Source: Candidatus Saccharimonadia bacterium | GTDB lineage: Bacteria; Patescibacteriota; Saccharimonadia; Saccharimonadales; JALRHH01 | NCBI GenBank assembly: GCA_023253175.1 | Contig: JALRHH010000001.1 | Location: 300,020-364,019, forward strand | Direction of reading: 5' to 3' | DNA length: 64,000 nt | Shown here: piece after piece, positions 1 through 64,000 of the stretch | How positions within the stretch are numbered: the first letter of the stretch is position 1 | Layout of the letters: each line of letters starts with the position of its first letter | Position numbers and translations under genes: made by a program | Notes under the pieces: generated by a model | Databases searched by the model: none | What the model saw: only the letters and a program-made list of their open reading frames with translations | Told to the model about the DNA's origin: nothing

Positions 1-44
1 TATGTTGTCCAGGGAGTATTTTAATATTCAGGTATAGGCCGTAA

Positions 45-569
45 TTATGCTTTTGCGGCCGCTGACTTTGTTCCGTAAAACTCTCGAATCTGGAACAAGA
101 AGTAAAATCCGATTGCTGCGCCGATAAGCCCGAATATCAGGCTACCGAAACCGCGTCCATCAATAAACGCCGCAAGTACTGAATAGGCGACTTGGCTTAG
201 CGCTACAAGGAAGAGCAAGTCCCAACCCCTACGTTCACGTGCCCTTAATGGACCGTAGGCCATAAGTAGTACGACCGCCTGCGCTGCAAGAATAGCGATA
301 CTCAGGAATATAGCTACTTTATCGAGCGTAGAAAATCCAATCGCTTCATTTGTATAGGCGCTAATATACGAGCCCAAGCCTCCCACGAATTCGTTTGCGT
401 TGTCGTAAAAGCGCCACAGTGACCATGCGGTCGCCAGTTGTAATATGCCAATTACAAGCACAACATATGGCCAGTACTCTACGATTATTTTCTTTGCACT
501 CTTAGGTAGCGCTGGCAAATCCTTGAACAAATCTGCAAGCTTATTTTCAATTCCACGAACCCTTTCCAT
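45..569 (-). CDS. hypothetical multi-pass membrane protein (174 aa)
   Basis: Several long hydrophobic segments (YVVLVIGILQLATAW, AIFLSIAILAAQAVVLLMA, LIFGLIGAAIGFYFLF). No family recognised. Confidence 0.5.
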   Translation of the reverse strand: MERVRGIENKLADLFKDLPALPKSAKKIIVEYWPYVVLVIGILQLATAWSLWRFYDNANEFVGGLGSYISAYTNEAIGFSTLDKVAIFLSIAILAAQAVVLLMAYGPLRARERRGWDLLFLVALSQVAYSVLAAFIDGRGFGSLIFGLIGAAIGFYFLFQIREFYGTKSAAAKA

Positions 570-660
570 AGAACCCCCTTTTGCTTATGTTGTAATAATA
601 GTCCTGCTATTTCATGTCCGCAAGTATTTTCCTCAGGTCAAAAACGGTACAATATATGCA

Positions 661-3600
661 ATGAGTGAGTTTGAGGCAATATACAAGAGACTGAATGACC
701 GTCAACGCGAAGCCGTCGACAGTATTGACGGACCGCTTTTGGTGCTCGCAGGACCCGGCACAGGCAAGACACAGCTCCTCAGTGCGCGCGTCGCAAATAT
801 TCTACAGAAGACAGATACCTTACCGCAGAGCATCCTTTGTCTAACGTTTACGGATGCGGCCGCACTAAATATGAGAGAGCGCTTGACCAGCATGATTGGC
901 GATCAGGCATATGATGTAAATATTGGGACGTACCACAGTTTTGCGAGTGAAATCATCAAGAGCTATCCGGAATTCTTTGAGCATATTGACCTTGAAACTG
1001 GTCAAGATACCCGCATGGAACGACCGATTGACGAGATCACGCAGCTAGAGATTTTGAGTAGCATCATTACAAAGCTTCCGTACGGCGACCCACTCTACAA
1101 CGCAAAGTACTATGTAAAAAGCGTCGTCGGGGCTATATCAGACTGTAAGCAAGCGGCATTATCACCGAGTGAACTTATTACAATTGCAGCCGATAACAAA
1201 AAGGCTACCATTGAACTATCGCCGCAAATTCACACAATACTGGCCGACATGAAACAGATGCCGCGCAAAGCAGATAGTGCTGCGGCACTATTCGAAGACG
1301 TACTGGATTGCTTAAACGGCTCAGACTCTGAACTGTGCCGACTGGCGGCCTCTCAACTAACCGCAGCACTGGAATTGGCGGCCGCAGACAAATCCACCAA
1401 GCCCTTAACAGCCTGGAAGAATGCGTGGCTCTACAAAAATGATACCGATACATGGTGCTTCACCAAGCCAGAGTCAGCTGACAAACTTGCGTCACTCGCG
1501 AACATCTATGAAAAGTACCAAGCTGCGCTTGAAAAAGCAGGGCAGTATGATTTCAACGACATGATCATTCGCACGATCGATGCACTGCAAAACAAGCCAG
1601 AGCTAAAGTTTAACCTCCAGGAAAAGTATCAGTACATCTTATTAGACGAATTTCAGGACACCAACGCCGCCCAATTCAAGCTAGTGAAAGAACTTGCCGA
1701 TCACCCCGTACATGAAGGCCGACCAAACATCATGGCAGTTGGCGATGATGATCAGGGTATCTTTGCGTTCCAGGGCGCTGACATTGGCAACATGCTGGCA
1801 TTTTTGTCTGCGTTTAGGGATGTATCTACCATCAACCTGATCCAAAACTACCGTTCACATGCAAACATTCTCCATGTTGCGCATAAGGTAGCAGACCAGA
1901 TTGAATCGCGCCTTCACCATAACCTACAAAATATCACTAAAACGATCGAAGCCGCGGCCCACGATCTACCGACAGATGCACAAATTGCACGCCATGAATT
2001 TGCGTCGCAAGCCAGTGAATACGGCTGGATCGCAGATCAGATCAAAGAGCTCATTACAGCAGGCACTGATCCGAGTGAAATCACCGTCCTCGCACCGAAA
2101 CACTCAATCCTAGAGGACCTTGTGCCATTTTTAGACCAGCGTGAGATTCCGGTTATCTATGAAAAGCGTGAGAATATATTTGAAACGCCTATTATAGATG
2201 GACTATTATTGTTCGCCCGGACCATACTAGCAGCGTCAAAGCAGCATTTTGATCAGTTAGACGAGCTATTATCGCAGCTGCTCAGTTTGCCGTACTGGCA
2301 AATTAATACCAAAGATATCTGGGAACTCAATTGGGAACACTATCGTCAAAAATTTGATAGTAAGCTTACATGGACGGAGCTGGCGCTCAAGAAGCCAGAA
2401 ACTGAAGCAGCTACCACTTTTATTTTGCACCTCGGCTCACTTGCCCAGACATTGTCGCTTGAACACATGCTCGACCACATGACAGGCGCGCAGCCGGTAG
2501 ATTACGACAAGAATACGTCATTTACATCTCCACTTAAAGGCTACTATTTCGGAGAAAATGCCCAGGCAAGTTCGCCGCAGGAATTCTATGAAGCAATTTC
2601 GCACCTCAGTGTCATCCGATCACATCTGCGTGATAAGCAAGCTCAGTCAGAAAATAAGCTCACGATCGAGGACCTGGTCAGGCTTTATGATACGTATCAG
2701 GAGGCAGAGCAGCCGCTCGTCAACACACACCCTATTGCTCAGGCAAAGTCAGCTGTGGTACTGCAAACCGTCTATAAATCAAAGGGGCTGGAATACGAAT
2801 ATGTGTTTCTGCCGTCCATGCATGATGATGTTTGGGGCAGCAAATCAGGTGGCGGCAATAGCAAGATCAGCCTGCCGGCAAACCTCCAGTACATCACCCA
2901 TGACTCTTCTACGGAGGATACAAAACGCCGCCTACTGTTTGTTGCAGTGACACGCGCAAAACACGGACTCTTTATTAGTAGCTACGCCAGCAAAGAAAAC
3001 GGCAAAGCCACTATCGCCGCAAAATATATCCAAGAATCAACGATTGATAATGTACGCCGAAGTCAGGTACTGCCAGCCGGCAATGACATTGTCACTACCA
3101 TTGAACGTCCCGAAGAAGTAGTTCGCCAAGACGTTGATACGCTCTGGCACAGCAGGTACCAAATTCTGTCACCTGATCTGAGAAGCCTCCTGAGTAGTCA
3201 CCTGGAACGGTACGTCATGAGTCCGACGCACCTTAACACCTTCACCAACCTAGAATACGCTGGGCCTCAGGCGTTCTTACTTGGCACACTGCTGCGCTTC
3301 CCGCAGGCCCAATCACCTGACAGTATTTACGGTGATGCACTGCATAACAGCCTGGAATGGTATCAGAAAAAGGGCGGGGGTGATAAATATCCGAGTATCG
3401 ATGCGGTTATTCGCCGTTTTGAAATGCGCATTAATAATAGTCACCTAGAAGAAGCCGACCGCGAGAATCTCAAGATACGCGGTAGCCACGCGCTGCGCCT
3501 ATACCTGACAGCCAAAGCAGCAGATCTCCAAACAAATGCCAAAGCAGAAGTAGACTTTAGAAAAGAAGGCGTTGTACTGGACGGAGCAGTGTTAACGGGC

Positions 3601-3990
3601 AAGATTGACCGCTTAGAAATAAACGAGGCAGACAAGACCGTCCGTATTATCGACTTCAAGAGTGGTACACCCGCAACCAAGTGGAGCACGGAAAGCAAGT
3701 ACCTTAACTACAAACAGCAGCTCTATTTCTACATTCTGTTGATTGAAAAGAGCCACACCTACGCAGGATATAGCGTAGAATCTGCACGGCTCGAATTCAT
3801 AGAACCACTTGGGGACGGAACCGTAGCCAAACCGCTGATTCTGCAGTTTAGCGACAAAGAATACGAAGCGTTCAAGAAGCTTGTGAAAGTTGTTTGGGAT
3901 AAGGTACAGAATCTCGATCTCCCAGACACCAGCACCTACCCCGCAACCTCGACGGGCACTCGTACGTTTATATCAGATCTCACCAAATAA
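661..3990 (+). CDS. UvrD/PcrA-type SF1 helicase fused to a C-terminal PD-(D/E)XK (RecB/AddA-like) nuclease domain
   Basis: Walker A GPGTGKT, DEFQDTN, VGDDDQGIF, QNYRS, VYKSKGLEYEYVF, and a C-terminal IDRLE..IIDFKSG..YKQQLYFY nuclease-type motif. Start moved from 445 to ATG 661 (MSEFEAIYKRLNDRQREAV) because 445-660 overlaps the opposite-strand gene. Confidence 0.85.
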   Translation: MSEFEAIYKRLNDRQREAVDSIDGPLLVLAGPGTGKTQLLSARVANILQKTDTLPQSILCLTFTDAAALNMRERLTSMIGDQAYDVNIGTYHSFASEIIKSYPEFFEHIDLETGQDTRMERPIDEITQLEILSSIITKLPYGDPLYNAKYYVKSVVGAISDCKQAALSPSELITIAADNKKATIELSPQIHTILADMKQMPRKADSAAALFEDVLDCLNGSDSELCRLAASQLTAALELAAADKSTKPLTAWKNAWLYKNDTDTWCFTKPESADKLASLANIYEKYQAALEKAGQYDFNDMIIRTIDALQNKPELKFNLQEKYQYILLDEFQDTNAAQFKLVKELADHPVHEGRPNIMAVGDDDQGIFAFQGADIGNMLAFLSAFRDVSTINLIQNYRSHANILHVAHKVADQIESRLHHNLQNITKTIEAAAHDLPTDAQIARHEFASQASEYGWIADQIKELITAGTDPSEITVLAPKHSILEDLVPFLDQREIPVIYEKRENIFETPIIDGLLLFARTILAASKQHFDQLDELLSQLLSLPYWQINTKDIWELNWEHYRQKFDSKLTWTELALKKPETEAATTFILHLGSLAQTLSLEHMLDHMTGAQPVDYDKNTSFTSPLKGYYFGENAQASSPQEFYEAISHLSVIRSHLRDKQAQSENKLTIEDLVRLYDTYQEAEQPLVNTHPIAQAKSAVVLQTVYKSKGLEYEYVFLPSMHDDVWGSKSGGGNSKISLPANLQYITHDSSTEDTKRRLLFVAVTRAKHGLFISSYASKENGKATIAAKYIQESTIDNVRRSQVLPAGNDIVTTIERPEEVVRQDVDTLWHSRYQILSPDLRSLLSSHLERYVMSPTHLNTFTNLEYAGPQAFLLGTLLRFPQAQSPDSIYGDALHNSLEWYQKKGGGDKYPSIDAVIRRFEMRINNSHLEEADRENLKIRGSHALRLYLTAKAADLQTNAKAEVDFRKEGVVLDGAVLTGKIDRLEINEADKTVRIIDFKSGTPATKWSTESKYLNYKQQLYFYILLIEKSHTYAGYSVESARLEFIEPLGDGTVAKPLILQFSDKEYEAFKKLVKVVWDKVQNLDLPDTSTYPATSTGTRTFISDLTK

Positions 3991-4034
3991 AAGAGCCCCT
4001 ACCAGAGGGGCTCCTGACAACGGGTGTCAACTAC

Positions 4035-4904
4035 TCAGGCGCTGAGCATACCTTCTTGCAGCTCTTCGTTTGGCAGTGCTGCAGCAAGAGCACCAATGAT
4101 TGCATAACGCGCATATGGAACCAACTCAGCAGCAGGGCCATTGATACCAGCATTCTCAACGCGCTTCATATATGGCAAGTTTAGTTCAAATGCACGATTA
4201 CCGATCTTTGTTTGATCAATAGTCTGACCTTCGATATCAACCCATATCATCATCTTACCAAGGTGAGGGGCGTGCTCCAGCTTCTCAATCGCTTCGCCAG
4301 CTTCTGCACCTAGTAAATCGAAGTAAGATTCCTCGCTCCATTCTGCGTATCGACCAGAAGCCTGTATGTCAGCAGCGTGCTCAAAGACCTGGTTCATTAG
4401 ATTCATATCAAACTCGAGGCCAGCCTCATCAAACTTTCGGTGCGTGTATTCTGCAATAGCAGCTTGATTATCGACTATAACCTGACCGGCCCATGTACCG
4501 AGCAGATTGTCAGCAGCACACTCTTCGTGACCACCACTTAGGATACCCTCATTATCCAACGTAATCTTAGAATCATGTGCACGCTCGTTTGCAGTTAAAT
4601 CCTGACCCTCGTGGTAACCGGTAAGCTCACGCATGGCCAACAGATACACATCTGGACCACCGGGTAATGAAGGGCGAACTTCTACCGCTGGCTTACCACT
4701 TTTAAGCTCCGTACGACGGCGCTCATCCATGCAGGTACCTCGTGTATCCTCAGTATATGCTGTAAGCGAGGCCTTAGCATCGTTCATAATCTCCAGAAGC
4801 TCAGCTTCTGGGCTTGCTTCTTTTGTAAGCTTAATCGGTTGTTCACTTATGTGAGCAGTTACTTTCATGATATCGAATTGTGTGTCGGTCATAGATTCTT
4901 GCAT
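4035..4904 (-). CDS. hypothetical protein (289 aa)
   Basis: Long uninterrupted ORF bracketed by intergenic AT-rich DNA. No motif recognised. Confidence 0.5.
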   Translation of the reverse strand: MQESMTDTQFDIMKVTAHISEQPIKLTKEASPEAELLEIMNDAKASLTAYTEDTRGTCMDERRRTELKSGKPAVEVRPSLPGGPDVYLLAMRELTGYHEGQDLTANERAHDSKITLDNEGILSGGHEECAADNLLGTWAGQVIVDNQAAIAEYTHRKFDEAGLEFDMNLMNQVFEHAADIQASGRYAEWSEESYFDLLGAEAGEAIEKLEHAPHLGKMMIWVDIEGQTIDQTKIGNRAFELNLPYMKRVENAGINGPAAELVPYARYAIIGALAAALPNEELQEGMLSA

Positions 4905-4999
4905 ACATCCTACCTAAAATTATTGTAAAATCAGTTTTTAATTGTACTCCTTTGGATTGAAAATACAATTGCGCTACATCTAGCGCTTTTGTTATTTTT

Positions 5000-5015
5000 T
5001 GTGACACAAATCACA
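5000..5015. promoter_or_regulatory. CRP/FNR-type palindrome TGTGA-N6-TCACA
   Basis: Sequence TGTGACACAAATCACA matches both half-sites perfectly. It is centred about 42 nt upstream of a TSS inferred from TATAAT at 5038-5043. A Crp/Fnr regulator is encoded at 61387-62055. Confidence 0.4.
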
Positions 5016-5062
5016 TAATCGCATGATCAATGTGACATATAATGAAGCTACAAGGAGTCTAT

Positions 5063-5434
5063 ATGTCTGATGCAAGCGCTGAATTACTGAGGTATATCCA
5101 AGAAGTTGATGTTCCCGAGTCAACCGTAGACCATGTACTGAATCGTCTACAATCGCGCGATCTTGAAACTCGTTTTTCCCAAGCAGACTGGAACAAGCTT
5201 AAGGACAAAAAACCACATTTATTTCATTTTATTGATAGCGCCAGTAAAGAGGCTGCACCCGATGATCCGCAGTTACGTGCAAAAGTTACGTCCGCATTAC
5301 TCGGCATGGTTGTGCTTAGCGAAGAGCTACGACTACATGATCTAGAGGAAAGCGTGGGCACTGCAATAGATCATGGTACTGACATTGAGGTGATCAGCGG
5401 CCTATACCTTGATCAAGAAGGGAGAGCTATATGA
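5063..5434 (+). CDS. hypothetical protein (123 aa)
   Basis: AAGGAG RBS at 5052-5057 precedes ATG 5063. The track start at 5042 lies inside the putative -10 box. Confidence 0.5.
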   Translation: MSDASAELLRYIQEVDVPESTVDHVLNRLQSRDLETRFSQADWNKLKDKKPHLFHFIDSASKEAAPDDPQLRAKVTSALLGMVVLSEELRLHDLEESVGTAIDHGTDIEVISGLYLDQEGRAI

Positions 5435-5853
5435 CACAGCAATCTAAGCTACGGGTTATTCACGACAATATACATGCACTACCTTTGGTTGGAACAAATA
5501 CCATGGAGGGGCTACTTAGCGAAAAGGAAGCACTGAGGGCATGGGAGGACTTACGGGCTTTCCCATCAACCACCAGAGAACGTATGCAAACCCAGGTCGA
5601 GTCAGTAGAATTTGACTTGATTACCAAACTTAACTTTGACGAAGAAGCGGGCACATATAATCTCAGCCCCAGTGAGCTGCGATACATACTAACAAGGATG
5701 GCGATTACTGCTACCGCCCAAGAAGCAAGTGACATTGGACAAGCCCTTAAAGAATCTGCTCACATTAGGATGCTCGTAGAGGGAATCGGGGCTAGCGCTT
5801 GTGGCGGCGAAGACCAGCAACTTTCAAGCGAACCGCAGAGCGATCAATCATAG
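5431..5853 (+). CDS. hypothetical protein (140 aa)
   Basis: ATGA start/stop overlap with the upstream ORF. The 3' end overlaps atpC convergently by about 60 nt. Confidence 0.45.
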   Translation: MTQQSKLRVIHDNIHALPLVGTNTMEGLLSEKEALRAWEDLRAFPSTTRERMQTQVESVEFDLITKLNFDEEAGTYNLSPSELRYILTRMAITATAQEASDIGQALKESAHIRMLVEGIGASACGGEDQQLSSEPQSDQS

Positions 5854-6211
5854 CCTGAGCCTTATCAAGCTCGACCTGTGACTTAGCTTCGGATTTCTGC
5901 TTTTTCGCAAGCTCAAGTGCCTTTTGAACTTCTGCTTCGATGATCTCTTCAGGAGAATCAGCATCGTCCACAAGGATACGCAAACGACCGGCATCTATTT
6001 CTGCGACGCCGCCGTTAACCGCAAAGTATTCACGGCTTTCATCGATATCGCCGCGCTTTTTACGCACCGCAAGCACGCCTGGAACTGCCATTGTAACAAG
6101 TGGCTCGTGACCAGGATAGACCGCGATCTCACCAGAAGCAGTAGGCAGAATTACCTCGTAAACCTCTTCGTCCATCTTGAGGCCAGTTAGTGTAATGAGC
6201 TGTAATTTCAT
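5792..6211 (-). CDS. atpC: F1 ATP synthase epsilon subunit
   Basis: N-terminal beta-sandwich signature (LTGLKMDEEVYEVILPTASGEIAVYPGHEPLV) plus a C-terminal helical region. Last gene of the atp operon. Confidence 0.9.
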   Translation of the reverse strand: MKLQLITLTGLKMDEEVYEVILPTASGEIAVYPGHEPLVTMAVPGVLAVRKKRGDIDESREYFAVNGGVAEIDAGRLRILVDDADSPEEIIEAEVQKALELAKKQKSEAKSQVELDKAQAMIDRSAVRLKVAGLRRHKR

Positions 6212-6525
6212 TATTCTTCCTTCCAGGCTCTCATAACTAATTCACCCATGGCAAAAAAATCACTCCAAGCTTTGGTTAGTTCTTCTTGTGATAAGGTACA
6301 GATATAGGGCAAGTCCTTAGATTCAACTCCAGGCATTCCCTCGGGAATAATGGGTTGGAGTCGTGGCCTATCGGTGGGATCACTAGGATCTCCTTTTATC
6401 TCGACACCCATATCCGTTGTGATAGGGTGAAACTTTCCTCTATTGTATCCCCGAACACCAGAAATACCGTTCTCAACAATAAGCTCGTCTCTAAATGACT
6501 GTTTTGGTGCTTGTTCGATACCCAT
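6211..6525 (-). CDS. small hypothetical protein (104 aa) inserted between atpD and atpC
   Basis: Its start directly abuts the atpD stop (TAGATG). Its stop overlaps the atpC start (TAATG). No family recognised. Confidence 0.6.
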   Translation of the reverse strand: MGIEQAPKQSFRDELIVENGISGVRGYNRGKFHPITTDMGVEIKGDPSDPTDRPRLQPIIPEGMPGVESKDLPYICTLSQEELTKAWSDFFAMGELVMRAWKEE

Positions 6526-8167
<1,642 letters not shown>

Positions 8168-8171
<4 letters not shown>

Positions 8172-8398
8172 TTCATAGCCTCCACACCAATACCCCAGAT
8201 ACGTGCATCATGGATCCGCGATACCAACTCCCGTTCTGTCTGTTCGCAGACAGGTGCAAGGGCAAGTTCGCCAACTTTATCAACCAGCTCGTACGCCGAC
8301 ACTGCGCTCTCGGCAATTTCGCCCAGATTATCAATCACAAATGTGAATGGACACTCTGGTGGATTTTCGGCGGCGAGTTCAAATAAACGTTGGACCAT
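8168..8398 (-). CDS. small acidic hypothetical protein (76 aa) inserted between atpG and atpD
   Basis: Start overlaps the atpG stop (TAATG). There is a 4-nt overlap with the next small ORF. Confidence 0.55.
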
Positions 8399-9264
8399 TA
8401 CTTCATCGCCTCCGCGCCGCCAGAAATTTCTGAAAGTTCCTGGGTAATACCGGCTTGGCGCACCTTGTTCATCTCAAGTGTCAGATCATCGATTAGATCA
8501 CCAGCGTTATCGGTTGCATTTTTCATAGCAATCATGCGCATGCTTTGTTCTGATGCACCAGAGTCAAGATATGCCTGGAGTAGCTGCACTTCGATAAGTC
8601 GCTGCGTTGTTGCCTCAAGCACCTCTTCAGCTGATGGCTCGAAGCTTGCCTGAGCAACCGCTTCACTAACTTCTGCTTCTACGAAACCAGCAGGAAGGAG
8701 CTGCTTAGTTGAAGCAATCTGCGTAATCGTGTTCTTGTACTCAGTGTAAATAACATCGACAGCGTCGACTGATTTGTCAGTAAATCGTTCGATCAGTGTT
8801 GCGACGATAGGGCGAAGGTCGTTTTCGGTAGGTCGTTCTGGAAAACCTTCGTATACACCAATAACTTCAGCGTCCTTGATACGTGCCACGAACTGCGCAG
8901 CCTTACGGCCAATACAAATGGTCTTAGTACTGATACCAGCAGCTTTGTCGGCTTTTAGTGCTTCCGCATAGCGCTTAAGTACGTTCGCGTTATATGCACC
9001 AGCCAAACCCTTGTCACTCGTAATCAGCACGATGAGGCGACTGTCTACTCTGCGCTCTACAAATAGGTGGTGATTAAAGGTATCAGGCAGGGAACGTAGG
9101 TGTGTCAGGAGTTCGCGAGCTGCGTCACTAAAGAGCTGGATTTGACTTGCAACTTCCTGTGCACGGCGCATTTTACTAGCGGCAACAAGCTGCATCGCCT
9201 TAGTAATCTGGCGAGTGCCCTTGACTGATTTAACTCGTGATTTTAGTTGCCGCGTACTAGCCAT
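8398..9264 (-). CDS. atpG: F1 ATP synthase gamma subunit
   Basis: MASTRQLKSRVKSVKGTRQITKAMQLVAASKMRRAQ at the N-terminus and ITQELSEISGGAEA at the C-terminus. Confidence 0.95.
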   Translation of the reverse strand: MASTRQLKSRVKSVKGTRQITKAMQLVAASKMRRAQEVASQIQLFSDAARELLTHLRSLPDTFNHHLFVERRVDSRLIVLITSDKGLAGAYNANVLKRYAEALKADKAAGISTKTICIGRKAAQFVARIKDAEVIGVYEGFPERPTENDLRPIVATLIERFTDKSVDAVDVIYTEYKNTITQIASTKQLLPAGFVEAEVSEAVAQASFEPSAEEVLEATTQRLIEVQLLQAYLDSGASEQSMRMIAMKNATDNAGDLIDDLTLEMNKVRQAGITQELSEISGGAEAMK

Positions 9265-9487
9265 TATTCTGACCTCTTGATGCTTTGTGAGCCTCTCTTA
9301 ATTCTTGCTTAGCTTTCTCTGCAGCCTCTCCACCTTCGTAGAAGATCGCAGTAAACTGTTCTGGTGTAAGCAAGATGCCTTCCTCTTCAATTTGTGGATT
9401 AGCTTCAAACTGACCAGTATCCTCCAGACCAAACAAGGGTTGGTCATATTCGGGCAGTGGTGATGCGGGCTCGCCGTGCCTATGCAT
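9257..9487 (-). CDS. small acidic hypothetical protein (76 aa) inserted between atpA and atpG
   Basis: Starts 5 nt after the atpA stop. Overlaps the atpG start by 8 nt (AATAATGGCTAG). Confidence 0.55.
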   Translation of the reverse strand: MHRHGEPASPLPEYDQPLFGLEDTGQFEANPQIEEEGILLTPEQFTAIFYEGGEAAEKAKQELREAHKASRGQNNG

Positions 9488-9492
9488 AGTGC

Positions 9493-11010
9493 TTAGAAGC
9501 CCTTTGCTACCTTAGTTGCGGTTTTCTTGATCAATTCGATTACTTTATCAGAAGGCTTGTCACCCTTGTTAAGTTCAGCAATTTCCTTGTGATCCTTCAG
9601 TTCAGTCAATAGTGCTGACTGTACGTCCTTGATCTTTTCAACAGGAACGGTATCAAGAATACCTTCGTTGGCCGCGATCAGTGAAGCAGTTTGCTCCCAG
9701 ACACTGAGCGGCTGGTACTGAGGCTGCTTGAGCATTTCAGTAAGACGCTGACCACGGTTAATTGTGTTCTTAGTGTCATCGTCAAGGTCGCTACCAAACT
9801 GTGCAAATGCTGCAAGTTCACGGAACTGTGCAAGGTTTAGACGGAGCGTACCAGCGACTGACTTAACAGCCTTGGTCTGGGCGCTACCACCCACACGTGA
9901 CACAGAAAGACCTACAGAAATAGCCGGACGGATACCTTGGTTAAACAGATCTGTTTCGAGGAAGATCTGACCATCGGTAATAGAAATAACGTTGGTTGGA
10001 ATGTAGGCAGAGATGTCACCAGCCTGCGTTTCAATGATCGGCAGGGCAGTCAATGAACCTGCACCCAGCTCATCAGAAAGCTTCGCTGAACGCTCAAGAA
10101 GACGTGAGTGAAGGTAGAAGACATCACCTGGATAGGCCTCACGTCCTGGTGGACGGCGGAGCAGTAGTGACATCTGACGATACGCAGCAGCGTGCTTTGT
10201 AAGGTCATCGTGAATAATAAGGGCGTGGCCCTTGTTGTCGCGGAAGTATTCACCCATTGCAGTACCAGTGTACGGTGCAAGGTAGAGCAGTGACGCGGGA
10301 TCAGCAGGGCTGGTAGCCACCACAATTGTCTGGTCCATAACGCCCTCTTCGCGGAGACGCTCTACAAGGCGAGCAACCTTTGATGCCTTTTGACCGATGG
10401 CAACATAGACGTTTACAACGCCGGTCTTCTGACGACCCTGGTTGATCATGGTGTCGATCGCAATCGCAGTTTTACCAGTCTGACGGTCACCAATAATAAG
10501 CTCACGCTGACCACGGCCAATTGGCACCATCGTATCGATAGCCATAAGACCGGTCATAAGTGGTTCATGAACTGACTTTCGATCTTTAACACCAGGAGCT
10601 GGGCGCTCTACAAGTGCAACCTGCTTAGCCTTGATATCACCAAGTCCATCCAGTGGGCGGCCAAGTGGGTCGACCACACGGCCAAGGAGTTCTGGCCCAA
10701 CAGGCACTTCAAGTACTTTTCCAGTAAGGGTAACCTTAGCACCTGCAACAACTTCACGGTCATCACCGAGCAGTACGGCACCGATTTCGTCTTCCATAAG
10801 GTTCAGCGCAAAGGCTTCAACTACGCCGCCATCAGCAGCCTCAATCGTTACAACCTGGTTAAAACCACACTCTTCTAGTCCATAAATCCACGCAACACCG
10901 TCACCAACACGGGTAACGACACCGCTACTTGTCAGTCCACCTTGAACCTTCAGATCAGCGATTGCTGACTGGAGTTCACGGGATAGTTCTTTAACATTCA
11001 ATTCAGCCAC
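9493..11010 (-). CDS. atpA: F1 ATP synthase alpha subunit
   Basis: GDRQTGKT Walker A and full-length AtpA-like sequence. Confidence 0.97.
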
Positions 11011-11020
11011 TCGTTCCTCC

Positions 11021-11407
11021 TTAGGCTTTCAATGCATTCAGCTGCTTACGAACAGTTGTGTCTAGTTCTGCCCGAGGCGTGCGGATGACAACACCTCCAA
11101 GCAGGCTGGGGTCAACGCTTGCGCTCACCTCAACCTGTTTTGCATCCTCGGATGACAACACAAACTGTTCAATTTTTTTGATAATACCTGCCGACAATTC
11201 ACGTGCGCTGATAACCTCCGCCAAAACGATACCATGCTCGCGGGCAAGGGCCGATTCAATATCACGAACAAGTAGTTCCGCCTGGTTCTGAATTTTGTGC
11301 TCAATCAGGTAGCTCGCCGCTTGGGTGAGTACTTTTTTAGCATCAGATCCGCTAGCGAGCTGGTTTGCGATATGAACTGCAATCTTACGCCGTGAAATAG
11401 TCTGCAT
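11021..11407 (-). CDS. atpH: F1 ATP synthase delta (OSCP) subunit, short form (128 aa)
   Basis: Sits between atpF and atpA. C-terminal [29 protein letters not shown] matches the OSCP C-terminal signature. The N-terminal region is shorter than usual. Confidence 0.7.
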
Positions 11408-11410
11408 ACC

Positions 11411-11956
11411 CTACTTAGCCTCCTTGAGCGCCTGTTCGATGAGTTTTTCATCAGCTGCACCGTTGAGCTTCTGGCCAATGATCTTCTCAGTCGCTTGTGC
11501 AACGAGCGCCTTGGTTTCTTTCTGAAGCTGCGTGCGAGCCTTCAGGATGTCACCGTCAAGCTGCGTACGAGCTTCCGCAACAATCGCTTCTGCCTTTTTA
11601 CGAGACTTAGTTTCAGCTTCTTCAAGCATTGCAGCCGCTTCTTTATGAGCAGTTGCTACGATGTCAGCAGATTCTTTGCGTGCCTCAGCGAGAAGCTTTG
11701 AAACTTTTTCTTCAGCCTTGCCGAGATCCTCAGCTGCTTGCTTGGCTGCTTCGAGACTCCCGATAACAGCACTGCGTCGCTGCTCAAGCGTATCTACCAA
11801 TTTGTGGTACACAAACTTCCTAAGGAAGAGCAGCACCGCAACAAAAGTAATGAGCTGGAAGATAAACGCCTTCAGGTCAATACCAAGCGCCGCAATACCA
11901 CCCGTTGATTCTCCGTGGGCTGCCTCGCTTGCAAATTGTGTTAATGATGTAATCAC
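11411..11956 (-). CDS. atpF: Fo ATP synthase b subunit
   Basis: One N-terminal TM helix followed by a long charged coiled coil (AEAR, KEA, EEAE repeats). Correct operon position. Confidence 0.85.
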   Translation of the reverse strand: MITSLTQFASEAAHGESTGGIAALGIDLKAFIFQLITFVAVLLFLRKFVYHKLVDTLEQRRSAVIGSLEAAKQAAEDLGKAEEKVSKLLAEARKESADIVATAHKEAAAMLEEAETKSRKKAEAIVAEARTQLDGDILKARTQLQKETKALVAQATEKIIGQKLNGAADEKLIEQALKEAK

Positions 11957-11975
11957 TGTTTCTTAATCCTTAAAA

Positions 11976-12191
11976 CTATGAAGTGGTGAATACGATAACA
12001 AGTACGAACGCCAAAACTGCATCAACAAGACCAGCCATGATGAAAGCAGTTGATAGAACCTTACCCTGAGCCTCTGGGTTACGACCAACTGAACGAACAG
12101 CTGATGCACCGATAAGACCAACACCGATTGCAGGACCGATAGCACCGAATGCGATTGTCAGACCTTTGATTAGATTTGCGTCAATTTCCAT
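11976..12191 (-). CDS. atpE: Fo ATP synthase c subunit
   Basis: 71-aa hairpin proteolipid with GAIGPAIGVG in helix 1, an RNPE loop, and a second hydrophobic helix. Confidence 0.9.
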   Translation of the reverse strand: MEIDANLIKGLTIAFGAIGPAIGVGLIGASAVRSVGRNPEAQGKVLSTAFIMAGLVDAVLAFVLVIVFTTS

Positions 12192-12226
12192 TTGTAATAA
12201 CTCCTATTATTTCTTACTTATACCAA

Positions 12227-13054
12227 TTATCCGGTCACCTTGACGGGGTCAGTAGTGACTCCTTCATCATGCTCGTCATGGTCATCGCTATGCGTTGCAT
12301 TAGCCATGTACACCATGGTGAGCATCATGAACAGATAAGCTTGGATTCCACTAAAGAATATTTCCATCAAGTAGACAGGGAAGGTTGCGATAGGGCCAAA
12401 ATTGCCGCCGAGATCAGCGATAACGTGCAGCAGCACCTCTCCGGCATAAATCACACCGAAAAGACGCATAGACAGGGTAATGATACGGATGAACTCACCC
12501 ATAACTTCAATCAGACCAATAAACGCGTTCATCGGGTTCCACCATGGTTCGACAACGGAGAAGTAGTGCTTTAGGTGGCGGCGAAGACCGAGTTCACGGA
12601 GTGCCCAGAACTGAACGGTTCCAATTGTCAGGATTGCCATACCAAGCGTCGCATTAAGGTCAGTAGTAAACGGACGGAGTAGTGGTGATACATGGCCGTC
12701 ATTCGTAATACTGATACTTCCAACGCCAGGAATGAGGCCAGATAGGTTGCTGAATAGAATAAAGGTAAAGAGCGTGAGGAGTAGCGGGAGATGCTTGAGC
12801 GCTTTCTTGCGTGAGCCAAAGTTATCTTCACCAAGCTGAATAACCATCTCAACCAAGCTCTCGATCGCAAAGGCGAGCTTGTTGTGCGGCTTGACCGTGC
12901 TACGACGCGCTGCGAAGGTGAAAAGTGTTAGCACCACAGCAGCCATGATAAGGCCATAAAACATGGCATTCGTGAAACCAAAACCACCCAAGTTAATGAT
13001 CGGTTCGGCAGCAAGCGGAACACCACCTTCGGCAGCAAAATTAAACAACCGCAT
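12227..13054 (-). CDS. atpB: Fo ATP synthase a subunit
   Basis: Polytopic membrane protein with the conserved LSMRLFGVIYAGE region. First gene of the operon. Confidence 0.9.
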   Translation of the reverse strand: MRLFNFAAEGGVPLAAEPIINLGGFGFTNAMFYGLIMAAVVLTLFTFAARRSTVKPHNKLAFAIESLVEMVIQLGEDNFGSRKKALKHLPLLLTLFTFILFSNLSGLIPGVGSISITNDGHVSPLLRPFTTDLNATLGMAILTIGTVQFWALRELGLRRHLKHYFSVVEPWWNPMNAFIGLIEVMGEFIRIITLSMRLFGVIYAGEVLLHVIADLGGNFGPIATFPVYLMEIFFSGIQAYLFMMLTMVYMANATHSDDHDEHDEGVTTDPVKVTG

Positions 13055-13210
13055 TAAAACCTCCGGTCACGGTGGCAGTAACGCTACTGAATTGTAGTTG
13101 CATGACTCTACGCATTTCTTGCCGGCAGTATATCAGTTGAATTCAGGGTAGTGCAAGGGAGAACTTAACCCGAGGGCTTTTTGAAAGTAAAACGATAAGG
13201 GCTTGGTTCG

Positions 13211-13903
13211 TTAAATTACCGTGGACCAGTAGTACCAGAAGTGCTCTAGTATTGCGAGGATAATGAGCAGGTACCAGGTGACCAAAATTTCTACGTGGTA
13301 TTTGCCGAAGAATCGACCAACGCTCTGCAATCCAGAAGGCAATACAATATGCTTTTCACGAATGTTATACAGCAGGGTATATATGAAGATCGGAATTGTA
13401 ACCGACCAGACCACCATACAGTAAGGGCAGAGCGCGCCAATATTATAAATACTCTGGTACTGCAGCCACGTCACGAAACAGACACCAAAAATCGTACCGG
13501 CTTGCAAACCAAGCCAGAACCAACGTTTAAAGGTCGCGCCGGCCAAAATTGCCATACCGACAGTTATTACGATCGCGAAGCCCGCAATACCAATGATCGG
13601 ATTAGGGAAACCAAATGCCGATGCCTGAGGGGTGTTAATAACCGAACCACATGCAATGATTGGATTCAGATCACATGACAATGAAGCACTTGGGTTTTTG
13701 AGTAGATGTACTTTTTCGATCGTGAGGATGATTGCACTCAGCAGACCGATCGTACCGCCGACGACGAGTAACCACGGAAAGATACGGGTAAATGACCACT
13801 TCTTTTTAGTTCCGACTACAGTAGGTTCTACGGCTTTTGCAGCTGCCGTCCGCTTCTTTGGAGTTGTCTTTTTAGTTGCCATATACGTTATTGTAGCAAA
13901 CAT
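13211..13903 (-). CDS. vitamin K epoxide reductase (VKOR) family membrane protein
   Basis: Loop cysteines (SCDLNPIIACGSV), a CPYC active-site motif (ALCPYCMVVW), and 4-5 TM helices. An alternative start at 13882 (MATKKTT) is possible. Confidence 0.8.
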   Translation of the reverse strand: MFATITYMATKKTTPKKRTAAAKAVEPTVVGTKKKWSFTRIFPWLLVVGGTIGLLSAIILTIEKVHLLKNPSASLSCDLNPIIACGSVINTPQASAFGFPNPIIGIAGFAIVITVGMAILAGATFKRWFWLGLQAGTIFGVCFVTWLQYQSIYNIGALCPYCMVVWSVTIPIFIYTLLYNIREKHIVLPSGLQSVGRFFGKYHVEILVTWYLLIILAILEHFWYYWSTVI

Positions 13904-13925
13904 TTGTTTATACTATACTAAGTAT

Positions 13926-14153
13926 ATGATTATAGTTTATTCAGCAGATTGGTGTGCCTTCTGTCATGCCGCAAAAGATTACTTCACCAAACTTGGCGTG
14001 AGCTACGAAGAGCGCAATGTCGAAGAAAAGCCAGAATACATGCAAGAAGCCATCCAGAAGTCTGGTCAAATGGGAATTCCGGTCATTGACATGGACGGTG
14101 AAATCATCGTTGGTTTCGACAAGCCAAAAATTGACGCCCATTTGGTGAAATAG
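13926..14153 (+). CDS. glutaredoxin/NrdH-like thiol-disulfide protein (75 aa)
   Basis: CAFC redox motif in MIIVYSADWCAFCHAAKDYF and a GIPVI..G..IVGFD thioredoxin-fold tail. Start trimmed from 13632 to ATG 13926. Confidence 0.8.
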   Translation: MIIVYSADWCAFCHAAKDYFTKLGVSYEERNVEEKPEYMQEAIQKSGQMGIPVIDMDGEIIVGFDKPKIDAHLVK

Positions 14154-14214
14154 CTTACATTCTTTCTCTGTAGTGTATCTGTTATACTTAAATTAGTTAA
14201 ACAGGTGCGATGTT

Positions 14215-14745
14215 ATGAGCCAAGCCCAACACTCTATTAACCTTAATGAGGCAGAGTTGCTTGACCATTCCCGCGCACTGAGGGTTGCGGTTGGCTCTGG
14301 TGACCTTTTCCCAGACTCATTAAATACACTTCAGCCAGAAATGATTCATGAACATGATAAACAAGCACTGCTTATCATGGGTGCAATTGGTATTAACAGT
14401 GCTTTCGACACGCTGGACCAGTGGATTAGATTCCGACGCGCGGAGACCGCAGCACTTGAAACGGAGCTACAAACTAATCCCAGGTCTCCGTATGCCGCAA
14501 TTCAAAGAGCTGCACGCTATATCACGGGGCTTCGTTTGACGCAGATCATACCTGGACTTAATGACTCCCGTCCACTGGACGACCCAGATCCAAACCTAGC
14601 ATTCTATCAACGAAATCCGCTGTACAGGCAAATATCTACAGAGGCTCAGTTCAAACCCCAGGAGGTACACCTACTGAACAGGGTAAGAGCAGTCAAAATA
14701 AGTATTTTTGCAGAAAACCTACACAATCGGGCCGAACAGCTTTAG
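14215..14745 (+). CDS. hypothetical protein (176 aa)
   Basis: ORF only. No motif recognised. Confidence 0.45.
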   Translation: MSQAQHSINLNEAELLDHSRALRVAVGSGDLFPDSLNTLQPEMIHEHDKQALLIMGAIGINSAFDTLDQWIRFRRAETAALETELQTNPRSPYAAIQRAARYITGLRLTQIIPGLNDSRPLDDPDPNLAFYQRNPLYRQISTEAQFKPQEVHLLNRVRAVKISIFAENLHNRAEQL

Positions 14746-14757
14746 AATAGACAGTCA

Positions 14758-15327
14758 ATGGCGTTTGAAGATTATAAGACTAAGGATTCCGTTGTTATCG
14801 TGTATACCGGTGACAGCAAAGGCAAGACCAGTGCAAGCATTGGCCTGATGGTTCGTGCCCTCGGCAACCGCTGGAAGGTTGCCTATATACAGTTCATCAA
14901 ATACTGGGGCGTCGGTGAGCACGTCTTTATCCGCGACATCATGCCGGTGTACGAAGATAACCTGCTTTTCTACAAAGGAGGCAAGGGCTTTTACAACGCC
15001 GGCGATCTCAGTGAAGGACACATTACCGAGGAGCAGCATAAACAGGCTGCTATGGAGACCTATGAAAAAGCACTTGAATGCGCCACCAGCGGCGGGTACG
15101 ATCTCGTCATCTGCGATGAAATTAACAATGCTGTCAATGATGGACTCCTTGATACTGCATTGTTAGAAAAATTACTGACCACCCGCCATGAAAAGACTAG
15201 TCTATGTGTCACCGGACGCAATTTCCCTGAAGAGCTGCTAAAGCACGTGGATATTGCGACCAACATGACCAAAATTAAGCATCATTTTGATGATAAATTC
15301 CTTGCGAACAAGGGCATAGACTACTAA
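14758..15327 (+). CDS. cobO: cob(I)yrinic acid a,c-diamide / cob(I)alamin adenosyltransferase (CobO/BtuR type)
   Basis: P-loop-like YTGDSKGKTSASIGL, then KVAYIQFIK, DLVICDEIN and GRNFPEELL, which are typical of the CobA/CobO/BtuR family. Confidence 0.75.
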   Translation: MAFEDYKTKDSVVIVYTGDSKGKTSASIGLMVRALGNRWKVAYIQFIKYWGVGEHVFIRDIMPVYEDNLLFYKGGKGFYNAGDLSEGHITEEQHKQAAMETYEKALECATSGGYDLVICDEINNAVNDGLLDTALLEKLLTTRHEKTSLCVTGRNFPEELLKHVDIATNMTKIKHHFDDKFLANKGIDY

Positions 15328-15332
15328 CAATC

Positions 15333-15896
15333 ATGACAGATCACTTAGAACCTGAAAGCCGAACAGAATTCGGCGGTCTACTTGAAGTGCCCGCAGTGCC
15401 GCAACAATTAATCAGTCAGTCGGTGGTAGATGTGCTGATTGCAGGGTTGCGCCTCGCAGAAATGAACCTTGATTATGTTGAAGTTCATGGCCACTACAGA
15501 CATTTACACAAAAACTTCATGCACTCTACCTCCAAGAACAACCCGGTCACACCCCAGCCATTTAATGCTTTTGTACCGAGATTTTCTTCGCTAGACCTTA
15601 CTGCATATATTGATGGAATAGAGTTCGAGGCGCGCCAAACCGCAGCCGAATTCAATGAGATCATGAAAGTCATTGGCGGCCTACCGGTAAAAATTGAACT
15701 GAGTAGACCAGAAGATACAATCGACGGATCAATAACTGGCCTAAAAGACTACAAAGATGGCGGATGGATATACGGATTCACCGGGCCAAAACATCCTAAT
15801 GGAATCAATCTACGTGGTGACACGAATATGTTACAGGCATGGCATAGTGCAGCGAGACTACAGCTACCGGAAGAGCTTGATGCGCAGGAGCTGTAA
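15333..15896 (+). CDS. hypothetical protein (187 aa)
   Basis: ORF only. Its 3' end overlaps the convergent GT2 gene by about 33 nt. Confidence 0.45.
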   Translation: MTDHLEPESRTEFGGLLEVPAVPQQLISQSVVDVLIAGLRLAEMNLDYVEVHGHYRHLHKNFMHSTSKNNPVTPQPFNAFVPRFSSLDLTAYIDGIEFEARQTAAEFNEIMKVIGGLPVKIELSRPEDTIDGSITGLKDYKDGGWIYGFTGPKHPNGINLRGDTNMLQAWHSAARLQLPEELDAQEL

Positions 15897-16664
15897 ACCC
15901 TTTAACGGATAGATGAGTGGTGTAAGGAGGTAGAGAAGCACCGCGCCAATAAAGCCGGTGAACCACATTTTTTTATTATGTACACGGAGGGACTGGGGCC
16001 ATAACATCAGCGTCGCCCACAACTTATCGTGGTCCTGGAATACACGGCGCAGTTTGACACCCACAATGAAATGACGGCGGTACACAATCTTGGCACCTGC
16101 TCGGTGAGCATGTATGGCGATATCGATATCCTCATGAATATCATTCCTCACGCAGATTTCTGATTTAATCTGGCTCCAGACGGCCTTTGGTATAACCATG
16201 TTTGATCCAAACAGAAAATGATGGCCGAGCACTACCTGGTTAACACGAAATGCCAGCACACTGAGTATCCACTGAGAAATATGAGGCAGCGGAGTATTGT
16301 AATGCCTGCCGCCCCCAGTCAGACAGACCTTATTGGGATCGTTTTGCGTATAAAAACGCATGACGTATTCAACCCAATCTGGCGGCAGAATGCTATCCGA
16401 ATCAATACGGCCGATCAATTCGTGCTGTGCGGCGTTAAATCCTGCATCTCGGGCATACACAATACCCTGATTGCGCGCAGTTATGACACGTACAAATGGA
16501 TAGGATTTTGCGATCTCTACCGTGCGATCAGTTGAATTGTTATCCACGACGATCACTTCGTCAGGTAACCGTGTCTGTGCAGCCACGGAGTCAAGGCACG
16601 CAATCAGGTGTTCTTCTTCGTTATATGCTGGTATAATCAGCGATAATGCTAAAGCTTTTTTCAT
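15864..16664 (-). CDS. family 2 glycosyltransferase
   Basis: LSLIIPAYNEEEHL, VIVVDNNSTDRT and RIDSDS (DxD-like). Start trimmed to ATG 16664 (MKKALAL), which is preceded by GAGGGAG. Confidence 0.8.
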   Translation of the reverse strand: MKKALALSLIIPAYNEEEHLIACLDSVAAQTRLPDEVIVVDNNSTDRTVEIAKSYPFVRVITARNQGIVYARDAGFNAAQHELIGRIDSDSILPPDWVEYVMRFYTQNDPNKVCLTGGGRHYNTPLPHISQWILSVLAFRVNQVVLGHHFLFGSNMVIPKAVWSQIKSEICVRNDIHEDIDIAIHAHRAGAKIVYRRHFIVGVKLRRVFQDHDKLWATLMLWPQSLRVHNKKMWFTGFIGAVLLYLLTPLIYPLKGLQLLRIKLFR

Positions 16665-16692
16665 AGTAATTAACTCCCTCATCATAACAAAG

Positions 16693-17832
16693 ATGCCCAA
16701 ATCCCAACTGAAGAAATCAAAACCAAAAGCCGAGAGGTCAAACCTGTTTAGGCGCTTGCTCGGCCTGGCCGCCAGGACCTGGCAACGCAACCTCTGGAAT
16801 AAAGTAGTTATTGTCGTTACAGTCCTCGTCTTCTCCCTGGTAAGCTGCATGTACGGCATTGCACAGTGGTATATCTTTACGCATAAAGACCAACCCTATC
16901 AGATCGGCGTGACGTTTATTCCTCGCTATGCGCGCTATCTTGGCGTCGAACCCAAAGAAACCTTCCAGGCGATACTTGATGACCTCAAGCCGACCAATGT
17001 TCGGCTCGTCAGCTACTGGAATGATATCGAGAAAGAGCGCGGCACATACGATTTCTCAGAGCTGGACTGGCAAATGGATATGGCTGAAAAAGCTGGTGCA
17101 AAGGTCAGCCTGGCAATTGGACTTCGTCAACCACGCTGGCCTGAATGTCATATGCCACAGTGGCACCTAAATCAGCCTAAAGAAGTCTGGTATGGCGATC
17201 TAAAAAATGTCATAGGCGCGACCGTTGGACGCTATAAAACACACCCAGCACTTGAAAGCTACCAGCTCGAAAACGAATTTTTCCTGAGTGTATTCGGTGA
17301 ATGTCCTGACTTTAGCCGCGATCGATTGATTGATGAATACTTCTATGTAAAGGGACTAGATGCCGATCACCCCGTCATTATTAGCAGGAGTAACAATGCC
17401 ATTGGATTCCCAATTAACGAGCCGCAGCCTGACGCATTTGGCGTGTCTGTCTACAAGCGTGTCTGGGACCGCACTATTACGCGGCGCTATGTTGAATATC
17501 CATTCCCGGCATGGTTCTATGGATTCCTGGCTGGGGGCGGTAAGATTATTACCGGCAAAGAACTGATGATCCACGAACTCCAGGCCGAAGCTTGGACACC
17601 AGATGGTATGGAAATTAAAACAGCACCCGTCGAAGAGCTCTACAAATCCATGAACCCAGAACGACTTGAAGGACGTTTTAACTACGCCAAAGGCTCTGGC
17701 ATTAAACGAATGGATCTCTGGGGAGCAGAGTGGTGGTACGCCATGAAGGTTAACCGCGGCGAGCCCGAGTTATGGAACACTGCCGTCAAAGAGTTTGACA
17801 AGGCGCGGCAGCACAACCAGGAACTCAGGTAG
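16693..17832 (+). CDS. membrane-anchored TIM-barrel glycoside-hydrolase-like protein (clan GH-A style NE...E signature)
   Basis: N-terminal TM anchor, YQLENEF, IHELQAEAW and DLWGAEWWY. Start trimmed to ATG 16693. The family number cannot be assigned by eye. Confidence 0.55.
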   Translation: MPKSQLKKSKPKAERSNLFRRLLGLAARTWQRNLWNKVVIVVTVLVFSLVSCMYGIAQWYIFTHKDQPYQIGVTFIPRYARYLGVEPKETFQAILDDLKPTNVRLVSYWNDIEKERGTYDFSELDWQMDMAEKAGAKVSLAIGLRQPRWPECHMPQWHLNQPKEVWYGDLKNVIGATVGRYKTHPALESYQLENEFFLSVFGECPDFSRDRLIDEYFYVKGLDADHPVIISRSNNAIGFPINEPQPDAFGVSVYKRVWDRTITRRYVEYPFPAWFYGFLAGGGKIITGKELMIHELQAEAWTPDGMEIKTAPVEELYKSMNPERLEGRFNYAKGSGIKRMDLWGAEWWYAMKVNRGEPELWNTAVKEFDKARQHNQELR

Positions 17833-17852
17833 CGCTCTGTTACACTAGATAT

Positions 17853-18746
17853 ATGACACAGAGGCAATATGGTGTTAGTTTTTCAGTAAAACAGTGCCGC
17901 AATTTTGGACTCAAGCAAGAGGCCGTTCTCAAAGCACTCATCGGCGACCTTGGCGTGCGCCGCTTCCGTCTGATGAGTTATTGGAATGAACACGAGAAGA
18001 CACAAGGCGATTTCGACTTTTCGGCACTCGACGAACAGATGGATATTATCGAATCGGCTGGCGGCACGGTCAGTCTATGCCTGGGGGTCCGCCAGCCACG
18101 TTGGCCGGAAAATCACTGGCCGCAGTGGGCCTGGGAACTCCCAAAGCCAGAACGCGATGCAGCAATTCTGAAATTCATCCAGTCAGTAATTGAACGGTAT
18201 GAACATCGTCCCGTTATCGTCAGCTATCAGCTGGAGAATGAGGCGCTACTTGAAAGCTTTGGGGAGCGACCCGAAGTCGATCGAAACAGACTTAAAATGG
18301 AATATTTCTGGATCAAGCAGCTGGACAGTCTGCGCCCAATCATCATGACAACCTCGACGTCATGGGGCATCCCAATGCGTGATCCCGTGCCAGATATCGT
18401 AGGCTTTTCGTACTACCAAATGCTTTTTAATAACGGTTCGTATGGCAAATCATTTCACAGGCCCTGGCTCGATCGCTTGCGCGCAAAGACTATCAAGCTG
18501 CTCCACGGCAAAGAAAGCTTTATCCATGAACTCCAGGCGGAACCATGGGGTCCTAAGAATATATGGGACATGGACCTCGAAGAACAATTTAGGTCTATGA
18601 GCCTCCGACAGCTTAAAGAGAATATTGCGCAGGCGCAGGCCACTAATCTGGGCACGATTGATCTCTGGGGGGCAGAGTGGTGGTACTGGCTCAAAAACAA
18701 AAAGAAAAGCTCCGAAATCTGGGACTTTGTAAAGACGCTATTCTAG
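17853..18746 (+). CDS. glycoside-hydrolase-like paralog of the upstream gene (no TM anchor)
   Basis: Shares RQPRWPENHWPQW, YQLENEA, IHELQAEPWGP and DLWGAEWWYW with 16693-17832. Confidence 0.55.
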   Translation: MTQRQYGVSFSVKQCRNFGLKQEAVLKALIGDLGVRRFRLMSYWNEHEKTQGDFDFSALDEQMDIIESAGGTVSLCLGVRQPRWPENHWPQWAWELPKPERDAAILKFIQSVIERYEHRPVIVSYQLENEALLESFGERPEVDRNRLKMEYFWIKQLDSLRPIIMTTSTSWGIPMRDPVPDIVGFSYYQMLFNNGSYGKSFHRPWLDRLRAKTIKLLHGKESFIHELQAEPWGPKNIWDMDLEEQFRSMSLRQLKENIAQAQATNLGTIDLWGAEWWYWLKNKKKSSEIWDFVKTLF

Positions 18747-18751
18747 CTTTT

Positions 18752-19750
18752 TTATGCCTGCAATCCATGCTTGACCATCAGAGCATGTGCTGCATAGTTA
18801 TCGCCAGTAGTATGCATATTTGCAGCCTCGCCGGTATACATAACCGTTCGGACGTTGTGGTTACTCTGACTACGAAGACGGTCCAAATCAGTCAATAGAC
18901 TACCTTCTACGGCACCAAATTTTACCCGTGTATCAGGACGAGCGCTTTTTATTTTATATAAAGCTCGTGCAATATGATTTACTGTTTCATCTGTCATACC
19001 GGCATGAATAAGCTTGCTGATTTTATTTAGTGAACGTATACCAAACATCGAATAATCGAGTAGTGGCAATCGAATTCCCGCCTCATGTTCAAGCAGCGTA
19101 CCAAAACCGGCTTCTGCCATTGATTTACGCTGTAGTTTTAGTGCACCAGATTTCATGAAATCCCTTTGAAGCTGACCAGTGCCACGCTCAACCGCAGAAG
19201 GCACTTCATCCGCGTTTACATGCGTAATCTCAACATTAGATGATCCTACCGCCGCAATGTCAACCGCAACGCGGCCCCCCTGAGAATAACCAGTTACAGC
19301 AAGACTACCAATGCTTAAGGTTTCAAAAACACGGATATATTTCTCTGCGAGTGGAGCCAGGCTACCCTCGGATAAGCGCTTCCTATCATTGGCGGAAAAT
19401 GTATATGTCGTATCCTTCCCAGTATGAACGTTTGGGAGCAATAGAACTTCGCTGTTGGGCATAACCGATTGCTGCATAAATGCCGCGCGCAGCATCATTG
19501 TCTTATTTAGCCCCTGGAGGAACGGAAAGGCAAGTGCAACTGTTGTTCCATCGTGCTCTTTCAGCGGAGCAAGACGAGAGATTAGAACGCGCTCATCACC
19601 CGCATATACTGGCATTAGCGCCGGTTTGTTAGGCAAAACCTGGTCAAAGGTGGCATTCTGCCATCGCTCGTGAGCCTCATTAAACTGATCATCTATCAGT
19701 CCGTATAATTGATCAGGCACGCGTGCTGGATGCGCTTCAAATGCTATCAT
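18752..19750 (-). CDS. putative alpha/beta-fold hydrolase
   Basis: GYSQGG nucleophile-elbow motif (GxSxG). Otherwise unrecognised. Confidence 0.45.
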   Translation of the reverse strand: MIAFEAHPARVPDQLYGLIDDQFNEAHERWQNATFDQVLPNKPALMPVYAGDERVLISRLAPLKEHDGTTVALAFPFLQGLNKTMMLRAAFMQQSVMPNSEVLLLPNVHTGKDTTYTFSANDRKRLSEGSLAPLAEKYIRVFETLSIGSLAVTGYSQGGRVAVDIAAVGSSNVEITHVNADEVPSAVERGTGQLQRDFMKSGALKLQRKSMAEAGFGTLLEHEAGIRLPLLDYSMFGIRSLNKISKLIHAGMTDETVNHIARALYKIKSARPDTRVKFGAVEGSLLTDLDRLRSQSNHNVRTVMYTGEAANMHTTGDNYAAHALMVKHGLQA

Positions 19751-19819
19751 ATTTACATTATAGCATATTTGTCAATATTTTGCAATATCTACCTCTGTCA
19801 GGTATAGTTAATACAAGTT

Positions 19820-20296
19820 ATGGCTAAGAAAAAGCAGCAGACCACTAAATCGATCCAGAACCGCCGCGCGCGTCATGATTATGAGCTCGAGGATAGTTTA
19901 GTGGTGGGCTTGGAGTTAACAGGCAGGGAAGTTAAATCCCTTCGCCTTGGCCACGGCCAGCTCCGCGGCGCGTATGTGACTGTCAAGGATGACCAGCTCT
20001 GGCTCCTCAACAGCACTATTAATGGCACAAATGGCATTCCGATCCCAGAGGCAGAACAGACCAGGACCCGCCGATTACTTGCCAAAAGAAAACAGATCGA
20101 CCAGCTCATCGCCGCAAAGCAACAGGACAGAAGCATTGTACCGCTGGAAATGCTAACCAATGGCCGCTTCATCAAGCTTCGTATCTCTGTTGGTAAAGGC
20201 AAAAAGCAATACGACAAACGTCAAGCTTTGAAGAAGCGCGACGATCAGAGATCCCTTCAGGGAGAACTGAAGTCTCGCCAGAGACTATCGTATTAG
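19820..20296 (+). CDS. smpB: SsrA-binding protein SmpB
   Basis: NRRARHDYELEDSLVVGLELTGREVKSLR and a basic C-terminal tail. Confidence 0.93.
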   Translation: MAKKKQQTTKSIQNRRARHDYELEDSLVVGLELTGREVKSLRLGHGQLRGAYVTVKDDQLWLLNSTINGTNGIPIPEAEQTRTRRLLAKRKQIDQLIAAKQQDRSIVPLEMLTNGRFIKLRISVGKGKKQYDKRQALKKRDDQRSLQGELKSRQRLSY

Positions 20297-20451
20297 TACG
20301 ATAATCAAGAGGTCTTGCAGGATATTTATTCCGAGAAAGCTCGCAGATTATATGCGCGAATGCGCTATACAAAAGACAAACCCTTAAAGAGCGCGACGAT
20401 GAACGTACCACAAATGCAGCCATTAAATCTCTGAGTCATCTGTAAATATCA

Positions 20452-21336
20452 CTAATCGAAGTGAGGGATAACGCGCTCGGCAAAAGCATTTATAAGAGCG
20501 CTGAACCCATTTTTATAACAATCCATTTCATCCAGACCATCACCTATGGCGTCATTCAAAATTCGACTTGTTATACGGACAGATACAGAATCAACAAACT
20601 TTTTAATATCATCAGGCCGTTCAATCAGAATACGTTTTCCAAAGCGTGCATTAGCTGCAAAGTGCTTTACGGATGCGACTTCGATCAAATCATTAATATC
20701 CTGGATCGACGATTGATTAATCCGAGCTTCAAGCGTTGGATTTGATTTACCATTCGGAACATCAAGGATATATGCATGTGTTACTAAATCTGCCCCCATT
20801 TTCCGTAACAGCGCATCTATAGAAACCTCATGCGCGCCAGTCACACGGATATCATCGATTGCTATGACATGTTTGTCTTCAATATCAATGCCCTTAGGTA
20901 GGGTTAAACCGTTCTGCTCCATGACTTTGTCACGTTCTTCAGCTGTCATCGCTGCATAATCACCGTCAGTTAAGTTTGCTCTGTTAATTTTGAAAGGTAC
21001 GATTCGAGTGCGCGAACCATATACATGAGTCACGGCTTGCGCCATACCGACAAAAGGCTCTATAAGTGAGGCAGAGGCAGGGCGGGCAATCTTATATGCC
21101 GAAGAGGTTACATAAAGGTCACGCGGACCTTCTATCTCAATACAAAGCGGAACAAGATGTCTTGCAATCGCCGCACCGTATAACCGCGAGACTGCACCAT
21201 CACCATACTTAAACCGGCTATAATCCTCTAAACTGAGAGTAACATCATCAACATTTGGTTCGATTATTACTGCATCGTTTTCTGTAATTACATTACCCAG
21301 GGCAAATCGTTCGAGATTGTCAACCATATTATCCAT
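20452..21336 (-). CDS. phosphoribosyltransferase-domain protein (294 aa)
   Basis: PRPP-binding loop-like KHVIAIDDIRVTGAHE. Paralogous to the upstream gene. Confidence 0.6.
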   Translation of the reverse strand: MDNMVDNLERFALGNVITENDAVIIEPNVDDVTLSLEDYSRFKYGDGAVSRLYGAAIARHLVPLCIEIEGPRDLYVTSSAYKIARPASASLIEPFVGMAQAVTHVYGSRTRIVPFKINRANLTDGDYAAMTAEERDKVMEQNGLTLPKGIDIEDKHVIAIDDIRVTGAHEVSIDALLRKMGADLVTHAYILDVPNGKSNPTLEARINQSSIQDINDLIEVASVKHFAANARFGKRILIERPDDIKKFVDSVSVRITSRILNDAIGDGLDEMDCYKNGFSALINAFAERVIPHFD

Positions 21337-22183
21337 TCCTATCCTGGTTAATCGTACGTGCTATGGTAAATCCGTCTTTATACTGCGCAACAAAATCAAC
21401 ACCGGTATCTACCGAACCACGCACTACAGCCTCCAGTATTCGCTCTGGAATTTGCTCTAAAAACTGCACAAGTCGTGTAGGATTTGTAGCCAATATGAGT
21501 TTAAGAGTACGGATATTAAGGTCAAAGTTATCTGCGCGCATTAAAGGTAACAGATCACTCACACTACGAATAACTGAAGCGTTCAGGTCGTTTTCTACAC
21601 TTGGGTTATTAAATGCTTGGTCTTTATCAAATAAAGCTATATAACCTAGTGCAACAAGTTTTGGATCTTCTGGAGCAAGTACTTCAAGCATCTTACGCTC
21701 AGCTCCACCTGTAATACGTATATCATCCAAAACTATTGTATGCGATCCCCGCAGCTTACGACCTTCAAGTGAAAATCCAATGTCATCCAACTCTTTTTTA
21801 CGCTCTGCCTCCGTAGCCGCAGCGTAGTTAGTAGCCGCAACCCTATCCTTGTATACATGGACCATGCGGCCAGGTTCATTACCTTGACTTAAACGCTCAA
21901 TGTTAAGTTGATCCAGGCAGTAGCGGCTCAGATAAAAACATGCTGGTGGCACTGCCTTATATGCCACTAAGAATTCTGGGGGAGTAGACTCAGAAATAAG
22001 CTCAGGCAGTTCCTTCTGTAAAACATCTGCAATCTCACTCGCAAATTCTGCAGTTGCTGCTGCATCACCATACTTCATTCGGCTATACGCATTACGATCA
22101 AAAACTTGGCCATTTTGTTCAGTAATATTTGATTGGTCATCATATTGCAGATAGTACGCTGCCACTGTCTCGAGCTCTGACAT
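21329..22183 (-). CDS. phosphoribosyltransferase-domain protein (284 aa)
   Basis: SHTIVLDDIRITGGAE. Shares YSRMKYGD / YSRFKYGD with its paralog. 8-nt overlap with the downstream gene. Confidence 0.6.
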   Translation of the reverse strand: MSELETVAAYYLQYDDQSNITEQNGQVFDRNAYSRMKYGDAAATAEFASEIADVLQKELPELISESTPPEFLVAYKAVPPACFYLSRYCLDQLNIERLSQGNEPGRMVHVYKDRVAATNYAAATEAERKKELDDIGFSLEGRKLRGSHTIVLDDIRITGGAERKMLEVLAPEDPKLVALGYIALFDKDQAFNNPSVENDLNASVIRSVSDLLPLMRADNFDLNIRTLKLILATNPTRLVQFLEQIPERILEAVVRGSVDTGVDFVAQYKDGFTIARTINQDRNG

Positions 22184-22872
22184 TAGACACTTCCCTCAAT
22201 TATGCTGCGTAAACTGACATCACCTACCATATGAATAGCTTGCATTCCAATTTGCGTTGCACCAAGTACATCGGCACGAGCGTTATCACCAATATGCGTG
22301 ATATGACTAGCTTCTACACCTGACATATCGAGTAATCGCTGAAAAATGCGAGAATCAGGTTTTGCGTAGCCAACCTCATTAGAAAAAATCTTATACTCAA
22401 ACTTCTGGCCGATTCCAATAGCATCAAGAGCAAGACGCATTTGATCACCGTGCATATATCCCGTATTACTTATAATTGCTAATTCTCGGCCACTATCTTT
22501 TATTTGATCGAGTAATTTAGGGGTAGAATCATCAAGTAGTAACGGTAGATTTTTTTGAAATAATTTACCTTGATATTCATACAGTTCTTCCAGCATACTT
22601 TCGCTTGGCTCGGCAGCACCGACAGCTTTAGCGACCAGTCGTACGCGCTCTCCAAACAACACATCTTGCCCACGACTTTCTGCGATTTTATCTGCCATCT
22701 TATCTTGTGCTCTCACCACTTCATCAAAATCACTCTCTAGCATGTGGGGCGCGAGCAAAGAACCCATGTGGGCATTACGAATGTTCTTGAAATTACGGCC
22801 ATTGCTCTTAATGAGCGTCAGCCATAAATCAAAACTAACAAGCTCCGTATCAGGTGTGATACGCTCTAACAT
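22183..22872 (-). CDS. HAD-superfamily hydrolase
   Basis: Motif I variant SFDLWLTL (DxWxT, so the second Asp is absent), ISNTG (motif II), and a K..GDNARADVLGA motif III/IV. AAGGAG RBS. TAATG coupling to the PRTase gene. Confidence 0.65.
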   Translation of the reverse strand: MLERITPDTELVSFDLWLTLIKSNGRNFKNIRNAHMGSLLAPHMLESDFDEVVRAQDKMADKIAESRGQDVLFGERVRLVAKAVGAAEPSESMLEELYEYQGKLFQKNLPLLLDDSTPKLLDQIKDSGRELAIISNTGYMHGDQMRLALDAIGIGQKFEYKIFSNEVGYAKPDSRIFQRLLDMSGVEASHITHIGDNARADVLGATQIGMQAIHMVGDVSLRSIIEGSV

Positions 22873-22970
22873 TTCTGCTCTCCTTTGAGGTAACTGATAT
22901 GCATCCAGTTTCTGGACACATATGTATTAACTCTAAGTTCGATAAAACAGTGTGAGCTAAGCGCGGTTGG

Positions 22971-23008
22971 GGGATGGTCTCCGTTGCCGGAGCATTGGAG
23001 ACCATCCC
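22971..23008 (-). terminator. 12-bp inverted repeat downstream of the TerC-family gene
   Basis: GGGATGGTCTCC..14 nt..GGAGACCATCCC, 12 nt beyond the stop codon. It marks the left edge of the GC-rich block. Confidence 0.4.
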
Positions 23009-23019
23009 ACCGCGTACTA

Positions 23020-24156
23020 CTAGACGCCGACCGACACAGAGGTCGGAGTGCTGCTGTCCGCGTCGCCACGGTCCTGCTTGTTCAACCACCACGAGTGGAA
23101 GAAGGCAGTGCCGATGAAGGCGACACCGATGAGGCCGGTGATGACCTCTGGTACCTCGTGACCGATGCTGAAGAGCATGATCGCCGCCAGTGCGCCGATC
23201 GCCCAGTGAGCACCGTGCTCGAGGTACCGGTAGTCGTCGAGCGTCCCCTGGCGGACCAAGTAGACGGTCAGCGACCGGATGTACATCGCCCCGATGCCGA
23301 GACCCGCCGCGATGATGAAGATGTTGCTGCTGATCGCGAACGCGCCGATCACACCGTCGAACGAGAAGGACGCGTCCAGAACCTCGAGGTAGAGGAACAG
23401 GAAGAACGCCTGCTTGCCGACAGCCTGCACGACCGTGTTCGGACCACCGAGCGACTTCTCCACCGCCTCCACGTCTCCATGGATGCCGGCTCGGACCTCG
23501 TCGAGCTCGTCGGCCCCTTCGCTCTCGAACAGCTCACCCAGACCGTTGACGGCCAGGTAGGTGACGAGACCCAGGACTCCCGAGAACAACACGGTACCGG
23601 GCTCTTCCGCCAAGGTCTTGGACACCACGCAGAGCGCGATGGCCGCCACCACGACAGACAGCTGGTCCAGCTTGCCGATGCGCGCGAGCGGACGCTCGAG
23701 CCACGACAGCCAGGTGATCTCCCGGTCCTCGAACAGCCAGTCCAAGACCAGCATGAGGAGGAACATCCCACCGAACGCAGCGATGCTCGCGTGCGCATGG
23801 TGCAGCAGGTACGCGTAGGTGCCCGACTCGTGGATGCTGCCGCCGGCGAGTGCCTTGTCGATCGTCTCCACCGGTCCGAGACCAGCAGAGAGCATGACCA
23901 CGAGCAGCGGGAAGACCAGCCGCATGCCGAAGACGGCGATGATGATGCCGACCGACAGGAAGATCTTCTGCCACCAGGGGGACATGCGCTCCAGCACCTT
24001 GGCGTTCACGACGGCGTTGTCAAACGACAACGACACCTCGAGCACGCTCAGGATGAAGACGATGGCCAAGGCAGAAGGACCTCCGAGGTACAGCGCCAGC
24101 AGCAAGCCGATGGCGGTGACCCCGAGGGACCACTTGAAGTGACGAAGCAGGTTCAT
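23020..24156 (-). CDS. TerC-family / DUF475-type integral membrane protein
   Basis: LEVSLSFDNAVVNAKVL and EVLDASFSFDGVIGAFA paired motifs with multiple TM helices. AAGGAG RBS. GC-rich. Confidence 0.8.
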   Translation of the reverse strand: MNLLRHFKWSLGVTAIGLLLALYLGGPSALAIVFILSVLEVSLSFDNAVVNAKVLERMSPWWQKIFLSVGIIIAVFGMRLVFPLLVVMLSAGLGPVETIDKALAGGSIHESGTYAYLLHHAHASIAAFGGMFLLMLVLDWLFEDREITWLSWLERPLARIGKLDQLSVVVAAIALCVVSKTLAEEPGTVLFSGVLGLVTYLAVNGLGELFESEGADELDEVRAGIHGDVEAVEKSLGGPNTVVQAVGKQAFFLFLYLEVLDASFSFDGVIGAFAISSNIFIIAAGLGIGAMYIRSLTVYLVRQGTLDDYRYLEHGAHWAIGALAAIMLFSIGHEVPEVITGLIGVAFIGTAFFHSWWLNKQDRGDADSSTPTSVSVGV

Positions 24157-24174
24157 CTTGACTCCTTTCGGGGG

Positions 24175-24345
24175 TCAGTTGGAACGAGAAGTGGACTTAC
24201 GCCGCCCGACATAGAGCCAGAACGGTGCACCGAGGATGAAGCCGATGAACATGTTGCTGAACATCAGCACCTTGAACTGCGAGATCATCGAGTACACGAT
24301 GACCACAGCCAGCAGCAGGAATGCTGCCTTCGTACCCTTGGACAT
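24175..24345 (-). CDS. small membrane protein (56 aa), absent from the ORF track
   Basis: My translation is MSKGTKAAFLLLAVVIVYSMISQFKVLMFSNMFIGFILGAPFWLYVGRRKSTSRSN, with GGAAGAGG upstream. It ends 19 nt before the TerC-family start. Confidence 0.45.
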   Translation of the reverse strand: MSKGTKAAFLLLAVVIVYSMISQFKVLMFSNMFIGFILGAPFWLYVGRRKSTSRSN

Positions 24346-24363
24346 GAAACTACCTCTTCCTGG

Positions 24364-24546
24364 CTACCAGGTCGACGAACGACTGATCTGCTTGTAGGCG
24401 ACCAGGCCGACGGCGACGATGATGGTGACGATGACGACGCCAACGATGTGGCCGAAGATGAACTTGACCATCAGGAACAGGAGCACCAGCGCCGCGACGG
24501 CACCAATGATCTTCCCGGCGTTCTTCTGCAAGAACGTCACGTTCAT
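24364..24546 (-). CDS. small membrane protein (60 aa)
   Basis: Start trimmed to MNVTFLQKNAGKIIGAVAALVLLFLMV, which follows an AAGGAAA RBS. Two hydrophobic helices. Confidence 0.45.
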   Translation of the reverse strand: MNVTFLQKNAGKIIGAVAALVLLFLMVKFIFGHIVGVVIVTIIVAVGLVAYKQISRSSTW

Positions 24547-24824
24547 ACGGATTTCCTTTACGCTTGAAGGGGCTTGTAGCACTTATCTCGGAGAGAGCAA
24601 GCAATCTAAGCACGATATCCCTGATCAGATTGCTTGCCCCCTCAACAAGAGGCTTAACTCACACTATTAAGGTGCATGTATTTCGCCAAATATATGGTCA
24701 GTCACATACAGACTGTATATTATATAATTTTACGTATATTTTTTCAATACTATTTACTACGCTCTATCAGGGTAATGTTGCGGGTTGCAAGCAGAGCGCC
24801 GATACAAAGCAGTACATAGTAATA

Positions 24825-24872
24825 GCGGGTGGCCTCTTGATCACGACAAAGTCGGAAAAAGAGGCCACCCGC
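24825..24872 (-). terminator. 14-bp inverted repeat downstream of terD
   Basis: GCGGGTGGCCTCTT..20 nt..AAGAGGCCACCCGC. Confidence 0.4.
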
Positions 24873-24954
24873 AGGGTAAAGCTGAAGCCGGCTGGCCAAA
24901 GCTAGTCTGTCACTAGGGACAGATGTGATTCAACCAACCGGCGACTTGGACAGC

Positions 24955-25536
24955 TCAGTTGAGACTGACACCGTGGTCGCGGCAGAGACCGGCGAGTCCG
25001 TCGTTGTAGCCCTGGCCGACGGCCCGGAACTTCCAGTCTCCGCCGTTGCGGTAGAGCTCGCCGAACACGACGGCCGTCTCGAGCGAGAAGTCCTCACCGA
25101 GGTCGAAGCGCGCCAGCTCGGTGCTGGTGCTGTCGTCGACGATCCGGATGAAGGCGTTCTTCACTTGGCCGAAGTTCTGACCGCGCTCGGTGGCCTCGTA
25201 GATCGTCACCGCGACGGTGATCCTGTCGGCCATCGGCGCGACCTCGTTCAGCTTGATGCTGATCTGCTCGTCGTCACCGTCGCCGGCACCGGTGAGGTTG
25301 TCACCGTTGTGCATGACGGAGCCGTCGGGCGCGGTGAGGTTACCGTAGAACACGAAGTGCTTGTCCGTCAGCACCTTGCCGGAGTCGTCGACGATGAACG
25401 CCGAGGCGTCGAGGTCGAACTCCGCGCCGGCGGTGGTGCGTGCGTCCCAGCCGAGGGCGACGGTCACGCTGGTCAGCGCACCACCGGCCTCCTTGCTGAG
25501 GTTGACGTTGCCGCCCTTCTGGAGCGAAACAGCCAT
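24955..25536 (-). CDS. terD: TerD-family stress/tellurite resistance protein
   Basis: MAVSLQKGGNVNL, LGWD, DLDASAF, GDNLTGAGDGDDEQI and the GELYR..WKFRAVGQGY tail are the canonical TerD pattern. Confidence 0.93.
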   Translation of the reverse strand: MAVSLQKGGNVNLSKEAGGALTSVTVALGWDARTTAGAEFDLDASAFIVDDSGKVLTDKHFVFYGNLTAPDGSVMHNGDNLTGAGDGDDEQISIKLNEVAPMADRITVAVTIYEATERGQNFGQVKNAFIRIVDDSTSTELARFDLGEDFSLETAVVFGELYRNGGDWKFRAVGQGYNDGLAGLCRDHGVSLN

Positions 25537-25608
25537 GATGACTTCCTTCCTTGGGCATTGTATACCCGGTTGCAGCGCCGCGGAGTTGCGGTGCTGATGA
25601 GAAGAGAA

Positions 25609-26757
25609 CTACAGGTCCTGCTGACCAAGCATCTCGAGGATGCCGTTCGCACGTCCGGTCCGACGTACTTCGATCACATGCCTGCCCACATCGTCAGACG
25701 ACGCGTATAGCACGATGAGATCGCCCTGGTTGAACGTCCGCGTCCCGAGTTGCAGGGGAAAGCGAACGAGGTACTGCGCCGGCCACGGAACAGTGCCGTA
25801 GGCACGCCCATACCGGTAGCGGATGCGCCGGGTGAGCAGGGCAGAGCGGAGCTGCTCGCTGAGCTGGTAAGCAGCCGCAGGATCTGCGACTGACTCCCAG
25901 AAAGCAGTGAGCTGCTCTCGGCTCGCCTTGTCACCGGCACGCTTCTGCTGCTGAACAGGGTCCGTCATACACCACGGGTCAAACCCAAGCTCGAGGTCAT
26001 CGAGAGTAGGCTTGTAGCGCAGTGCCGTAACGTACACCTGGCCGAGCAGGTAAGGCGCCCACAGCTGCTGTCCGATCGTGAAGATCTCGCTCACAACAGG
26101 AAGCGCCTCCCGGACAAGCTGCTTACGGCTTTCCACCGACAAGCTTGTCCGCCAGCTCGACTGCAGATAGACGAACACGTCAGCCTTGGGCTGCAGTGCC
26201 GACTTGGCGGTCTGGTATACGTCCTGCATGCGCTTGGCGATGCCGAGCTTCTCGATCTGCTGGAGGTCAGAGACCACCTGCAAATAGATTGCTTCAAACA
26301 CCGCCCACACACCGACATATCCCAAACCATGGATCTTCAGGTCAGGCAACGAAACCAACGATGCGTTGAGCGGCTTCGATCCATGATCAAGTTCACTCTG
26401 CAGCGTAATGGCTCGCATGGTCATGCTACCGGCCAGGTCGCACAAGGAGTCGCACTCCTGATACACCTGAGTAGGCAGCACCTCTTCGGACTCGTACAGC
26501 ACGACAACACCGTCCAGATAGCTCGTCGCCGCCTGCCAAAGCACGGCCGCCAGCCACTGGGCGTGCGTGATCGCCATCGTCGGCACCGGTGCAGTCCAGG
26601 GCGTGGTGCCCGAAGCCTGCATCTGCGCCACCACAGCATCAAACACCTGTGTCGTCTTGTACTGGTTGTCTACGGTCCTACCAAGCAGTTCAGCAACCTG
26701 AGGGTCGCCGCCTGCCACCGGACCTTGACGTCCGTACATGGGGGCAAACCCAAACAT
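25609..26757 (-). CDS. hypothetical protein (382 aa), GC-rich
   Basis: AAGGAG RBS. No motif recognised. Embedded in the Ter island. Confidence 0.55.
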   Translation of the reverse strand: MFGFAPMYGRQGPVAGGDPQVAELLGRTVDNQYKTTQVFDAVVAQMQASGTTPWTAPVPTMAITHAQWLAAVLWQAATSYLDGVVVLYESEEVLPTQVYQECDSLCDLAGSMTMRAITLQSELDHGSKPLNASLVSLPDLKIHGLGYVGVWAVFEAIYLQVVSDLQQIEKLGIAKRMQDVYQTAKSALQPKADVFVYLQSSWRTSLSVESRKQLVREALPVVSEIFTIGQQLWAPYLLGQVYVTALRYKPTLDDLELGFDPWCMTDPVQQQKRAGDKASREQLTAFWESVADPAAAYQLSEQLRSALLTRRIRYRYGRAYGTVPWPAQYLVRFPLQLGTRTFNQGDLIVLYASSDDVGRHVIEVRRTGRANGILEMLGQQDL

Positions 26758-26970
26758 CGCTCACTCCTTGGATTGGTTGGTTGAATTCTTAACGAGCTCC
26801 TCAAGACTTTGATGTTCTCTCTGTCGAAAAGCCCTATTATTGTATCATAAAAAGTATCCTATACAACTGTTTTGTTAATATAGCCAAATATTGACTTTGT
26901 ATGTTTTTATGAATATAATCGCCCCAGTCAACAAGCGTTGATGCACCTCGACAGATTGGAAGTGAATACC

Positions 26971-27738
26971 ATGGGCGTTTCGCTCGAGAAGGTTCAGCAG
27001 CAAGCTCCGCATCTGGTCAGCCTCGTCAAGGAGACGAGCGTGATCCTGGAGAAGAAGGGCCTCAACCCGGAGAGCTACAAGGCGGCCGTCGTCGGCACGC
27101 TCGACTTCAGCGGCTCCGCGTCCGGCCTCTACCAGAACGGCACCATGCAGCGCGCGGCCGACCTCGGCTTCGCCGCCGGTCTCGTCTTCGACGACGACGG
27201 CTCCGTGCCGTTCTCGCTCTTCGACAGCGGCGTGACCGACATCGGCGAGATCACCCTCGGCAACTGCCAGGGCTTCGTCGACAAGGCCATCCGCGGCCGC
27301 CGCATGGGCAGCACCGACTACGTGTCCGCGCTGAAGTGGATCGTGGACACCGCCGGCTTCGGCAAGGTCAACCTCGGCTCCGGCGGTGGTGGCTTCTTCC
27401 GGAAGGGATCGTCCCTCGAGGTCAAGGCCAAGGCCCAGTACCCGACGTACGCGCTCTTCGTCACCGACGGCGAGCCGAACGGGGGTACCGAGGGCCAGAT
27501 CCGCCAGTACCTGACGCAGATGTCCCAGCTGCCGATCTTCGTGCAGTTCGTCGGCGTCGGTCCGCACCAGTTCCAGTTCCTCCGCCAGCTCGACGAGCTC
27601 GACGGTCGACTGATCGACAACGCAGGCTTCTTCGACGCCAAGGAGGTCGGCAACGACCAGAGCAAGATGCTCGAGGCCATGCTCTCCGAGTTCCCGCAGT
27701 ACTACGCCGACGCGCGTCGTCAGGGCCTCGTGGGCTGA
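26971..27738 (+). CDS. vWA-domain protein of the TerF-C-terminal / TerY-like type
   Basis: MIDAS-like DFSGSAS, FVTDGEPNG and PIFVQFVGVG. Start trimmed to ATG 26971 (MGVSLEKVQQQAP). Confidence 0.7.
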   Translation: MGVSLEKVQQQAPHLVSLVKETSVILEKKGLNPESYKAAVVGTLDFSGSASGLYQNGTMQRAADLGFAAGLVFDDDGSVPFSLFDSGVTDIGEITLGNCQGFVDKAIRGRRMGSTDYVSALKWIVDTAGFGKVNLGSGGGGFFRKGSSLEVKAKAQYPTYALFVTDGEPNGGTEGQIRQYLTQMSQLPIFVQFVGVGPHQFQFLRQLDELDGRLIDNAGFFDAKEVGNDQSKMLEAMLSEFPQYYADARRQGLVG

Positions 27739-27864
27739 TCCTCCGGCATCCCGCCAACCACACAACTTCATACCATCTGTCGAAGGGCTGCATACTGACT
27801 TTTACGCTTCACGCGTTCAAAAAAGATCAGTATGCAGCCCAACGACACACCCTTTATGCATATC

Positions 27865-27899
27865 AAAAACACCCGCGTAAGGTTTGCGGGTGTTTTTTT
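27865..27899. terminator. bidirectional rho-independent terminator
   Basis: AAAAACACCCGC-GTAAGGTTT-GCGGGTGTTTTT between the convergent vWA and TerD-like genes. Confidence 0.6.
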
Positions 27900-28031
27900 A
27901 TTATCACAATATATCGTATCCAAAAATTGCGTAAACGGCCCACCTGGTTCCGAGAAGAAAATCTCCTCAAGGTTCCAGGTGGGCCGCTTATGCGACTAGC
28001 TATGAAATTATAGGTGCAAGCAGCAGGAGAA

Positions 28032-28667
28032 CTACTTGGTCTTGCCCTCGGGGCCGTGGTCCATGAGGACCTGGTCACCCCTGTAGCCGACGCGCTTCTC
28101 CGAGCCCGGCTTGGAGTACAGCTCCAGGTTGACCACGGACAGGTGACCGTCCTGCTCGAAGAGCACCTCGCCGAAGCAGAGGGTGTACTGGGTGCCGTTG
28201 GCGCTGGCGTCGGCGGCGCTCAGGCTGACCACCTGCGGTCCGTTCTCGATGTTGACGTAGACGCCGTACTCGCGGAACGATCCTTGGCCGTTCTCGAGGG
28301 CCGAGTACGACGACAGGGCGACCGACGCGATGTCGGGGTGCCACGTGATGTCGATCTTCTCGAGGTCTCCCGGGTTCGTGACGTCGCCGTGGTGGCGGAT
28401 CGCCCCCTCGGAGGTCTTGAGCACCTCGTCCCGGTTGGCAGCACCGACGTAGACCTGGCGACCGTCACGGTAGCGCACGAGCGCCTTGAGGTCGTAATCC
28501 TTGCCCTCGGCCGTCCAGCCGTTGCTGACCACGATGGTCGTGTCACCGGCGGACGGCTTGGTCAGGGTGACCCTGGAACCCTTGGTCAGGTTGACCCCAC
28601 CGGTGGGCGGAGCAGCCTGCTGCACGGGTGCCTGCGGAGCCGAGCTCTTCTTGTCGAACAGTCCCAT
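28032..28667 (-). CDS. divergent TerD-fold protein (211 aa)
   Basis: GVNLTKGSRVTLTK, NGWTAEGKDYDLKALV and GDVTNPGD..EKIDI resemble the TerD/CABP1 beta-sandwich. AGGAAGGA RBS. Confidence 0.55.
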   Translation of the reverse strand: MGLFDKKSSAPQAPVQQAAPPTGGVNLTKGSRVTLTKPSAGDTTIVVSNGWTAEGKDYDLKALVRYRDGRQVYVGAANRDEVLKTSEGAIRHHGDVTNPGDLEKIDITWHPDIASVALSSYSALENGQGSFREYGVYVNIENGPQVVSLSAADASANGTQYTLCFGEVLFEQDGHLSVVNLELYSKPGSEKRVGYRGDQVLMDHGPEGKTK

Positions 28668-28978
28668 GGGGAGTCCTTCCTAAAAATACTAGTCGCTGAT
28701 CCGAACCCATTTGGGGACGGTATAAAGCGATAAATTCTAAATTGTTAATGTGCGTAGTTTCGTCGTTTACGACTCTTCAGTGTGGCTTACATCCACAGAC
28801 TATGCGGGGGTATCATGATTGAAGGCTGCGAATTAACGACAGCGATCGCACATGCACCCCCTCGGGATTAATGGCACCCGTGTGGCCAGTATGTTCACGT
28901 GTCCAAGTGGACACGGAAGAACCTCTACATACATGAGGGTGATGGTGCTCGCTCCAAGGAACGAGTCATCTGGTTCAA

Positions 28979-30262
28979 TCAGCCAGCGGAAGGACCCGCG
29001 GGCAGCGCCAGGATCTGACGGGACGAGCCGACGATGCTGTTGACGACCTGCTCGTTGTAGTGAGCGCTGGAGCCATCCAGGATGAGCTTGGACTGACCCA
29101 TGGTGGCGTCCAGCTCAGCACGCTTGCGCGAACCTTCCTCGACCTCGGTGAGGATGTTCTCGGCCATCTGAACGAGCGAGTCCGTCACCGCAGTGATGGT
29201 CTCCGGCAGCAGCGTGGGCGTCTGCACCGCACGCATGATCTGACCTGCCGCCTGAGCCGAGTTGGCCGCCACCTGCTGCAGCATGTCGTTGGTCGCGCTG
29301 GAGACCGCCTCGTTGGCCTTGGCAGCCTCGAGCGACTCCGCCATCATCCGCCACTGGACGATCGCCAGCTTCATGGTGGGGATGGTGAGCCCGACAGCCT
29401 CGTTGAGCTTCTCGGCCATACCAACGTTCAGGACACGCATCATGCGCACCTGCGGCGACGTAGCCCAGGCGACCCACAGCCGGCCCTTGTACTCACCGAT
29501 CTTCACGTCCATCTGGAGGATCAGGTCGGCGTAGCGCTGCTTGAGCTCGGCGTTCTTGTTGCCGGTGGTCGGGTCATCCGGAGGGATGGTGGCCACCTGC
29601 TGCCGCGCCTGCTCGGCGATGCACTCCATGACGGCGATCGCAGAGATCAGCTGGAAGATCGCAACCTCGTTCTCGCCGTAGAGCTGATCGAGGTACGCGA
29701 TGTTCCGCATGGCCTGCATCTTGTGCTGGTTCAGGTCCTTGAGGATCTTCTCCAGCTGGGTGTCGACGGACTGCATGTCGACGAGCATCGCCTGGACGTA
29801 GTTGCGGCCCTTGCGGAACCACTTCTTGACGAAGCTGCTCTCCCACTCGTCGTACGACTTCTTGCCCTCGGGGGTGTTGAGGTCGTACCTGCCCTTGAGG
29901 GACTTCGAGGTGAGGGTGAGCTCGCGCATGATGTCCCTGACGAACCCGGTGTCGTTGGCCGGCAGCTCACGCATGAGGCGGTCGATGAGACCGTTGACCC
30001 CTTGGAGCGCCGACTGCCCGTGGTTCATGAGAACCTGGGTGTTGTTCAGCATCTCCGGCAAGAGCTTGGCGGCCTCGGCCTGGACCTTGGCGAGCTCCGA
30101 CGGTGGGATCATGTCCTTACAGACGACACCACTGCGGGACTCGGGGGTCTCGCTGACGGTCGCCAGTCCAGACGCGATGGGCTTCTCCGGCTGCGGGGCA
30201 ACCTCCAGGGGAGGGGCCTCCGTGGGGGCGCCGGGGACTTCGAACTGCAGTGGGGTGGTCAT
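28979..30262 (-). CDS. telA: TelA/KlaA toxic-anion-resistance family protein
   Basis: Long helical protein with LKGRYD, VDTQLEKILKDLNQHK, LDQLYGENE and IPTMKLAIVQWRM, which is the TelA pattern. AAGGAGG RBS. Confidence 0.85.
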   Translation of the reverse strand: MTTPLQFEVPGAPTEAPPLEVAPQPEKPIASGLATVSETPESRSGVVCKDMIPPSELAKVQAEAAKLLPEMLNNTQVLMNHGQSALQGVNGLIDRLMRELPANDTGFVRDIMRELTLTSKSLKGRYDLNTPEGKKSYDEWESSFVKKWFRKGRNYVQAMLVDMQSVDTQLEKILKDLNQHKMQAMRNIAYLDQLYGENEVAIFQLISAIAVMECIAEQARQQVATIPPDDPTTGNKNAELKQRYADLILQMDVKIGEYKGRLWVAWATSPQVRMMRVLNVGMAEKLNEAVGLTIPTMKLAIVQWRMMAESLEAAKANEAVSSATNDMLQQVAANSAQAAGQIMRAVQTPTLLPETITAVTDSLVQMAENILTEVEEGSRKRAELDATMGQSKLILDGSSAHYNEQVVNSIVGSSRQILALPAGPSAG

Positions 30263-30296
30263 CGACCAGCCTCCTTTTCCTTGGTTGGGATGTAGC

Positions 30297-30743
30297 TCAG
30301 CTGAACCGCTGCGCTGACAGAATCTTGGTGTCGACTCCGAAGTTGGTCATGCTCTGGGTGCCACTCGGCGTTGCCTTGCTCAGTACTCGAGCCGCGAAAC
30401 CATCCACGGCGTCAAAGCCCTCCTGCAAGTGCTCGTCACGACTCGGGTAACCAAAGTCGTTCTGAATGATCACGTACTGCTCGAGTACGCGTACCACCGC
30501 CTTGAGATTCTCCTGGAACTGCATGATGTCACTGTCAGAGGGCTTACCGTCTGGGCTGTTACGCACCAAAAACGGCTCGCCGTTCTGAGCGATCAACGTC
30601 AACAGGACCTTGAGCCTCGGGGCGGTGATCTGGATCCGAGTCTGTCCGATGTCGTCGAGCAGAGCACGTACTCTGCCGAGCGAATACTCGGGCTCGGTCT
30701 TCGGGACAGACTGGCTTGACTGATTGTTCTTGAACCAACCCAT
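30297..30743 (-). CDS. hypothetical protein (148 aa), immediately upstream of and co-oriented with telA
   Basis: Start trimmed to MGWFKNNQ, which follows a perfect AAGGAGG. Ends 35 nt before the telA start. Confidence 0.55.
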   Translation of the reverse strand: MGWFKNNQSSQSVPKTEPEYSLGRVRALLDDIGQTRIQITAPRLKVLLTLIAQNGEPFLVRNSPDGKPSDSDIMQFQENLKAVVRVLEQYVIIQNDFGYPSRDEHLQEGFDAVDGFAARVLSKATPSGTQSMTNFGVDTKILSAQRFS

Positions 30744-30994
30744 ATCGCTACCTCCTTTCAATCTGGTGGCAGTGTTGTAACGACGGTTTTGGGACATGAA
30801 AAGAACGAGATTGAAGTAAGAAGAATATATCATTTTTATACTTATAAGTCAATGAAGTTGCCATATGGTCAACTACTTATATTTACATACAACACTTTTC
30901 AGATATAGACTAGTGCCATCATGTCTATTTACAGAGAATAACAAAACAGGTAGAATTACTTTTGTTATCTTTCTCTCAAGAGAGTCACCACTAT

Positions 30995-31069
30995 TCCGAG
31001 GTGGCGCAGCGGTAGCGCAGTTGACTGTTAATCAATTGGTCGCGGGTTCGAATCCCGCCCTCGGAGCCA
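30995..31069 (+). tRNA. tRNA-Asn (anticodon GTT), CCA encoded
   Basis: Manual cloverleaf: acceptor TCCGAGG/CCTCGGA, D arm GCGC-AGCGGTA-GCGC, anticodon arm GTTGA-CTGTTAA-TCAAT, T arm GCGGG-TTCGAAT-CCCGC, discriminator G, then CCA. Confidence 0.95.
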
Positions 31070-31116
31070 AGCATAAGCACTTTGCGAAAGCAGAGTGTTT
31101 TTGTTTTGGTATACTG
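31045..31116 (+). repeat. array repeat R0 (authentic tRNA 3' end plus hairpin module)
   Basis: GGTTCGAATCCCGCCCTCGGAGCCAAGCATAAGCACTTTGCGAAAGCAGAGTGTTTTTGTTTTGGTATACTGCA. Confidence 0.8.
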
Positions 31117-31121
31117 CATTT

Positions 31122-31712
31122 ATGACAGAACAGTATCTTCCAGAGCTTACTGAACCAGTAAGTCTTCACGGTATTGCTGGTTTAGAAAATATTCCAGTTA
31201 GAGCAGGCATAGAGTTACGACCTCTGATGGTATCTGATGCTCAGCGAATATTAGAGATTCTAGACACTGATCCAACTATTCGTGAGCGTGTTTCTGTGGC
31301 TTCAAAAATGCATTCACCTGAAGATGTTGCCGAGCAGGTTGAGACTTACCAGAATGACGAACATCTTATCCGTTATGCAATAGTTCAGGATAATTCTCCT
31401 ATTGGACTTGTATCATTCTGGCGTGACGTCGATAATTCTTTTGATGCTCCTGATGCTCCTGACGATTATGGTTTTGGCTACTTTCTCGACCCAGCCAATC
31501 GTGGAAGTGGCATAGTAACTGATGCAGTAAAAAGTATTATGGATCGTGCTATTGAAGTAATGCACGTAAATCAATTTATTGCATATTGTGAAGACAATAA
31601 TCCTGGCAGTATCGCAGTACTAACTAAAGTCGGTTTTCATCCGACAGATACTGTTTTAGAAGAGCAGACAACTGGCTGGGTTGAGCGTAAGTATGTTCGT
31701 GAAATTCTGTAA
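31122..31712 (+). CDS. GNAT-family N-acetyltransferase (cassette 1)
   Basis: RGSGIVTDAVKSIMDRAIE (acetyl-CoA loop-like) and NPGSIAVLTKVGFHP. Start trimmed to ATG 31122 so that it lies outside the repeat. Confidence 0.75.
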   Translation: MTEQYLPELTEPVSLHGIAGLENIPVRAGIELRPLMVSDAQRILEILDTDPTIRERVSVASKMHSPEDVAEQVETYQNDEHLIRYAIVQDNSPIGLVSFWRDVDNSFDAPDAPDDYGFGYFLDPANRGSGIVTDAVKSIMDRAIEVMHVNQFIAYCEDNNPGSIAVLTKVGFHPTDTVLEEQTTGWVERKYVREIL

Positions 31713-31727
31713 ACTAGATATCATTCT

Positions 31728-31795
31728 TAGTTCGAATTTCATCCACTAATGGGAGCCAAACTAAGAAGTCCACATTTTGTGGGCTTTTTAGTTTG
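31728..31795 (+). repeat. array repeat R1a (variant outer stem)
   Basis: TAGTTCGAATTTCATCCACTAATGGGAGCCAAACTAAGAAGTCCACATTTTGTGGGCTTTTTAGTTTG. The outer stem is CAAACTAA/TTAGTTTG. Confidence 0.75.
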
Positions 31796-31898
31796 ATTCG
31801 TGGCGAGAGTTGAACCCGATAGTCCGAAGGACCGGGTTCGATAAGCAAAGTCACGCGCAGATGCTTGCATCGAGCATGGCTGCAGGTTATATAGTATA
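31796..31898. other. ORF-less cassette content A (conserved non-coding element)
   Basis: GGCGAGAGTTGAACCCGATAGTCCGAAGGACC resembles GAGCGAGACTTGAATCCGAGACCGATTCGAAGGATC at 33533-33570. Function unknown. Confidence 0.3.
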
Positions 31899-31956
31899 AT
31901 CCTGCCCTCAGAGCACTTTGTGAGAGCAGAGGTTTTTGTCTTGGTTGTGCTTGCAA
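31899..31956 (+). repeat. array repeat R1b (second close copy of the tRNA-Asn 3' end)
   Basis: TAATCCTGCCCTCAGAGCACTTTGTGAGAGCAGAGGTTTTTGTCTTGGTTGTGCTTGCAA, compared with the tRNA sequence AATCCCGCCCTCGGAGCCA..GCACTTTGCGAAAGCAGAGTG. Confidence 0.7.
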
Positions 31957-31996
31957 ATACTTTATGCTGGTCTAAAATTAAATCAAGGAGATAGCT

Positions 31997-32470
31997 ATGT
32001 TGTACGGAGAGAAGCTAGAGATTAGAGAACCATTGTTAGTAGCCCGCCTAAATGTTCTAGATAGTCCATCAGTTCAGAGAAGGGTTCGTAGGGCAACACG
32101 ACATGTACTTATGCACGTGGTTGAAAACCCTAACACACAATATGCAATAACTTGTGAACCAAGGGCGATTAGCACTAAGATTCAAACGCTTGTACTGGGA
32201 CAATATAATACTTCAGCCGAATTTGAAGCATTACCAGAAGGTAATAATTTCTTCTACAGGAAAACATCTGAAGATGGAGTACTTTTCAACCCTGAATGGA
32301 CTGGTAGCCCAGACGGGCTGTACGCCCCACATGCTATGAACTATGTTGATCAGCTTATTGCCAATGGTGCGCGTGTAATGAGTGCACTAAATATACCTAG
32401 CACGCAAGAAATACGTGCCTCAGGTCCTCAACCAAGCTACCCTAAACCAGTTGGTCCTGGGGGGGCATAG
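31997..32470 (+). CDS. hypothetical protein (157 aa, cassette 3)
   Basis: AAGGAG RBS at 31985-31990. The TAG stop is the first triplet of repeat R2. Confidence 0.5.
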   Translation: MLYGEKLEIREPLLVARLNVLDSPSVQRRVRRATRHVLMHVVENPNTQYAITCEPRAISTKIQTLVLGQYNTSAEFEALPEGNNFFYRKTSEDGVLFNPEWTGSPDGLYAPHAMNYVDQLIANGARVMSALNIPSTQEIRASGPQPSYPKPVGPGGA

Positions 32471-32550
32471 CCTGAACCTCGTCTACTAGGGAGAGCCATA
32501 AGCATTTTGACCTCTGTTTCGGCAGAGGTTTTTGTTTTGGTTATGCTTGC
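32468..32550 (+). repeat. array repeat R2
   Basis: TAGCCTGAACCTCGTCTACTAGGGAGAGCCATAAGCATTTTGACCTCTGTTTCGGCAGAGGTTTTTGTTTTGGTTATGCTTGC. Confidence 0.8.
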
Positions 32551-32585
32551 TTATTACTTAGCTTTGCAAGAAGATATAATCTCAT

Positions 32586-32945
32586 ATGCGTGAAAGAATA
32601 GAAATCATCCAAGTTGGCGAAGATAGACAAGCCCCAATTGACCAGTTTCTTGGCTATCTAGAGAATGGTTTATTCGCCACTCCCGAAAGTGGACAATGGC
32701 GTGAACACGATGAGTTGTTTCACATTCCAAGAATCAATACACTTTCAGTAGATGAGGTACAGTTTGTTATGGATGCCGCACAGCTTGCGCGTCGACTTCT
32801 ACATGAAGGCAGGAAGATTCCAGCTGTGTACGCTGCAGAAAGTATTGATCGCTTTCTGACAGACGTGGTTTCTTCGCAAATCTTTGAACGTCAGGAACTT
32901 GAAAAAAAGATGATCCAATACGGCGTGCAGGAGCGATTGTTTTAG
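32586..32945 (+). CDS. hypothetical protein (119 aa, cassette 4)
   Basis: ORF between R2 and R3. TATAAT at 32575-32580 lies only 5 nt from the ATG, so the transcript may be leaderless. Confidence 0.5.
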   Translation: MRERIEIIQVGEDRQAPIDQFLGYLENGLFATPESGQWREHDELFHIPRINTLSVDEVQFVMDAAQLARRLLHEGRKIPAVYAAESIDRFLTDVVSSQIFERQELEKKMIQYGVQERLF

Positions 32946-32981
32946 TTAATACGCTACTGCATAGGAGGTGGTTATTCTTTA

Positions 32982-33063
32982 CAGTTCGACTTGTTTCACT
33001 AATAGTGAGCCAAGCATAAGCAGTTTGCGGAAGCAGAGTGTTTTTTGTTTGGTTATGCTTGCA
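32982..33063 (+). repeat. array repeat R3
   Basis: CAGTTCGACTTGTTTCACTAATAGTGAGCCAAGCATAAGCAGTTTGCGGAAGCAGAGTGTTTTTTGTTTGGTTATGCTTGCA. Confidence 0.8.
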
Positions 33064-33107
33064 AGTCACACTAAGCTAAAAGATAATAATGGCCAAGGAG
33101 AGAACAC

Positions 33108-33464
33108 ATGCATTTTATACAGGGAGAACCAACTCAGATTACTTTTGATAATTCTGACGAGCTGCAAGCATTAGGATGGGCATGCTCAGATATGAGAAGG
33201 GCAAATCCTGACGATGAGCAAACAGTGTCAGCATATGGTATTGCCTTGCGTGGTACAGAAGTCCGACACAACCAGTCAGACAATAAGGATTTTCCGCTCG
33301 TAGGTGAAGAGGCTGATGTCGTTCTTTCAGTATTACGACAGTGGGTTGAACTAGGACCTCCAGCTAAAGAAGGCCAAGTTACTGATGCCGCAAGAGCAAA
33401 AAGCTACAAAACTGCTCAAAGTATCGTAACTCAAGTTACAGAACTTACTCAAGCAGAACGCTAG
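33108..33464 (+). CDS. hypothetical protein (118 aa, cassette 5)
   Basis: AAGGAG RBS. Stop codon is the TAG of TAGTTCGAA in R4a. Confidence 0.5.
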   Translation: MHFIQGEPTQITFDNSDELQALGWACSDMRRANPDDEQTVSAYGIALRGTEVRHNQSDNKDFPLVGEEADVVLSVLRQWVELGPPAKEGQVTDAARAKSYKTAQSIVTQVTELTQAER

Positions 33465-33530
33465 TTCGAATTTCGTCCACTAGTGGGGAGTCAAATAAAA
33501 TAACTCTCGAAAGAGGGTGTTTTTATTTGG
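33462..33530 (+). repeat. array repeat R4a (variant outer stem)
   Basis: TAGTTCGAATTTCGTCCACTAGTGGGGAGTCAAATAAAATAACTCTCGAAAGAGGGTGTTTTTATTTGG. The outer stem is CAAATAAAA/TTTTATTTG. Confidence 0.75.
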
Positions 33531-33636
33531 ATTTGAGCGAGACTTGAATCCGAGACCGATTCGAAGGATCAAGGTCACGATGTTCGGTCTGCAAAGGCTC
33601 TCACAGGAATTTATTGCAAAAAAACTTGCAGGTATA
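33531..33636. other. ORF-less cassette content B (conserved non-coding element)
   Basis: Related to element A. Contains an internal 7-bp stem, AGACCGA..TCGGTCT. Function unknown. Confidence 0.3.
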
Positions 33637-33697
33637 AACTCTCGTCCCAGCAAGATAAGCATAAGCACGCTACGAAAAGATTTCTGCTTATGCTTGC
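33637..33697 (+). repeat. array repeat R4b
   Basis: AACTCTCGTCCCAGCAAGATAAGCATAAGCACGCTACGAAAAGATTTCTGCTTATGCTTGCAA. Confidence 0.65.
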
Positions 33698-33727
33698 AAT
33701 ATAAATGTAAAGGAAGATACTAAAGCC

Positions 33728-34636
33728 ATGAAAACCATTGAATCCCGAATTCCAGCTGGTCCACCTGAGTTACCCGAGATAGCAGGCGAAACTATTGAAA
33801 ACATTCTTGAGACACATAACATTGCGGGGGTGCTCAAAGAACACGGCTGCGACCCATCCCTGGCGGTAGAAACGGCTACAAATTATGCGCAAATAGAGGT
33901 CGCGGAAAACTATTACTACCCGCTTGTAGGTAGGCTGATTCAGTATTTAGCCGATATTCCTCCGGCAATGGTGACGCACAGCGACCAAATAGGTGGCATG
34001 AAATTTCGGACGCAGGCAACATGGGGATTTTATACTATCGACAGACATCACCCCACTGGACCTAAAGAGACAAAATTGACTCTTGGAATACCAAAAGATG
34101 TAGATCCGAGCTCGGAAATGATTGAAGCGATTCAATCCATTAATAATGATAACCCTATTAGACATAGACTTCTTGGACTAGCTCCGGAGCGAAAGCGCGT
34201 GTTTGGACGTGAGACAGTGGATCAAGTTCGGCTAAAGCAGACACTTGGTAAGCTATTCACAGAACACGTAGCGGTCGTAGATGCTTATGAATTTACTCAA
34301 GATTTGGCTCTCCCTTATCAACTAGGCGCACCAAAGAGTAAGAACGAGCACATTGCTCAGTACCTCCAGCCTCATTATCCACGACATTCTTTTAAAGAGT
34401 ATTGGAGACCCGAGACGCTGGCTCAAGACCTTGAGTCAAGAGACAAAGATACAGATGGTACAACTGGCACTACACCAACAGAAAAGCACCAATGGATGCT
34501 AAATCTAAATCGTCGCGCAACTATTCAATACTTACTTCAGAGGGCAGTAGAGGTAGAGCGTTATGGTCAAATTATTGAAGCTGGCACACCCTTAAGTGAC
34601 CGAGATATTGCAGTACAACGTACAAGCCCAGCTTAA
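33728..34636 (+). CDS. hypothetical protein (302 aa, cassette 7)
   Basis: ORF following R4b. No motif recognised. Confidence 0.55.
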   Translation: MKTIESRIPAGPPELPEIAGETIENILETHNIAGVLKEHGCDPSLAVETATNYAQIEVAENYYYPLVGRLIQYLADIPPAMVTHSDQIGGMKFRTQATWGFYTIDRHHPTGPKETKLTLGIPKDVDPSSEMIEAIQSINNDNPIRHRLLGLAPERKRVFGRETVDQVRLKQTLGKLFTEHVAVVDAYEFTQDLALPYQLGAPKSKNEHIAQYLQPHYPRHSFKEYWRPETLAQDLESRDKDTDGTTGTTPTEKHQWMLNLNRRATIQYLLQRAVEVERYGQIIEAGTPLSDRDIAVQRTSPA

Positions 34637-34756
34637 CTAAGATCTTTGAATTATCAACAGATAGAAGCATGGTCTTTACTCATCCCTTGAATGATACACA
34701 AGGTGATGGAAAGCGCAATTAGATCATGGAGATAGTTACCTCAGGTGAAAAATCAA

Positions 34757-34829
34757 AGATCATGCTTGCCAGAACGCGAAGATATACGATCGTATTTCGT
34801 GAAGGCAGATTGTTTTGGTTATGCTTGCC
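34757..34829 (+). repeat. array repeat R5 (degenerate, lacks the TTCGAA segment)
   Basis: AGATCATGCTTGCCAGAACGCGAAGATATACGATCGTATTTCGTGAAGGCAGATTGTTTTGGTTATGCTTGCC. Confidence 0.5.
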
Positions 34830-34862
34830 TTATAGCATTTCAGGGCATACCATACATTTGAA

Positions 34863-35138
34863 ATGCCAGAAATACGCTTAAGTGATTTTGAAGAAGAATT
34901 AATTCCACCCATATTGCCCCCATGCATTGAAGACCAATGTCCAAATATTACTAATCCTTCGGGACGTGATGTATTAGTATGTCTTTCAGGTATCCATGTA
35001 CTCCGCCTCTTAGGCAAAACTAGTATTTTCGAGAGTACGCCATGTGGTTCTGAGGCACTTGCAACCAATGAAGACATTAAGGATGGCGAACAGCCTAGCT
35101 CGGGTAAACTGTGGCAAGATACTAAATATTATTACTAG
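34863..35138 (+). CDS. hypothetical protein (91 aa, cassette 8)
   Basis: ORF. Stop codon is the TAG of TAGTTCGAA in R6. Confidence 0.4.
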   Translation: MPEIRLSDFEEELIPPILPPCIEDQCPNITNPSGRDVLVCLSGIHVLRLLGKTSIFESTPCGSEALATNEDIKDGEQPSSGKLWQDTKYYY

Positions 35139-35205
35139 TTCGAAAGTTGTTCACCGGGTAGAGCTAAGCACAAGCACTTTGCGAGAGCAGAGTGTTTTTG
35201 TTTGT
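35136..35205 (+). repeat. array repeat R6
   Basis: TAGTTCGAAAGTTGTTCACCGGGTAGAGCTAAGCACAAGCACTTTGCGAGAGCAGAGTGTTTTTGTTTGT. Confidence 0.75.
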
Positions 35206-35236
35206 AAATCATTTCTTTGTCTGCCAGACTGGGACT

Positions 35237-35662
35237 ATGTCTAGTATTGAAGAATGTCCGTTTTGTAATTTAGGTGATCGAATTCTACTTGAAAATGAGC
35301 ATGCTAATCTATTCTTAAGTAACCCACGAAAGGTTAAGGGTCAGGTATTGATTACCCCTAAAAGACACATTGAACAATCGTGGGAAATGTCTGACGAAGA
35401 GCTTCTGGCCGTATTCAGTCTCATTAAAGTTGCCCAGCACAAATTGATTGCCGAATTTGGCGGTGGAGTAGACGTAAAGCAAAACTATCGTCCGTTCATG
35501 AAGCAAGGTCGTGTAAAAGTCGACCATACTCATTACCATGTATATCCACGAACAAGCGAGGATGAGCTCTACCAACAGGTAGAGCGGCATGAAACACCAA
35601 TGTTTATTAATCTTTCGGAAGATGAAGAAGTAAAAATCTCTGGTCTTTTCCGCCAAGATTAG
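35237..35662 (+). CDS. HIT-family (histidine triad) nucleotide hydrolase/transferase (cassette 9)
   Basis: Histidine triad VDHTHYHVYPR and an N-terminal CPFC zinc-like motif. Start trimmed to ATG 35237. Stop is the TAG of R7. Confidence 0.8.
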   Translation: MSSIEECPFCNLGDRILLENEHANLFLSNPRKVKGQVLITPKRHIEQSWEMSDEELLAVFSLIKVAQHKLIAEFGGGVDVKQNYRPFMKQGRVKVDHTHYHVYPRTSEDELYQQVERHETPMFINLSEDEEVKISGLFRQD

Positions 35663-35740
35663 TTCGAGCTTCAGACACCGCGGGAGCCATAAGCATTTTG
35701 ACCTCTGTTTATTCAAAGGTTTTATTTTGGTTATGCTTGC
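35660..35740 (+). repeat. array repeat R7
   Basis: TAGTTCGAGCTTCAGACACCGCGGGAGCCATAAGCATTTTGACCTCTGTTTATTCAAAGGTTTTATTTTGGTTATGCTTGC. Confidence 0.8.
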
Positions 35741-35787
35741 AAATCATTTTTCAACATTAGAAAATAAGTAAAAGTAAGGAGTAACTT

Positions 35788-36930
35788 ATGACCTACGAGC
35801 CAGTGGAAGGAGTTGATTATTTAATTGACCTCTATGCGATTGCCAATGTTCCTCATGAAGTTAAGCAAGATGAAATAAATCTTGCTATAAATGCCCGACT
35901 AAAGGAATACCATCCCGATAGACTCCAGGGACTTGCACCCGAATTTCGAGAAAAAGGTGAACGAATGGCCCGACTTCTCAACCGTGCAAAGACAATTCTA
36001 TTAGATCCTGAGTCTCGCTCACAATACGATGAAGTATTGTCTGAATGGGACGGTCCTCTTAGCAAAGACGGTAGACCCGTTGTGGTCATTGGGCGCCTTG
36101 CACGGGCAGAAGCTGCTAGTAAGTCTCCGGAAGAAGTAGAGGCGGGAATTGCCTCCCAAATTCCACAGATTGAAAGTATGACAGGATATTCTGCCTCTCA
36201 GCTTTCTTTTCTTGAGAAAATGGTACAACAAGCAGGCGATGACGCTCCTGATGATCTCCTCCAAGCATATGAAGCAGCCTTACTTAGTCAAGACAGGGCA
36301 CTTGCGATAGAAGAAGCCAATCGTGGTGACCTTCTTGGCATACCAAGTATGGAAGGTACTCGGTATATTGCTACGCTAGACTATGCTGAGGATAAAGCTC
36401 ACGCAATTGAGACAGCTCAAAAGGCGTATAAGGAAGAATTTATTACCGCAGCCATTGGAGGCGTCAGCACTCGACTTGCATTACTAGCAGGAGAGAGCAC
36501 ACCCGAAACTAGCACCACTCTTGTTTCCCCAGAGCCTATTGAATTACCAACCTACTTTGACGAACAAGCGGCAAAGATTAAGGAGATTGCCGAAAAGCGA
36601 CAAGTTATTGTAGAAAAACGGCTTGCAAACCTTAAGCCTACGTATCCAGAAATAGAGCTTCAGGATGAAGCGCAGCAGACACTAGCATTGCGATTTGGGT
36701 CTGTGTGGCTAGGGCTCATTGTCGATACAGAGAAACAAAGTGTAAACAGTGTTGACATACCATCAGATATTAAGCAGCTGCTGTCAGAAGAAGACTATGT
36801 TACGGTAATTCAGAACGGCTTTAACGTCATGACTATTGAACCACTCGACCAATTAGACTTTGAAGAGCTGATTAACGCAGCGGTCGAGTATCATGTTAAA
36901 AGGTACGGGCTTCTTCTAGAAGAAAATTAG
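35788..36930 (+). CDS. J-domain (DnaJ N-terminal domain) protein, 380 aa (cassette 10)
   Basis: DLYAIANVPHEVKQDEINLAINARLKEYHPDR with the HPD tripeptide. The rest is unrecognised. Stop is the TAG of R8. Confidence 0.75.
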   Translation: MTYEPVEGVDYLIDLYAIANVPHEVKQDEINLAINARLKEYHPDRLQGLAPEFREKGERMARLLNRAKTILLDPESRSQYDEVLSEWDGPLSKDGRPVVVIGRLARAEAASKSPEEVEAGIASQIPQIESMTGYSASQLSFLEKMVQQAGDDAPDDLLQAYEAALLSQDRALAIEEANRGDLLGIPSMEGTRYIATLDYAEDKAHAIETAQKAYKEEFITAAIGGVSTRLALLAGESTPETSTTLVSPEPIELPTYFDEQAAKIKEIAEKRQVIVEKRLANLKPTYPEIELQDEAQQTLALRFGSVWLGLIVDTEKQSVNSVDIPSDIKQLLSEEDYVTVIQNGFNVMTIEPLDQLDFEELINAAVEYHVKRYGLLLEEN

Positions 36931-36990
36931 TTCAGGCCTCATCCACCGGGAGAGCTATAAGCACTTTTACCTCTGTAGTGGAGGTCTTTT
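36928..36990 (+). repeat. array repeat R8 (right half truncated)
   Basis: TAGTTCAGGCCTCATCCACCGGGAGAGCTATAAGCACTTTTACCTCTGTAGTGGAGGTCTTTT. Confidence 0.65.
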
Positions 36991-37004
36991 GATACACTTA
37001 GTGA

Positions 37005-37634
37005 ATGGTACTAACTGAAAATAGCTCAAACTATATCAATAAAGAAGCTGTCGGCTACTTAGTAAATTCCGGCCTAAGCCCAGAGAACCAAAGTAAGGTA
37101 GCTGATATTCACGAAAAGCTCATTTCAAAATTTGGCAATAATATTTGGTGTCCGCCACCAGAGACACTGCATATTACGCTCATGGACTGGCTTGCGCCAC
37201 TCGTTGACTACGAAAGAGATAAAGATGTCCTGTTTGAAGAAATACGACCAACATATAGCAGATCTCTAGAGGAAGCCATCGCTGGTATCGGTAGCATTAC
37301 AGTTAAGTTTGATGTACTGCACGTAAGTCCAGGTGCTGTCTTTAGCGTCGGCCAGGACGGAGGACAACTTAACCATATTAGAGAGTCGTTTTTAAATAAA
37401 GTAGAAGAGCTTTTAGACGGTACAAAACAACCTCCAAATATAGCCCATTTTTCTGTAGCACGATTTATGGCTGAAGTTGATATTGAAGATGTCGAAGCAG
37501 TGCTTGAAGAATGTTCAATTGATATTATCCAAGAAATAAATTCATTTCGTCTCATTCGTGAGACAAAGCTTCCGATGCAACAGTATGAAGTAATTCAGGA
37601 GTATATTCTTGAAGACAAATCAACGCATTACTAG
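37005..37634 (+). CDS. 2H-phosphoesterase superfamily protein (LigT / cyclic phosphodiesterase-like) (cassette 11)
   Basis: Two HxT/S motifs at the expected spacing: LHITLM and AHFSVAR. Stop is the TAG of R9. Confidence 0.6.
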   Translation: MVLTENSSNYINKEAVGYLVNSGLSPENQSKVADIHEKLISKFGNNIWCPPPETLHITLMDWLAPLVDYERDKDVLFEEIRPTYSRSLEEAIAGIGSITVKFDVLHVSPGAVFSVGQDGGQLNHIRESFLNKVEELLDGTKQPPNIAHFSVARFMAEVDIEDVEAVLEECSIDIIQEINSFRLIRETKLPMQQYEVIQEYILEDKSTHY

Positions 37635-37700
37635 TTCGAAGCTCGTTCACTAGAGAGCCAAGCATAATCATTACTAAAGAGAAAAGTGATTTTGTTTTAC
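37632..37700 (+). repeat. array repeat R9
   Basis: TAGTTCGAAGCTCGTTCACTAGAGAGCCAAGCATAATCATTACTAAAGAGAAAAGTGATTTTGTTTTAC. Confidence 0.7.
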
Positions 37701-37731
37701 AAAATTTTAATTTATGATATTATAAATTTCT

Positions 37732-38151
37732 ATGAGTCCGGAGAGAACAGAAAGTTGGGATTGGTCACAACTTGATCCAATGACTAAAAGTGTCGTAGCG
37801 GCTTTTTCGTGGCGGATTGGCAATGACGAAGGCTGTTTATCAGACCAGGCATTTATTGGCTCAACCACAGAAGCATTCGAAAGTATGACCACTGAAGACA
37901 TTGTAAGAACCGTTCAATGTACCGGTCGAACAGGATTACGTAATATGATCATTGGTAGATTGTCAGGAGCGGACGGAGAATCAGTACGGCGAATGACTGA
38001 GCAAATCGGTGAATTAGCTGGAGGTAGTGATACTTCAAGATTATTAGCCAAGTTTGCGTGCCAACAACTAACTGGTAAATTAAACAGTAGCTATGATGCG
38101 ATTCCTACACTAAGTGTTCTTAGTGAGATGGCTACTGCTCGAATTAGTTAA
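37732..38151 (+). CDS. hypothetical protein (139 aa, cassette 12)
   Basis: ORF between R9 and R10. Confidence 0.45.
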   Translation: MSPERTESWDWSQLDPMTKSVVAAFSWRIGNDEGCLSDQAFIGSTTEAFESMTTEDIVRTVQCTGRTGLRNMIIGRLSGADGESVRRMTEQIGELAGGSDTSRLLAKFACQQLTGKLNSSYDAIPTLSVLSEMATARIS

Positions 38152-38170
38152 AGTTGCGCCTTTTTACTTT

Positions 38171-38246
38171 ACTTCGATAATCGTCCAGGATAGGGAACCA
38201 AACATAAACACTCTGCGAAAGCAGAGTGTTTATGTTTGTTATACTT
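38171..38246 (+). repeat. array repeat R10 (continuous perfect 18-bp hairpin)
   Basis: ACTTCGATAATCGTCCAGGATAGGGAACCAAACATAAACACTCTGCGAAAGCAGAGTGTTTATGTTTGTTATAC. Confidence 0.75.
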
Positions 38247-38252
38247 AAAGAC

Positions 38253-38402
38253 ATGACTAAGAAAAAATTAATTCTTTGTATGTTAATTACCCTAACAGTA
38301 ACATTATTGGCTGCTGCGGTTTTGTACAGTAAAGAGAAAAAGAAATGCGAAACAAGTGCAACTTATTTCAGTACTCATCCTAATTTCTGCCCAGCCTCCT
38401 AA
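38253..38402 (+). CDS. 49-aa membrane peptide (cassette 13), below the ORF-track size cut-off
   Basis: My translation is MTKKKLILCMLITLTVTLLAAAVLYSKEKKKCETSATYFSTHPNFCPAS. It occupies the whole R10-R11 interval. Confidence 0.35.
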   Translation: MTKKKLILCMLITLTVTLLAAAVLYSKEKKKCETSATYFSTHPNFCPAS

Positions 38403-38405
38403 TTA

Positions 38406-38488
38406 AAGTTCTAATCTCGTCCATTAGACGGAGCCATAAGCATTTTGACCTCTGTTTCGGCAGAGGTTTTTGTTTTGGTTATGCTTGC
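38406..38488 (+). repeat. array repeat R11
   Basis: AAGTTCTAATCTCGTCCATTAGACGGAGCCATAAGCATTTTGACCTCTGTTTCGGCAGAGGTTTTTGTTTTGGTTATGCTTGC. The last 58 nt are identical to R2. Confidence 0.8.
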
Positions 38489-38539
38489 ATGCTATTAATC
38501 ACCCTGCCATACTAAACTACGATATAAGAGACAAATTCC

Positions 38540-38848
38540 ATGAGTTTATATGATTTGCAGAGAGACTTAGCGGACCATGATTCACGTAATTGGCTACATG
38601 AGCAGGGCTTTGAAACAGACAAGCATAATTTTTTGCATGTTGCTAAAACCGCAGGCAAAATTGCAACTCATTTAGAAGCCATTGATGATAAGAAAGAAGA
38701 TCCTAGCGCGCAACTAGACAGCATGGTTGTTGCAGATCTTGCTATCGAGGCCATGCGCTTTGCAAATAATAGTGGACGGAGTCTACAAGAACTTATCGAA
38801 GCGCGCATGGAGGAACTTCGAGAACGAGCTGCTCAGGCACAGAGTTAG
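38540..38848 (+). CDS. hypothetical protein, possibly an all-alpha MazG-like NTP pyrophosphohydrolase fold (102 aa, cassette 14)
   Basis: The pattern FLHVAKTAGKIATHLEAIDD..VVADLAIEAMRFAN..SLQELIEARMEEL loosely resembles MazG-type helices. Stop is the TAG of R12. Confidence 0.35.
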   Translation: MSLYDLQRDLADHDSRNWLHEQGFETDKHNFLHVAKTAGKIATHLEAIDDKKEDPSAQLDSMVVADLAIEAMRFANNSGRSLQELIEARMEELRERAAQAQS

Positions 38849-38916
38849 TTCGAATTTCGTCCACTAATGGGAGTCAAGCACAAGCACCTTGCTGAAAGGC
38901 AAGGTGCTTTTTTGTT
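38846..38916 (+). repeat. array repeat R12 (terminal; also serves as a bidirectional terminator)
   Basis: TAGTTCGAATTTCGTCCACTAATGGGAGTCAAGCACAAGCACCTTGCTGAAAGGCAAGGTGCTTTTTTGTTATGA, with a perfect 9-bp stem GCACCTTGC/GCAAGGTGC. Confidence 0.75.
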
Positions 38917-39742
38917 ATGATTCTAGCTCAAGGTTGATTAATCCATGTATGTGGCTGCTCAGCTTTGCCACACGCGCAGACCTGTCTCCATGCAGCAGTT
39001 CTACTTTATTAGGTGATAGATGAGCTCGATATAATGCTGCAATAGTATCAGCTACCTGGCTACGAAATCCGTCATCGACTACTCGCTTGCCATCATCTTC
39101 AAAGGCAACTTCTGTATGGTCAGTTAAAAGAATTTTGTCATAATGATCAGCGGCGAAAGCGTAAGCTTGCTCGGCTATAGAAATGGGGAAAGATGGCGTA
39201 GCAAGATCACTAATACTGGCTAAATTGGCCTGTGCATGGTTTTCTTTTGGTAGGCGTAACATCGCATAGCCAAATCCAGATAAAACACCACGATCGGTCA
39301 ATACCACACCTATAGCTTTTTCTCGATCGGGCTGTAGTTTACGCGCCATTGCTAACGCAGACATGCCCGCTCCTTGTGTGCGAGACATCGTTCGCAAGGT
39401 GATACTTGCTTGATCATCTTTGTTATAGCCTGTCGTAAGCATATTGCGCTGAGGATATAATGCATCTGTCTGTCGAGCTATCTCACCTACAATTACAATC
39501 GGCACGGTAATATTGTCAACTATTTCAGTAACACAAACTGTTGGGTAGTCATAATGATGGGTGCCACCAAAATCATCAATATCACCGTCAACCAGTAAAT
39601 CTTTGTCTTGTATATAATCTCTGATAACAGTGGTCTTGCCGGCGGAATGGGCTCCATCAACAGCAATCATTAAAGCATGCTCTTCAGAAGCTCCGATTGG
39701 CTTTTGCGCCAGGGATAAGTTTTCTGCCTCAAAATGCAACAT
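38915..39742 (-). CDS. P-loop NTPase (AAA/NadR-kinase-like ATPase)
   Basis: Walker A DGAHSAGKTT and Walker B-like ILLTDH. Convergent with the end of the cassette array. Confidence 0.55.
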   Translation of the reverse strand: MLHFEAENLSLAQKPIGASEEHALMIAVDGAHSAGKTTVIRDYIQDKDLLVDGDIDDFGGTHHYDYPTVCVTEIVDNITVPIVIVGEIARQTDALYPQRNMLTTGYNKDDQASITLRTMSRTQGAGMSALAMARKLQPDREKAIGVVLTDRGVLSGFGYAMLRLPKENHAQANLASISDLATPSFPISIAEQAYAFAADHYDKILLTDHTEVAFEDDGKRVVDDGFRSQVADTIAALYRAHLSPNKVELLHGDRSARVAKLSSHIHGLINLELES

Positions 39743-39833
39743 TGTAATATTATATCACAATTGTCAATATTTGGGGATTTTACCCTACATAAAAAATTTG
39801 ATAATAATATGTAATTGTTATATTGTAAATATC

Positions 39834-40460
39834 ATGACTATGTACAGCCCAGAAACTACTCCGGCCATCACATCATCAAGCAGTGATACGTTAGCAAGTC
39901 CTACATCATTACAGTGGCAAGCCGTTGCCCAAGAAATGCTACTATCGCCTCGACTAGTCGAAGTTGAAGAAAATGTTTTTTCAACCTGCCAAGATCCCCT
40001 TGAGAAGCTCGAGGAAAGACTCATGCGGGCCTGCGATACCAACACTCCGCTTGTTGAGATTTGCATAGCATCTGCCAAAGATTATGCAAATGCTAATCAG
40101 CTACGCGAGATGCTTGGCATTGAAGGAACTGTAGCAACAACACTTCAAATGGCCACAGGCAAAGAAGGGCTCGGTTACCTCGAAGGAAAAAAGATCGCTT
40201 TCAGGGGGCTGAAGTACGTAACGCGGCAGGAAGGCGGGCGGATCACGTATGGAGAGGAACTCACTACAGTTATGAACTATATGACATATAGCCGCTATGC
40301 CAACGATAGACGAGATGCATTCGGTCGTCTAACGGGATCATCATCGTTCCATATTTCTAGCGAGTACGAAAGCGGCTTTAGGCCTTGGCGTGATATTTCG
40401 CCAGAGGCGCGCAAATTCTTGATAGAGACTATAGACGCCTTCAGGGTCGCAAGCCTTTAA
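39834..40460 (+). CDS. hypothetical protein (208 aa)
   Basis: Start trimmed to ATG 39834 (MTMYSPETT). The upstream part of the track ORF overlaps the opposite-strand gene. Confidence 0.45.
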   Translation: MTMYSPETTPAITSSSSDTLASPTSLQWQAVAQEMLLSPRLVEVEENVFSTCQDPLEKLEERLMRACDTNTPLVEICIASAKDYANANQLREMLGIEGTVATTLQMATGKEGLGYLEGKKIAFRGLKYVTRQEGGRITYGEELTTVMNYMTYSRYANDRRDAFGRLTGSSSFHISSEYESGFRPWRDISPEARKFLIETIDAFRVASL

Positions 40461-40608
40461 TGGGCCGTGGCAGACGGTAAAATACCCACGCGAACCTTGC
40501 CACTAACAATACCCATCAATACTATTATATGAAAGCTCTCACTGGAAGAGGGTATTTATGTGGGGCTGGGGGCTAGGGTAAAAGTATCATATCTTGGGGA
40601 TATTTCGC

Positions 40609-41556
40609 CTATTTGACTTGAGGCACATCGCGGTAGAGCGAACCCTCTGATATCTTGCCAATCACCTCGTGGGCGCTTGTCACGACGATATACGCCCGTG
40701 GATCAATTTTGCGTATGGCAGCTTTGATCTTTTGTTCCTCAAAACGCGTAATGACTGCGAGCATTACACCGTGGGGTTCACGGTCATCGGGATTACTTTC
40801 CTTAACATACGTTACCGGCTCTTCGATCAGCTCGTTGATAACCTTGCCAAGATCACGTACCTGCAGGCTGACCACCCACATACAGCGCGACTCATCAAGG
40901 CCATCGACTGTCACATCAATCGCCTTATGAGCCACAAAATAAGCGATGAGCGAATACATTGCAGCGTCCCATCCAAACACCAGGCCGGCAACCGTAATAA
41001 TGATGCCATTGATGAAAAGAATTGCCTCCCCAACAGAAAATACGGTTACTCTGTCAATCAGGAGCGCCACTGTATCGGCACCATCAATGATCCCACCATA
41101 ACGCACGACGATTCCCACACCTGTACCGACTACCATACCACCAAAAACAGCCGCCAATATAGGTACATCGGTTAAGCCATGTGGTACATGTACAAATGTT
41201 AAAGCGGCAAGCGTTATGATGCCTATGATCGAGTAAACAGCAAAATTCCTTCCAAATTTCTTATACCCCAAGAAGATAAATGGCAGATTCAACACCACCA
41301 GAAATATGCCCAGTGGTAAACCCGACAGTTTTGCGCCCACGATCGCCGCACCAGTCACGCCACCGTCGATCAAATGATTTGGTAAAAGAAAAAACTGCAG
41401 ACCAACTGCAGTCAAAGAACTTCCCAGGAGAATAAGCCCAATTCTTTTTAGATGTTCTAGGCTGATAGGCTCCTCCTTTCTACTTATGTATATTCTAGCG
41501 CATACAGAGCATCGATGGTAGCTAGTCCACATAAGCCGAAGCCCTGGCATAAGCAT
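40609..41556 (-). CDS. YitT-family membrane protein (DUF2179 C-terminal domain)
   Basis: LLGSSLTAVGLQFFLLPNHLIDGGVTGAAIV, then a second repeat, then a soluble C-terminal domain. The true start is probably near 41470: an AGGAGG RBS sits at about 41475-41480 with TAGAAT upstream, but no ATG follows, so the 5' end is uncertain. Confidence 0.7.
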   Translation of the reverse strand: MLMPGLRLMWTSYHRCSVCARIYISRKEEPISLEHLKRIGLILLGSSLTAVGLQFFLLPNHLIDGGVTGAAIVGAKLSGLPLGIFLVVLNLPFIFLGYKKFGRNFAVYSIIGIITLAALTFVHVPHGLTDVPILAAVFGGMVVGTGVGIVVRYGGIIDGADTVALLIDRVTVFSVGEAILFINGIIITVAGLVFGWDAAMYSLIAYFVAHKAIDVTVDGLDESRCMWVVSLQVRDLGKVINELIEEPVTYVKESNPDDREPHGVMLAVITRFEEQKIKAAIRKIDPRAYIVVTSAHEVIGKISEGSLYRDVPQVK

Positions 41557-41650
41557 GTGAAGCGAGCAGCGGGTGTGTTTTATGCACCCTGCACTCTGTC
41601 TTAAGGTGCCGAAGCTTGCATTAGAAGTAAAATAGTTCCATAATAAAATT

Positions 41651-41863
41651 ATGGATACGCCAGAGCAAACACCTATTTACGAGAAACTGCATGAGGATTT
41701 TATAGCGAGAGACATGCGCGTGCGTAATGCTGCGCATAAGCTTCCTTCAATTTTGACCGATATCGATTGGGATAGCCCCTTGGCAATTGACACAATGTAT
41801 CGTCATGAATTGCCCGACGGAACCGTATTTTATAGTCAATCTGATAGTCCGCTCTATCAGTAA
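41651..41863 (+). CDS. hypothetical protein (70 aa)
   Basis: ORF only. Confidence 0.35.
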   Translation: MDTPEQTPIYEKLHEDFIARDMRVRNAAHKLPSILTDIDWDSPLAIDTMYRHELPDGTVFYSQSDSPLYQ

Positions 41864-41907
41864 TACACCATTGGTTCGATATTCCTCAAATATGCCTCAC
41901 GACGATC

Positions 41908-42342
41908 TTATTCCGCGGCAAGATCGGGATAAAATTCAACAGTCCATTCAATGCCAAATTTATCCCTGAACATACCAAAATACGTACTCCAAGGGCTGTC
42001 ACTCATCGGCATTTCGACAGTTCCGCCTACCGTAAGACCAGCAAATATCCTATCCGCTTCTTCGCGGCTTTCGGTGCTGATGGCTATCTTTGACCTATTT
42101 TCATTTTCGCTGACATGCCCCAGCGCAGCTGGAACATCGTTAGCGATTAAAACATTGGCGCCAATAGGCAGCACGATACGCATAATTTTATCTGCTTCGT
42201 CTTGTGGCACAGGGAATTCTGGTCCTTCTAGGTCTTTAAACCGTATAACTGTTTCAAACTCCCCACCAAACACAGATTTGTAAAAGTTGAAGGCCTCTTC
42301 GGCATTACCATTGAAGTTAATATAAGGATTAATAGTTGCCAT
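41908..42342 (-). CDS. VOC-superfamily (glyoxalase/PhnB-like) protein
   Basis: INPYINFNGNAEEAFNFYKSVFGG and FGMFRDKFGIEW are the typical PhnB/YjdN pattern. Confidence 0.75.
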   Translation of the reverse strand: MATINPYINFNGNAEEAFNFYKSVFGGEFETVIRFKDLEGPEFPVPQDEADKIMRIVLPIGANVLIANDVPAALGHVSENENRSKIAISTESREEADRIFAGLTVGGTVEMPMSDSPWSTYFGMFRDKFGIEWTVEFYPDLAAE

Positions 42343-42464
42343 AAGCTGTCTCCTTAAGAGGGTATTATATTTCTAGTTCTATTTTAACAAGTGTATAGAT
42401 TGCCAGGGAACGACGTCGCCGGGGTGTTTGCTACAATATTTTCATATAATCAGGAGAAACTGTA

Positions 42465-43103
42465 ATGGCAACAAGCCACATTATGGTTTTTGGAGGCGGC
42501 ACAGTTACCAGAGCAGACGGTAATATACAGCTGCACGCAAGAAGCCTAGAACGTGCCGAAAGGGTCATTGAGTATTACCACGAACATAAAGATTTGTTCT
42601 CGAATACTTCTACACAGAGACCTTTTATTCTTTGCACAGGCGGATTTGGATTGTTATCGGCTGGAGTCAAAACCCTAGAAAATCATGAACGTGAATCCGT
42701 GCTCATGGCTACTCATCTTGTAGCAAGGGGAGGTATACCAGAGGAAATTATTTTACTCGAGAAAGATTCCACGAGTACGCTTACCAACTGGACTAATAGC
42801 CTCCGACTTTACAAAGACTTGATTGATCCCAGGAACTTTTCTAAGTACGCAAAGCTGGGACTTGTATCACATCCATACCATCTCGAGCGTGTTGTTTTTC
42901 TAGCCGAAAAACTTGGGTACAAGAAAGAGCACCTAGAGCTCATTCCCACTACCCAGCTGGATAACGAAGAATACGAAGCTTCGTTACTTGCGGCATACAA
43001 GGATTATTTGAAAGAGGCCTTTAGTCCTTCTGAAATGATAGCGCAAGAAAATGCCTTGGCACAAAATAGAGAACTACTGACTCACCTTCGCAGCCTACAG
43101 TAA
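42465..43103 (+). CDS. DUF218 (YdcF/ElyC/SanA-like) protein
   Basis: ILCTGGFG, LEKDSTSTLTN and LVSHPYHLERV. Confidence 0.7.
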   Translation: MATSHIMVFGGGTVTRADGNIQLHARSLERAERVIEYYHEHKDLFSNTSTQRPFILCTGGFGLLSAGVKTLENHERESVLMATHLVARGGIPEEIILLEKDSTSTLTNWTNSLRLYKDLIDPRNFSKYAKLGLVSHPYHLERVVFLAEKLGYKKEHLELIPTTQLDNEEYEASLLAAYKDYLKEAFSPSEMIAQENALAQNRELLTHLRSLQ

Positions 43104-43209
43104 ATACTGGGTACACCTCCCAACCGTCGTGGGCGCTTTAACCCTCACTGATATTTAAGAAGGATTATTAGACATTGATATTGATGATTATATATTGTAT
43201 AATTAGTTT

Positions 43210-43695
43210 ATGAAAGCAGTAGATATTGCAGATTCTAATGATCTCGAGACACTTCGTGAGGTTACGCTTTGGATGATTGAAGACCACCTTCCTACATACG
43301 AAGACAGAGAGTTTGCAGATGCTAAGAAAGCCGAGATCGAGGACGAAGGCGGCGTAGCCTTTGATGTTTTGTATGCTAGGCTTGGCCAGACAGGCTGTGT
43401 GGGGTTGGACAGAGATTATCTTGGATCAATGCTCCTACGACTTAAGGAAGGCGTCGATGCGGTGACTAATGTCCGCGAGCAAATCGAAATAGTAGACGCC
43501 ATTGCTAACGCACTCATGCATGACACAAGTAGGAAGTCACTTGACCGCCATCCGACAATCCCACCAAGGAATGTACTTGATGGAGAGTTCGGCCCAGAAA
43601 TGCAACACGAATTCCTACGCGGTGCGCTATATGGCGTCTCTCTCATGTATGAGGCGTCTTTGATCGAACGACTAGTTTCTGTAAATCCCGAGTAA
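43210..43695 (+). CDS. hypothetical protein (161 aa)
   Basis: ORF only. Confidence 0.45.
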   Translation: MKAVDIADSNDLETLREVTLWMIEDHLPTYEDREFADAKKAEIEDEGGVAFDVLYARLGQTGCVGLDRDYLGSMLLRLKEGVDAVTNVREQIEIVDAIANALMHDTSRKSLDRHPTIPPRNVLDGEFGPEMQHEFLRGALYGVSLMYEASLIERLVSVNPE

Positions 43696-43731
43696 CGTCC
43701 TTTAAATCACATTTGGATATGCCATAATAAT

Positions 43732-44172
43732 TTGATGAAAGAGATGCAATTATTTACGGAAATAATCGCTGCAAAAGAAAAAGTATGGGATACATTATGG
43801 GAGGATGCAACATTCCGGCAGTGGGCTGGAATCATTGATCCTGGCACCTATATGAAGGGCGAACTTAAAGAGGGAAGTGAAGTAGAGTTTATCTCTGCAG
43901 AAAATGGCTACGGCGTAACGAGTCTGGTTGAAAAAGTCGTTCCAAATGAGTTTCTGTTATTGAGGCACCACGCGGACACGCAAGATGCTGGCACTGCCGA
44001 ACGAGACAAACAGTGGACTGGCGGCGCAGAGACTTATGAATTATCAGGCAGTAGCCACACCACTCTTTTGACGGTTACGTTTGACGTACCAACCGAGCTC
44101 GAAGATTATTTTAAAGATACTTATCCAAAGGCACTAGAAAAGGTCAAAACGCTCGCTGAACAAAATAGCTAA
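43732..44172 (+). CDS. SRPBCC/AHSA1-like domain protein
   Basis: IIAAKEKVWDTLWEDATFRQWAG at the N-terminus and a size of about 145 aa. Confidence 0.55.
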   Translation: MMKEMQLFTEIIAAKEKVWDTLWEDATFRQWAGIIDPGTYMKGELKEGSEVEFISAENGYGVTSLVEKVVPNEFLLLRHHADTQDAGTAERDKQWTGGAETYELSGSSHTTLLTVTFDVPTELEDYFKDTYPKALEKVKTLAEQNS

Positions 44173-44227
44173 CGTAAATTACCCGCCACTATGAGCTTCC
44201 GACAGAACCATTCATTTTGTTAAATAT

Positions 44228-44518
44228 ATGACTGCGCGGTTTGACGCTATAATTCATACTTTTGCTGTTAATGGAGAAGATCACATGGTAGACCGAATTA
44301 TCGAACGCACTGAAACCGAAGCTCCACGCGAGCCTGTCGTTATTCACGAGGACAGAGAACCTCATAGTAGTAATACCGGCCTCATAATCGCTATTATCGT
44401 CATAGTATTACTACTGCTTTTCTTCTTTGGGGGTAGTCTCTTCGGCGGTGGGGGTGGTGGTTCCACACCAACGAACAACACCAATATTCAAACACCGAGT
44501 CCCAGCCAGGGACAATAG
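44228..44518 (+). CDS. small single-pass membrane protein with a Gly-rich tail
   Basis: GLIIAIIVIVLLLLFFFGGSLFGGGGGGS. Confidence 0.4.
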   Translation: MTARFDAIIHTFAVNGEDHMVDRIIERTETEAPREPVVIHEDREPHSSNTGLIIAIIVIVLLLLFFFGGSLFGGGGGGSTPTNNTNIQTPSPSQGQ

Positions 44519-44542
44519 TATTAAGCGTGCCATAATAAAGGC

Positions 44543-44830
44543 ATGGTTAAAAAAGGTAGAATCCGCCAATACCTGAATTGGTCCTTTCAAGGCGAGGAGG
44601 GTAAGTGGGTTATTGTTCAGGTACCAAACATACTACTCATACTTTGGCTTGTGCTCACGCTCGGCGCAAGGCTGGTTGATGGCGGCACTCTCAAATATGG
44701 GATTGCCCTTTTTCGAGAAGCCGTGCTTTTTGCATGGAGTTATCTTGAAGTTACTACTGGCGACAGCAAGTTCAGAAAAGTACTGGGCGTAACTGTTATG
44801 GCCGCAGTTATTGTTGGCTTCTTTAGATAG
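44543..44830 (+). CDS. small membrane protein (95 aa)
   Basis: Two or three hydrophobic helices. Confidence 0.4.
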   Translation: MVKKGRIRQYLNWSFQGEEGKWVIVQVPNILLILWLVLTLGARLVDGGTLKYGIALFREAVLFAWSYLEVTTGDSKFRKVLGVTVMAAVIVGFFR

Positions 44831-45163
44831 TTAATCTGTTTACAAAACATTGTTTTTGTATTATTAAATATATATGGAAAAAGACCTTGTTCCAAATGAC
44901 AGCACAGAAGAAATATTCACGATTACAAGTATCGGACTTCCTGATCATGTTGAAGAAATTCAGTGTGCGCATGTTGGGCTCAAGGAAATATATGCAAAGT
45001 GGGGAAGCAAAGAAGGTGTACTACTGGGCGCCGAAAATTCTGTTACCTTAATTTATTTATAGCAATATATGTTTCTATAACTATCCTTGCAAATACAGTT
45101 CGTCCGCGCGCTTACTGCCATGCTAAAATTAGCCCGGAAATAAACTACCTAAGTAGGAGCTTC

Positions 45164-46069
45164 ATGAAACAATTACTAGCAATCGTAGCGGCAACCGTAT
45201 TAGCCGTTATTACTCCATTAACCTCTACTGTTAGCGCAGCCGGAAACAGTGCACCAATTCTATGGGTTCATGGTTCTCAGGCAAGTAGCACCTGTCCAAT
45301 CGTAGACTCCAAAAAGCAGTCAACTCCGTTCAAGAACGTGCTCACCAAGCGTGCGTACACAGGACCCCTAGTGCCAATTGATTACTACTGCGGTGACAAG
45401 ACCGGCGTATCAATTAGGGGCGCAGGTGGCCCATCGACTGAACAGTACCCTCAGAACGGATACACCCAGGAGACTCCTATCGAACGTCTCGGGCTCGACC
45501 TTGCATGGTTCATATACAACACGTACACCATCAATGGACAGTCCGTAAATATTGCTAGCGCATCGATGGGTGGACTTATCACGATGTATGCTGTCACACA
45601 CACTGGCACGGACGTGTTTCCTCCATACCTTCTTGTCGATAACGTCTTAACCTTTTCGACACCATTTGGCGGTGTTGATAAGCCAACTGTTGGAACCGAG
45701 GCGCAGTACGTAAAAATGATTTGCGGCGTCAAGACGCAGTGTAATCAGATGATATCTGGGTCTGCGTTCCTACAGGAACTCACCAGCCAACCAATCCCAG
45801 CAGAAATCGATGTCACGACCATTGGTGGTGGCCAACGCGACATCCTCAGCTTCACTTCATCAAGCGCCATCAGTGCGGACCACAAGGTTAACTTTTACAA
45901 TATATACCCTATTGCATACGATCATGCGGGTTACCTCAACGATCAGAACCTAACCTACAACATGTCGGCAGAAATTACCGAAGGCCAGGGAACACCAGTC
46001 CGATATACCAATGGCAAGCCACACTCACTTGAATGGGCCTACCGCGCCATGACTTCGACCACTTGGTAA
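45164..46069 (+). CDS. secreted alpha/beta hydrolase (lipase/esterase-like)
   Basis: Signal peptide MKQLLAIVAATVLAVITPLTSTVSA and nucleophile elbow ASASMGG. Start trimmed to ATG 45164, which follows an AGGAG RBS. Confidence 0.6.
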   Translation: MKQLLAIVAATVLAVITPLTSTVSAAGNSAPILWVHGSQASSTCPIVDSKKQSTPFKNVLTKRAYTGPLVPIDYYCGDKTGVSIRGAGGPSTEQYPQNGYTQETPIERLGLDLAWFIYNTYTINGQSVNIASASMGGLITMYAVTHTGTDVFPPYLLVDNVLTFSTPFGGVDKPTVGTEAQYVKMICGVKTQCNQMISGSAFLQELTSQPIPAEIDVTTIGGGQRDILSFTSSSAISADHKVNFYNIYPIAYDHAGYLNDQNLTYNMSAEITEGQGTPVRYTNGKPHSLEWAYRAMTSTTW

Positions 46070-46136
46070 TAAACACCTAAAAATACAAGATAACCCTTTA
46101 CGATAAGGGGTATTTTACTTTGTTATACTATCAAAT

Positions 46137-47351
46137 ATGAGTATTCACCAGAGGGTATTTGCGCCGTTTTACATCAAAACGAGCGAGGAAGACTACGCTG
46201 TAGACATTAATTCGCTTGTCATGCGTCTACTACTTTTTGACCATTACACGATCGACTCTCCATTAATGCGTGATCTTGCGCTTATAACTCAGAACTTTGG
46301 TATTCAGGGCGCGGAAGATTTGCTTAAATCTGGCGTCATAAGCATTCATACTGACGCAATATCCATGGCAATTATGGAACGTACTGACGAGCTCGGCCAC
46401 CGAAAGGCGGTTAACTATCAGACTAATCAACTTCTACCGTACAACCACTACGATCCAATCGTTATCCAACCTGCCGACCGGGACGACTATCTTGAGTCTG
46501 GCTTTAGTAATATCGATAAACTGTCGTTTTCAAGTGCAGAACTTTCCAGCTACAAAAATGCCATCCTGGATACGGTGATCAAGCGAGAGCAAAGTATTGG
46601 CATGGTACCGGAGGCCAAGGAAGCGATTGGCGGCAGTAATGAAATCGCAAAAAGCGCCGTCCTATTGGCGCTTTCAGACCGAGGGCATGCTATACCTAAT
46701 CCTGCTGCGCTGCAGGTGACTTTCTACCTAGACGGCCCAAATATCATTAGCGCCGAATCAAACATACGAGAACTCGTTGCCATGAACAATTACGAGCAGC
46801 ACAAGGTTCTAGAGTCAGCAATCCTAAAGATCTATGCCTACTTCCAGCGCATCGGACTCATGAAAGAATATAATTCCATCGCCTGGTTTAATGACCAAGA
46901 TTCGACGCTGCTTAGGAAAAATGTTCAGCTCATATCTGACACCATAGCCAGCAACACTCAAGAAGAGCAGTTCACGCGCATCGTAGAACTTAAAAATCTG
47001 CCGCTTCTTGATAACGAACAGCAGATTGACGTGCACCAATTACTACGCCTCAGGGATTCTAGGGAATGCAAAGAATTCCGGGAATGGCTCAAAACAAACG
47101 ATGCCAAAAGTGATGCTGACATTTTGGCGGAAGTAAACTCACTACGGCAGGCGTTTGCGCGAGCGCTGACCAGCCGGCGGTCCAAAACAGCCCGGTTCAT
47201 CATGGCAGGGGCGATCGGAACCGTAAATCCTGCAGCCGGGGCAATACTTGGCGCGGTAGACTTTTTCCTCATTGATGAACTACTGAAAGAAAGTGGCCCA
47301 ATTTCATTCATCAACAATTCACTCCCGGAGCTCGCTGGTGGCAACTTATAA
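46137..47351 (+). CDS. hypothetical protein (404 aa)
   Basis: ORF only. Confidence 0.5.
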   Translation: MSIHQRVFAPFYIKTSEEDYAVDINSLVMRLLLFDHYTIDSPLMRDLALITQNFGIQGAEDLLKSGVISIHTDAISMAIMERTDELGHRKAVNYQTNQLLPYNHYDPIVIQPADRDDYLESGFSNIDKLSFSSAELSSYKNAILDTVIKREQSIGMVPEAKEAIGGSNEIAKSAVLLALSDRGHAIPNPAALQVTFYLDGPNIISAESNIRELVAMNNYEQHKVLESAILKIYAYFQRIGLMKEYNSIAWFNDQDSTLLRKNVQLISDTIASNTQEEQFTRIVELKNLPLLDNEQQIDVHQLLRLRDSRECKEFREWLKTNDAKSDADILAEVNSLRQAFARALTSRRSKTARFIMAGAIGTVNPAAGAILGAVDFFLIDELLKESGPISFINNSLPELAGGNL

Positions 47352-47368
47352 CCTGCTATTATTAATCT

Positions 47369-47908
47369 ATGAGTGCTACCAAGTTTGAAACACAGCCATA
47401 TAGTATTGGCGAATGGACGATCGCCCGACTGCCTGATGATATCAGCAAGCAATTGCCATCACGCAGTCAAGTGGCTATCATCGGAACTATTAATGACTAT
47501 GAATTCCGCACCGTATTGGAGCCAGATGGTAATTTCGGGCACTGGCTCCACATCACAGAGCAATTACAGAAGGACACGAAGATCCAGCCAGGGGATACAA
47601 TCACTGTAGAACTAGAAGTAACCAAAGATTGGCCAGAACCAACCATGCCAGACGACCTTGCGGCCGCTCTTAAAACAGCACCAGACAGGGTTAAAGAAAA
47701 ATGGCAAGACATTACACCCATGGCCCGTAATGAATGGGTCAGGTGGATTGGCGCAACCAATAATCTGGAAACCCGCGCAGTGCGCATAGAAAAGTCGATC
47801 TCAAAGCTAAACGGCAAGCACCGCAGACCGTGCTGCTTCAACCTTGCTGCATGTACGGTCATGGAAGTATCAAAAAGCGGCGTGTTACTACCACCAGCTA
47901 CGGCCTAA
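47369..47908 (+). CDS. DUF1905 / YdeI (OmpD-associated) family protein
   Basis: IIGTINDYEFRTVLEPDGNFGHWLHI (DUF1905-like) and a C-terminal TPMARNEWVRWIGATNNLETRAVRIEKSI. Confidence 0.6.
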   Translation: MSATKFETQPYSIGEWTIARLPDDISKQLPSRSQVAIIGTINDYEFRTVLEPDGNFGHWLHITEQLQKDTKIQPGDTITVELEVTKDWPEPTMPDDLAAALKTAPDRVKEKWQDITPMARNEWVRWIGATNNLETRAVRIEKSISKLNGKHRRPCCFNLAACTVMEVSKSGVLLPPATA

Positions 47909-48000
47909 TTGAAAATGCCTTCTGATATTAAGTATTTATCTCTGTTAATTCACTATAGTTTTTAAAGCTTTACTGGTATAATAACCATAAGCAGAAGGCT

Positions 48001-51000
48001 ATGGGTGAGATAAAAACTAAGTCAACAAAACAGCGACTATTTTCGCTTGGTGTGAGATTATTCGTGCTTGCTATTGCAGCAGGCTATTTCGTATTTGCTA
48101 CCTCTGTGCATGCACTTGATTTTGCGCATGACCAAACGCTGACAGTGCCGAGCACCACATCAGCCAACCGTGTCGGTGACAGTGTTGCCGCAACAAGTAA
48201 TTATCTTGCATCAGGTTCACCACTGGATGACACATTAGGTGCAGACGCCGGTGCTGTCTATTTATACGAAAAGGCTGGATCAACCTGGACATACAGACAA
48301 AAAATTACTGCAAGCGATGGCGCAGCTGGTGATCAGTTTGGCTACTCACTAGCAATGAATGGTACGACATTGCTCGTCGGATCACCATATGATGATCTCG
48401 TTAGTACAACTGATGCCGGATCCGTCTACAGCTTCGACTTAGACAACGGTACGTGGCTGCAGACCGAGAAAATTACTATGCAAACCCCCGTTAACTATGA
48501 ACGGTTCGGGACATCAGTCGATATGACTAGCACCAGGGCGGCAGTAGGCGTTCCAGGATATAACGGGGCGACTTCCGCTACAAACTTTGGCCGTGGTGCC
48601 GTCAGTATTTGGGACCGCTCCGGCATTAACTGGACAGGGCAGTATTTGTACGCATACACCTCACCGATTACCGCCACAAGATTAGCTGCGTTTGGCTACT
48701 CTGTATCAATATCGGGTGACAAAATTGCAGCAGGCGCTCCACGGGACCATGCCGCAAACTCATCACTCGGCAATGCCGGTAGCATGTCCGTAATTACATA
48801 TAACAGTGGTACTTTGACTTGGTCATCGGAAGCACGCTTTATAGCCTCAACCCCGGTGGCCAGCGATATGTACGGCAACAGTGTAGACATTCAAGGTAAT
48901 ACGCTCGTAACGGCAAACTACGCCATTGCCGCCACCACTCCTCGAATCTATACCTACACGTTTTCAGGAGGTAGCTGGTCAGCAGCAACTGTCATCATAC
49001 CAACAACGGTCGCGAGTTCTAGCAAGCGCTACATTGGCCAGGCTATGGATATTGCCAGCGACGAATCATCCATACTTATTGGGTCATACATCACGGTTGG
49101 CAGCACCGACTTTGTTGGACGCGTATTTGTACTAAAGCCAAATGAGACGACATCCGTATGGGAGCAAGCCCAGGAGATATCATCACCAACCTCGCCATCA
49201 GATGCTGGTTGGTTTGGTTATGATGTCACGTACTCCGGACTAAACCCAGTTATCGGATCACCGATGGTGGTAGCCGCTGCAAACACCAGGGGCGCCGTTT
49301 ATACCTACACAGGTGGTGACGGTACGCCTCCAACGATTACACTTTCTTCTACGTTCAGCAGTTATACGAACTCGTCGTTTATTGTGACCGCTGATTTGTC
49401 GGAACCAGTTATCGGCTTTGCTCAGGACGATATCACTGTGACGAGCGGGGCGACAATAGGTAATTTCACACAAGTAAATCCAACCCAGTACACCTTCAGG
49501 GTCTCACCAAGTGATGATAAACAGTACACAGTCGGTATTGATGCAGGACGTATGCAAGATGCAGCCGGAAACCTCAACACCGCAAGCAATAGCCTTGTCC
49601 GGACGTATGACACAACAGCGCCGGCTGCCACCGTTTTAACGCCAACTCAGAATACGCATTTCAATACATCCACGATTACTGCAAGCGTCCGAATAAACGA
49701 CGCTAACGGCAACCTTAGTGGGCTCACCAGTGACGATATCACGATCACCAATGGTACCATCAGCGACTTTAGCACCTCAAATGTTAGTACATACATAACC
49801 GGTACATTCACTATTACACCAACCAGCCAAGGTCCGATCACGTTCTATGTAGAAGACGGCGCTGTCGCGGATCAGGCGGGAAACGCAAGTACTGCCAGTA
49901 CCACTCGAACCATTCATTACGATACAGCCAAGCCAACTCCATCGTTCTCGATAAGTGCCAACCCAACCAATGCGTCGCCGTTTGCCGTGACACTGAACTT
50001 TGACGAATCAGTCGCCAATATAAACGATGTATCATTGGCTCAAATTGCCATCACCAACGGCACCGCTAGTAACTTTGACCGCGTCAGCGACCAGCAGTAT
50101 ACGTTTGACGTAACACCAGGAACTATTGGTACGGTAGGCATAAGCTACGCCGCAAACCAAGTTAATGACAAGGCAGGAAACAGCAACACCGCTGCCTCGC
50201 TAGATGTAGAGTTCGATAACTTCGGCCCTGAAATTACCATCGATTCGGCAGCTGCGAACCCCACGAACCAAGCGCCAATCACATTTAGCGTGACCGCTTC
50301 AGAACCCATTACTGGGCTAACTGGCAGTGACTTTGACATCACAAATGGGACCGGCGCATCATTTACGCAGCAATCAAGCACCAACTATACGCTCGTCATA
50401 AACCCTGACAATAACGGCACGGTTGCAGTCAGTCTGCCTGCAGGCCGCGCGAACGACGGAGTCGGTAACGGAAACCAGCTATCTAATACCAAGACGGTTG
50501 TATATGACACCGTACGGCCAAGCGCCTCAATCACGCATTCATATATCTCACCGACCAATGCGTCGCCACTGAACTACACGATACGATTCTCGGAGGCCGT
50601 TACTGATCTTACGAGCAGCAATATCAGTCTCACGAATGCAACATTTGTATCACTGAACAAAGTAGACAGCCGCGAATACACACTACAGATAACACCACTT
50701 GGCGGTACTGTCACGGTTCGGGTAAAGGACAGTGCAGTGCAAGACGCAGCCGGAAATCTCAGCCGGGAAGATATCAGCACCCTGACCTCAGATATTAGTG
50801 CGCCAACTGGTACCGTTAATCCGCTGCATACCAACAACACGCGGCCCGCCCTCAGTGGGACAATCAGCGAACAAGCCGATTCTGTAACAGCTACCATCAA
50901 TGGCACCACATTCAGTGCGACCGTTAATAACAGTAATCTGACCTGGTCGGTGGCAGCCGGGCAATTCGGACCGCTCAGTGATGGCACATACAATGTGGTA

Positions 51001-52821
51001 CTTGCGATCGTAGACCGCGCCACCAATAACGGAACTGACACGACCAACAATGAACTTGTCGTAGATACCGATCAGCCCGTCCTCACAATCAGTGCCGGCA
51101 GCAGTACCACCAATCAATCGCCAGTGCTGTTTAATGTATCAAGTAGTCGGGACGTCAGTGGACTCAGTGCGTCAGACTTCACCGTAACGGGCGGTACGAT
51201 TAGCCTCGTCACAACCATAGCACAAGACACATACGAAGTAGCCGTGAGCCCAACCGCTGATGGCCAGATTACGTTGCAGCTGAACGCCAATACTGTCATT
51301 GACGACGCAGGGAATCAAAACCCGGCCAGCAACACGGCCGAATCTATCTATGACGCCTCACGCCCTTCTATTACGCTTAGCAGTGATAGTGGACCTGTTA
51401 GTGGACCATTTGATATCGCCGTCACTACCAGCGAGGAAGTTCAGGGTCTGACGGCAGGTGACGTATCAGTCACGCGCGGTAGTGTAATTAGTCTTGTTAA
51501 AAACTCCGACATGCAGTACACGCTGAGGATCCAGCCAACCACTGTCGGCCAGGTCATCGTACAGATTCCCGCGGCCAGCGCCACTGATGCCGCCGGCAAT
51601 ACCAACACTGTATCTAATAGCATTCAAAGACTATATGACAACGTGCCGCCAGGCACTCCAACCATTACAAGCCAGGTCGTAGAAGACCGCCAGCCGACAC
51701 TCAGCGGCACATTTGATGCCGTAAATACATCCGTTCTACGAGTCGTCGTCGGGTCACGTACCTACAGTTCGACCACACCCGGGACACCACTTGTGTTAAA
51801 CGGCAGCCAGTGGGAACTAGATTTTTCAACTACGGCTACAAAGCTGGAATTTGGTGTCTATGATGTCAGAGTAACCGCATTTGACGCAGCAGGAAATAGC
51901 GCCCAGGACCTAACTCAAAACGAGCTCACGATCAACAGTGCTGGCACGATAACCGGCACTGTCGACACTCAGATTACAGCTAATACTCGCCCAGCATTGA
52001 GTGGTACCGTTAGCCTAGTTGATGCCACTATTAAGGTCAAGCTACTCGATAACGTCTATGACGCAGTCAATAACCGTGACGGTTCATGGTCACTCGACAG
52101 CGGTATCATCGGACCGCTCAGTGATGGTGCTTATAATGTCGAACTCACATTTGCAGAAGGCAATATGGAGGGAACCGACACTACGACTAATGAACTAACC
52201 ATCGATACTGCTGCGCCGCGTGGTACCTTCACTCGTATCGTTACGACCAAGACATCTCCGCGTTTAAATGGCACCATCGATACAACTGGCACAAGGGTAC
52301 AGATAGAAATAGAGGGTCATGTCTATGAAGCAACCGTATCTGGTATGCAGTGGTCAATCGCCGAAGGTACGATTAATCCGGCGCTTGCTATTGGTGTGTA
52401 TAACGCGATCATGTACCTGGAACGAAATGGCAATCAAGCAGTAGAAGTTGTTCGCCGGGCTGTGACCGTCCAGTCGGAAACTATTCCGCCAGTCACGCCA
52501 AACCCGCAGCCTCCTACAACCGGACCAACCACGCCCAAGCCAGGAACCCAAAAACCTACTACGCCGCAACCGACATCCGAAGCACCTAAACCAGAAGAAT
52601 CCAAAATTAAAGACGAGGTAATACATTCGCAGCAGCCAGCCATCAAGCCGGTATTACCAGTAGACAAAACAGACGCAGAAATTGGCAAAACAAAATCACT
52701 TCTAACCACGATTGCCACCGCCTGTGCGGTCGCTGCGGCAATAGCCGGGGGCAGCGGAGCATTCCTCATCGGATGGAAACGCCGCAAAAAGAAAGACCAA
52801 GAAGACCAACAAATGGTCTAG
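48001..52821 (+). CDS. giant cell-surface protein (1606 aa): signal anchor, FG-GAP-like beta-propeller repeats, about 12 Ig-like repeats, Pro/Thr linker, C-terminal TM anchor
   Basis: N-terminal hydrophobic segment. Repeats of the form G(D/Y)S(V/L)..G..L(A/V)(S/G)(S/A)P.DD....GAVY. Reiterated modules of about 95 aa joined by YDT(T/A/V)xP. PPVTPNPQPPTTGPTTPKPGTQKPTTPQP, then a TM helix and KRRKKK. No LPXTG motif. Confidence 0.8.
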   Translation: MGEIKTKSTKQRLFSLGVRLFVLAIAAGYFVFATSVHALDFAHDQTLTVPSTTSANRVGDSVAATSNYLASGSPLDDTLGADAGAVYLYEKAGSTWTYRQKITASDGAAGDQFGYSLAMNGTTLLVGSPYDDLVSTTDAGSVYSFDLDNGTWLQTEKITMQTPVNYERFGTSVDMTSTRAAVGVPGYNGATSATNFGRGAVSIWDRSGINWTGQYLYAYTSPITATRLAAFGYSVSISGDKIAAGAPRDHAANSSLGNAGSMSVITYNSGTLTWSSEARFIASTPVASDMYGNSVDIQGNTLVTANYAIAATTPRIYTYTFSGGSWSAATVIIPTTVASSSKRYIGQAMDIASDESSILIGSYITVGSTDFVGRVFVLKPNETTSVWEQAQEISSPTSPSDAGWFGYDVTYSGLNPVIGSPMVVAAANTRGAVYTYTGGDGTPPTITLSSTFSSYTNSSFIVTADLSEPVIGFAQDDITVTSGATIGNFTQVNPTQYTFRVSPSDDKQYTVGIDAGRMQDAAGNLNTASNSLVRTYDTTAPAATVLTPTQNTHFNTSTITASVRINDANGNLSGLTSDDITITNGTISDFSTSNVSTYITGTFTITPTSQGPITFYVEDGAVADQAGNASTASTTRTIHYDTAKPTPSFSISANPTNASPFAVTLNFDESVANINDVSLAQIAITNGTASNFDRVSDQQYTFDVTPGTIGTVGISYAANQVNDKAGNSNTAASLDVEFDNFGPEITIDSAAANPTNQAPITFSVTASEPITGLTGSDFDITNGTGASFTQQSSTNYTLVINPDNNGTVAVSLPAGRANDGVGNGNQLSNTKTVVYDTVRPSASITHSYISPTNASPLNYTIRFSEAVTDLTSSNISLTNATFVSLNKVDSREYTLQITPLGGTVTVRVKDSAVQDAAGNLSREDISTLTSDISAPTGTVNPLHTNNTRPALSGTISEQADSVTATINGTTFSATVNNSNLTWSVAAGQFGPLSDGTYNVVLAIVDRATNNGTDTTNNELVVDTDQPVLTISAGSSTTNQSPVLFNVSSSRDVSGLSASDFTVTGGTISLVTTIAQDTYEVAVSPTADGQITLQLNANTVIDDAGNQNPASNTAESIYDASRPSITLSSDSGPVSGPFDIAVTTSEEVQGLTAGDVSVTRGSVISLVKNSDMQYTLRIQPTTVGQVIVQIPAASATDAAGNTNTVSNSIQRLYDNVPPGTPTITSQVVEDRQPTLSGTFDAVNTSVLRVVVGSRTYSSTTPGTPLVLNGSQWELDFSTTATKLEFGVYDVRVTAFDAAGNSAQDLTQNELTINSAGTITGTVDTQITANTRPALSGTVSLVDATIKVKLLDNVYDAVNNRDGSWSLDSGIIGPLSDGAYNVELTFAEGNMEGTDTTTNELTIDTAAPRGTFTRIVTTKTSPRLNGTIDTTGTRVQIEIEGHVYEATVSGMQWSIAEGTINPALAIGVYNAIMYLERNGNQAVEVVRRAVTVQSETIPPVTPNPQPPTTGPTTPKPGTQKPTTPQPTSEAPKPEESKIKDEVIHSQQPAIKPVLPVDKTDAEIGKTKSLLTTIATACAVAAAIAGGSGAFLIGWKRRKKKDQEDQQMV

Positions 52822-52863
52822 TTGACTCGCTTTAAAACATGAACCAGCCTATACTTAAAGGAT

Positions 52864-53169
52864 ATGGATCTCAAAAAATTTCGCTGGTCTCGCGTCTATG
52901 AATCTTCTGAAGAAGAACTGCAGGATTACTTAGACGGCAAAGGCCTTGAGGCAGAACGATGGGCTGCAGAAGAATTTCATGACTTTGGCGGACAGACATT
53001 TAATCATGACACGACTATTTTCTGCGCAGAAGGTGGCCTCGTCTTTGAAATAGATAATCAAAAGATATCTTTGCAGCCTGGTGACGCACTCCACATCCCC
53101 GCAAACTACGCCTTCGCAGCAGTAGCCGGCATGACCGGCTGCGTCTGCTACGAAGTCACTCATCACTAA
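52864..53169 (+). CDS. cupin-domain protein (101 aa)
   Basis: Beta-barrel-like G..F.I.....L.PGDALHIPAN pattern. Confidence 0.55.
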   Translation: MDLKKFRWSRVYESSEEELQDYLDGKGLEAERWAAEEFHDFGGQTFNHDTTIFCAEGGLVFEIDNQKISLQPGDALHIPANYAFAAVAGMTGCVCYEVTHH

Positions 53170-53325
53170 ACCGCTACCGCACCATTGGTAAAAGTTTTTT
53201 TTTAGGACGGAGCTGGAATGGTTAATTTGCGGGTCTTCGTCCAGTAGTCCAGTAAGCCTCCCAAGGCTTACTGACTGCTTATCCGGACACTACTCAATTG
53301 GATGCAGTTTTGTTAGAATAGTTAT

Positions 53326-54009
53326 ATGACCAATATACTTGCTGCAAGGCGTATATACGAACTTCGCATAAAACCGACCTTAAAGTTTTACTCCGAACTA
53401 ACAGATATCGCTTCGGAATTCGAAGAAAGCTACCCCGAGTGGGAGTCGAATAACAACCCCAAGCGGACACAGCTTAAAAACCCAGATAATTACACCATTG
53501 CTAGGTTTGATAATAATTCACTGAGCTTTATAGACGAAGATAAAGAAAGTGATGATATCGAAAAGGTAGCCCAAAAACTCACAAGTATACTTGGCGAAAG
53601 GTACGATATTAAAGAGTACCAAAGAATCGGGGCACGGACCATCAACTATTACGAAACTCGTGACTCCTTTCCGCAGCTTGTCGAGAAATTTCAGCAGAAA
53701 TACTATAAAGATGGTAAGGAGATGTTTTCTGGCATCGTTGACGAACTTACCGACACGTCTATAACAGTGAAGGCCATCAAAAACTCCCTCAACTGCACCA
53801 TAACAATGGGACCAATGACTTTTGAGGAATCAGTTGATCATTATGGTTCAATGTTTGATCACGGCTTTAAGAATTCAGATAAAAACTACATTTATATTGA
53901 TGTAGATACTTGGATTCTTGAACCCAAAAGCAGTGAGGTAAAAAAATTGACCAGCGAAGCCATTAAGACATCCCAAGAACTAAACAAAGCTTTATTTGAA
54001 AATTTCTAG
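53326..54009 (+). CDS. hypothetical protein (227 aa), AT-rich module gene 1
   Basis: ORF only. Its composition is noticeably AT-richer than the flanks. Confidence 0.5.
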   Translation: MTNILAARRIYELRIKPTLKFYSELTDIASEFEESYPEWESNNNPKRTQLKNPDNYTIARFDNNSLSFIDEDKESDDIEKVAQKLTSILGERYDIKEYQRIGARTINYYETRDSFPQLVEKFQQKYYKDGKEMFSGIVDELTDTSITVKAIKNSLNCTITMGPMTFEESVDHYGSMFDHGFKNSDKNYIYIDVDTWILEPKSSEVKKLTSEAIKTSQELNKALFENF

Positions 54010-54010
54010 C

Positions 54011-54550
54011 ATGGGTACCATCGGAAGTAACAGCCCCACATTCAATAATCTCCTCGAGGATAAATCTCCTTCAAGCCTGGCGGCAACAGGCTACAGCAGC
54101 ACCTACTATAGCTATAGTGACACGTCTAAGAGCGATCTCAGCGAGATTACTGACGGAGTAAAAACCCAGAAGATGAAGTGGGAGACCAAGGCTCAGGGCT
54201 CCTCGATATACTCAAAAAAAGAGAAAGAGCACCTAGAGTACTATATTGAAAAGCAAAAAGAGCTACTAAGGAAATATACCGATCATCCTAGTGATACAGA
54301 TGAAACACTGTTAAAGATGATAGATCTCAGCGGCATATATGCCGACATAGTCTATAAGCAGCAATACTTCTATAAAGCTCTTTTAACTACAAAGTTGTAT
54401 TTAGAGAACAACTTTGAAAAAGATAATTTTAGTCCGGTGAAGACAAAATCATTACTTGAGCTTACTGCCAAGCTGGAGAACAGCAGAGAATCTTATAAGA
54501 AATTCGCAGAGAAGCTGGTTGAGGAAAATATTGGGCTCACGAAAAAATAA
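54011..54550 (+). CDS. hypothetical protein (about 179 aa), AT-rich module gene 2
   Basis: ATG 54011 lies 1 nt after the upstream stop. An alternative ATG at 53996 overlaps the upstream gene by 14 nt. Confidence 0.45.
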   Translation: MGTIGSNSPTFNNLLEDKSPSSLAATGYSSTYYSYSDTSKSDLSEITDGVKTQKMKWETKAQGSSIYSKKEKEHLEYYIEKQKELLRKYTDHPSDTDETLLKMIDLSGIYADIVYKQQYFYKALLTTKLYLENNFEKDNFSPVKTKSLLELTAKLENSRESYKKFAEKLVEENIGLTKK

Positions 54551-54552
54551 CT

Positions 54553-55425
54553 ATGTCTGTCTCTAGCAAAAAGAAGGTCAAGTATCTATTTGACACCACT
54601 GTCTACTATCATCTCTTTGAATATAGCGAAGACTTTCAACAGTTCCTTGATGATAAATTTATTAATAACGGTAGGACTTACACCCTCAACCTTGTGCTGC
54701 TTGAGCTCAGAATAGGTCTGATAAAAACTTTCATAGAGTATTATCAGATGGTCGAAAGATTAAGAGACGCAAAAAAAGCGCACACAATCTTTAGGCGTAG
54801 GTCTGGAAACTTTAATCGTGACTACCAAAAAGTAACCATATTAACTGAGAACATCCTTCCTTCCGTGGACACAGTAATAAACAATGGAGATATCAATAAG
54901 TATCTAGCGCAGCTTGAGGCTGCAATATCAAACACAGCGATAAAGATCAGAAAGCTAACGGGTAATGTTAGGGGTGAATTCGCAGACCACCAGCTCCTCA
55001 AATTTGATTTACTGGAGGCGAGTGAATATCCTGATTACATTAAAGTTTGCGAAGATATGAAGTTTAAACTGCCATTTAATGAATTCTTCGCCTCATACCC
55101 CCGGGAACTCAGTGAGCTACACGATAAGCTACAAAATGCAGATCGAGCCGAGCTTAGCACTAAAGTTCTTGAATACATCGACACGCTATGTGAAAAATTA
55201 GAAACTGTAGTTAATGAACCTAGCAACGCGTTAAAAAAGGGAACGTATTCTAAAATGGGAGATATTGCCATTATGCTGAACCTGTGGTGCCTTGGAATGG
55301 GCAAAGTTACCACTATATCAAATGACAAGTCATACCGAACCGTATCCAAGTTGCTAACCAAACCCCACTATGACTATAGCCTAGAGTTATCAAAGATTGT
55401 CGAAGAGTGGGAACATAAAGACTAG
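54553..55425 (+). CDS. hypothetical protein, possible PIN-like nuclease fold (290 aa), AT-rich module gene 3
   Basis: YLFDTTVYYH (strand-Asp), LVLLELRIG and TTISNDKSY are spaced like PIN acidic residues. The functional assignment is weak. Confidence 0.4.
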   Translation: MSVSSKKKVKYLFDTTVYYHLFEYSEDFQQFLDDKFINNGRTYTLNLVLLELRIGLIKTFIEYYQMVERLRDAKKAHTIFRRRSGNFNRDYQKVTILTENILPSVDTVINNGDINKYLAQLEAAISNTAIKIRKLTGNVRGEFADHQLLKFDLLEASEYPDYIKVCEDMKFKLPFNEFFASYPRELSELHDKLQNADRAELSTKVLEYIDTLCEKLETVVNEPSNALKKGTYSKMGDIAIMLNLWCLGMGKVTTISNDKSYRTVSKLLTKPHYDYSLELSKIVEEWEHKD

Positions 55426-55483
55426 GTGGGACTTTGTATTTGTCCTGTATGTTTCATGCAGGACAAACTTTCATAGCATCAAA

Positions 55484-56161
55484 TCATCTATTTTCTGGAT
55501 GGATTTGTTCATCCAGGATGCGTTTTACTTCCTCTGGAGTAAGTACAAGATCTCTAGGTGATCCATGAATTTTTGATCTGAATATCGGCTTATAGCTACT
55601 TAGCATACGCTCATAGATCTCGTTAACCATACTGTGTGAATTTAAGTGCGGAGTCACGTCCAATGGCTTAACGTTCGTAAAGCTTCCATTATCAACTAGG
55701 AAATTAACATACCCCAGATAGCCATCACCAGCATTGCCGTCAAAGCCAGGGAACATAACATCTTCTTTGATATCATCATCCATATTATGAATATTGGCTG
55801 CGTGCTGGAGGGAAGAGTACATGTTTAGTACGTCTATCACGAACTGAGCGCCTTCGGCATCTAGCTCATCCCTCCGGGCAATTTCTTCTGCACCATAGTA
55901 GTCCGATGTATAGCCTTTACGAAGGGCGTCCAATAATTCATTGTGCTGAAGATCTGCATCACCCACCAGTTTCTTCAACATAATATTGTTTTCGAGCGAT
56001 AATACTATGCCAGTACGCTCCCAATAACGAGGCCTTTGCGATAACTCCAGTCTTATTGCATCCCTAATAAAATCGCTAACACTGCCATAATCTCCTTTTA
56101 AAACCGCCTCCCTCACTTCATGTTCCAGGTTATCAGGAAGGGTTATCGTAAATTGTCCCAT
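55484..56161 (-). CDS. ribbon-helix-helix (CopG/Arc) domain fused to a YfbU-like domain
   Basis: N-terminal FTITLPDNLEHEVREAVLKGDYGSVSDFIRDAIR has the RHH pattern. The remainder resembles UPF0304/YfbU. Confidence 0.6.
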   Translation of the reverse strand: MGQFTITLPDNLEHEVREAVLKGDYGSVSDFIRDAIRLELSQRPRYWERTGIVLSLENNIMLKKLVGDADLQHNELLDALRKGYTSDYYGAEEIARRDELDAEGAQFVIDVLNMYSSLQHAANIHNMDDDIKEDVMFPGFDGNAGDGYLGYVNFLVDNGSFTNVKPLDVTPHLNSHSMVNEIYERMLSSYKPIFRSKIHGSPRDLVLTPEEVKRILDEQIHPENR

Positions 56162-56286
56162 TTAATCTCCACTGTTTTACACTGTAATAATGTATAACAC
56201 TGTAGTACTTCTCAGCCTATGCGTCAAGAATCAAAACAGCGGAGCAACCTTGTACACCTGAAGTATTGACAAGCACGATTACAGAA

Positions 56287-56305
56287 TATACCCTGTAGGG
56301 GTATA
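56287..56305. promoter_or_regulatory. CsoR-type operator overlapping the promoter of the DUF4396-csoR-DUF305 operon
   Basis: TATACCCTGTAGGGGTATA is a GC-tract inverted repeat of the kind bound by CsoR-family repressors. It lies between -35-like TTACAG (56279-56284) and -10-like TATAAG (56302-56307). Confidence 0.5.
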
Positions 56306-56320
56306 AGTAAGGGGAATGTA

Positions 56321-56821
56321 GTGGAGCACTCACATCATGAACATCACCACGATCATGCAGCTCGTGACAACAAAACTATGGCGGTCAGTGCCACGCTACA
56401 TTGCCTGACGGGCTGCGCGATCGGTGAAGTATTAGGCCTGGTGACCGGAACGGCCTTTGGATTAAGTAATTTTATTACGACACTGCTGGCAGTTGGATTA
56501 GCATTTGTCTTTGGATTTGGCCTATCAACATTACCACTGCTGAAAGCAGGTATAAAGTTCGGTGCTGCACTATCACTCGTTGCGGCAGCCGATACGCTAT
56601 CTATTGCCACCATGGAGATCATTGATACTGTAGTTATGTTCACGATACCAAACGCAATGCACGCCGGACTTACCGATCCGCTATTTTGGATCAGTATGCC
56701 AATTGCGTTAACTGCAGCTTTTTTTGCCGCGCTACCCGTGAATAGCTACCTGATCAAAAAGAATAAAGGGCACATGATTACTATGAATGCCGTAGGAGGA
56801 CATCACCATGGATCACACTAA
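56321..56821 (+). CDS. DUF4396-family membrane protein with a His-rich N-terminus
   Basis: GTG start followed by HSHHEHHHDH. LHCLTGCAIGEVLG motif. 4 TM helices. Confidence 0.7.
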   Translation: MEHSHHEHHHDHAARDNKTMAVSATLHCLTGCAIGEVLGLVTGTAFGLSNFITTLLAVGLAFVFGFGLSTLPLLKAGIKFGAALSLVAAADTLSIATMEIIDTVVMFTIPNAMHAGLTDPLFWISMPIALTAAFFAALPVNSYLIKKNKGHMITMNAVGGHHHGSH

Positions 56822-57095
56822 AACATACGGCTATGCCGAGAATAAACAGGCCATACAGAAACGCCTACGTAGGATCGAAGGACAGGCGCGCGGAATCGCC
56901 AAAATGGTTGAAGAAGATAAGTACTGTGTTGATATCCTTACCCAAGTAAGTGCTGCCAAGGCGGCGCTTGATAAGGTTGCAGTCGAGCTAATCAAAGATC
57001 ATGCGAGGCACTGTCTATCAAATGATGATATCCATTCACGTAGCCACGAAGATAAAGCCGAAGAGCTGGCATATGCTATTAGCAGGATGCTGTAG
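56808..57095 (+). CDS. csoR: CsoR/RcnR-family metal-sensing repressor
   Basis: LRRIEGQARGIAKMVEEDKYCVDILTQVSAAKAAL..HARHC, carrying the Cys-His-Cys ligand set. Confidence 0.85.
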   Translation: MDHTKTYGYAENKQAIQKRLRRIEGQARGIAKMVEEDKYCVDILTQVSAAKAALDKVAVELIKDHARHCLSNDDIHSRSHEDKAEELAYAISRML

Positions 57096-57104
57096 GAGAA
57101 AACA

Positions 57105-57476
57105 ATGGAAACGAAATCATTATTGTACGGATTGATCGGATTCTTTATCGGAGGGCTATTGGTATCAGTTGCTGTTACGACATTCGATAAGCCAGAGAGC
57201 GTAAGCACAAGCCATCAATCAGAAAGCATGACCATGCATGACATGTCAGAGATGCTGAAAGGTAAAAACGGGGATGATTATGATAAGGCATTCCTGTCGG
57301 GTATGATCGAACACCATGAAGGCGCCCTAGACATGGCAATGCAATCAGAACAAAGCGCAAAACATGATGAGATCAAGCAACTATCAAAAGACGTAGTCAC
57401 GGCCCAGCAAAACGAAATTGCCAAAATGAAACAGTGGCAGCAGGAGTGGGGCTACGAATCAATACATTCTCATTAA
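57105..57476 (+). CDS. DUF305-family protein, membrane-anchored
   Basis: N-terminal TM helix and DKAFLSGMIEHHEGALDMA. Confidence 0.75.
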   Translation: METKSLLYGLIGFFIGGLLVSVAVTTFDKPESVSTSHQSESMTMHDMSEMLKGKNGDDYDKAFLSGMIEHHEGALDMAMQSEQSAKHDEIKQLSKDVVTAQQNEIAKMKQWQQEWGYESIHSH

Positions 57477-57725
57477 TTAATCAGCGATAATAGGCAGATC
57501 TTCTACTGAAACATTCATAACACTCGTAAATCTATCGAGCTGCTGGAACTTGCAAAATTTAATGGGCTTTCCGTCCGCTGAATAGACGCGGTAATAGTGA
57601 TCAAAATGCCGTGTTTCACCTTTGAATGTTTTAGCACTGGTTGATTCATTAATCCGCATGACGTACCAGCCAGGGGGCTCGTGATCCAGGATACGTTTAA
57701 TCTTTGCGTAGTGGTTAAAGGCCAT
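57477..57725 (-). CDS. hypothetical protein (82 aa)
   Basis: ORF. 11-nt overlap with the upstream hydrolase gene. Confidence 0.4.
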   Translation of the reverse strand: MAFNHYAKIKRILDHEPPGWYVMRINESTSAKTFKGETRHFDHYYRVYSADGKPIKFCKFQQLDRFTSVMNVSVEDLPIIAD

Positions 57726-58311
57726 CGGTCACAACCTCAAGTAATTCAGGAAATGTGTCGCCAATAAAATGATGCTTATCCTCGAAAGTATGTAGTTTCG
57801 CATTTGGTACATCTGCAGCGTACTTTGCAGCCTCCGTGTATGGCACGACTGGATCATCGGTGCTGTGCATGATATGAATTTCGCGTGCTACGCCAGCCAA
57901 ACCTGTTGCACTATCAAGCTTGAAGTTACCTAAGCTTTCATTACTTTCATCATTATAGGGCGCAGCAAGCAGAATAATTTTCGAAAACGGCATAGTGAGA
58001 GTATTCTCAGTCAAATATTTTGCTAGAAATATACCGCCCAAGGAGTGGCCCACAAGTACCGCCGAAGGATCGAGGTAAGGAATTATTTTGGAAAAATATA
58101 TCTTCCACTCCTCGTACTGGGCGTTTTGCTTATTAGGCATCGATGGAATAATAACATCCCAATCTGCCAGCTGCCCGGCGAGCCAATTACGCCAACCAGG
58201 AGCAAAGAGCAGCCGTTCATACGCGAGCTCTTTTGCAATAAGTGCGTTTAGGTAGTCGTCGTAGTTTTCGTATGTATTACCGCCATGAATAAGACAAATC
58301 TGTTGCTTCAT
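57715..58311 (-). CDS. alpha/beta serine hydrolase (YdeN/RBBP9-like)
   Basis: GHSLGG nucleophile elbow, about 198 aa. Start trimmed to ATG 58311 (MKQQICLIHGG). Confidence 0.6.
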   Translation of the reverse strand: MKQQICLIHGGNTYENYDDYLNALIAKELAYERLLFAPGWRNWLAGQLADWDVIIPSMPNKQNAQYEEWKIYFSKIIPYLDPSAVLVGHSLGGIFLAKYLTENTLTMPFSKIILLAAPYNDESNESLGNFKLDSATGLAGVAREIHIMHSTDDPVVPYTEAAKYAADVPNAKLHTFEDKHHFIGDTFPELLEVVTDGL

Positions 58312-58396
58312 AGATTGTATTGTACCAGCAGTTGCAGGTATATATATTATTGCAACTAAATTGCATTTAAGTGTAAGCATTCGATATCTTGTTTAC

Positions 58397-59242
58397 ATGA
58401 AAGAAATTATTTCCCAAGCACAAATAGAAGATGCAATTGATGCGACCGCCAGCTTTGTAAGCCAAGAACGAGACACCGGCATTGATGGCGGCTTTGCGAG
58501 TCAGCAGATCGCCGCAAATATACAATCAAAAGCGCAAATAGCAGAGGAGCTGCTAACCGAGACACCACATCCATCACAAGATGGCTGGTATGCACCGCTG
58601 CACAAACTGAACGTACATCGTAGATACGCAGAAGCAGTCACGAGCCTGCCTGGCTATATTGTGCTCGTACCATCGGCGATTATAGATAGGGAAGCCTCCT
58701 CCTTCTATCCTGCGGTTATCAGCGAAGATAGCCTAACTGCCGGAGCCCTTCGATTGCACGTCCTGAGGCAGCCATATAGGCTTCAGCTATTAGACAGCGC
58801 CAAAACTATTTTATCCGGAGCAGGACAATCCGAAACTACTGGCATAGGCAATCATGGCCGAACGGATAACGACGGAGTCGAGGCCGAGCATTTTACCGCG
58901 CTATTAGCTTCAGCTGCAGACAAAGATATTCAAAGCCAGTGGTCAATTGGTAATCATGTTAATCACGCCTGGAGATCCAATTCCGGATCCTCTGTAACAG
59001 GCAAGATGTACGAGCGTATTTTGTCAGATGAAATAGCGCAGAAAACGATCACCGTCACCAGGCAGTCAATCAGCAAAGGCAAAGCAGCAATTTACTGGCA
59101 TGATTCGCTGCGGGCAGAGGATGGCAGGCCCGAAGGTGCAACGACTGAAAACGCACTGGTTGTTATACAGGCAATCGGTTTTCAGGCACTAAGGGACATG
59201 AGCCCACGATCAATCGATACGATCAAGAGATTACTTGCGTGA
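58397..59242 (+). CDS. hypothetical protein (281 aa)
   Basis: Start trimmed to ATG 58397 (MKEIISQ). Confidence 0.45.
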   Translation: MKEIISQAQIEDAIDATASFVSQERDTGIDGGFASQQIAANIQSKAQIAEELLTETPHPSQDGWYAPLHKLNVHRRYAEAVTSLPGYIVLVPSAIIDREASSFYPAVISEDSLTAGALRLHVLRQPYRLQLLDSAKTILSGAGQSETTGIGNHGRTDNDGVEAEHFTALLASAADKDIQSQWSIGNHVNHAWRSNSGSSVTGKMYERILSDEIAQKTITVTRQSISKGKAAIYWHDSLRAEDGRPEGATTENALVVIQAIGFQALRDMSPRSIDTIKRLLA

Positions 59243-59673
59243 TTGATGCCTCACGCTCGCCAGAATTTGATCCATTTGCGCTTGATATATCGTTTGATAT
59301 TAATGCAGCGTTTCAAGAAGCAGCTGCGAGTGTTCTTTCGGATGAAGCAATCGCGCTAGAAGAAAGAGTAAGCCGCGTTCAGACTATTTTGTCTGAAGCG
59401 AAAAGTGAAGTCTACGAAGCATTTGTCGATTTCAGAATGCTGGCAGCCCAAGTTGAAATGTTTTGCAACCACGATCACGCGTTCAGGGAATCATTCTCGC
59501 AGAATAGTATTGAAGACGCATCCTTTTACCGATTTGATTCGCATAAAGACCATCGTCATGACCACGTAGTTGAGAGCAGAAAAACACAAAAGAGGAAAGA
59601 GAAAGAAGAGTCCAAAAAGAAAAAAGACAGTAAAAAGAAGAAATGTAAAAGCTGGTTTGGATTCTACTACTAG
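59239..59673 (+). CDS. hypothetical protein with a Lys-rich tail (144 aa)
   Basis: GTG start overlapping the upstream stop. Ends in KRKEKEESKKKKDSKKKK. Confidence 0.4.
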   Translation: MIDASRSPEFDPFALDISFDINAAFQEAAASVLSDEAIALEERVSRVQTILSEAKSEVYEAFVDFRMLAAQVEMFCNHDHAFRESFSQNSIEDASFYRFDSHKDHRHDHVVESRKTQKRKEKEESKKKKDSKKKKCKSWFGFYY

Positions 59674-59842
59674 CGCCCACAACAGGTTCAAATAAACCCT
59701 TGTATCACCTGTACTTTTTGGTGTGTTAAGTATTTGACTGTGTGTTTGTAGTACATGATTTACACTTTTCATAGTAAAAACAAACCCAATTCACCTGAAA
59801 GTATAAAATTTATTTACATAAGTCAGACAGGGGCTTTTACTA

Positions 59843-60847
59843 ATGAATCGATTTACCACTGCAAACGTGCAGAGCGGAGCTTTACGCTATAAACATTTAA
59901 CAGTTGGTGATATGCGGCCAGATGCAACTACCAAGCTTTATAAACGCATATTTAAAGGCACAGGCCGAAAATATATTCCGGTTAAAGACGTCACAAATGA
60001 TCAGATGGGGAGGGAACTAAACGCCTATCTCATTAATCCTGAATATATCGATAAGTCTGTGATGTCACCAGAAGTGGTATCGCAAAATCTGGAACCAAAG
60101 CCGGTTGTGAGAGCACTGCAGTATTCAAGGCTGTCCTATGATAACCGCGTAGCAGGCAGCAGGGGTCGGACTATCGATCGGACCGCAGCACTATTTGGCG
60201 CAGCCATGAAGCTAGGGCAAAGCGCCGTGCAAGTAATACGAAAAACCGCCCAAAGAATAACCCAAACGAGTCTCCATTCACCATTTGGCCGGACCTACGC
60301 ACTTGGCCGCGGCATGGGAATGCATAGACGACGCAAATTGTTTGCTAGCACCGGAGCATTCGCGGCGGCAATGACATTTGGGATCATTGGCATATCTACT
60401 ATCGGAGATCACACCGGCACCCAGGGACCAAAGCCCGTAGTGGCACCTGCCAGTAGCAGTGTTGAAGGACCTGTTACGCATTCGGGTATTACAACTACAC
60501 AGCCAATACCTCTTTTTAGTACGCCAATCACGGCATCAGCTTCAAGCGAAGCATCATTGAGTGCCAGCCCAAGTATTCAGACAAGCACGGAACAGCAAGC
60601 CCCTGGACAGCCAATAGCCACTGAGCAAGCCAACGTCCTTACAGCTATACCGAGCCCAACCACCCAACCAATGACGCCTGAAGTCGCAGGAAATGATACA
60701 CCACTCCAGCAACCCCTTGCGGCCGATACCGACACCACACCACCACAAGACAACGTACTTTCTTCAACAGTCGAAACCGTTACTGATGTAACCACTCAGA
60801 CGCTCGATGGAGTCACAGGGCTCGTGGGAGGCCTACTCGGGAATTAG
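59843..60847 (+). CDS. hypothetical membrane-anchored protein with a Ser/Thr/Pro-rich C-terminal region
   Basis: Central TM helix FASTGAFAAAMTFGIIGISTIG followed by a low-complexity S/T/P/Q region. Confidence 0.45.
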   Translation: MNRFTTANVQSGALRYKHLTVGDMRPDATTKLYKRIFKGTGRKYIPVKDVTNDQMGRELNAYLINPEYIDKSVMSPEVVSQNLEPKPVVRALQYSRLSYDNRVAGSRGRTIDRTAALFGAAMKLGQSAVQVIRKTAQRITQTSLHSPFGRTYALGRGMGMHRRRKLFASTGAFAAAMTFGIIGISTIGDHTGTQGPKPVVAPASSSVEGPVTHSGITTTQPIPLFSTPITASASSEASLSASPSIQTSTEQQAPGQPIATEQANVLTAIPSPTTQPMTPEVAGNDTPLQQPLAADTDTTPPQDNVLSSTVETVTDVTTQTLDGVTGLVGGLLGN

Positions 60848-61104
60848 CGCTGTCGGTTATGTGACTGCATAATAAGATTCGCCGTCACTACTACTAAAAG
60901 TAGCGATCCCGCCACTGAAACAATAAGGCTAAAATAATTAAGTCCATCCTGTGATTTACCGGTTAGGCTTTGCATAGCAAGCCCCGCCAACACCGCGCCA
61001 ATGACCCCAGCGCACACACATTGAAGGCGTGATTTATAGCCCATGGTAATTGTGGCTATCCAGGCAGTAATCGCACCAAATAGCATCCACAGTAATATAT
61101 CCAT
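60844..61104 (-). CDS. GlsB/YeaQ/YmgE-family small membrane protein
   Basis: MDILLWMLFGAITAWIATITMG and two further glycine-rich helices. Confidence 0.7.
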   Translation of the reverse strand: MDILLWMLFGAITAWIATITMGYKSRLQCVCAGVIGAVLAGLAMQSLTGKSQDGLNYFSLIVSVAGSLLLVVVTANLIMQSHNRQR

Positions 61105-61386
61105 ACATTAACTCCGCTTTTGTTACTTTTGGTTTGCCTATTGATGAGGCTAGTATCTATTTATACTAGAAACAGGTCTCACACATAATCGAATGCTCGA
61201 ATACAGGAACTATGATACTTGGAAACCAGTCAGTTCACGGTAGCATTGATTACACTCTCTGAGTTAATAATTTTACGGCGCCAGGGCAAGAATTATAGGC
61301 AAATATGCGTGCGGTGAGCTTCAATACTCGATAATAGTTAATATTCTTACAAAATCTTCCCTAGTTTCCGTGTTTACTTTAGACTA

Positions 61387-62055
61387 ATGGATATGACTAT
61401 TGCAGATATCGCAGCCAAATTTCCGGGGACCATTAGGCACTTCAAGGCAAAAGCACCTATCATCTATCAAGGTGAGATCCCGCGCTGCGGCTTCTTTATC
61501 AAAAAGGGCATCGTAAAAGTATATAATCTGCATGCCAATGGCAACGAACAAATCCTACGCTTTTACGGCCCTGGAGAGTTTTTTCCTCTGCCTTGGTTGT
61601 ACGGCAAAGTATCAACTGAATTCTTTTACTATGAGGCAGTAGAGAACTGTGAAGTAGTTTCGATTACCAAACGCGATGTAGAAGAGGTCATTAAAACTGA
61701 CCCCGAACTTGAACGCTATATTATGGACTCTGCGCTCAGCGACCAGACGGCGCTTAATCTACGCATTATTTCGCTGGAGCAGCCAAGGGCCAACGAAAAG
61801 CTTGAATACACGCTGTACTACCTCCTATTCCGTTATGGAAAGCATGTCGGGGACGAGAAGTATGTCATTAATATGAGCCTGACGCACATAACGCTTGCGA
61901 ACCTTGTCGGACTGACCAGGGAAACCATTACCACCGAAATGAACCGACTCCGTAAAAAGGGCATTATTACCTACACCAAGAAAATCTACAAGGTCGACCG
62001 CAAAAAGCTTGAAAAGGCGATTGGCGACGATAACTTTAGCGAACTTATTGGCTAA
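61387..62055 (+). CDS. Crp/Fnr-family transcriptional regulator
   Basis: cNMP-binding-like beta-roll (GEIPRCGFFIKKGIVKVY..GPGEFF) plus a C-terminal HTH (LANLVGLTRETITTEMNRLRKKGII). Confidence 0.8.
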   Translation: MDMTIADIAAKFPGTIRHFKAKAPIIYQGEIPRCGFFIKKGIVKVYNLHANGNEQILRFYGPGEFFPLPWLYGKVSTEFFYYEAVENCEVVSITKRDVEEVIKTDPELERYIMDSALSDQTALNLRIISLEQPRANEKLEYTLYYLLFRYGKHVGDEKYVINMSLTHITLANLVGLTRETITTEMNRLRKKGIITYTKKIYKVDRKKLEKAIGDDNFSELIG

Positions 62056-62117
62056 TTGAGCATTACATAAAAAAACCAGCACTGCGGCGCTGGCTTTCTA
62101 TAACTAACAAAGATTTA

Positions 62118-62516
62118 CTATTTTTCGTTCAATAAATTCTTTATAAGCTGGGTTAGCTCTTTTGGCGAAGCCCAGGCCTTAAGCATATATTTATCGGCCC
62201 CGAGATCGTAAGCCTGGTCGATTTCTTTCTGCATATCAAAGTTACTAAACACCACAATCTTAGGTGCGTTCTTACGCGTCAATGGCTGGTATGCCTCCAG
62301 GAATCCGATTCCGTCGAGTACCGGCATGCGTAAATCAAGTAAAATAGCGTCTACCGAAACTGATTCATCTTCAAGCATCTCAAGGGCGGCCTTACCGTCA
62401 TATGCAGCTAAGACCTTGTACCCTGCGGTAGCTAAAATAACTTGGTATGCTTCATTGAGCATGTGCTCATCTTCTACTATAAGTACGGTCTTTTGTGCTG
62501 TAGTCTTATCAGTCAT
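62118..62516 (-). CDS. single-domain response regulator (CheY-like receiver)
   Basis: VLIVEDE, ILLDLRMPVLDG (phospho-acceptor Asp) and VVFSN..K. Confidence 0.85.
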   Translation of the reverse strand: MTDKTTAQKTVLIVEDEHMLNEAYQVILATAGYKVLAAYDGKAALEMLEDESVSVDAILLDLRMPVLDGIGFLEAYQPLTRKNAPKIVVFSNFDMQKEIDQAYDLGADKYMLKAWASPKELTQLIKNLLNEK

Positions 62517-62578
62517 TGCTGGTCATTATCCTTCGTTGTTTAGCTGAACTCTGTGAATTATATTACACTTTATGCTAT

Positions 62579-64000
62579 TTATTTGGCCGTAGCCGGCAAT
62601 ACGATCGTAAAAGTAGAGCCGTTATCAAGTTCCGATTCGACCTCTACGTGCCCATCATGCATACCTGCAATGTTTCGGACCACGTAGAGACCGATACCAC
62701 TACCACCAACTGCGATGCTCAGGTCATTATCAATCCGTTCAAACTGTTCGAATAGACGGTCCTGCTGGCTCTTATCAATACCGATACCATTGTCTTTGAC
62801 CGATATACGAATTTCGTCTTTAGTATAGCTTAGCTGAATTGTGATCTTACCATTGTCCCTGGTGTATTTGATTGCATTCGTAATGAGGTTTTCTATGGCC
62901 ATTCGAACCATATGAGCATCGCCGTAGAACTCTTTCTTGCGCTTGGGTACCTTCACGGTGATTTTATGGTGCCGAGCCGTAGCTTCGTTATCGAGCTCAC
63001 GCACAATGTCCTGAAGCAGATCACGAATAAGAAATGTAGACTTTGAAAGAATAATTCTACCGGAGCCCAATCGTGCCATGTACAGCACATCGTTAATCGT
63101 CTTGAGCTGGCGCTCGTTACTGGCATATGCTTTTTCAATAAGCTGACGTTGGTGCGGGTCGACGTCGCCGGCAAAACCTTGCAAAATCATACCTAGGTAC
63201 TGCTTTACCCCTGTTGCGGGCGTTCGTAACTGGTGGGAGGCAAGTGACAACAGATTATCCTTGGCCTCATTAATGCCACGTTCTTGCTCTAGGAGGAGTT
63301 CATTGGCCTTGCCCCGGAGAATGAGCCAAACAGCACCTGATATAAGTATTGCTGCGACCAATCCAAAGATAAGAATCGCAAGTGGCTGCGAATCACCGCT
63401 TGAGAACAAACCTGCGCTCTGCCTGACCACTGTGAACCTGAGCGTATTGTTGCCAACATTGAGATCAGTTGTTTTTGAGATATGACCACCGGATATAATT
63501 TGATCATAGTTTTTGGCTTTATAGAATTCTTGATCTTCTCCACCAATACTCACCTTAAATGCTGCACGGCCATTATCATCTCCATCCGCAGGCAAGACGC
63601 TTTCCATAAACCGAGAGATTCTAAATCCAGCGTAGAGATACCCTTCAATAGCAGCCTGGCGCTCCTCGGTGGTACTAATTGGCATGCCGGTCTTATACTG
63701 CGGAGCATACATCACGAACGCACGACCCTCTGGAGTGGTATCAAACAACGACTGGACTACTTCTGTGACGGTAACTTTGCCGCTGTCGCGAGCCCTTATA
63801 AGGGCCTTTTGGCGCACTGACTCAGAATATGCATCAAATCCTACAATTTTCTTATTACTATCTGATTGAGGTTCGATGAATACAACCGGTGCGTATACAT
63901 CACGGCTACCCTCTGGATATACCGTGAAAGTAGGATTTAGAGTGGTGCGTAGCGAATCCTGGAACGTACCCAATTGGTCGCGCGGGACGACTTTTGCATA
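62579..64000 (-). CDS. sensor histidine kinase with a CHASE-like extracytoplasmic domain (N-terminus runs off the window)
   Basis: H-box SHQLRTPATG, N box ENLITNAIKY, DNGIGI and GGSGIGL. The frame stays open from 63973 to the window edge, and the track start at 63973 is a TTG. Confidence 0.8.
   Translation of the reverse strand, partial: YAKVVPRDQLGTFQDSLRTTLNPTFTVYPEGSRDVYAPVVFIEPQSDSNKKIVGFDAYSESVRQKALIRARDSGKVTVTEVVQSLFDTTPEGRAFVMYAPQYKTGMPISTTEERQAAIEGYLYAGFRISRFMESVLPADGDDNGRAAFKVSIGGEDQEFYKAKNYDQIISGGHISKTTDLNVGNNTLRFTVVRQSAGLFSSGDSQPLAILIFGLVAAILISGAVWLILRGKANELLLEQERGINEAKDNLLSLASHQLRTPATGVKQYLGMILQGFAGDVDPHQRQLIEKAYASNERQLKTINDVLYMARLGSGRIILSKSTFLIRDLLQDIVRELDNEATARHHKITVKVPKRKKEFYGDAHMVRMAIENLITNAIKYTRDNGKITIQLSYTKDEIRISVKDNGIGIDKSQQDRLFEQFERIDNDLSIAVGGSGIGLYVVRNIAGMHDGHVEVESELDNGSTFTIVLPATAK

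Follow-up and report, generated by a model that had tools for sequence, protein, structure and literature searches.

A reduced Ter-linked PRTase/HAD operon and the conserved codon regime of its neighboring Ter genes in Saccharibacteria

A Ter-linked module for a nucleoside-like metabolite was reportedly described by Anantharaman, Iyer and Aravind in 2012 (Mol Biosyst 8:3142), and the phosphoribosyltransferase (PRTase) family PF15610 is said, in its Pfam entry and in the same 2012 work, to have been defined from Ter neighborhoods. The module is also cited in PMC8115787. An actinobacterial Ter cluster (L019) has the layout TerD-TelA-TerC/DUF475-TerD-TerD along with lyase, PRTase_2-TRSP and StiP/PELOTA genes, but not ATP-grasp.

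Here, we describe a chromosomal Ter stress-response cluster of Saccharibacteria (TM7), long resident at its locus, within a 64-kb window (the whole stretch of DNA that was analyzed). At positions 20452-30743, a HAD-PRTase-PRTase operon adjoins genes for TerC/DUF475, TerD, a vWA-TerF-like protein, a divergent TerD and TelA, together with two proteins that belong to no assigned family (Table 1).

Gene content of the cluster

Table 1. Features of the Ter cluster and the adjoining operon (window positions)
Feature	Coordinates	Strand	Description
PRT_B	20452..21336	-	294 aa, PRTase_3 (ComF-like) paralogue; PRPP loop DDIRVTGAHE; PF15610 99.8 bits, E 2e-28
PRT_A	21329..22183	-	284 aa, PRTase_3 paralogue; PRPP loop DDIRITGGAE; PF15610 97.3 bits, E 1e-27
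HAD-IA hydrolase	22183..22872	-	229 aa; motif I DLWLT; PF00702/PF13419
Structured TerC/HAD spacer	22873..23019	-	hairpin and palindrome; RNA fold, inverted-repeat search
TerC-family membrane protein (DUF475)	23020..24156	-	378 aa; PF04332 405 bits; GC3 0.88
Two small predicted membrane ORFs	24175..24546	-	56 and 60 aa; directly upstream of TerC; GC3 0.79, 0.92
Sigma-70-like promoter	24719..24747	-	near-consensus TTGAAA-17-TATAAT; precedes sORF-sORF-TerC unit
TerD	24955..25536	-	193 aa; PF02342 266 bits; GC3 0.91
hyp382	25609..26757	-	conserved cluster member; no Pfam or NCBIfam match; GC3 0.73
Promoter	26891..26919	+	near-consensus TTGACT-17-TATAAT; precedes vWA gene
vWA-TerF-like	26971..27738	+	ORF opens at 26938 (TTG), likely start ATG 26971; PF10138 135 bits; GC3 0.93
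Bidirectional terminator	27865..27897	.	13-bp-stem hairpin with A and T runs on its sides; between convergent vWA and TerD-like genes
Divergent TerD-domain protein	28032..28667	-	211 aa; PF02342 E 1e-4, under gathering score; GC3 0.91
TelA	28979..30262	-	427 aa; PF05816 117 bits; GC3 0.90
hyp148	30297..30743	-	conserved partner upstream of TelA; no Pfam match; GC3 0.74
Promoter-like site	30824..30852	-	extended -10, TTGACT-17-TG-TATATT; precedes hyp148-TelA

The gene content given in the original prediction, which was made from the sequence alone, is real: a HAD and two PRTases lie beside the TerC-family gene, and the motifs DDIRITGGAE, DDIRVTGAHE and DxWxT are all found in the translations. 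An assembly chimera at the GC junction was ruled out: independent assemblies of at least five samples show the same arrangement, in one case on a 644-kb contig.

Near-consensus promoters stand before three Ter units; the 64 kb holds just four sites that score 11/12, the one preceding the TerC unit among them. The small ORFs upstream of TerC are called as genes in two independent assemblies (L003, L004), with equivalents upstream of TerC in L018. Orthologues of the divergent TerD occur in L007 and L022. For hyp382, 36 representative clusters were found at E < 1e-30, with synteny in L011-L013, L018, L022 and L023; its AlphaFold2 model (pLDDT 90.8), a helical bundle with a C-terminal beta domain, has no fold match in the PDB. 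TelA belongs to a narrow Saccharibacteria-type subfamily (30 homologues at E < 1e-10, none labelled Actinobacteria), and hyp148 has syntenic homologues in L011-L013, L023, L024 and L025. Close actinobacterial relatives of TelA, hyp382 and hyp148 were not found among the homologue matches.

The PRTase/HAD operon and its link with the Ter genes

Translational coupling within the operon, as originally predicted, can be read directly in the sequence, from a TAATG stop/start overlap at the HAD/PRT_A junction and an 8-nt overlap of the PRT_A stop with the PRT_B start. In the spacer between TerC and HAD, a 17-bp hairpin stands right behind the TerC stop (inverted repeat I17, 22971-23008) and a palindrome precedes the HAD ribosome-binding site (RNA fold of the spacer -64.7 kcal/mol, z-score -7.66); the strong hairpin separating TerC from the HAD operon suggests a separate transcript.

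Profile comparison places both PRTases in the Ter-linked family PF15610 and not among salvage enzymes, whose cutoffs of 113-296 bits both miss, scoring at most 20 bits. The closest relatives of PRT_A in named genomes are labelled Saccharibacteria, except for one Betaproteobacteria-labelled record. No solved structures were found for PF15610. In the AlphaFold2 model of PRT_A (pLDDT 90), the core is that of a type I PRTase, and the nearest folds are HPRTs (Foldseek E 1e-5, probability 1.0). Among solved structures, the 6-oxopurine PRTases (HPRT/HGXPRT) come nearest; the window PRTase shares their type I core and PRPP loop but differs from them in having only 10-16% identity and a TM-score of about 0.3-0.45, an extra C-terminal helical domain of ~80 residues and the family-specific motif YSRxKYGD, and in failing the salvage-family cutoffs. 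The best NCBIfam match of the HAD is REG-2-like, under its cutoff. In motif I of this protein, Trp occupies the Asp+2 position, and D-x-W-x-T is invariant among 16 HAD orthologues; the usual acid/base Asp is absent, and the Trp puts a simple phosphatase role in question.

As the original prediction had it, the window holds no detectable ATP-grasp or TIM-barrel partner: neither ATP-grasp nor C-C lyase was found by Pfam scans of the scanned ORFs (at least 250 aa; three ATP-synthase-sized ORFs excluded), and tblastn with two PF15617 lyases as queries gave no match in the window. In the relatives L016 and L023, a PF15617 C-C lyase sits within the operon. The adjacency of HAD-PRTase and Ter genes is kept in 12 of the 14 Saccharibacteria loci with enough flank (Ter genes within 10 kb in L007-L013, L016, L018 and L022-L024) and on a Hymenobacter plasmid (L027). 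Family membership, conserved adjacency and the lyase inside the L016 and L023 operons bear out the predicted partial module, and they support reading the HAD-PRTase-PRTase operon as a reduced, minimal version of the PRTase/HAD metabolite module found with Ter genes.

It is unlikely that the operon works independently of Ter, for instance as a salvage or regulatory PRPP-binding unit, with the adjacency incidental. Such independence would fit L020 and L021, where the HAD-PRTase trio lies between cysS and an AI-2E transporter gene and no Ter gene is closer than 10 kb, and Rhizobium plasmids, for which an incomplete gene table shows a HAD-PRTase pair but no Ter gene in its vicinity, as well as the hairpin behind TerC and the differing codon regimes of the Ter and enzyme genes. 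However, the 12 linked Saccharibacteria loci and the Bacteroidota plasmid have stayed linked despite inversions and reshuffling, the family was reportedly defined from Ter neighborhoods, and the salvage-family cutoffs are all unmet.

The GC split is a conserved codon regime of the Ter genes

The predicted contrast between a low-GC operon and high-GC Ter genes is present, with GC of 0.42-0.43 (GC3 0.32-0.34) in the HAD and PRTases and 0.64-0.66 (GC3 0.88-0.93) in the five Ter genes. GC1 and GC2 of the Ter genes, at GC3 of 0.9, are about 0.62 and 0.40, versus 0.58 and 0.36 in neighbors; spacers inside the cluster have 44.7% GC, versus 41% in other window spacers and 69% in the actinobacterial Ter locus; and the enrichment tracks ORF boundaries, including those of the two small ORFs. 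About ten divergent Saccharibacteria, saturated at synonymous sites, repeat the gene-by-gene GC3 ranking, and in every relative the GC3 outliers are almost only Ter-cluster genes. Orthologues of TelA at 85%, 60% and 58% identity hold GC3 of 0.86, 0.88 and 0.76; between the window and L023 copies, 59% of four-fold sites differ (mostly C/G swaps), which amounts to saturation, with GC3 at 0.88-0.90 in both. A solitary TelA in L024 has GC3 of 0.76 amid genes at about 0.35. In the syntenic L011, L012 and L013, the flanks are saturated (0.55-0.68), yet every gene retains its own GC3 level. The PRTase/HAD genes of L018 are GC3-rich as well.

The sharp GC contrast is, then, a conserved, gene-specific regime in which the Ter structural genes use G/C-ending codons almost exclusively, and not a sign of foreign DNA or a scar of horizontal transfer. 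Foreign Ter genes are unsupported because the GC excess sits almost wholly at third positions, is confined to ORFs, recurs in saturated relatives and includes Saccharibacteria-restricted proteins, and because synteny is conserved. Neither origin offered in the original prediction, with foreign Ter genes joining a native module or with each half acquired on its own, is supported, given the native-like GC1, GC2 and spacers and the recurrence of the ranking in divergent relatives. High-GC donors may have made some contribution, given the nesting of TerC and the codon pattern, which overall resembles actinobacterial usage but, unlike the actinobacterial locus, keeps GGT/CGT/GCT and avoids GGG/CGG. 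TerC groups with actinobacterial DUF475 proteins, sharing 64-71% identity with them but 37-49% with other Saccharibacteria TerC, and going by sequence it alone seems to have been exchanged with Actinobacteria long ago. To judge from codon usage, the near-consensus promoters and the hairpin that parts TerC from the HAD operon, the regime probably reflects selection on synonymous codons for high or stress-robust Ter expression.

Enrichment driven by recombination, with Ter as an exchange hotspot subject to GC-biased gene conversion or to repeated import from GC-richer Saccharibacteria (of which L008 and L018 are examples), is improbable. The hyp382 copies of L011 and L013 are far more alike (90% identity, four-fold divergence 0.26) than their neighbors (60-73%, about 0.5-0.6), pointing to local recombination, and per-gene identities to different relatives form a mosaic. 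Biased conversion, however, should also lift the spacers and codon positions 1 and 2, which remain native-like; moreover, the enrichment is bounded by ORFs, small ones included, and the ranking is reproducible across lineages. Recent transfer of a Ter island from a high-GC donor, such as an actinobacterial host, to a site beside the native operon near tRNA-Asn (30995-31069) is less probable still and largely refuted: although GC steps abruptly at 23000 and 30850 and both TerC and the codon usage lean toward Actinobacteria, the spacers, at 44.7% GC, fall well short of the 69% in the actinobacterial locus, GC1 and GC2 are native-like, TelA, hyp382 and hyp148 share the GC3 richness without close actinobacterial homologues among the matches, the same split occurs in saturated relatives, and GT2-GH42-SmpB synteny beside the module is common to L009, even though the PRT_A proteins share just 49% identity. 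Neither an integrase nor direct repeats on the flanks turned up, the tRNA has the block on its 5' side and not at its 3' end, and the closest non-self TerC is only 73% identical.

Proposed function and comparison with known systems

On balance, we favor, with moderate confidence, a minimal, vertically retained module of Ter and PRPP-dependent metabolite genes in which selection holds the Ter genes at G/C-ending codons. Each PRTase, or a PRT_A/PRT_B heteromer, would use PRPP to ribosylate a base-like acceptor, and the HAD would process the 5'-phosphate product. Together with the Ter proteins at the membrane, the predicted nucleoside-like compound may act in responses to stress, metals or phages; the Ter side comprises TerC/DUF475 with the two small membrane peptides, TerD, the divergent TerD, the vWA-TerF-like protein, TelA and the lineage-restricted hyp382 and hyp148. 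The enzymes might be produced sparingly from ordinary codons, and the Ter proteins strongly or stress-robustly expressed.

The codon regime resembles bacterial expression-linked bias in being limited to third positions, bounded by ORFs and richer in NNC than NNT, with the same direction as in the ATP-synthase genes, which shift likewise at two-fold codons. It differs in being far larger (GC3 about 0.9 versus a median of 0.44), in G-ending Lys/Glu/Gln codons at 94-100% and in its limitation here to one functional gene set; since the ATP-synthase genes reach GC3 of just 0.44-0.54, the usual expression-linked bias seems weak in this genome.

The window and L019 share TerC (66% identical), TerD (63%) and G/C-ending codons, but the window TelA has no match there, and the biosynthetic genes differ. 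High GC extends in L019 to every codon position and to the spacers (69%); in the window block it is limited to third positions. On the Hymenobacter monticola plasmid NZ_CP094537, a HAD-PRTase pair lies divergent beside three TerD, two VWA and one DUF475 genes, and its HAD too carries D-x-W-x-T; unlike the window, it has a single PRTase and PP2C/kinase genes of TerY-P type, and it is without TelA, hyp382 and hyp148.

With the Ter-linked metabolite module, the locus shares a PF15610 PRTase and a HAD in one operon linked to TerD, TerC, TelA and vWA, to which relatives add the PF15617 C-C lyase. The window form differs in being minimal, with two PRTase_3 paralogues and a HAD devoid of Asp+2, in having no ATP-grasp, lyase, PRTase_2-TRSP or StiP/PELOTA, in adding the lineage-restricted hyp382 and hyp148, and in its host, an ultra-small Saccharibacteria genome. 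A tiny symbiotic bacterium carries a Ter stress set of known type beside a minimal operon for a predicted nucleoside-like compound.

The Ter genes and the adjoining enzyme operon

In the window, five Ter genes and two family-less genes, hyp382 and hyp148, lie beside an operon (the trio) encoding a HAD enzyme and two paralogous phosphoribosyltransferases (PRTases), PRT_A and PRT_B. The original prediction of this arrangement holds: the sequence TAATG contains both the HAD stop and the PRT_A start, the reading frames of PRT_A and PRT_B share 8 nt, and the motifs DDIRITGGAE, DDIRVTGAHE and DLWLT are present in the translations. The smpB gene and a tRNA-Asn gene flank the cluster on opposite sides. 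An assembly chimera at the GC junction was ruled out, given that independent assemblies of several samples show the identical arrangement, one of them on a contig of 644 kb (ENA ERZ27267699 k141_834652).

Features of the Ter cluster and of other parts of the window (window coordinates)
Feature	Position	Strand	Assignment or remark
Repeat copies	20214-20245, 20369-20400		imperfect 32-nt direct repeat, 75% identity
PRT_B	20452-21336	-	PRTase
PRT_A	21329-22183	-	PRTase
HAD	22183-22872	-	PF00702/PF13419
TerC-HAD spacer	22873-23019		147 nt
Antisense ORF	22984-24567	+	opposite Ter genes
TerC/DUF475	23020-24156	-	PF04332 405 bits, PF03741 64 bits
Small hydrophobic ORFs, 56 and 60 aa	24175-24345, 24364-24546	both -	directly upstream of TerC
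TerD	24955-25536	-	PF02342 266 bits
hyp382	25609-26757	-	382 aa, family-less
Antisense ORF	26875-27771	-	opposite Ter genes
vWA-TerF-like	26971-27738	+	PF10138 135 bits
Antisense ORF	28014-28733	+	opposite Ter genes
Divergent TerD-domain protein	28032-28667	-	
TelA	28979-30262	-	PF05816 117 bits
Antisense ORF	29060-30295	+	opposite Ter genes
hyp148	30297-30743	-	148 aa, family-less
tRNA-Asn	30995-31069		beyond the hyp148 end of the cluster
Ig-repeat protein	48001-52821	+	1606 aa

Three families (PF15610, PF15609 and PF11202) served as the criterion for Ter-linked PRTases, and PRT_B (99.8 bits) and PRT_A (97.3 bits) both far exceed the PF15610 (PRTase_3, “ComF-like”) cutoff of 28.7. With the NCBIfam salvage families (APRT, HPRT, PRPP synthase and ComF), whose cutoffs are 113-296 bits, they reach 18-20 bits at best, and PF00156 yields 17 bits against a cutoff of 26.3. 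Thus, the profile comparison places these proteins with the Ter-linked PRTases, as predicted, and not with ordinary salvage enzymes. Their PRPP-binding loops, with an acidic pair followed by T-G, are the two DDIR motifs. The AlphaFold2 model of PRT_A (pLDDT 90) consists of a type I PRTase core and an additional C-terminal helical domain; Foldseek relates it to HPRTs with a probability of 1.0, and its nearest structural neighbours are 6-oxopurine PRTases, but only remote ones. There is no solved structure for PF15610. The closest homologues of PRT_A in named genomes come from Candidatus Saccharimonadales or Saccharibacteria MAGs, along with one record labelled Betaproteobacteria that is probably mislabelled.

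All 16 HAD orthologues compared, Rhizobium and Hymenobacter proteins among them, have a motif I of the form S-[FL]-D-[LIV]-W-x-T-L, with Trp at Asp+2 in place of the canonical DxDx[TV]; still in place are the nucleophile Asp, SNTG in motif II, Lys in motif III and GDNxxxD in motif IV. The Asp+2 residue is the general acid/base of canonical HAD phosphatases. In view of established HAD enzymology, the Trp would argue against a routine sugar-phosphate phosphatase mechanism; the substrate may carry a good leaving group, or turnover may be slow.

As predicted, neither an ATP-grasp enzyme nor a TIM-barrel lyase was found in the window. The Pfam scan of window ORFs of at least 250 aa other than three of ATP-synthase size detected no ATP-grasp family; for the PF15617 C-C bond lyase, neither tblastn with two lyases of other loci (L023 from Saccharibacteria and L019 from Actinobacteria) nor the Pfam scans of the larger ORFs produced a window match. 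A hidden ATP-grasp in hyp382 was ruled out by its AlphaFold2 model (pLDDT 90.8), a six-helix bundle followed by a C-terminal beta domain, which has no match in the PDB by sequence or fold.

In the Saccharibacteria form of the cluster, hyp382 and hyp148 are both conserved. The hyp382 family is small, with only ~36 representative clusters at E<1e-30, and more distant matches share only the C-terminal ~120 residues. No similarity was detectable between hyp148 and the 154-aa protein adjoining TelA in the actinobacterial locus. Between two Saccharibacteria loci (L011, 16108-17259, and L013, 17029-18180), the hyp382 genes are 90% identical with a four-fold divergence of 0.26, compared with 60-73% identity and a divergence of ~0.5-0.6 for the neighbouring Ter genes; as judged from these distances, this is apparently a recent gene-sized recombination inside the cluster.

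The adjacency of the Ter and PRTase genes is conserved in relatives. Of the 14 Saccharibacteria loci whose flanks are long enough, 12 (L007-L013, L016, L018 and L022-L024) have Ter genes within 10 kb of HAD-PRTase genes, with gene order and orientation reshuffled among them, and the two also adjoin on one Bacteroidota plasmid, from Hymenobacter; in the two other loci (L020 and L021), the trio occurs without Ter genes at that distance. In two of the loci (L016 and L023), the operon includes the PF15617 lyase, and L023 has three PRTases. Given this conserved linkage, the window harbors a reduced member of a known Ter-linked module, so that the original prediction of a partial PRTase/HAD module is supported and extended.

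Several further genes were observed in and around these loci. In L024 alone, a PRPP synthase gene (8344-9357) immediately precedes hyp148-TelA, which fits a PRPP-consuming pathway. Upstream of the HAD operon of L011 (5685-9061) are genes with moderately raised third-position GC (GC3, 0.52-0.61), encoding a 545-aa fusion of a solute-binding protein and VWA, a weak XpaC-like (PF10112) protein and a 375-aa protein without assignment, which may be further Ter-associated genes. The two small ORFs preceding TerC in the window, with 18-nt spacings, GC3 of 0.79 and 0.92 and probably two transmembrane helices each, have counterparts upstream of TerC in L018 and are likely unannotated TerC partners. Elsewhere in the window, the 1606-aa protein, which carries FG-GAP and numerous Big_12/Big_13 Ig-like repeats, is probably a large adhesin on the epibiont surface.

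Codon composition of the Ter genes

The predicted compositional split is borne out by measurement: GC content is 0.42-0.43 in the enzyme operon and 0.64-0.66 in the five Ter genes. The split resides in the third codon position, with GC3 of 0.88-0.93 in TerC, TerD, vWA, TerD-like and TelA, ~0.73 in hyp382 and hyp148, and 0.32-0.34 in the HAD and PRTase genes. At the other two positions, the Ter genes are native-like (GC1 ~0.62, GC2 ~0.40), similar to neighbouring genes, and the spacers inside the block have a GC content of 44.7%, compared with 41% elsewhere in the window and 69% in actinobacterial L019. Codon choice is extreme, with ATC, AAG and TAC at 100%, but in contrast to the actinobacterial locus, the Ter genes keep GGT, CGT and GCT and shun GGG and CGG.

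The GC3-rich pattern was seen in every Saccharibacteria relative with Ter genes. Across all loci, the GC3 outliers are almost solely Ter-cluster genes, and their gene-by-gene ranking is reproducible. The sole case of enzymes in a Ter-like codon regime is L018 (11356-13840 on a 962-kb contig), where the order PRTase-HAD-PRTase differs and GC3 is 0.87-0.93 against flanks of 0.55-0.70.

GC3 of Ter genes and of the genes compared with them in Saccharibacteria relatives
Locus	Ter genes	Compared genes
L009	0.88-0.95	HAD/PRTases 0.28-0.35
L007	0.78-0.88	HAD/PRTases ~0.5
L022	0.72-0.84	HAD/PRTase ~0.5
L023	0.88-0.91	HAD/PRTases/lyase 0.45-0.51
L011-L013	0.60-0.77	HAD/PRTases 0.30-0.43
L024	0.76 (TelA alone)	surrounding genes ~0.35

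Between the TelA genes of the window and L023, 59% of four-fold sites differ, mainly by C/G swaps, and differences of 0.55-0.68 were found between syntenic flanking genes of L011, L012 and L013. Synonymous sites between these lineages are saturated, and each gene nonetheless holds its own GC3 level. A step of 20 points in GC and 55 points in GC3 here represents a conserved codon regime and not foreign DNA, a warning for island detection. The regime also affects annotation: the long antisense ORFs opposite the Ter genes (up to 527 aa, GC1 ~0.87) are by-products of GC3-rich coding, and several public assemblies called them in place of the real genes, which leaves TerC, vWA and TerD mis-annotated in those assemblies.

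Cause of the codon regime and origin of the Ter block

We prefer synonymous-codon selection tied to high or stress-robust expression as the probable cause of the regime. In the ATP-synthase genes, two-fold codons shift in the Ter direction, which counts for expression-linked selection, but their GC3 is only 0.44-0.54, which counts against it; no ribosomal, EF-Tu or GroEL genes were found in the 8 kb added at the window end or by motif scans of the compared loci. Three of the best sigma-70-like sites of the window precede sORF-sORF-TerC, vWA and hyp148-TelA, and a bidirectional terminator hairpin is predicted between the convergent vWA and TerD-like genes. The TerC-HAD spacer folds with -64.7 kcal/mol (z-score -7.66 against shuffles), contains a 17-bp hairpin just past the end of TerC and another palindrome directly next to the ribosome-binding site of the HAD gene, and could be a terminator, attenuator or operator. 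These consensus matches and hairpins would fit strong Ter units and a separate, weakly expressed enzyme operon. The only Rfam match in the window is the tRNA-Asn, so a riboswitch upstream of TerC was set aside, and a defence-system reading was dropped after PADLOC matched no model.

The AT-rich spacers speak against biased gene conversion as the source of the Ter GC3, even though recombination does occur locally, as the hyp382 genes of L011 and L013 illustrate.

The original prediction offered two further scenarios, a native module that recruited foreign Ter genes or separate acquisition of the two halves, both of which lack support. A recent island would be atypical in composition at all site classes, spacers included, and here the spacers and the first two codon positions are native-like. 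Relatives also carry the block, in synteny; GT2-GH42-SmpB-[HAD-PRT-PRT]-TerC-vWA is common to L009 save for an operon inversion. The TelA subfamily is narrow, and none of the matches in it is actinobacterial. No att-like or flanking direct repeats were found around the block, and none of the cluster genes was seen to encode an integrase. Taken together with the recurrence of the excess despite saturation, these findings stand against a recent foreign origin and argue that the Ter codon regime is actively maintained. A tRNA-targeted island was ruled out, there being no att-like repeats and the block lying on the wrong side of the tRNA. The imperfect repeat next to PRT_B, a copy of the smpB 3' end in the smpB-PRT_B spacer, may be a scar of the inversion relative to L009.

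The sole real foreign signal in the cluster comes from TerC. The proteins of the window and L018 are 64-74% identical to actinobacterial DUF475 proteins and group with those, compared with only 37-49% identity for other Saccharibacteria TerC, which points to an old exchange with Actinobacteria, the phylum to which the hosts of cultivated Saccharibacteria belong. This exchange is too old to account for the current GC3.

A bolder reading, which we consider rather improbable, is that the Saccharibacteria Ter genes are a codon-insulated regulon, in which selection keeps almost pure G/C-ending, actinobacterial-host-like codons across a lineage whose genomes range in GC3 from ~0.35 to 0.7. Two causes would fit the evidence: a need for translation while stress, phage or host attack compromises the tRNA/mRNA economy, or a need for the Ter genes to remain open to exchange with the gene pool of the host, as hinted by TerC. 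Either, if true, would mean that codon selection on one particular gene set is unusually strong in ultra-small genomes, in which it is expected to be weak. If selection in general is the cause of the regime, it would demonstrate strong synonymous-site selection in reduced epibiont genomes and mark the Ter proteins as major, probably abundant, parts of Saccharibacteria physiology.

Comparison with known Ter-linked modules

Our literature search retrieved no paper on Ter genes in Saccharibacteria or Patescibacteria, nor on this codon regime; a match to “TelA” proved to be a Streptococcus toxin unrelated to the TelA of the cluster. A connection of Ter genes with a metabolite module that depends on PRPP was reportedly predicted in a 2012 study and, to our knowledge, has never been explained in biochemical terms. 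A minimal module of three genes in a genome of ~0.65-1 Mb is the simplest place to seek its substrate and product. On the Hymenobacter plasmid (NZ_CP094537), HAD-PRTase lies beside three TerD, two VWA, PP2C, kinase and DUF475 genes, and the actinobacterial locus carries a fuller module with the lyase, PRTase_2-TRSP and StiP-PELOTA. The Ter-PRTase link itself is already known; new are the Saccharibacteria setting and the minimal form with two PRTases and a HAD, the lineage-restricted partners hyp382 and hyp148, and the conserved third-position codon regime.

Follow-up and report, generated by a model that had tools for sequence, protein, structure and literature searches.

The 7.9 kb lying 3' of a single plus-strand tRNA-Asn (GTT) gene, within the 64-kb stretch of DNA analysed here (the window), which comes from a bacterium with a tiny genome, probably of the Saccharibacteria type, form an array in which 14 copies of a repeat built on the 3' end of that tRNA are interspersed between 12 plus-strand genes and two non-coding units. 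The best reading, to which we give an even chance, is that small cassettes accumulated here one after another as a site-specific enzyme, now acting in trans or lost, inserted them at the 3' end of the tRNA gene. Arrays of the same layout carrying different genes occur elsewhere, which suggests an integron-like site for the collection of genes.

The initial annotation had described a tRNA-Asn 3'-end repeat recurring 14 times over 7.9 kb, with one gene or a short non-coding unit in each interval and a single orientation throughout. The tRNA calls of ARAGORN and Rfam, which agree, the mapped copies (Table 1) and the ORF content (12 genes of 49-380 aa, all on the plus strand, and two non-coding units) bear this out. 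Twelve copies are well formed (nhmmer E 1e-7 to 5e-17); r2 and r6 close the two non-coding units on their 3' side, and r7 is a degenerate copy that consists only of a hairpin remnant and a GGTTATGCTTGC box. A scan of the whole 64 kb with the nhmmer repeat profile returned zero copies outside the array. The motif TAGTTCGAANNTCRTYCAC has 10 matches against 0.42 expected from shuffles, nine of them inside the array, and GAGCCAAGCATAAGCA has nine against 0.73. Seven of the 12 cassette genes use as their stop codon the TAG with which the repeat begins. At the distal end, r14 adjoins an AAA_28 gene that runs convergently on the minus strand (38915-39742). A 7.8-kb island of 60-64% GC flanks the tRNA on its opposite side.

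Table 1. Parts of the tRNA-Asn array in order of position in the window.
Part	Position	Strand	Repeat start	Description	Support
tRNA-Asn (GTT)	30995..31069	+		array anchor	ARAGORN; Rfam 73.3 bits
r0, right part	31070..31118	+	31044 (within tRNA)	AGCATAAGCA, hairpin, T-run, GGTATACTGCA; type-1 terminator right after tRNA	
c1	31122..31712	+		GNAT acetyltransferase, 196 aa	Pfam Acetyltransf_3, E = 7e-19
r1	31728..31795	+	31728	31-nt element (31728-31758), then unique hairpin terminator	
ncA + r2	31796..31955	+		ncA (31796-31908): tRNA-Asn-derived segments, conserved helices	
r2	within 31796..31955	+	~31880	end of ncA; true-tRNA-like 3' end AATCCTGCCCTCAGAGCA, terminator, GGTTGTGCTTGCA	
c2	31997..32470	+		157 aa, no family match; stop is TAG of r3	
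r3	32468..32551	+	32468	31-nt element, type-2 terminator, GGTTATGCTTGC box	
c3	32586..32945	+		119 aa, no family match	
r4	32982..33063	+	32982	31-nt element, type-1 terminator, GGTTATGCTTGCA	
c4	33108..33464	+		118 aa; stop is TAG of r5	
r5	33462..33529	+	33462	32-nt element, then unique hairpin terminator	
ncB + r6	33530..33698	+	~33625	ncB (33530-33653), ending in r6 with AAGCATAAGCA and GCTTATGCTTGCA	
c5	33728..34636	+		302 aa, ORFan; homologues only within own 90% cluster	
r7	34760..34829	+	~34760	degenerate; hairpin remnant and GGTTATGCTTGCC, without 31-nt element	
c6	34863..35138	+		91 aa; stop is TAG of r8	
r8	35136..35205	+	35136	31-nt element, type-1 terminator	
c7	35237..35662	+		HIT-family, 141 aa; stop is TAG of r9	Pfam HIT, E = 2.9e-9
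r9	35660..35741	+	35660	30-nt element, type-2 terminator, GGTTATGCTTGCAAATCA box	
c8	35788..36930	+		J-domain protein, 380 aa	
r10	36928..36995	+	36928	30-nt element, then hairpin terminator	
c9	37005..37634	+		209 aa, weak 2H phosphoesterase match	2_5_RNA_ligase2, E = 4e-4, below Pfam cut-off
r11	37632..37701	+	37632	29-nt element, then weak hairpin and T-run	
c10	37732..38151	+		139 aa, no family match	
r12	38170..38245	+	38170	31-nt element, then perfect 18-bp hairpin terminator	
c11	38253..38402	+		small hydrophobic protein, 49 aa	
r13	38405..38489	+	38405	32-nt element, type-2 terminator, GGTTATGCTTGCA	
c12	38540..38848	+		102 aa, no family match; stop is TAG of r14	
r14	38846..38917	+	38846	last 31-nt element, 12-bp hairpin terminator	

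The fixed part of the repeat is a 31-nt element, taGTtCGaAnnTCgTccActAnnggGAGCcA, which corresponds to the tRNA-Asn 3' end from the T-loop TTCGAA through GGAGCCA with an insertion of 5 nt, and stops exactly at CCA; its prototype is the last 26 nt of the tRNA gene itself. Copies in the window measure approximately 31 nt (29-32 nt), and across 18 distinct copies from eight loci the length is fixed and the end falls precisely at GAGCCA. These elements match the 3' end of tRNA-Asn (shuffle p 0.0005-0.016) and not tRNA-Lys, as the origin first proposed for them would have it; the element is derived from the tRNA and, within the 64 kb, confined to the array. The second part is a hairpin of variable sequence followed by a T-run, and it behaves as an intrinsic terminator of the plus strand: the plus strand forms 51 G.U pairs and the minus strand 14, mean MFE is -14.3 against -10.6 kcal/mol, and terminator-like sites exceed shuffled expectation about threefold (19 against 6.2). 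It is a terminator and not an attC-like recombination structure. The third part, present in about half of the units, is a GGTTATGCTTGCA box resembling a promoter -35 region, which in r4 has the promoter-like form TTGCAA, 17 nt, GATAAT; the r9 box also precedes the homologue of c8 in L036, a related locus described below. The box probably provides the following gene with the -35 region of its promoter, and cassettes seem to carry a promoter-like box of their own, unlike those of integrons.

The initial annotation gave the repeat a single consensus as one unit; instead it is a three-part mosaic in which element, hairpin and box assort independently among copies. Elements that are identical or nearly so precede hairpins of unrelated sequence (positions 2738 and 3807 of L031; 795 and 2134 of L030; r1, r5 and r14 of the window), the right 58 nt of r3 and r13 are 100% identical behind different elements, and between the two repeat halves pairwise identities show no positive correlation (Spearman -0.30). 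The CCA boundary is precise in every informative pair. A boundary of this sharpness would also be expected if a conserved functional element merely lay upstream of unrelated terminators.

Under site-specific integration, the array would have grown beside tRNA-Asn through repeated insertion of very small, mostly one-gene units, each keeping, directly behind its gene, the 31-nt element derived from the end of the tRNA. The element would be a recombinase recognition half-site rather than a decayed scar, because unrelated genomes have kept the same derived consensus. The terminator after CCA would insulate the gene and, in about half of the units, the GGTTATGCTTGCA box would then supply the -35 region of the next; with a terminator and a promoter box of its own, every gene would therefore be a self-contained transcription unit. 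The partial and inverted tRNA-Asn copies of the non-coding units within arrays fit this history, and so does a published precedent, the growth of tRNA-anchored islands with partial tRNAs left behind (bioRxiv 10.1101/2020.12.28.424599). We infer the recombination mechanism, a crossover near GAGCCA and the existence of the enzyme. The recombinase is not encoded at the locus: it would act in trans, from another place in the genome or from a visiting element, or it would have been lost, in which case the array would now be a static orphan, comparable to the integrase-less attC clusters known as CALINs.

Either the element or the tRNA-Asn layout is present at nine further loci from metagenomes. Arrays in L031/L039 and in L036 also begin at tRNA-Asn, giving three independent arrays with this anchor, so that the anchoring first noted in the window is seen again in two other metagenomic genomes with other genes. 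The only cassette family that the window shares with L031/L039 or L036 is the DnaJ-domain family of c8, eighth gene in the window and first in L036; it is also the only window family found in other arrays at all, namely L036 and the tRNA-Lys locus L038. Its homologues are all approximately 40% identical to one another, and therefore the differing positions could reflect old vertical history and not mobility. The array of L038 has a different repeat of its own, imitating the 3' end of tRNA-Lys (p <=0.02) with no match to tRNA-Asn. Site-specific integration at tRNA genes predicts repeats that match their own tRNA at both the tRNA-Asn and the tRNA-Lys arrays. The 5.8 kb that precede the elements in L029 and L032 contain no tRNA, and L032 has a second tRNA-3'-like piece nested within one element.

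Neither the 64 kb, as the initial annotation had claimed for integrases, nor the flanks of L029, L031/L039, L036 and L038 yielded a recombinase domain of the tyrosine, serine, DDE or HUH type; a search for the cognate recombinase, which that annotation proposed to seek more widely, found none in any of roughly ten related loci. Nor did the element match IMG/VR viral contigs, and the array was not found in phage or plasmid collections. Cassette gain, loss or reshuffling between strains, also anticipated initially, was not seen: all same-species contigs (at least 15, including a second strain, L025) have the same order with no presence/absence variation, which in part speaks against a mobile array.

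The 12 cassette genes of the window are mutually unrelated, accessory and intact. Across the arrays, cassette genes are ORFans or accessory types, including GNAT, HIT, J-domain, M23 peptidase, TetR, CAAX protease, Macro, SNase and methyltransferase genes. Their composition looks foreign: GC3 is 25-38% for the cassettes of the window against 43-51% for core genes, and reaches 88% in one L031 cassette whose neighbours have 34-45%.

Exchange of cassettes by homologous recombination, with no dedicated recombinase, is an unlikely but serious alternative. The repeats would be conserved intergenic modules of 3'-UTR element, terminator and promoter, and their copies would act as short homology arms; naturally competent Patescibacteria would swap DNA of relatives in or out by RecA-type recombination, and gene conversion would homogenise the modules within a genome. 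Natural competence is known in Saccharibacteria, and none of the loci has yielded a recombinase. The elements fall into genome-specific variants, as in concerted evolution, the identical 58 nt of r3 and r13 look like a recent conversion tract, and the modules are a mosaic of three parts rather than two halves. Furthermore, L029 and L032, 99.8% identical over 2.44 kb and the sole pair of close strains that differ in content, diverge at the ribosome-binding site of a gene and not at a repeat. Such exchange, however, leaves unexplained why each module mimics its own anchor tRNA, Asn or Lys, and why the array starts at a tRNA gene; the usable homology would be very short, because an element offers just 31 nt and the hairpin next to it often has an unrelated sequence, and the precision of the CCA boundary in all informative pairs also counts against it.

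We think it improbable that the array consists of larger elements (prophages, integrative islands or islands resembling tycheposons) that decayed at tRNA-Asn, newer insertions pushing older ones outward until each was whittled to one gene and an att scar. There is a published model for such growth, in the tycheposon islands of Prochlorococcus, which are tRNA-anchored and leave partial tRNAs and degenerate remnants (bioRxiv 10.1101/2020.12.28.424599), and the initial statement that this architecture is not described was too strong. Our array shares with tycheposon islands and with tandem accretions of integrase-less CIME-type elements a start at a specific tRNA 3' end, tRNA 3'-part copies between successive units, a matching repeat for each tRNA and flexible cargo that varies between streamlined genomes. 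Partial, inverted and interrupted tRNA-Asn copies occur in the non-coding units inside arrays, the island of 60-64% GC lies on the far side of the same tRNA, and a homologue of one L031 cassette is found elsewhere in an island that also encodes an integrase and an excisionase-like protein (Xis, HTH_17). After decay, however, the units should be unevenly spaced and differ in orientation, with broken genes and pseudogenes of integrases among them; the array instead consists of intact genes that all lie on one strand, each unit having a single gene whose stop is often the TAG of the element, and it contains no integrase genes or fragments. Its units are of about 0.3-1.3 kb, mostly with one gene, and not multi-kb elements, and they follow a regular order of stop, element, terminator and, in some, promoter box. 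The repeat is a derived 31-mer and not an exact partial tRNA; the same 5-nt insertion is kept in at least eight loci, unlike random tRNA divergence. This single-gene regularity and the conserved derived element are outside the published description of tycheposons.

A role at the RNA level is more doubtful still. The element would be a 3'-UTR signal marking accessory transcripts, where it might bind a protein that also recognises the T-loop and CCA end of tRNA-Asn, direct processing or affect stability, and its clustering at tRNAs would be secondary. It always lies on the coding strand between stop codon and plus-strand terminator, its TAG is frequently the stop codon itself, the adjoining hairpins have the G.U asymmetry of RNA, and it is conserved in sequence with no internal pairing. 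Against this, the element is missing from the other ~50 genes of the window and has no 5' partner for a tRNA-like minihelix, and the tRNA-Lys system would need a second, independent signal that imitated its neighbouring tRNA by coincidence.

The resemblance to integrons noted initially holds for layout, with one-gene units in one orientation, and fails for the hairpins, which are not attC-like. Like integrons and CALINs, the array has single-ORF cassettes, which are ORFans or small accessory genes (GNATs among them), with a repeat 3' of each ORF on a platform fixed at one chromosomal site; its repeat also varies little within the host, as does that of sedentary chromosomal integrons. Identity with a canonical cassette array that has lost its integrase, for which imperfect palindromes after each ORF and a GTTATGC motif loosely like the R' core GTTRRRY might be cited, is effectively refuted: IntI, attI and Pc are missing, there are no R''/L''-L'/R' boxes or conserved RYYYAAC/GTTRRRY pairs at hairpin bases, the GTTATGC box is lacking in about half of the copies, the conserved part is non-palindromic and tRNA-derived, the hairpins favour top-strand RNA folding, units bring their own terminators, and the anchor is a tRNA gene.

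Under the integration reading there is also a likeness to the Xer-dependent dif/pdif modules of Acinetobacter plasmids, which are small, comprise one to a few genes with short recombination sites, and are moved by a recombinase encoded outside the module. Each pdif site is a 28-bp, dyad-symmetric target of XerC/XerD, and the sites alternate in their orientation, whereas the array element is an asymmetric tRNA mimic of 31 nt, all copies being direct and chromosomal. The hairpins have the G+C-rich stem, tetraloop, T-run and sense-strand-only G.U wobbles of intrinsic (Rho-independent) terminators; unlike ordinary terminators, two of their sequence types are approximately 90% identical across unrelated genomes (the window, L028, L030 and L031), which is unusual.

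The only tRNA gene in the window is a tRNA-Asn(GTT) (ARAGORN; Rfam 73.3 bits), and the stretch that begins at its T-loop, comprising GGGTTCGAATCCCGCCCTCGGAGCCA, AGCATAAGCA, a hairpin and a T-run, occurs 14 more times downstream, the last occurrence ending at 38917. An nhmmer profile built from 12 copies recovers every copy, with E-values from 1e-7 to 5e-17, and has no other match in the 64 kb; diagnostic motifs exceed their shuffled expectation by 10- to 20-fold and lie nearly all inside the array. Generic dispersed repeats (REP/BIME, MITE-type or generic terminators) were rejected as an explanation, the copies being confined to one locus in the 64 kb and not scattered. The account of the intervals in the initial annotation holds, for between the copies there are 12 plus-strand open reading frames (ORFs) of 49–380 aa and two non-coding units. 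Outside the array the left part of the repeat has a single motif match, CAGTTTGAAGCTAATCCAC, with 3 mismatches and situated between ATP synthase genes, which is probably due to chance since the profile does not pick up the site. Coordinates of these and other features are collected in the table.

Positions of the array, its relatives and associated features
Feature	Sequence	Position	Strand	Remark
tRNA-Asn(GTT)	window	30995-31069	+	
Matches to repeat profile	window	31044-38925		
High-GC island	window	23000-30850		7.8 kb, directly 5' of tRNA-Asn
Motif match outside array	window	9394-9412	-	
Non-coding units	window	31796-31908; 33530-33653		
Non-coding units	L031	273-397; 3878-3999		about 125 nt, two types; counterparts of those in window
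Stretch just past smpB stop codon	window	20296-20348		
tRNA-Lys(CTT) array	L038	1391-5353		repeat copies at 2811, 3882, 5261
High-GC cassette gene	L031	1894-2268		
Interrupted element, second tRNA-3'-like piece	L032	~1914-1970		
Interrupted elements, insert of ~50 nt	L032; L029	~937-1030; ~8677-8760		
ORF resembling IS4-family transposase N-terminus	L026	315-671	-	by eye only
ORF resembling IS3-type OrfA	L030	287-544	-	by eye only
Integrase-bearing island containing a homologue of a 221-aa L031 cassette	L040; L041	38-1509; 45-1516		homologue 53% identical to the cassette

The left part of each repeat is an element of fixed length, about 31 nt, which usually starts with TAG and ends exactly at GAGCCA, and its opening TAG doubles as the stop codon in 7 of the 12 cassette genes. 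The consensus from 18 distinct copies at eight loci, taGTtCGaAnnTCgTccActAnnggGAGCcA, agrees with the tRNA-Asn 3' end at 22 of 24 positions with one 5-nt insertion; in shuffling tests the 31-nt elements gave p-values of 0.0005–0.016 against tRNA-Asn and were not significant against tRNA-Lys. The repeat as a whole is a mosaic whose parts assort independently, the pairwise identities of the left and right halves being correlated at -0.30. Copies r1, r5 and r14 have their left element in common and carry three unrelated hairpins, while a right-hand stretch of 58 nt is identical in r3 and r13, whose left parts differ; the same independence is seen in other genomes, for example between the copies at 2738 and 3807 of L031, a locus from another metagenome, and between those at 795 and 2134 of another such locus, L030.

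The hairpin and T-run start directly after CCA and comprise two conserved sequence types and several unique hairpins. G.U pairs are more frequent when the hairpins are read on the plus strand (51 against 14 on the minus strand), where the mean folding energy is also lower (-14.3 against -10.6 kcal/mol), and there are 19 terminator-like sites compared with 6.2 +/- 2.6 in shuffled sequences, the strongest being on the plus strand inside repeats. The hairpins are therefore plus-strand intrinsic terminators, having the G+C-rich stem-loop, the U-run on the transcribed strand and the position 3' of a gene that define these, and not attC-like bottom-strand structures. Approximately half of the copies have a box, (G)GTTATGCTTGCA (also written GGTTATGCTTGCA), after the hairpin, laid out as TTGCAA, 16–17 nt, a -10-like hexamer, a Shine-Dalgarno sequence and ATG. 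This layout suggests that the box is a putative promoter part, a role that stays at the level of inference because a generic promoter scan found no enrichment. Given the terminators and the -35-like box, the cassette units are probably not promoterless.

The window is chromosomal, containing an F-type ATP synthase operon and genes for an AddA-like helicase-nuclease, SmpB, VKOR, Crp and two-component proteins. The island on the 5' side of the tRNA has 60–64% GC in a genome with 47.5% overall; it carries a tellurite-resistance-type cluster, the TelA gene of which has a GC3 of 90%, and probably came from a high-GC donor. The cluster also comprises uncharacterised genes, relatives of which are found elsewhere alongside genes for TerD, vWA-TerF and PRTase. 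On the 3' side, the cassette genes have a GC3 of 25–38%, compared to 43–51% in core genes. Hence, tRNA-Asn separates two compositionally foreign regions. Pfam families were found for a GNAT, a HIT protein and a J-domain protein (cassette c8), and weakly for a 2H phosphoesterase, the remaining cassettes being without a family; a homologue search with cassette c5 gave none, and every cassette protein falls in a cluster limited to this strain.

Homology links the two non-coding units with one another and with a pair of units in L031, type A matching L031 unit D and type B matching unit C, with the order of the types swapped between the two arrays. In each, part of the tRNA T-arm region is present in inverted form, together with a small hairpin that covaries, the tRNA segment AAGGTCGCGGGTTCG in direct orientation and, in the place that the T-loop would occupy, a further hairpin of some 60 nt; a near-exact tRNA 3' end, which reads ATCCCGCCCCAGGAGCCA in L031, is included as well. 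Among only four sequences, RNAalifold showed compensatory double changes in 10 of 30 pairs, and the units fold equally well on either strand, so that RNA and DNA structure are inseparable here; with compensatory pairs from four sequences and no strand preference, an RNA gene was not accepted. Rfam recognised the tRNA and nothing else, whether at the gathering threshold or with E allowed to reach 10, and it matched the units neither as tRNA nor as another family. A 33-nt stretch just past the smpB stop codon, CTTGCAGGATATTTATTCCGAGAAAGCTCGCAG, has 28 of 32 positions in common with helix 2 of the non-coding unit (nhmmer E = 0.013); despite smpB, neither ARAGORN nor Rfam found a tmRNA gene in the window.

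A scan of metagenomes with the left-element pattern produced seven JGI loci. The array starts at tRNA-Asn in the window, in L031 (extended by L039) and in L036, and at tRNA-Lys in L038, while L029 and L032 have no tRNA within 5.8 kb. In L031 the tRNA-Asn comes first, the repeat then recurs in 10 or more copies across 7.6 kb, and phosphoketolase and acetate kinase genes lie beyond. Its cassettes, which encode an M23 peptidase, two TetR regulators, a CAAX protease, a P-loop kinase, DUF2164 and unknown proteins, have nothing in common with those of the window, and two of its units contain two genes each, one including a minus-strand gene. One single cassette gene of L031 has 59% GC and a GC3 of 88%, with neighbours at a GC3 of 34–45%, and has kept a G+C-rich terminator of its own, as though this one gene had been taken up from a high-GC organism. 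L026–L030 and L032 have two to four repeat copies each beside other accessory genes, among which Pfam recognized SNase, Macro, DUF3800 and methyltransferases; PLD-like and HIT-like genes were read by eye only. Related loci carry type IV pilin genes as well as the phosphoketolase-acetate kinase pair. Some elements are interrupted: in one, from L032, another piece resembling the tRNA 3' end, TGGATTCGATTCCACTCACCACAA, separates TCG from TCCAC, and in others, from L032 and L029, an insert stands between TCCACC and GATGGGGAGCA.

Gene content is wholly different between species, and c8 occurs in different positions. Its J-domain family has 160 representatives at E below 1e-10, and the homologues are about 40% identical to one another. 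In L036 the c8 homologue (~42–43% identity) is the first gene past tRNA-Asn, with the same TTTGGTTATGCTTGCAAATCA box upstream as in the window; in L035 it is found in an ordinary context, where the GCTTATGCTTGCA box is kept upstream; and in L038 it is a cassette in the array at tRNA-Lys(CTT). Such varied positions hint at mobility and are not proof of it. The left part of the L038 repeat ends in GG(A/C)CCTCCA, like the tRNA-Lys 3' end, and the right part is again a terminator, whose hairpin is bordered by the inverted repeat TTTTAACAGAT/ATCTGTTAAAA; directly after the tRNA-Lys come CTAAGCATAAGTAC, a hairpin and TTTTGTTATGATT, resembling the right part of the window copies with the type-1 hairpin.

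In shuffling tests each of the two repeat families, Asn and Lys, resembles the tRNA that anchors it but not the tRNA of the other family, and the arrays start at these tRNAs with unrelated genes. The simplest reading is therefore site-specific integration at tRNA 3' ends with accretion of units, for and against which we judge the balance to be even. The features of tRNA-targeting integrative elements are shared in two respects: a position at the tRNA 3' end in the window, L031/L039, L036 and L038, and, in the Asn and Lys arrays, direct repeats that stem from the 3' portion of the anchor tRNA. A cognate integrase or its remnants, which such elements also possess, was found in none of the related array loci examined, and the want of a recombinase in any locus is a main gap in the integration reading, in which cassette mobility is putative. 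As first noted, the window has no integrase: about 70 ORFs contained no Phage_integrase or other recombinase Pfam domain, nor did the precomputed annotation of the contigs L001 and L004, including the matching 644-kb ENA contig. Integration is further weakened by searches of mobile elements, since IMG/VR viral contigs gave nothing, or chance matches within coding sequence, with the 31-nt element, tRNA-end and non-coding-unit patterns, and phage and plasmid collections contained the tRNA itself as sole match and not the array. Two ORFs that by eye resemble transposase genes, in L026 and L030, adjoin repeat-bearing cassettes. L040 and L041, which contain a homologue of an L031 cassette, represent an island in which a tyrosine integrase of 423 aa and an excisionase-like HTH_17 gene occupy the contig end, beside a predicted tRNA-Arg(TCT), and which also has MmeI-type restriction-modification genes; the Asn-type repeat is missing from this island and its integrase cannot be linked to the present system.

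Among close genomes, content differs in a single pair, L029 and L032, which are 99.8% identical over 2.44 kb and diverge at a ribosome-binding site, not at the repeat; this again weakens integration. An exchange of modules by homologous recombination or gene conversion is unlikely in our estimation; the likeness of each family to its anchor tRNA speaks for integration. The derived 31-nt sequence is conserved across genomes, and this argues for a functional site rather than a decaying scar; that the array consists of decayed larger elements we regard as quite improbable. The sharp CCA boundary counts against integration to the extent that it is also expected where a conserved element precedes unrelated terminators. 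An element acting at the RNA level in 3' untranslated regions we consider a little less likely than decayed larger elements. A canonical integron or CALIN is highly improbable, because both attC and IntI tests failed: IntI-type tyrosine recombinases lie beside integron arrays, CALINs having attC sites alone, and none is found among the window ORFs; attC sites are imperfect palindromes that fold on the bottom strand, with extrahelical bases and with R'' (RYYYAAC) and R' (GTTRRRY) as conserved cores, whereas the array alignments show no conserved AAC/GTT core pair, folding favours the top or RNA strand, and the GTTATGC box is absent from about half of the copies. Integron cassettes contain one promoterless co-oriented ORF; the window units have one co-oriented ORF each, with a terminator and a -35-like box, and two L031 units have two genes. 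The integron likeness proposed initially survives in part as an analogy and not as family membership, and the feature is best placed with tRNA-anchored accretion of integrated units. Xer/dif sites differ too, being 28-bp sequences with two 11-bp arms in dyad symmetry, a 6-bp spacer and alternating orientation, whereas the 31-nt consensus has no dyad except the hexamer TTCGAA and all copies are direct.

Integration at tRNA 3' ends is documented for genomic islands. Tycheposon islands offer a comparison, in that partial tRNAs accumulate in streamlined genomes through tRNA-targeted integration (10.1101/2020.12.28.424599). The array is distinguished from them by having usually one gene per unit, a strictly regular structure of stop, element, terminator and, in some cases, promoter, and a 31-mer that is a conserved derived sequence common to several genomes. 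Mechanistically, it stands between tRNA-targeted genomic islands and integrons, and we found no description of this architecture in Patescibacteria in the literature.

Few mobile elements can be recognised in ultra-small, host-dependent Patescibacteria, and the ways in which these organisms gain and keep flexible genes are poorly understood. If one-gene units, each self-contained, are gathered in a compact array anchored at a tRNA, streamlined genomes would have a separate route for capturing genes; arrays of this type recur over metagenomes with different genes, and one cassette is of clearly foreign composition. We tentatively suggest, while considering it doubtful, that Patescibacteria of the Saccharibacteria type own an integron-analogous platform built on tRNA 3' ends, with a recombinase encoded in trans. 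The 3' end of the tRNA gene would serve as the fixed attachment site, and each one-gene cassette would bear a 31-nt mimic of that end as recombination site along with its own terminator and promoter. Cassettes would be moved by a recombinase encoded elsewhere, possibly of a non-obvious family. The Asn and Lys tRNAs would each specify a platform of their own, parallel to the other and mutually specific with it, and the non-coding units, which are conserved and structured and contain inverted and interrupted tRNA-Asn segments, could belong to the machinery. If a cognate recombinase exists, the short, defined 31-nt site and the tRNA target would make the system directly testable and a possible tool for site-specific integration.

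The initial annotation had proposed comparing the tRNA-Asn locus among strains for cassette gain, loss or reshuffling. Between species the gene content differs, and within the species the cassette order is identical: contigs with identical flanking or cassette proteins come from a single study, share one order throughout and include a second strain whose gene content differs beyond TelA. A scan of genome contigs for relatives through the flanking TelA gene found none. The closest TelA homologues (58–60% identity; L014 and L015) have neither tRNA-Asn nor array at that position, so no empty site could be defined, and tblastx searches for empty-site synteny returned nothing. With the tRNA-Asn 3' end as a pattern, five Patescibacteria/Saccharibacteria MAGs matched in GTDB genomes, two without an array (L023, L024) and three that stop about 50 nt after the tRNA (L020–L022). 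Given its small genome and a tRNA-Asn 3' end identical to that of MAGs so named, the host is probably a Patescibacterium of the Saccharibacteria type. Several same-species assemblies break within repeats, for which the 58-nt identity of r3 and r13 can account. That many contigs end in or beside repeats or the tRNA fits a breaking of assemblies at repeats, so that MAGs probably under-represent such arrays; the 31-nt consensus provides a search key for flexible-gene regions of CPR (Patescibacteria) MAGs, where assemblies tend to break. Ends of this kind were observed in L002, L006, L010, L012, L013, L020–L022, L028, L031/L039 and L032, examples being breaks 27–50 nt past the tRNA, breaks within r13 and the end of a contig of 864 kb.

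Follow-up and report, generated by a model that had tools for sequence, protein, structure and literature searches.

The window, i.e. the whole 64-kb stretch of DNA that was analysed, belongs to a Saccharibacteria-like bacterium. It harbours a tRNA-Asn gene (30995-31069), which is followed by 12 single-gene cassettes up to position 38920. Each unit is made of a copy of the tRNA trailer with a Rho-independent terminator, an optional promoter, one ORF and a module of about 33 nt (consensus AAAGTTGCGAAGCTCGTCCACTAGGGGGAGCCA) which mimics the 3' end of the tRNA. A junction thus reads as module ending in GGAGCCA, trailer copy and intrinsic terminator, with a -35 box (TTATGCTTGCA) following in many cases. 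The repeat family was only found within 31064-38920, where GAGCCAAGCATAAGCA with up to 3 mismatches gave 9 matches against 0.73 expected. The repeats occupy this single locus in a single orientation, and always start at the tRNA 3' end. As the 12 ORFs are mutually unrelated, decaying duplication is ruled out as the origin of the array. No large serine recombinase (LSR) or other recombinase was found in the 64-kb window.

Features of the array, 5' to 3'

30995..31069, +, tRNA-Asn(GTT) (ARAGORN; Rfam RF00005, 73.3 bits); its 3' end ...GGTTCGAATCCCGCCCTCGGAGCCA is the array anchor and putative attB-like left half
31070..31121, +, J0: type A trailer AGCATAAGCA, terminator 31075-31100, T-tract, then TGGTATACT with extended -10 and leaderless ATG
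31122..31712, +, cassette 1 ORF, GNAT acetyltransferase (Pfam; homologues)
31726..31758, +, J1 module (..AGTTCGAATTTCATCCACTAATGGGAGCCA), putative P-type mimic of the tRNA 3' end
31757..31795, +, R1a palindromic (bidirectional-type) terminator, outer stem formed by A-tract/T-tract pairing, z -6.2
31796..31915, no strand assigned, composite structured element, copy 1
31916..31978, +, J1b: terminator remnant, TTGTGCTTGCAA (-35 TTGCAA), 16 nt, TAAAAT; 3' arm without 5' arm
31997..32470, +, cassette 2 ORF, 157 aa, no Pfam match
32466..32556, +, J2: module (GAGCCA 32493-32498), type B trailer TAAGCATTTTGACCTCTG, terminator 32509-32530, TTATGCTTG 32541-32549
32586..32945, +, cassette 3 ORF, 119 aa
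32980..33087, +, J3: module (GAGCCA 33007-33012), type A trailer, terminator, candidate promoter; z -2.6
33108..33464, +, cassette 4 ORF, 118 aa
33461..33529, +, J4a: module (GAGTCA 33488-33493), R4a palindromic terminator 33492-33529, z -5.9
33530..33656, no strand assigned, composite structured element, copy 2
33657..33700, +, J4b: AAGCATAAGCA / TGCTTATGCTT 11-bp inverted repeat without inner terminator, then -35 TTGCAA
33728..34636, +, cassette 5 ORF, 302 aa, ORFan
34637..34862, +, J5: degenerate junction without module, two TGCTTGC boxes (34762-34769, 34817-34828)
34863..35138, +, cassette 6 ORF, 91 aa
35134..35236, +, J6: module, type A trailer, terminator 35172-35197, without 3' arm
35237..35662, +, cassette 7 ORF, HIT family (Pfam)
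35658..35787, +, J7: module, type B trailer, weak terminator (z -0.3), TTATGCTTGCAA candidate promoter
35788..36930, +, cassette 8 ORF, DnaJ domain protein (Pfam)
36926..37004, +, J8: module, type B trailer, terminator 36969-36985
37005..37634, +, cassette 9 ORF, 2'-5' RNA ligase-like (Pfam)
37630..37731, +, J9: module, type A trailer, hairpin, candidate promoter TTTACA/16/TATTAT
37732..38151, +, cassette 10 ORF, 139 aa
38168..38256, +, J10: module (GAACCA), R10 terminator 38199-38238, TGTTATACT, leaderless ATG
38254..38402, +, cassette 11 small ORF, about 49-56 aa, hydrophobic
38404..38539, +, J11: module, type B trailer, terminator 38447-38468, TTATGCTTGCAT candidate promoter
38540..38848, +, cassette 12 ORF, 102 aa
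38844..38920, +, J12: last module (GAGTCA), type A trailer, terminator 38882-38909; array end
38915-39742, convergent with the array, gene after the array

Terminators, outer stem and composite element

The inner hairpins of the junctions are intrinsic transcription terminators and thus functional RNA elements. The window contains 19 terminator-like hairpins against 6.2±2.6 in shuffled sequences, and those on the + strand are located in the junctions. Like known Rho-independent terminators, including bidirectional ones, they show a GC-containing stem, a loop of 4-6 nt and a T-tract at every ORF 3' end, and their inner stems are plain members of this class without any difference. To this extent the functional RNA proposed in the initial annotation holds in altered form; the outer stem does not serve as evidence for it.

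That annotation had described three copies, R1a, R4a and R10, in which the outer stem was replaced by a different, still complementary sequence. The strings are indeed present (R1a CAAACTAA/TTAGTTTG at 31757-31764/31788-31795; R4a CAAATAAAA/TTTTATTTG at 33492-33500/33521-33529; R10 as a perfect 18-bp hairpin at 38199-38238), and folding as ssDNA gave z = -6.2, -5.9 and -11.8, respectively. However, the positions are not homologous to those of the outer stem, and the 3' arms align to the T-tract columns of the other copies. A replacement of TTATGCTTG was rejected, since what forms the 3' arm is the T-tract of the terminator itself; the three outer stems are A-tract/T-tract extensions of terminator palindromes. 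As in bidirectional terminators, these three copies display an A-tract mirroring the T-tract. The palindromes at the composite element described below comprise 15-19 pairs and reach GAGCCA, against a median of 8 elsewhere. The R1a/R4a palindrome arises from an inverted copy of GAGCCA and trailer that opens the adjacent composite element, and it is due to this inverted duplication that both differ from ordinary Rho-independent terminators in reaching into GAGCCA. The changes that perfect R10 are all one-sided, and the same variant is also present in L045_1069.

The canonical outer stem itself is far less common than initially stated, when CAAGCATAA/TTATGCTTG was attributed to most copies: both 9-mers occur together at J3 only (33011-33019/33053-33061). 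J4b carries an extended version of the pair (33657-33696), the stem of J2, J7 and J11 is reduced to 5-6 bp in a different register, at J1b and J5b only the 3' arm is present, and J0, J6, J8, J9, J10 and J12 are devoid of the 3' arm. Covariation was assessed on the 15 distinct copies from 8 loci in which both canonical arms are present. While 94.2% of the cells pair, no pair was changed on both sides, a value reached by 500/500 shuffles; an alternative register gave a single both-sided cell (153/500 shuffles). The central argument, by which compensatory stems would point to an attC-like substrate or a structured RNA, is thus not sustained, as both-sided changes are absent and most copies lack the stem. 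CAAGCATAA and TTATGCTTG are complementary as two motifs that are each conserved in sequence, and compensation plays no part in keeping them so. Both arms coincide with motifs that are explained independently, namely the tRNA trailer and the promoter -35 box; shared ancestry or inverted duplication of the trailer can at most account for the 9-bp match, which is unexplained beyond that.

The 3' arm is a candidate -35 box: a -10-like hexamer follows 16-18 nt downstream in 11/17 copies, two of which were also flagged by a scan. Two types of candidate promoters can be distinguished, one with TTATGCTTGCAA as -35 box, the other with an extended -10 directly after the T-tract. The small upstream hairpin, which had been regarded as varying yet self-complementary, is a conserved sequence motif and not a helix. 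Among 55 distinct modules, its third pair is unpaired in 41, its paired fraction is 0.63 against 0.60 after shuffling, and the register of the best stem varies from module to module.

Structure is truly kept while sequence changes in a composite element of about 130 nt, located directly 3' of R1a and of R4a. There, 17 of 26 pairs are changed on both sides (0/500 shuffles), and a comparison with Rfam matched no family. Copy 1 is composed of an inverted copy of a tRNA T-arm, a forward copy of a tRNA variable loop and T-stem, an insert rich in hairpins and a degenerate form of the tRNA 3' end (AATCCTGCCCTCAGAGCA). The idea of structure conserved over sequence therefore applies to this neighbour of R1a and R4a, not to the outer stems for which it was put forward.

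Serine recombinase and the probable origin of the junctions

The same architecture was found in related Saccharibacteria, after tRNA-Asn in L016, L034, L037, L041, L043, L057 and L040/L045, and after tRNA-Gln in L023. No homologous pair was detected among 46 cargo ORFs, few of the 47 ORFs scanned matched Pfam, and the cargo is mostly unannotated. Since no cargo gene common to two different arrays was found, the movement of single cassettes can only be inferred. The one insertion polymorphism identified concerns L037 and L038, which are 99.98% identical from GGAGCCA on, with the tRNA in L037 taking the place of a cassette module in L038. Its breakpoint lies within shared sequence, so that homologous recombination could have produced it.

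A 492-aa LSR with Resolvase, Recombinase and Zn_ribbon domains, from a family with 1399 matches, adjoins tRNA-Asn in four other genomes, and the islands of 5.5-9 kb found there end in the same module. The 3' end of the LSR gene overlaps tRNA-Asn in antisense in L049, L097, L098-100 and L101-103. In these islands, attL and attR share GGAGCCA only (7 nt). Of the 35 modules with a CGAA motif, 29 have it at a distance of 16 nt from GAGCCA; in 6/6 tRNA-Asn genes this distance is 11 nt. This 5-nt offset agrees with the zinc-ribbon-domain motif of serine integrase half-sites, which is shifted by 5 nt and closer to the crossover in attB than in attP (PMC3783163). The two outer motifs are spaced by 34 nt where the module precedes a type A trailer and by 25 nt where the tRNA precedes a type B trailer, in agreement with an attB that is some 10 bp shorter than attP and has only the short crossover identity in common with it (PMC3783163).

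Judged from the sequence, the junction repeats are most likely recombination-site junctions of the double-stranded, serine-recombinase type. The recombination substrate initially proposed would thus be retained, although not as a folded attC. The module would represent a P-type left half-site and the tRNA segment from T-loop to CCA a B-type left half-site, with a crossover inside GGAGCCA and the trailer as right half-site. The assignment of the right-half motif is weak and fails for the LSR islands at their left ends (CCAATTTGAAT...). The recombinase would be a member of the 492-aa LSR family; the cassettes of the window, being devoid of it, may be non-autonomous miniatures which were moved in trans or left behind. 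Junctions with module and type A trailer (attP-like) and with module and type B trailer (attR-like) are intermixed with no derivable grammar. Classical serine integrases are not known to recombine attP with either attL or attR, and serial growth to 12 units would therefore need relaxed specificity (Ccr, TnpX) or multi-cassette circles. Taken as a whole, the region 30995-38920 is probably an additive gene-cassette array built on the tRNA-Asn 3' end, in which the junctions are attachment-site remnants of a putative LSR.

A process without dedicated recombinase appears unlikely in comparison. Cassettes could be exchanged by homologous recombination together with natural transformation, the ~95-nt junctions providing the homology, or the repeats could have spread between pre-existing genes like REP or MITE sequences, with perfect palindromes such as R10 resulting from quasi-palindrome template switching. 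The GAGCCATAAGCATTTTGACCTCTG junction block, which is near-identical across species and present in 31 metagenome contigs, is in line with such a process, as are the L037/L038 breakpoint and the one-sided changes in R10. It does not fit with repeats that are confined to one locus and one orientation from the tRNA 3' end, nor with LSR islands which start and end with the same sequences while their ends share 7 nt only, and the fixed +5-nt geometry of the module is unexpected for homology tracts. An element acting at the RNA level is still less probable. Outer stem, small hairpin and the tRNA-like GAGCCA would then form a 3'-UTR or read-through structure for processing (tRNA-type 3' maturation, RNase III) or insulation of neighbouring cassettes. 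The tRNA 3' end and trailer are copied exactly in the junctions, so that cassette mRNAs could be subject to the processing signals of the tRNA trailer; moreover, the inner hairpins are certainly RNA elements, and in minimum-energy RNA folds the trailer is often paired with the U-tract. The TTATGCTTG arm, however, is located past the terminator U-tract and therefore missing from terminated transcripts, the module has no acceptor-stem partner, neither proposed helix covaries, and the array, the L037/L038 polymorphism and the linkage of LSR and module are left unaccounted for.

Least probable are attC-type sites folding as ssDNA and served by an integron-type tyrosine integrase, with the outer stem as R''/R' and the inner stem as L''/L' or variable structure. 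The unrelated single ORFs on one strand, separated by imperfect palindromes of ~100 nt, do recall integrons, the GTTATGC of the 3' arm is one base off the GTTRRRY core, and J3 as ssDNA has the outer stem in its minimum-energy structure. Nevertheless, the window and 40 related loci yielded no tyrosine recombinase, both arms are found in only about 5/15 window copies with zero both-sided changes, and the left arm GCATAAG differs from RYYYAAC. The element, of 45-50 nt, has a bulge of 12 nt on one side and is devoid of conserved extrahelical bases, terminators and predicted promoters are part of the cassettes themselves, and the arms are already explained by tRNA trailer and -35 box.

Comparison with known systems

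The SCC, psiSCC and ACME composite islands at rlmH are moved by the large serine recombinases CcrAB/CcrC, which target the 3' end of one conserved gene, and some of the units carry no recombinase. The array shares with them this type of target, the tandem elements, as known for SCCmec-ACME islands (PMC5964201, PMC12648241), and the short direct repeats of the attachment core; its recombinase-less units would relate to the LSR islands as psiSCC to SCC. The array differs in that it sits on a tRNA gene, in a member of the CPR, and is made of putatively mobile units of 0.3-1.2 kb which hold one gene each and bring a terminator and candidate promoter of their own; a structured junction of ~95 nt serves as the repeat.

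As in the attP/attB pairs of A118/LI, Bxb1 and phiC31, the shared distal motif is 5 bp nearer to the crossover in the attB-like partner and the crossover identity is short. In contrast to those sites, the present ones are deduced from sequence, pseudo-palindromy is not evident in their half-sites, and numerous hybrid junctions occur together in tandem, an arrangement not expected from classical unidirectional integrases.

In sedentary chromosomal integrons and CALINs, too, single ORFs that are unrelated and mostly unannotated line up on one strand in long arrays, each with a species-typical repeat of ~100 nt, and growth takes place beside a fixed anchor. The array differs from them by the absence of IntI, of R/L box architecture and of palindrome covariation, by cassettes with candidate promoters and terminators, by a tRNA 3' end as anchor, and by a likely serine instead of tyrosine recombinase.

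In the tycheposon islands of Prochlorococcus, integration occurs at the tRNA-proximal end, older elements are pushed distally, and partial tRNA copies are left between elements (10.1101/2020.12.28.424599). The array is likewise a tRNA-anchored additive island. Tycheposons, however, are multi-gene elements, mostly with tyrosine recombinases and flanked by true partial tRNAs, whereas here the units are single genes and the repeats a diverged mimic of the tRNA end with a fixed 5-nt insertion.

Junction repeats of the tRNA-Asn cassette array

The repeats that separate the single-gene cassettes were characterized by printing the 13 junctions of the array (J0 to J12) side by side and then aligning them.

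30995-31069: tRNA-Asn(GTT)
From the tRNA-Asn gene to 38848, same strand as tRNA-Asn: 12 cassette ORFs

The alignment shows a modular repeat of four parts. The first is a module of about 33 nt closing each cassette (window form AGTTCGAAnnTCGTCCACTAnnGGGAGCCA; consensus across species AAAGTTGCGAAGCTCGTCCACTAGGGGGAGCCA), the start of which often overlaps the stop codon TAG, as is the case in 7/12 window ORFs. In these 7 of the 12 cassettes of J1-J12, the module begins within the stop codon, whose last bases it shares (TAGTTCGAA); the stop codons of other species are located 5-57 nt upstream of the module. The second part is a trailer of type A (AGCATAAGCA) or type B (TAAGCATTTTGA). The third is a hairpin followed by TTTTTGTTTTGG, and the fourth is either GGTTATGCTTGCAA or a TGnTAnnnT box 5-7 nt before ATG. 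The type A trailer and the hairpin also come after the true 3' end of the tRNA (GGTTCGAATCCCGCCCTCGGAGCCA), indicating that the junctions copy the tRNA end together with its downstream flank. True copies of the tRNA 3' segment were detected at the composite elements alone (structured pieces described below; 31898-31915 in the window, and in loci L016, L049, L052 and L054 of related genomes), while ordinary junctions display instead a diverged mimic of the tRNA end with a 5-nt insertion.

The repeat family is strictly local. Searching GAGCCAAGCATAAGCA with up to 3 mismatches gave 9 matches against 0.73 expected, the close ones all within 31064-38886, and two other repeat motifs gave the same picture. 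All strings quoted in the initial annotation were recovered exactly in place by direct sequence check, and no local inverted repeat of the region is longer than the perfect 18-bp hairpin at 38199-38238. The cargo of the window includes a GNAT, a HIT, a DnaJ-domain and a 2'-5' ligase-like protein, the other 8 products having no Pfam match. On the other side of the tRNA gene, the upstream distance to smpB is 10.7 kb in the window and about 1.3 kb in L016; the genes in between (19820-30995; two PRTase_3, HAD, TerD/TelA-like and unknowns) may represent a separate insertion.

Terminator-like hairpins are enriched (19 vs 6.2+-2.6), with those of the + strand lying in inter-ORF gaps. Eight + strand junction hairpins were called as terminators, and the fold z-scores of junction hairpins ranged from -2.3 to -11.8. 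The stems vary in sequence between copies and species, yet a T-tract always comes next. With a GC-containing stem, a T-tract and a location at the gene 3' end, the inner hairpins are plain Rho-independent terminators. The 3' arm of the outer stem (TTATGCTTG) holds TTGCAA, and a -10-like hexamer is found 16-18 nt downstream in 11/17 copies, two of which were also called by the scan. Because of the combination of TTGCAA with this hexamer, the 3' arm is best read as a putative -35 box. An extended -10 box (TGnTAnnnT) directly after the T-tract, with ATG 5-7 nt further on, was observed at 31106-31124 and 38238-38256 of the window and in three related loci (L032, L039 and L045); its proximity to ATG suggests that such cassettes may be expressed as leaderless mRNAs.

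Test of compensatory changes in the repeat stems

The initial annotation had described an outer stem (CAAGCATAA / TTATGCTTG) that is replaced in three hairpins, R1a (31757-31795), R4a (33492-33529) and R10 (38199-38238), by different but still complementary sequences, and had taken this for structure conserved over sequence. Alignment of the copies revealed that the 3' arms of these supposed replacement stems (R1a, TTTTTAGTTTG; R4a, TTTTTATTTG; R10, TTTATGTTTG) fall in the columns of the T-tract and not in those of TTATGCTTG. The outer stems of R1a, R4a and R10 are A-tract/T-tract extensions of the terminator stem. Pairing of the same trailer with the T-tract is already present at J0, through G-U pairs and one U-U mismatch, and the three substitutions that distinguish R10 from J0 are all one-sided.

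The sample was enlarged with a scan of species-representative genomes, which gave 4 Saccharibacteria loci, and a metagenome scan, which gave 31 contigs; an nhmmer search modelled on the window copies produced 95 matches. The 15 distinct copies having both canonical arms were retained for the covariation analysis. In these copies 94.2% of the cells pair, vs 25-46% when the partner is slid, so that the complementarity of the arms is real. None of the 9 pairs was changed on both sides, and 500/500 shuffles equalled the observed value; the approximately 10 deviations in the canonical arms are one-sided breaks or wobbles. A shorter register in type B copies contained one both-sided cell, a value reached by 153/500 shuffles. 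The 3' arm stands without its 5' partner at J1b, J5b and L045_2759. Most copies, including ones after real tRNAs, show the reverse, a 5' arm with no 3' arm.

The small upstream hairpin, which had likewise been considered to vary while remaining self-complementary, did not behave as a conserved helix. In 55 distinct modules aligned on GAGCCA, the paired fraction was 0.63 compared to 0.60 after shuffling. The two outer pairs are simply conserved CC..GG, the third is unpaired in 41/55 modules, and the best local stem occurs in many different registers. Folding as single-stranded DNA is strongly stable for R1a, R4a and R10 and for no other copy: J3 with its outer stem reached z = -2.6, J7 was at chance, and the minus-strand folds were weaker than the plus-strand ones. 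In the minimum-energy RNA folds of J2, J3 and J11, the trailer pairs with the T-tract and not with TTATGCTTG. The original observation is retained in part; its interpretation as compensatory stems is not supported. As a caution, stems that looked compensatory in about 12 repeats vanished once homologous columns and more copies were used.

A covarying composite element

Directly 3' of R1a and R4a, and nowhere else in the window, a composite element of 120-130 nt was identified. It follows palindromic terminators like R1a and R4a also in L016 (twice), L035, L040, L045, L049, L052 and L054.

Window, 31796-31915: composite element
Window, 33530-33656: composite element
L016, 2593-2740: composite element
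L016, 3595-3737: composite element
L054, 1046-1185: composite element
L052, 10797-10935: composite element
L040, 9110-9247: composite element
L045, 509-649: composite element
L035, 17-141: composite element

In the element, the T-arm region of tRNA-Asn comes first as an inverted copy, often after TGGCTC (GAGCCA reverse-complemented), and it is because of this inverted copy that the terminator before it forms a long palindrome. Next come a small variable hairpin and, copied in forward orientation, the variable loop, T-stem and TTCG, then an insert of 55-70 nt with nested hairpins, and finally the 3' strands of the T-stem and acceptor ending with GGAGCCA.

Covariation was analyzed with nine copies. 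RNAalifold predicted 26 pairs in 4 helices, and 17 pairs were changed on both sides, vs 9.9+-1.8 in shuffled alignments (0/500). Paired cells amounted to 89.1%, vs 69.5+-2.0 after shuffling (0/500) and 23-44% in slid controls; G-U (13) and A-C (10) cells were about equally frequent, favouring neither strand. Since three of the four helices are not derived from the tRNA, the covariation is no artefact of copying the local tRNA. Searches of Rfam 15 with the composite element and the junction repeat (E <= 1-5) returned tRNA and, in L052, a group I intron, and nothing else. This intron (RF00028, 76.8 bits; 12772-12949, minus strand) is inserted in the anticodon loop of tRNA-Asn with the 3' exon directly next to it. 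The composite element truly covaries, unusually clearly for only nine copies, and is a candidate new structured motif, as RNA or DNA.

In L049, the element is located exactly between the end of an island headed by a large serine recombinase (LSR) gene and a displaced, perfect copy of the tRNA's final 18 nt, which carries the canonical trailer. This placement suggests that the element may be the ancestral downstream flank of tRNA-Asn, a non-coding cassette or a secondary attachment site.

Serine recombinase, related islands and interpretation

The 64-kb window encodes no recombinase; a serine recombinase surfaced only upon targeted re-scan of related loci. In L049, a protein of 493 amino acids with Resolvase, Recombinase and zinc-ribbon domains is encoded directly on the array side of tRNA-Asn.

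L049, 11380-12858: LSR gene, family of about 492 aa
L097, L098 and L101, 10001-11479 each: LSR gene, same family

Over its last 14 or so codons, the LSR gene runs antisense across the tRNA-Asn 3' end, and the same overlap was found in three further members inspected (L097, L098-L100, L101-L103). Consequently, the C-terminal tail of the protein must differ between the integrated and the excised state. The family gave 1399 matches; the best 120 of 1399 are all about 492 aa long, many of them on contigs of 0.3-0.7 Mb. In four genomes, the LSR-headed islands measure 5.5-9 kb and contain restriction-modification genes, a Rep protein or a LexA-like repressor. They extend from tRNA..GGAGCCA to module..GGAGCCA, the two ends having just those 7 nt in common. 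As the window cassettes have the same ends, the LSR islands can be regarded as large cassettes. In L040, a minus-strand stretch (5804-6103) about 650 nt downstream of tRNA-Asn showed weak likeness to the C-terminal part of the recombinase (21% over 100 aa, E 7e-4) and may be what is left of a recombinase gene.

The same architecture was found after tRNA-Asn in other Saccharibacteria (L016, L034, L037, L041, L043, L057 and the contig of L040 and L045). In one case (L023, 5619-5840), the repeat family begins about 70 nt downstream of tRNA-Gln(TTG), with a second 18-nt copy of the 3' end of this tRNA 12 nt beyond the gene, showing that tRNA-Asn is not the strict anchor of all arrays. No two of 46 cargo ORFs were related, and most of 47 ORFs scanned had no Pfam match. 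A 302-aa cargo protein of the window is an ORFan with no relative in 5.8 billion proteins. From the window cargo, only GNAT recurs in any fetched locus. Its homologues are found in accessory gene runs, some with modules; in another species (L091, 8600-8860, no tRNA within 8 kb), a degenerate module and composite-like sequence follow the GNAT homologue. It seems that the GNAT cassette moves, or is retained, along with the composite element. Within the cassette array of L039, a fragment of an rve/rve_3 DDE transposase lies on the opposite strand (1096-1650, +).

The only natural polymorphism found was between L037 and L038, which are 99.98% identical over 4.1 kb from exactly GGAGCCA onward; upstream of it stand the tRNA in L037 and the end of another cassette in L038. 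This locates the cassette boundary at or inside GGAGCCA, with new material entering beside the tRNA.

The attP half-site of serine integrases is longer than that of attB, and the distal (ZD) motif is displaced by about 5 bp between the two (PMC3783163). The distance from CGAA to GAGCCA is 16 nt in 29/35 motif-bearing modules and 11 nt in 6/6 tRNA-Asn genes, and the outer motifs span 34 nt in module plus type A trailer vs 25 nt in tRNA plus type B trailer. This geometry supports a serine-integrase reading with putative att sites, according to which J0 (tRNA plus type A) would be attL-like, J2, J7, J8 and J11 (module plus type B) attR-like, and J3, J6, J9, J10 and J12 (module plus type A) attP-like. 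No rule was derivable for the order of attR-like and attP-like junctions. Assignment of the right-half motif (type A as P', type B as B', with a 4-nt offset) was suggestive, but it disagrees with the left ends of the LSR islands. On L087, a phage-like IMG/VR contig (LysM lysin, SLT, DNA methylase), a Saccharibacteria tRNA-Asn is represented by no more than its final 45 nt or so (7078-7120, minus strand), a likely phage attP for the same tRNA.

The array resembles an integron in appearance, and folded attC sites had been put forward for its hairpins; here every defining integron feature tested fails. No gene of the 64-kb window matched Phage_integrase, a screen of 41 loci for the HxLRH motif was negative, and no tyrosine integrase was among the 25 commonest Pfam families listed for 68 large ORFs of related loci. 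The supposed attC-like arms read GCATAAG / GTTATGC where RYYYAAC ... GTTRRRY is required, both canonical arms occur together in only about 5/15 window copies, and L boxes were absent from the window copies. The one-sided 12-nt bulge is the terminator T-tract. With no integrase found, no R or L boxes and no covariation of the palindrome, the integron reading was discarded.

Other mechanisms were rejected as well. The cargo lacks the Y1 transposase of an IS200/IS605-type single-stranded element, and the right-end hairpin is not conserved. Judged from the sequence, a Xer/dif or pdif module, suggested by CATAA...TTATG, is opposed by a spacing of 22-35 nt rather than 6-8 and by the absence of dif-like arms. 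No 5' acceptor partner was found upstream of the modules, as a tRNA-like minihelix or RNase P substrate would need, and, for the cassettes, the L038 junction lacks the displaced tRNA 3' end expected from crossover in the T-loop. In viral contigs, a loose trailer pattern matched at chance level only.

The locus is best viewed, from comparison of sequences, as a probable new variant among serine-recombinase cassette islands. Tentatively, and with the odds rather against it, the parts may together form an undescribed integron-like gene-capture platform of Saccharibacteria (CPR), consisting of LSR, tRNA-Asn dock, single-gene cassettes and composite element. A lineage-specific LSR would dock at the last bases of tRNA-Asn and stockpile self-expressed single-gene cassettes, whose attP of about 60 nt would mimic the tRNA end; the composite element would be a new folded nucleic-acid component, acting either as a non-coding RNA or as an attachment site, folded or secondary. 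Classical serine integrases would not build up such an array one unit at a time. Relaxed specificity, as in Ccr or TnpX, or multi-cassette circles must be assumed, and this is the weakest link of the serine-recombinase explanation.

The locus illustrates how genomes of about 0.6 Mb with few mobile elements may maintain a hypervariable reservoir of accessory genes next to a single tRNA, and ties this reservoir to a recognisable recombinase family whose target is short and well defined. Confirmation of this link would offer a natural integration site and enzyme for Saccharibacteria genetics, a new serine integrase that enlarges the set of recombinase tools and has compact att sites, and a second case of integron-like cassette accumulation by a different mechanism. 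For Saccharibacteria/CPR, a literature search, not exhaustive, gave no account of cassette arrays at tRNA-Asn, the repeats or the recombinase. Closest in working are the SCC/psiSCC composite islands, which have in common a serine recombinase, one conserved target gene and tandem units, some without the enzyme; with the tycheposon islands (10.1101/2020.12.28.424599), the locus shares the model of tRNA-proximal growth.
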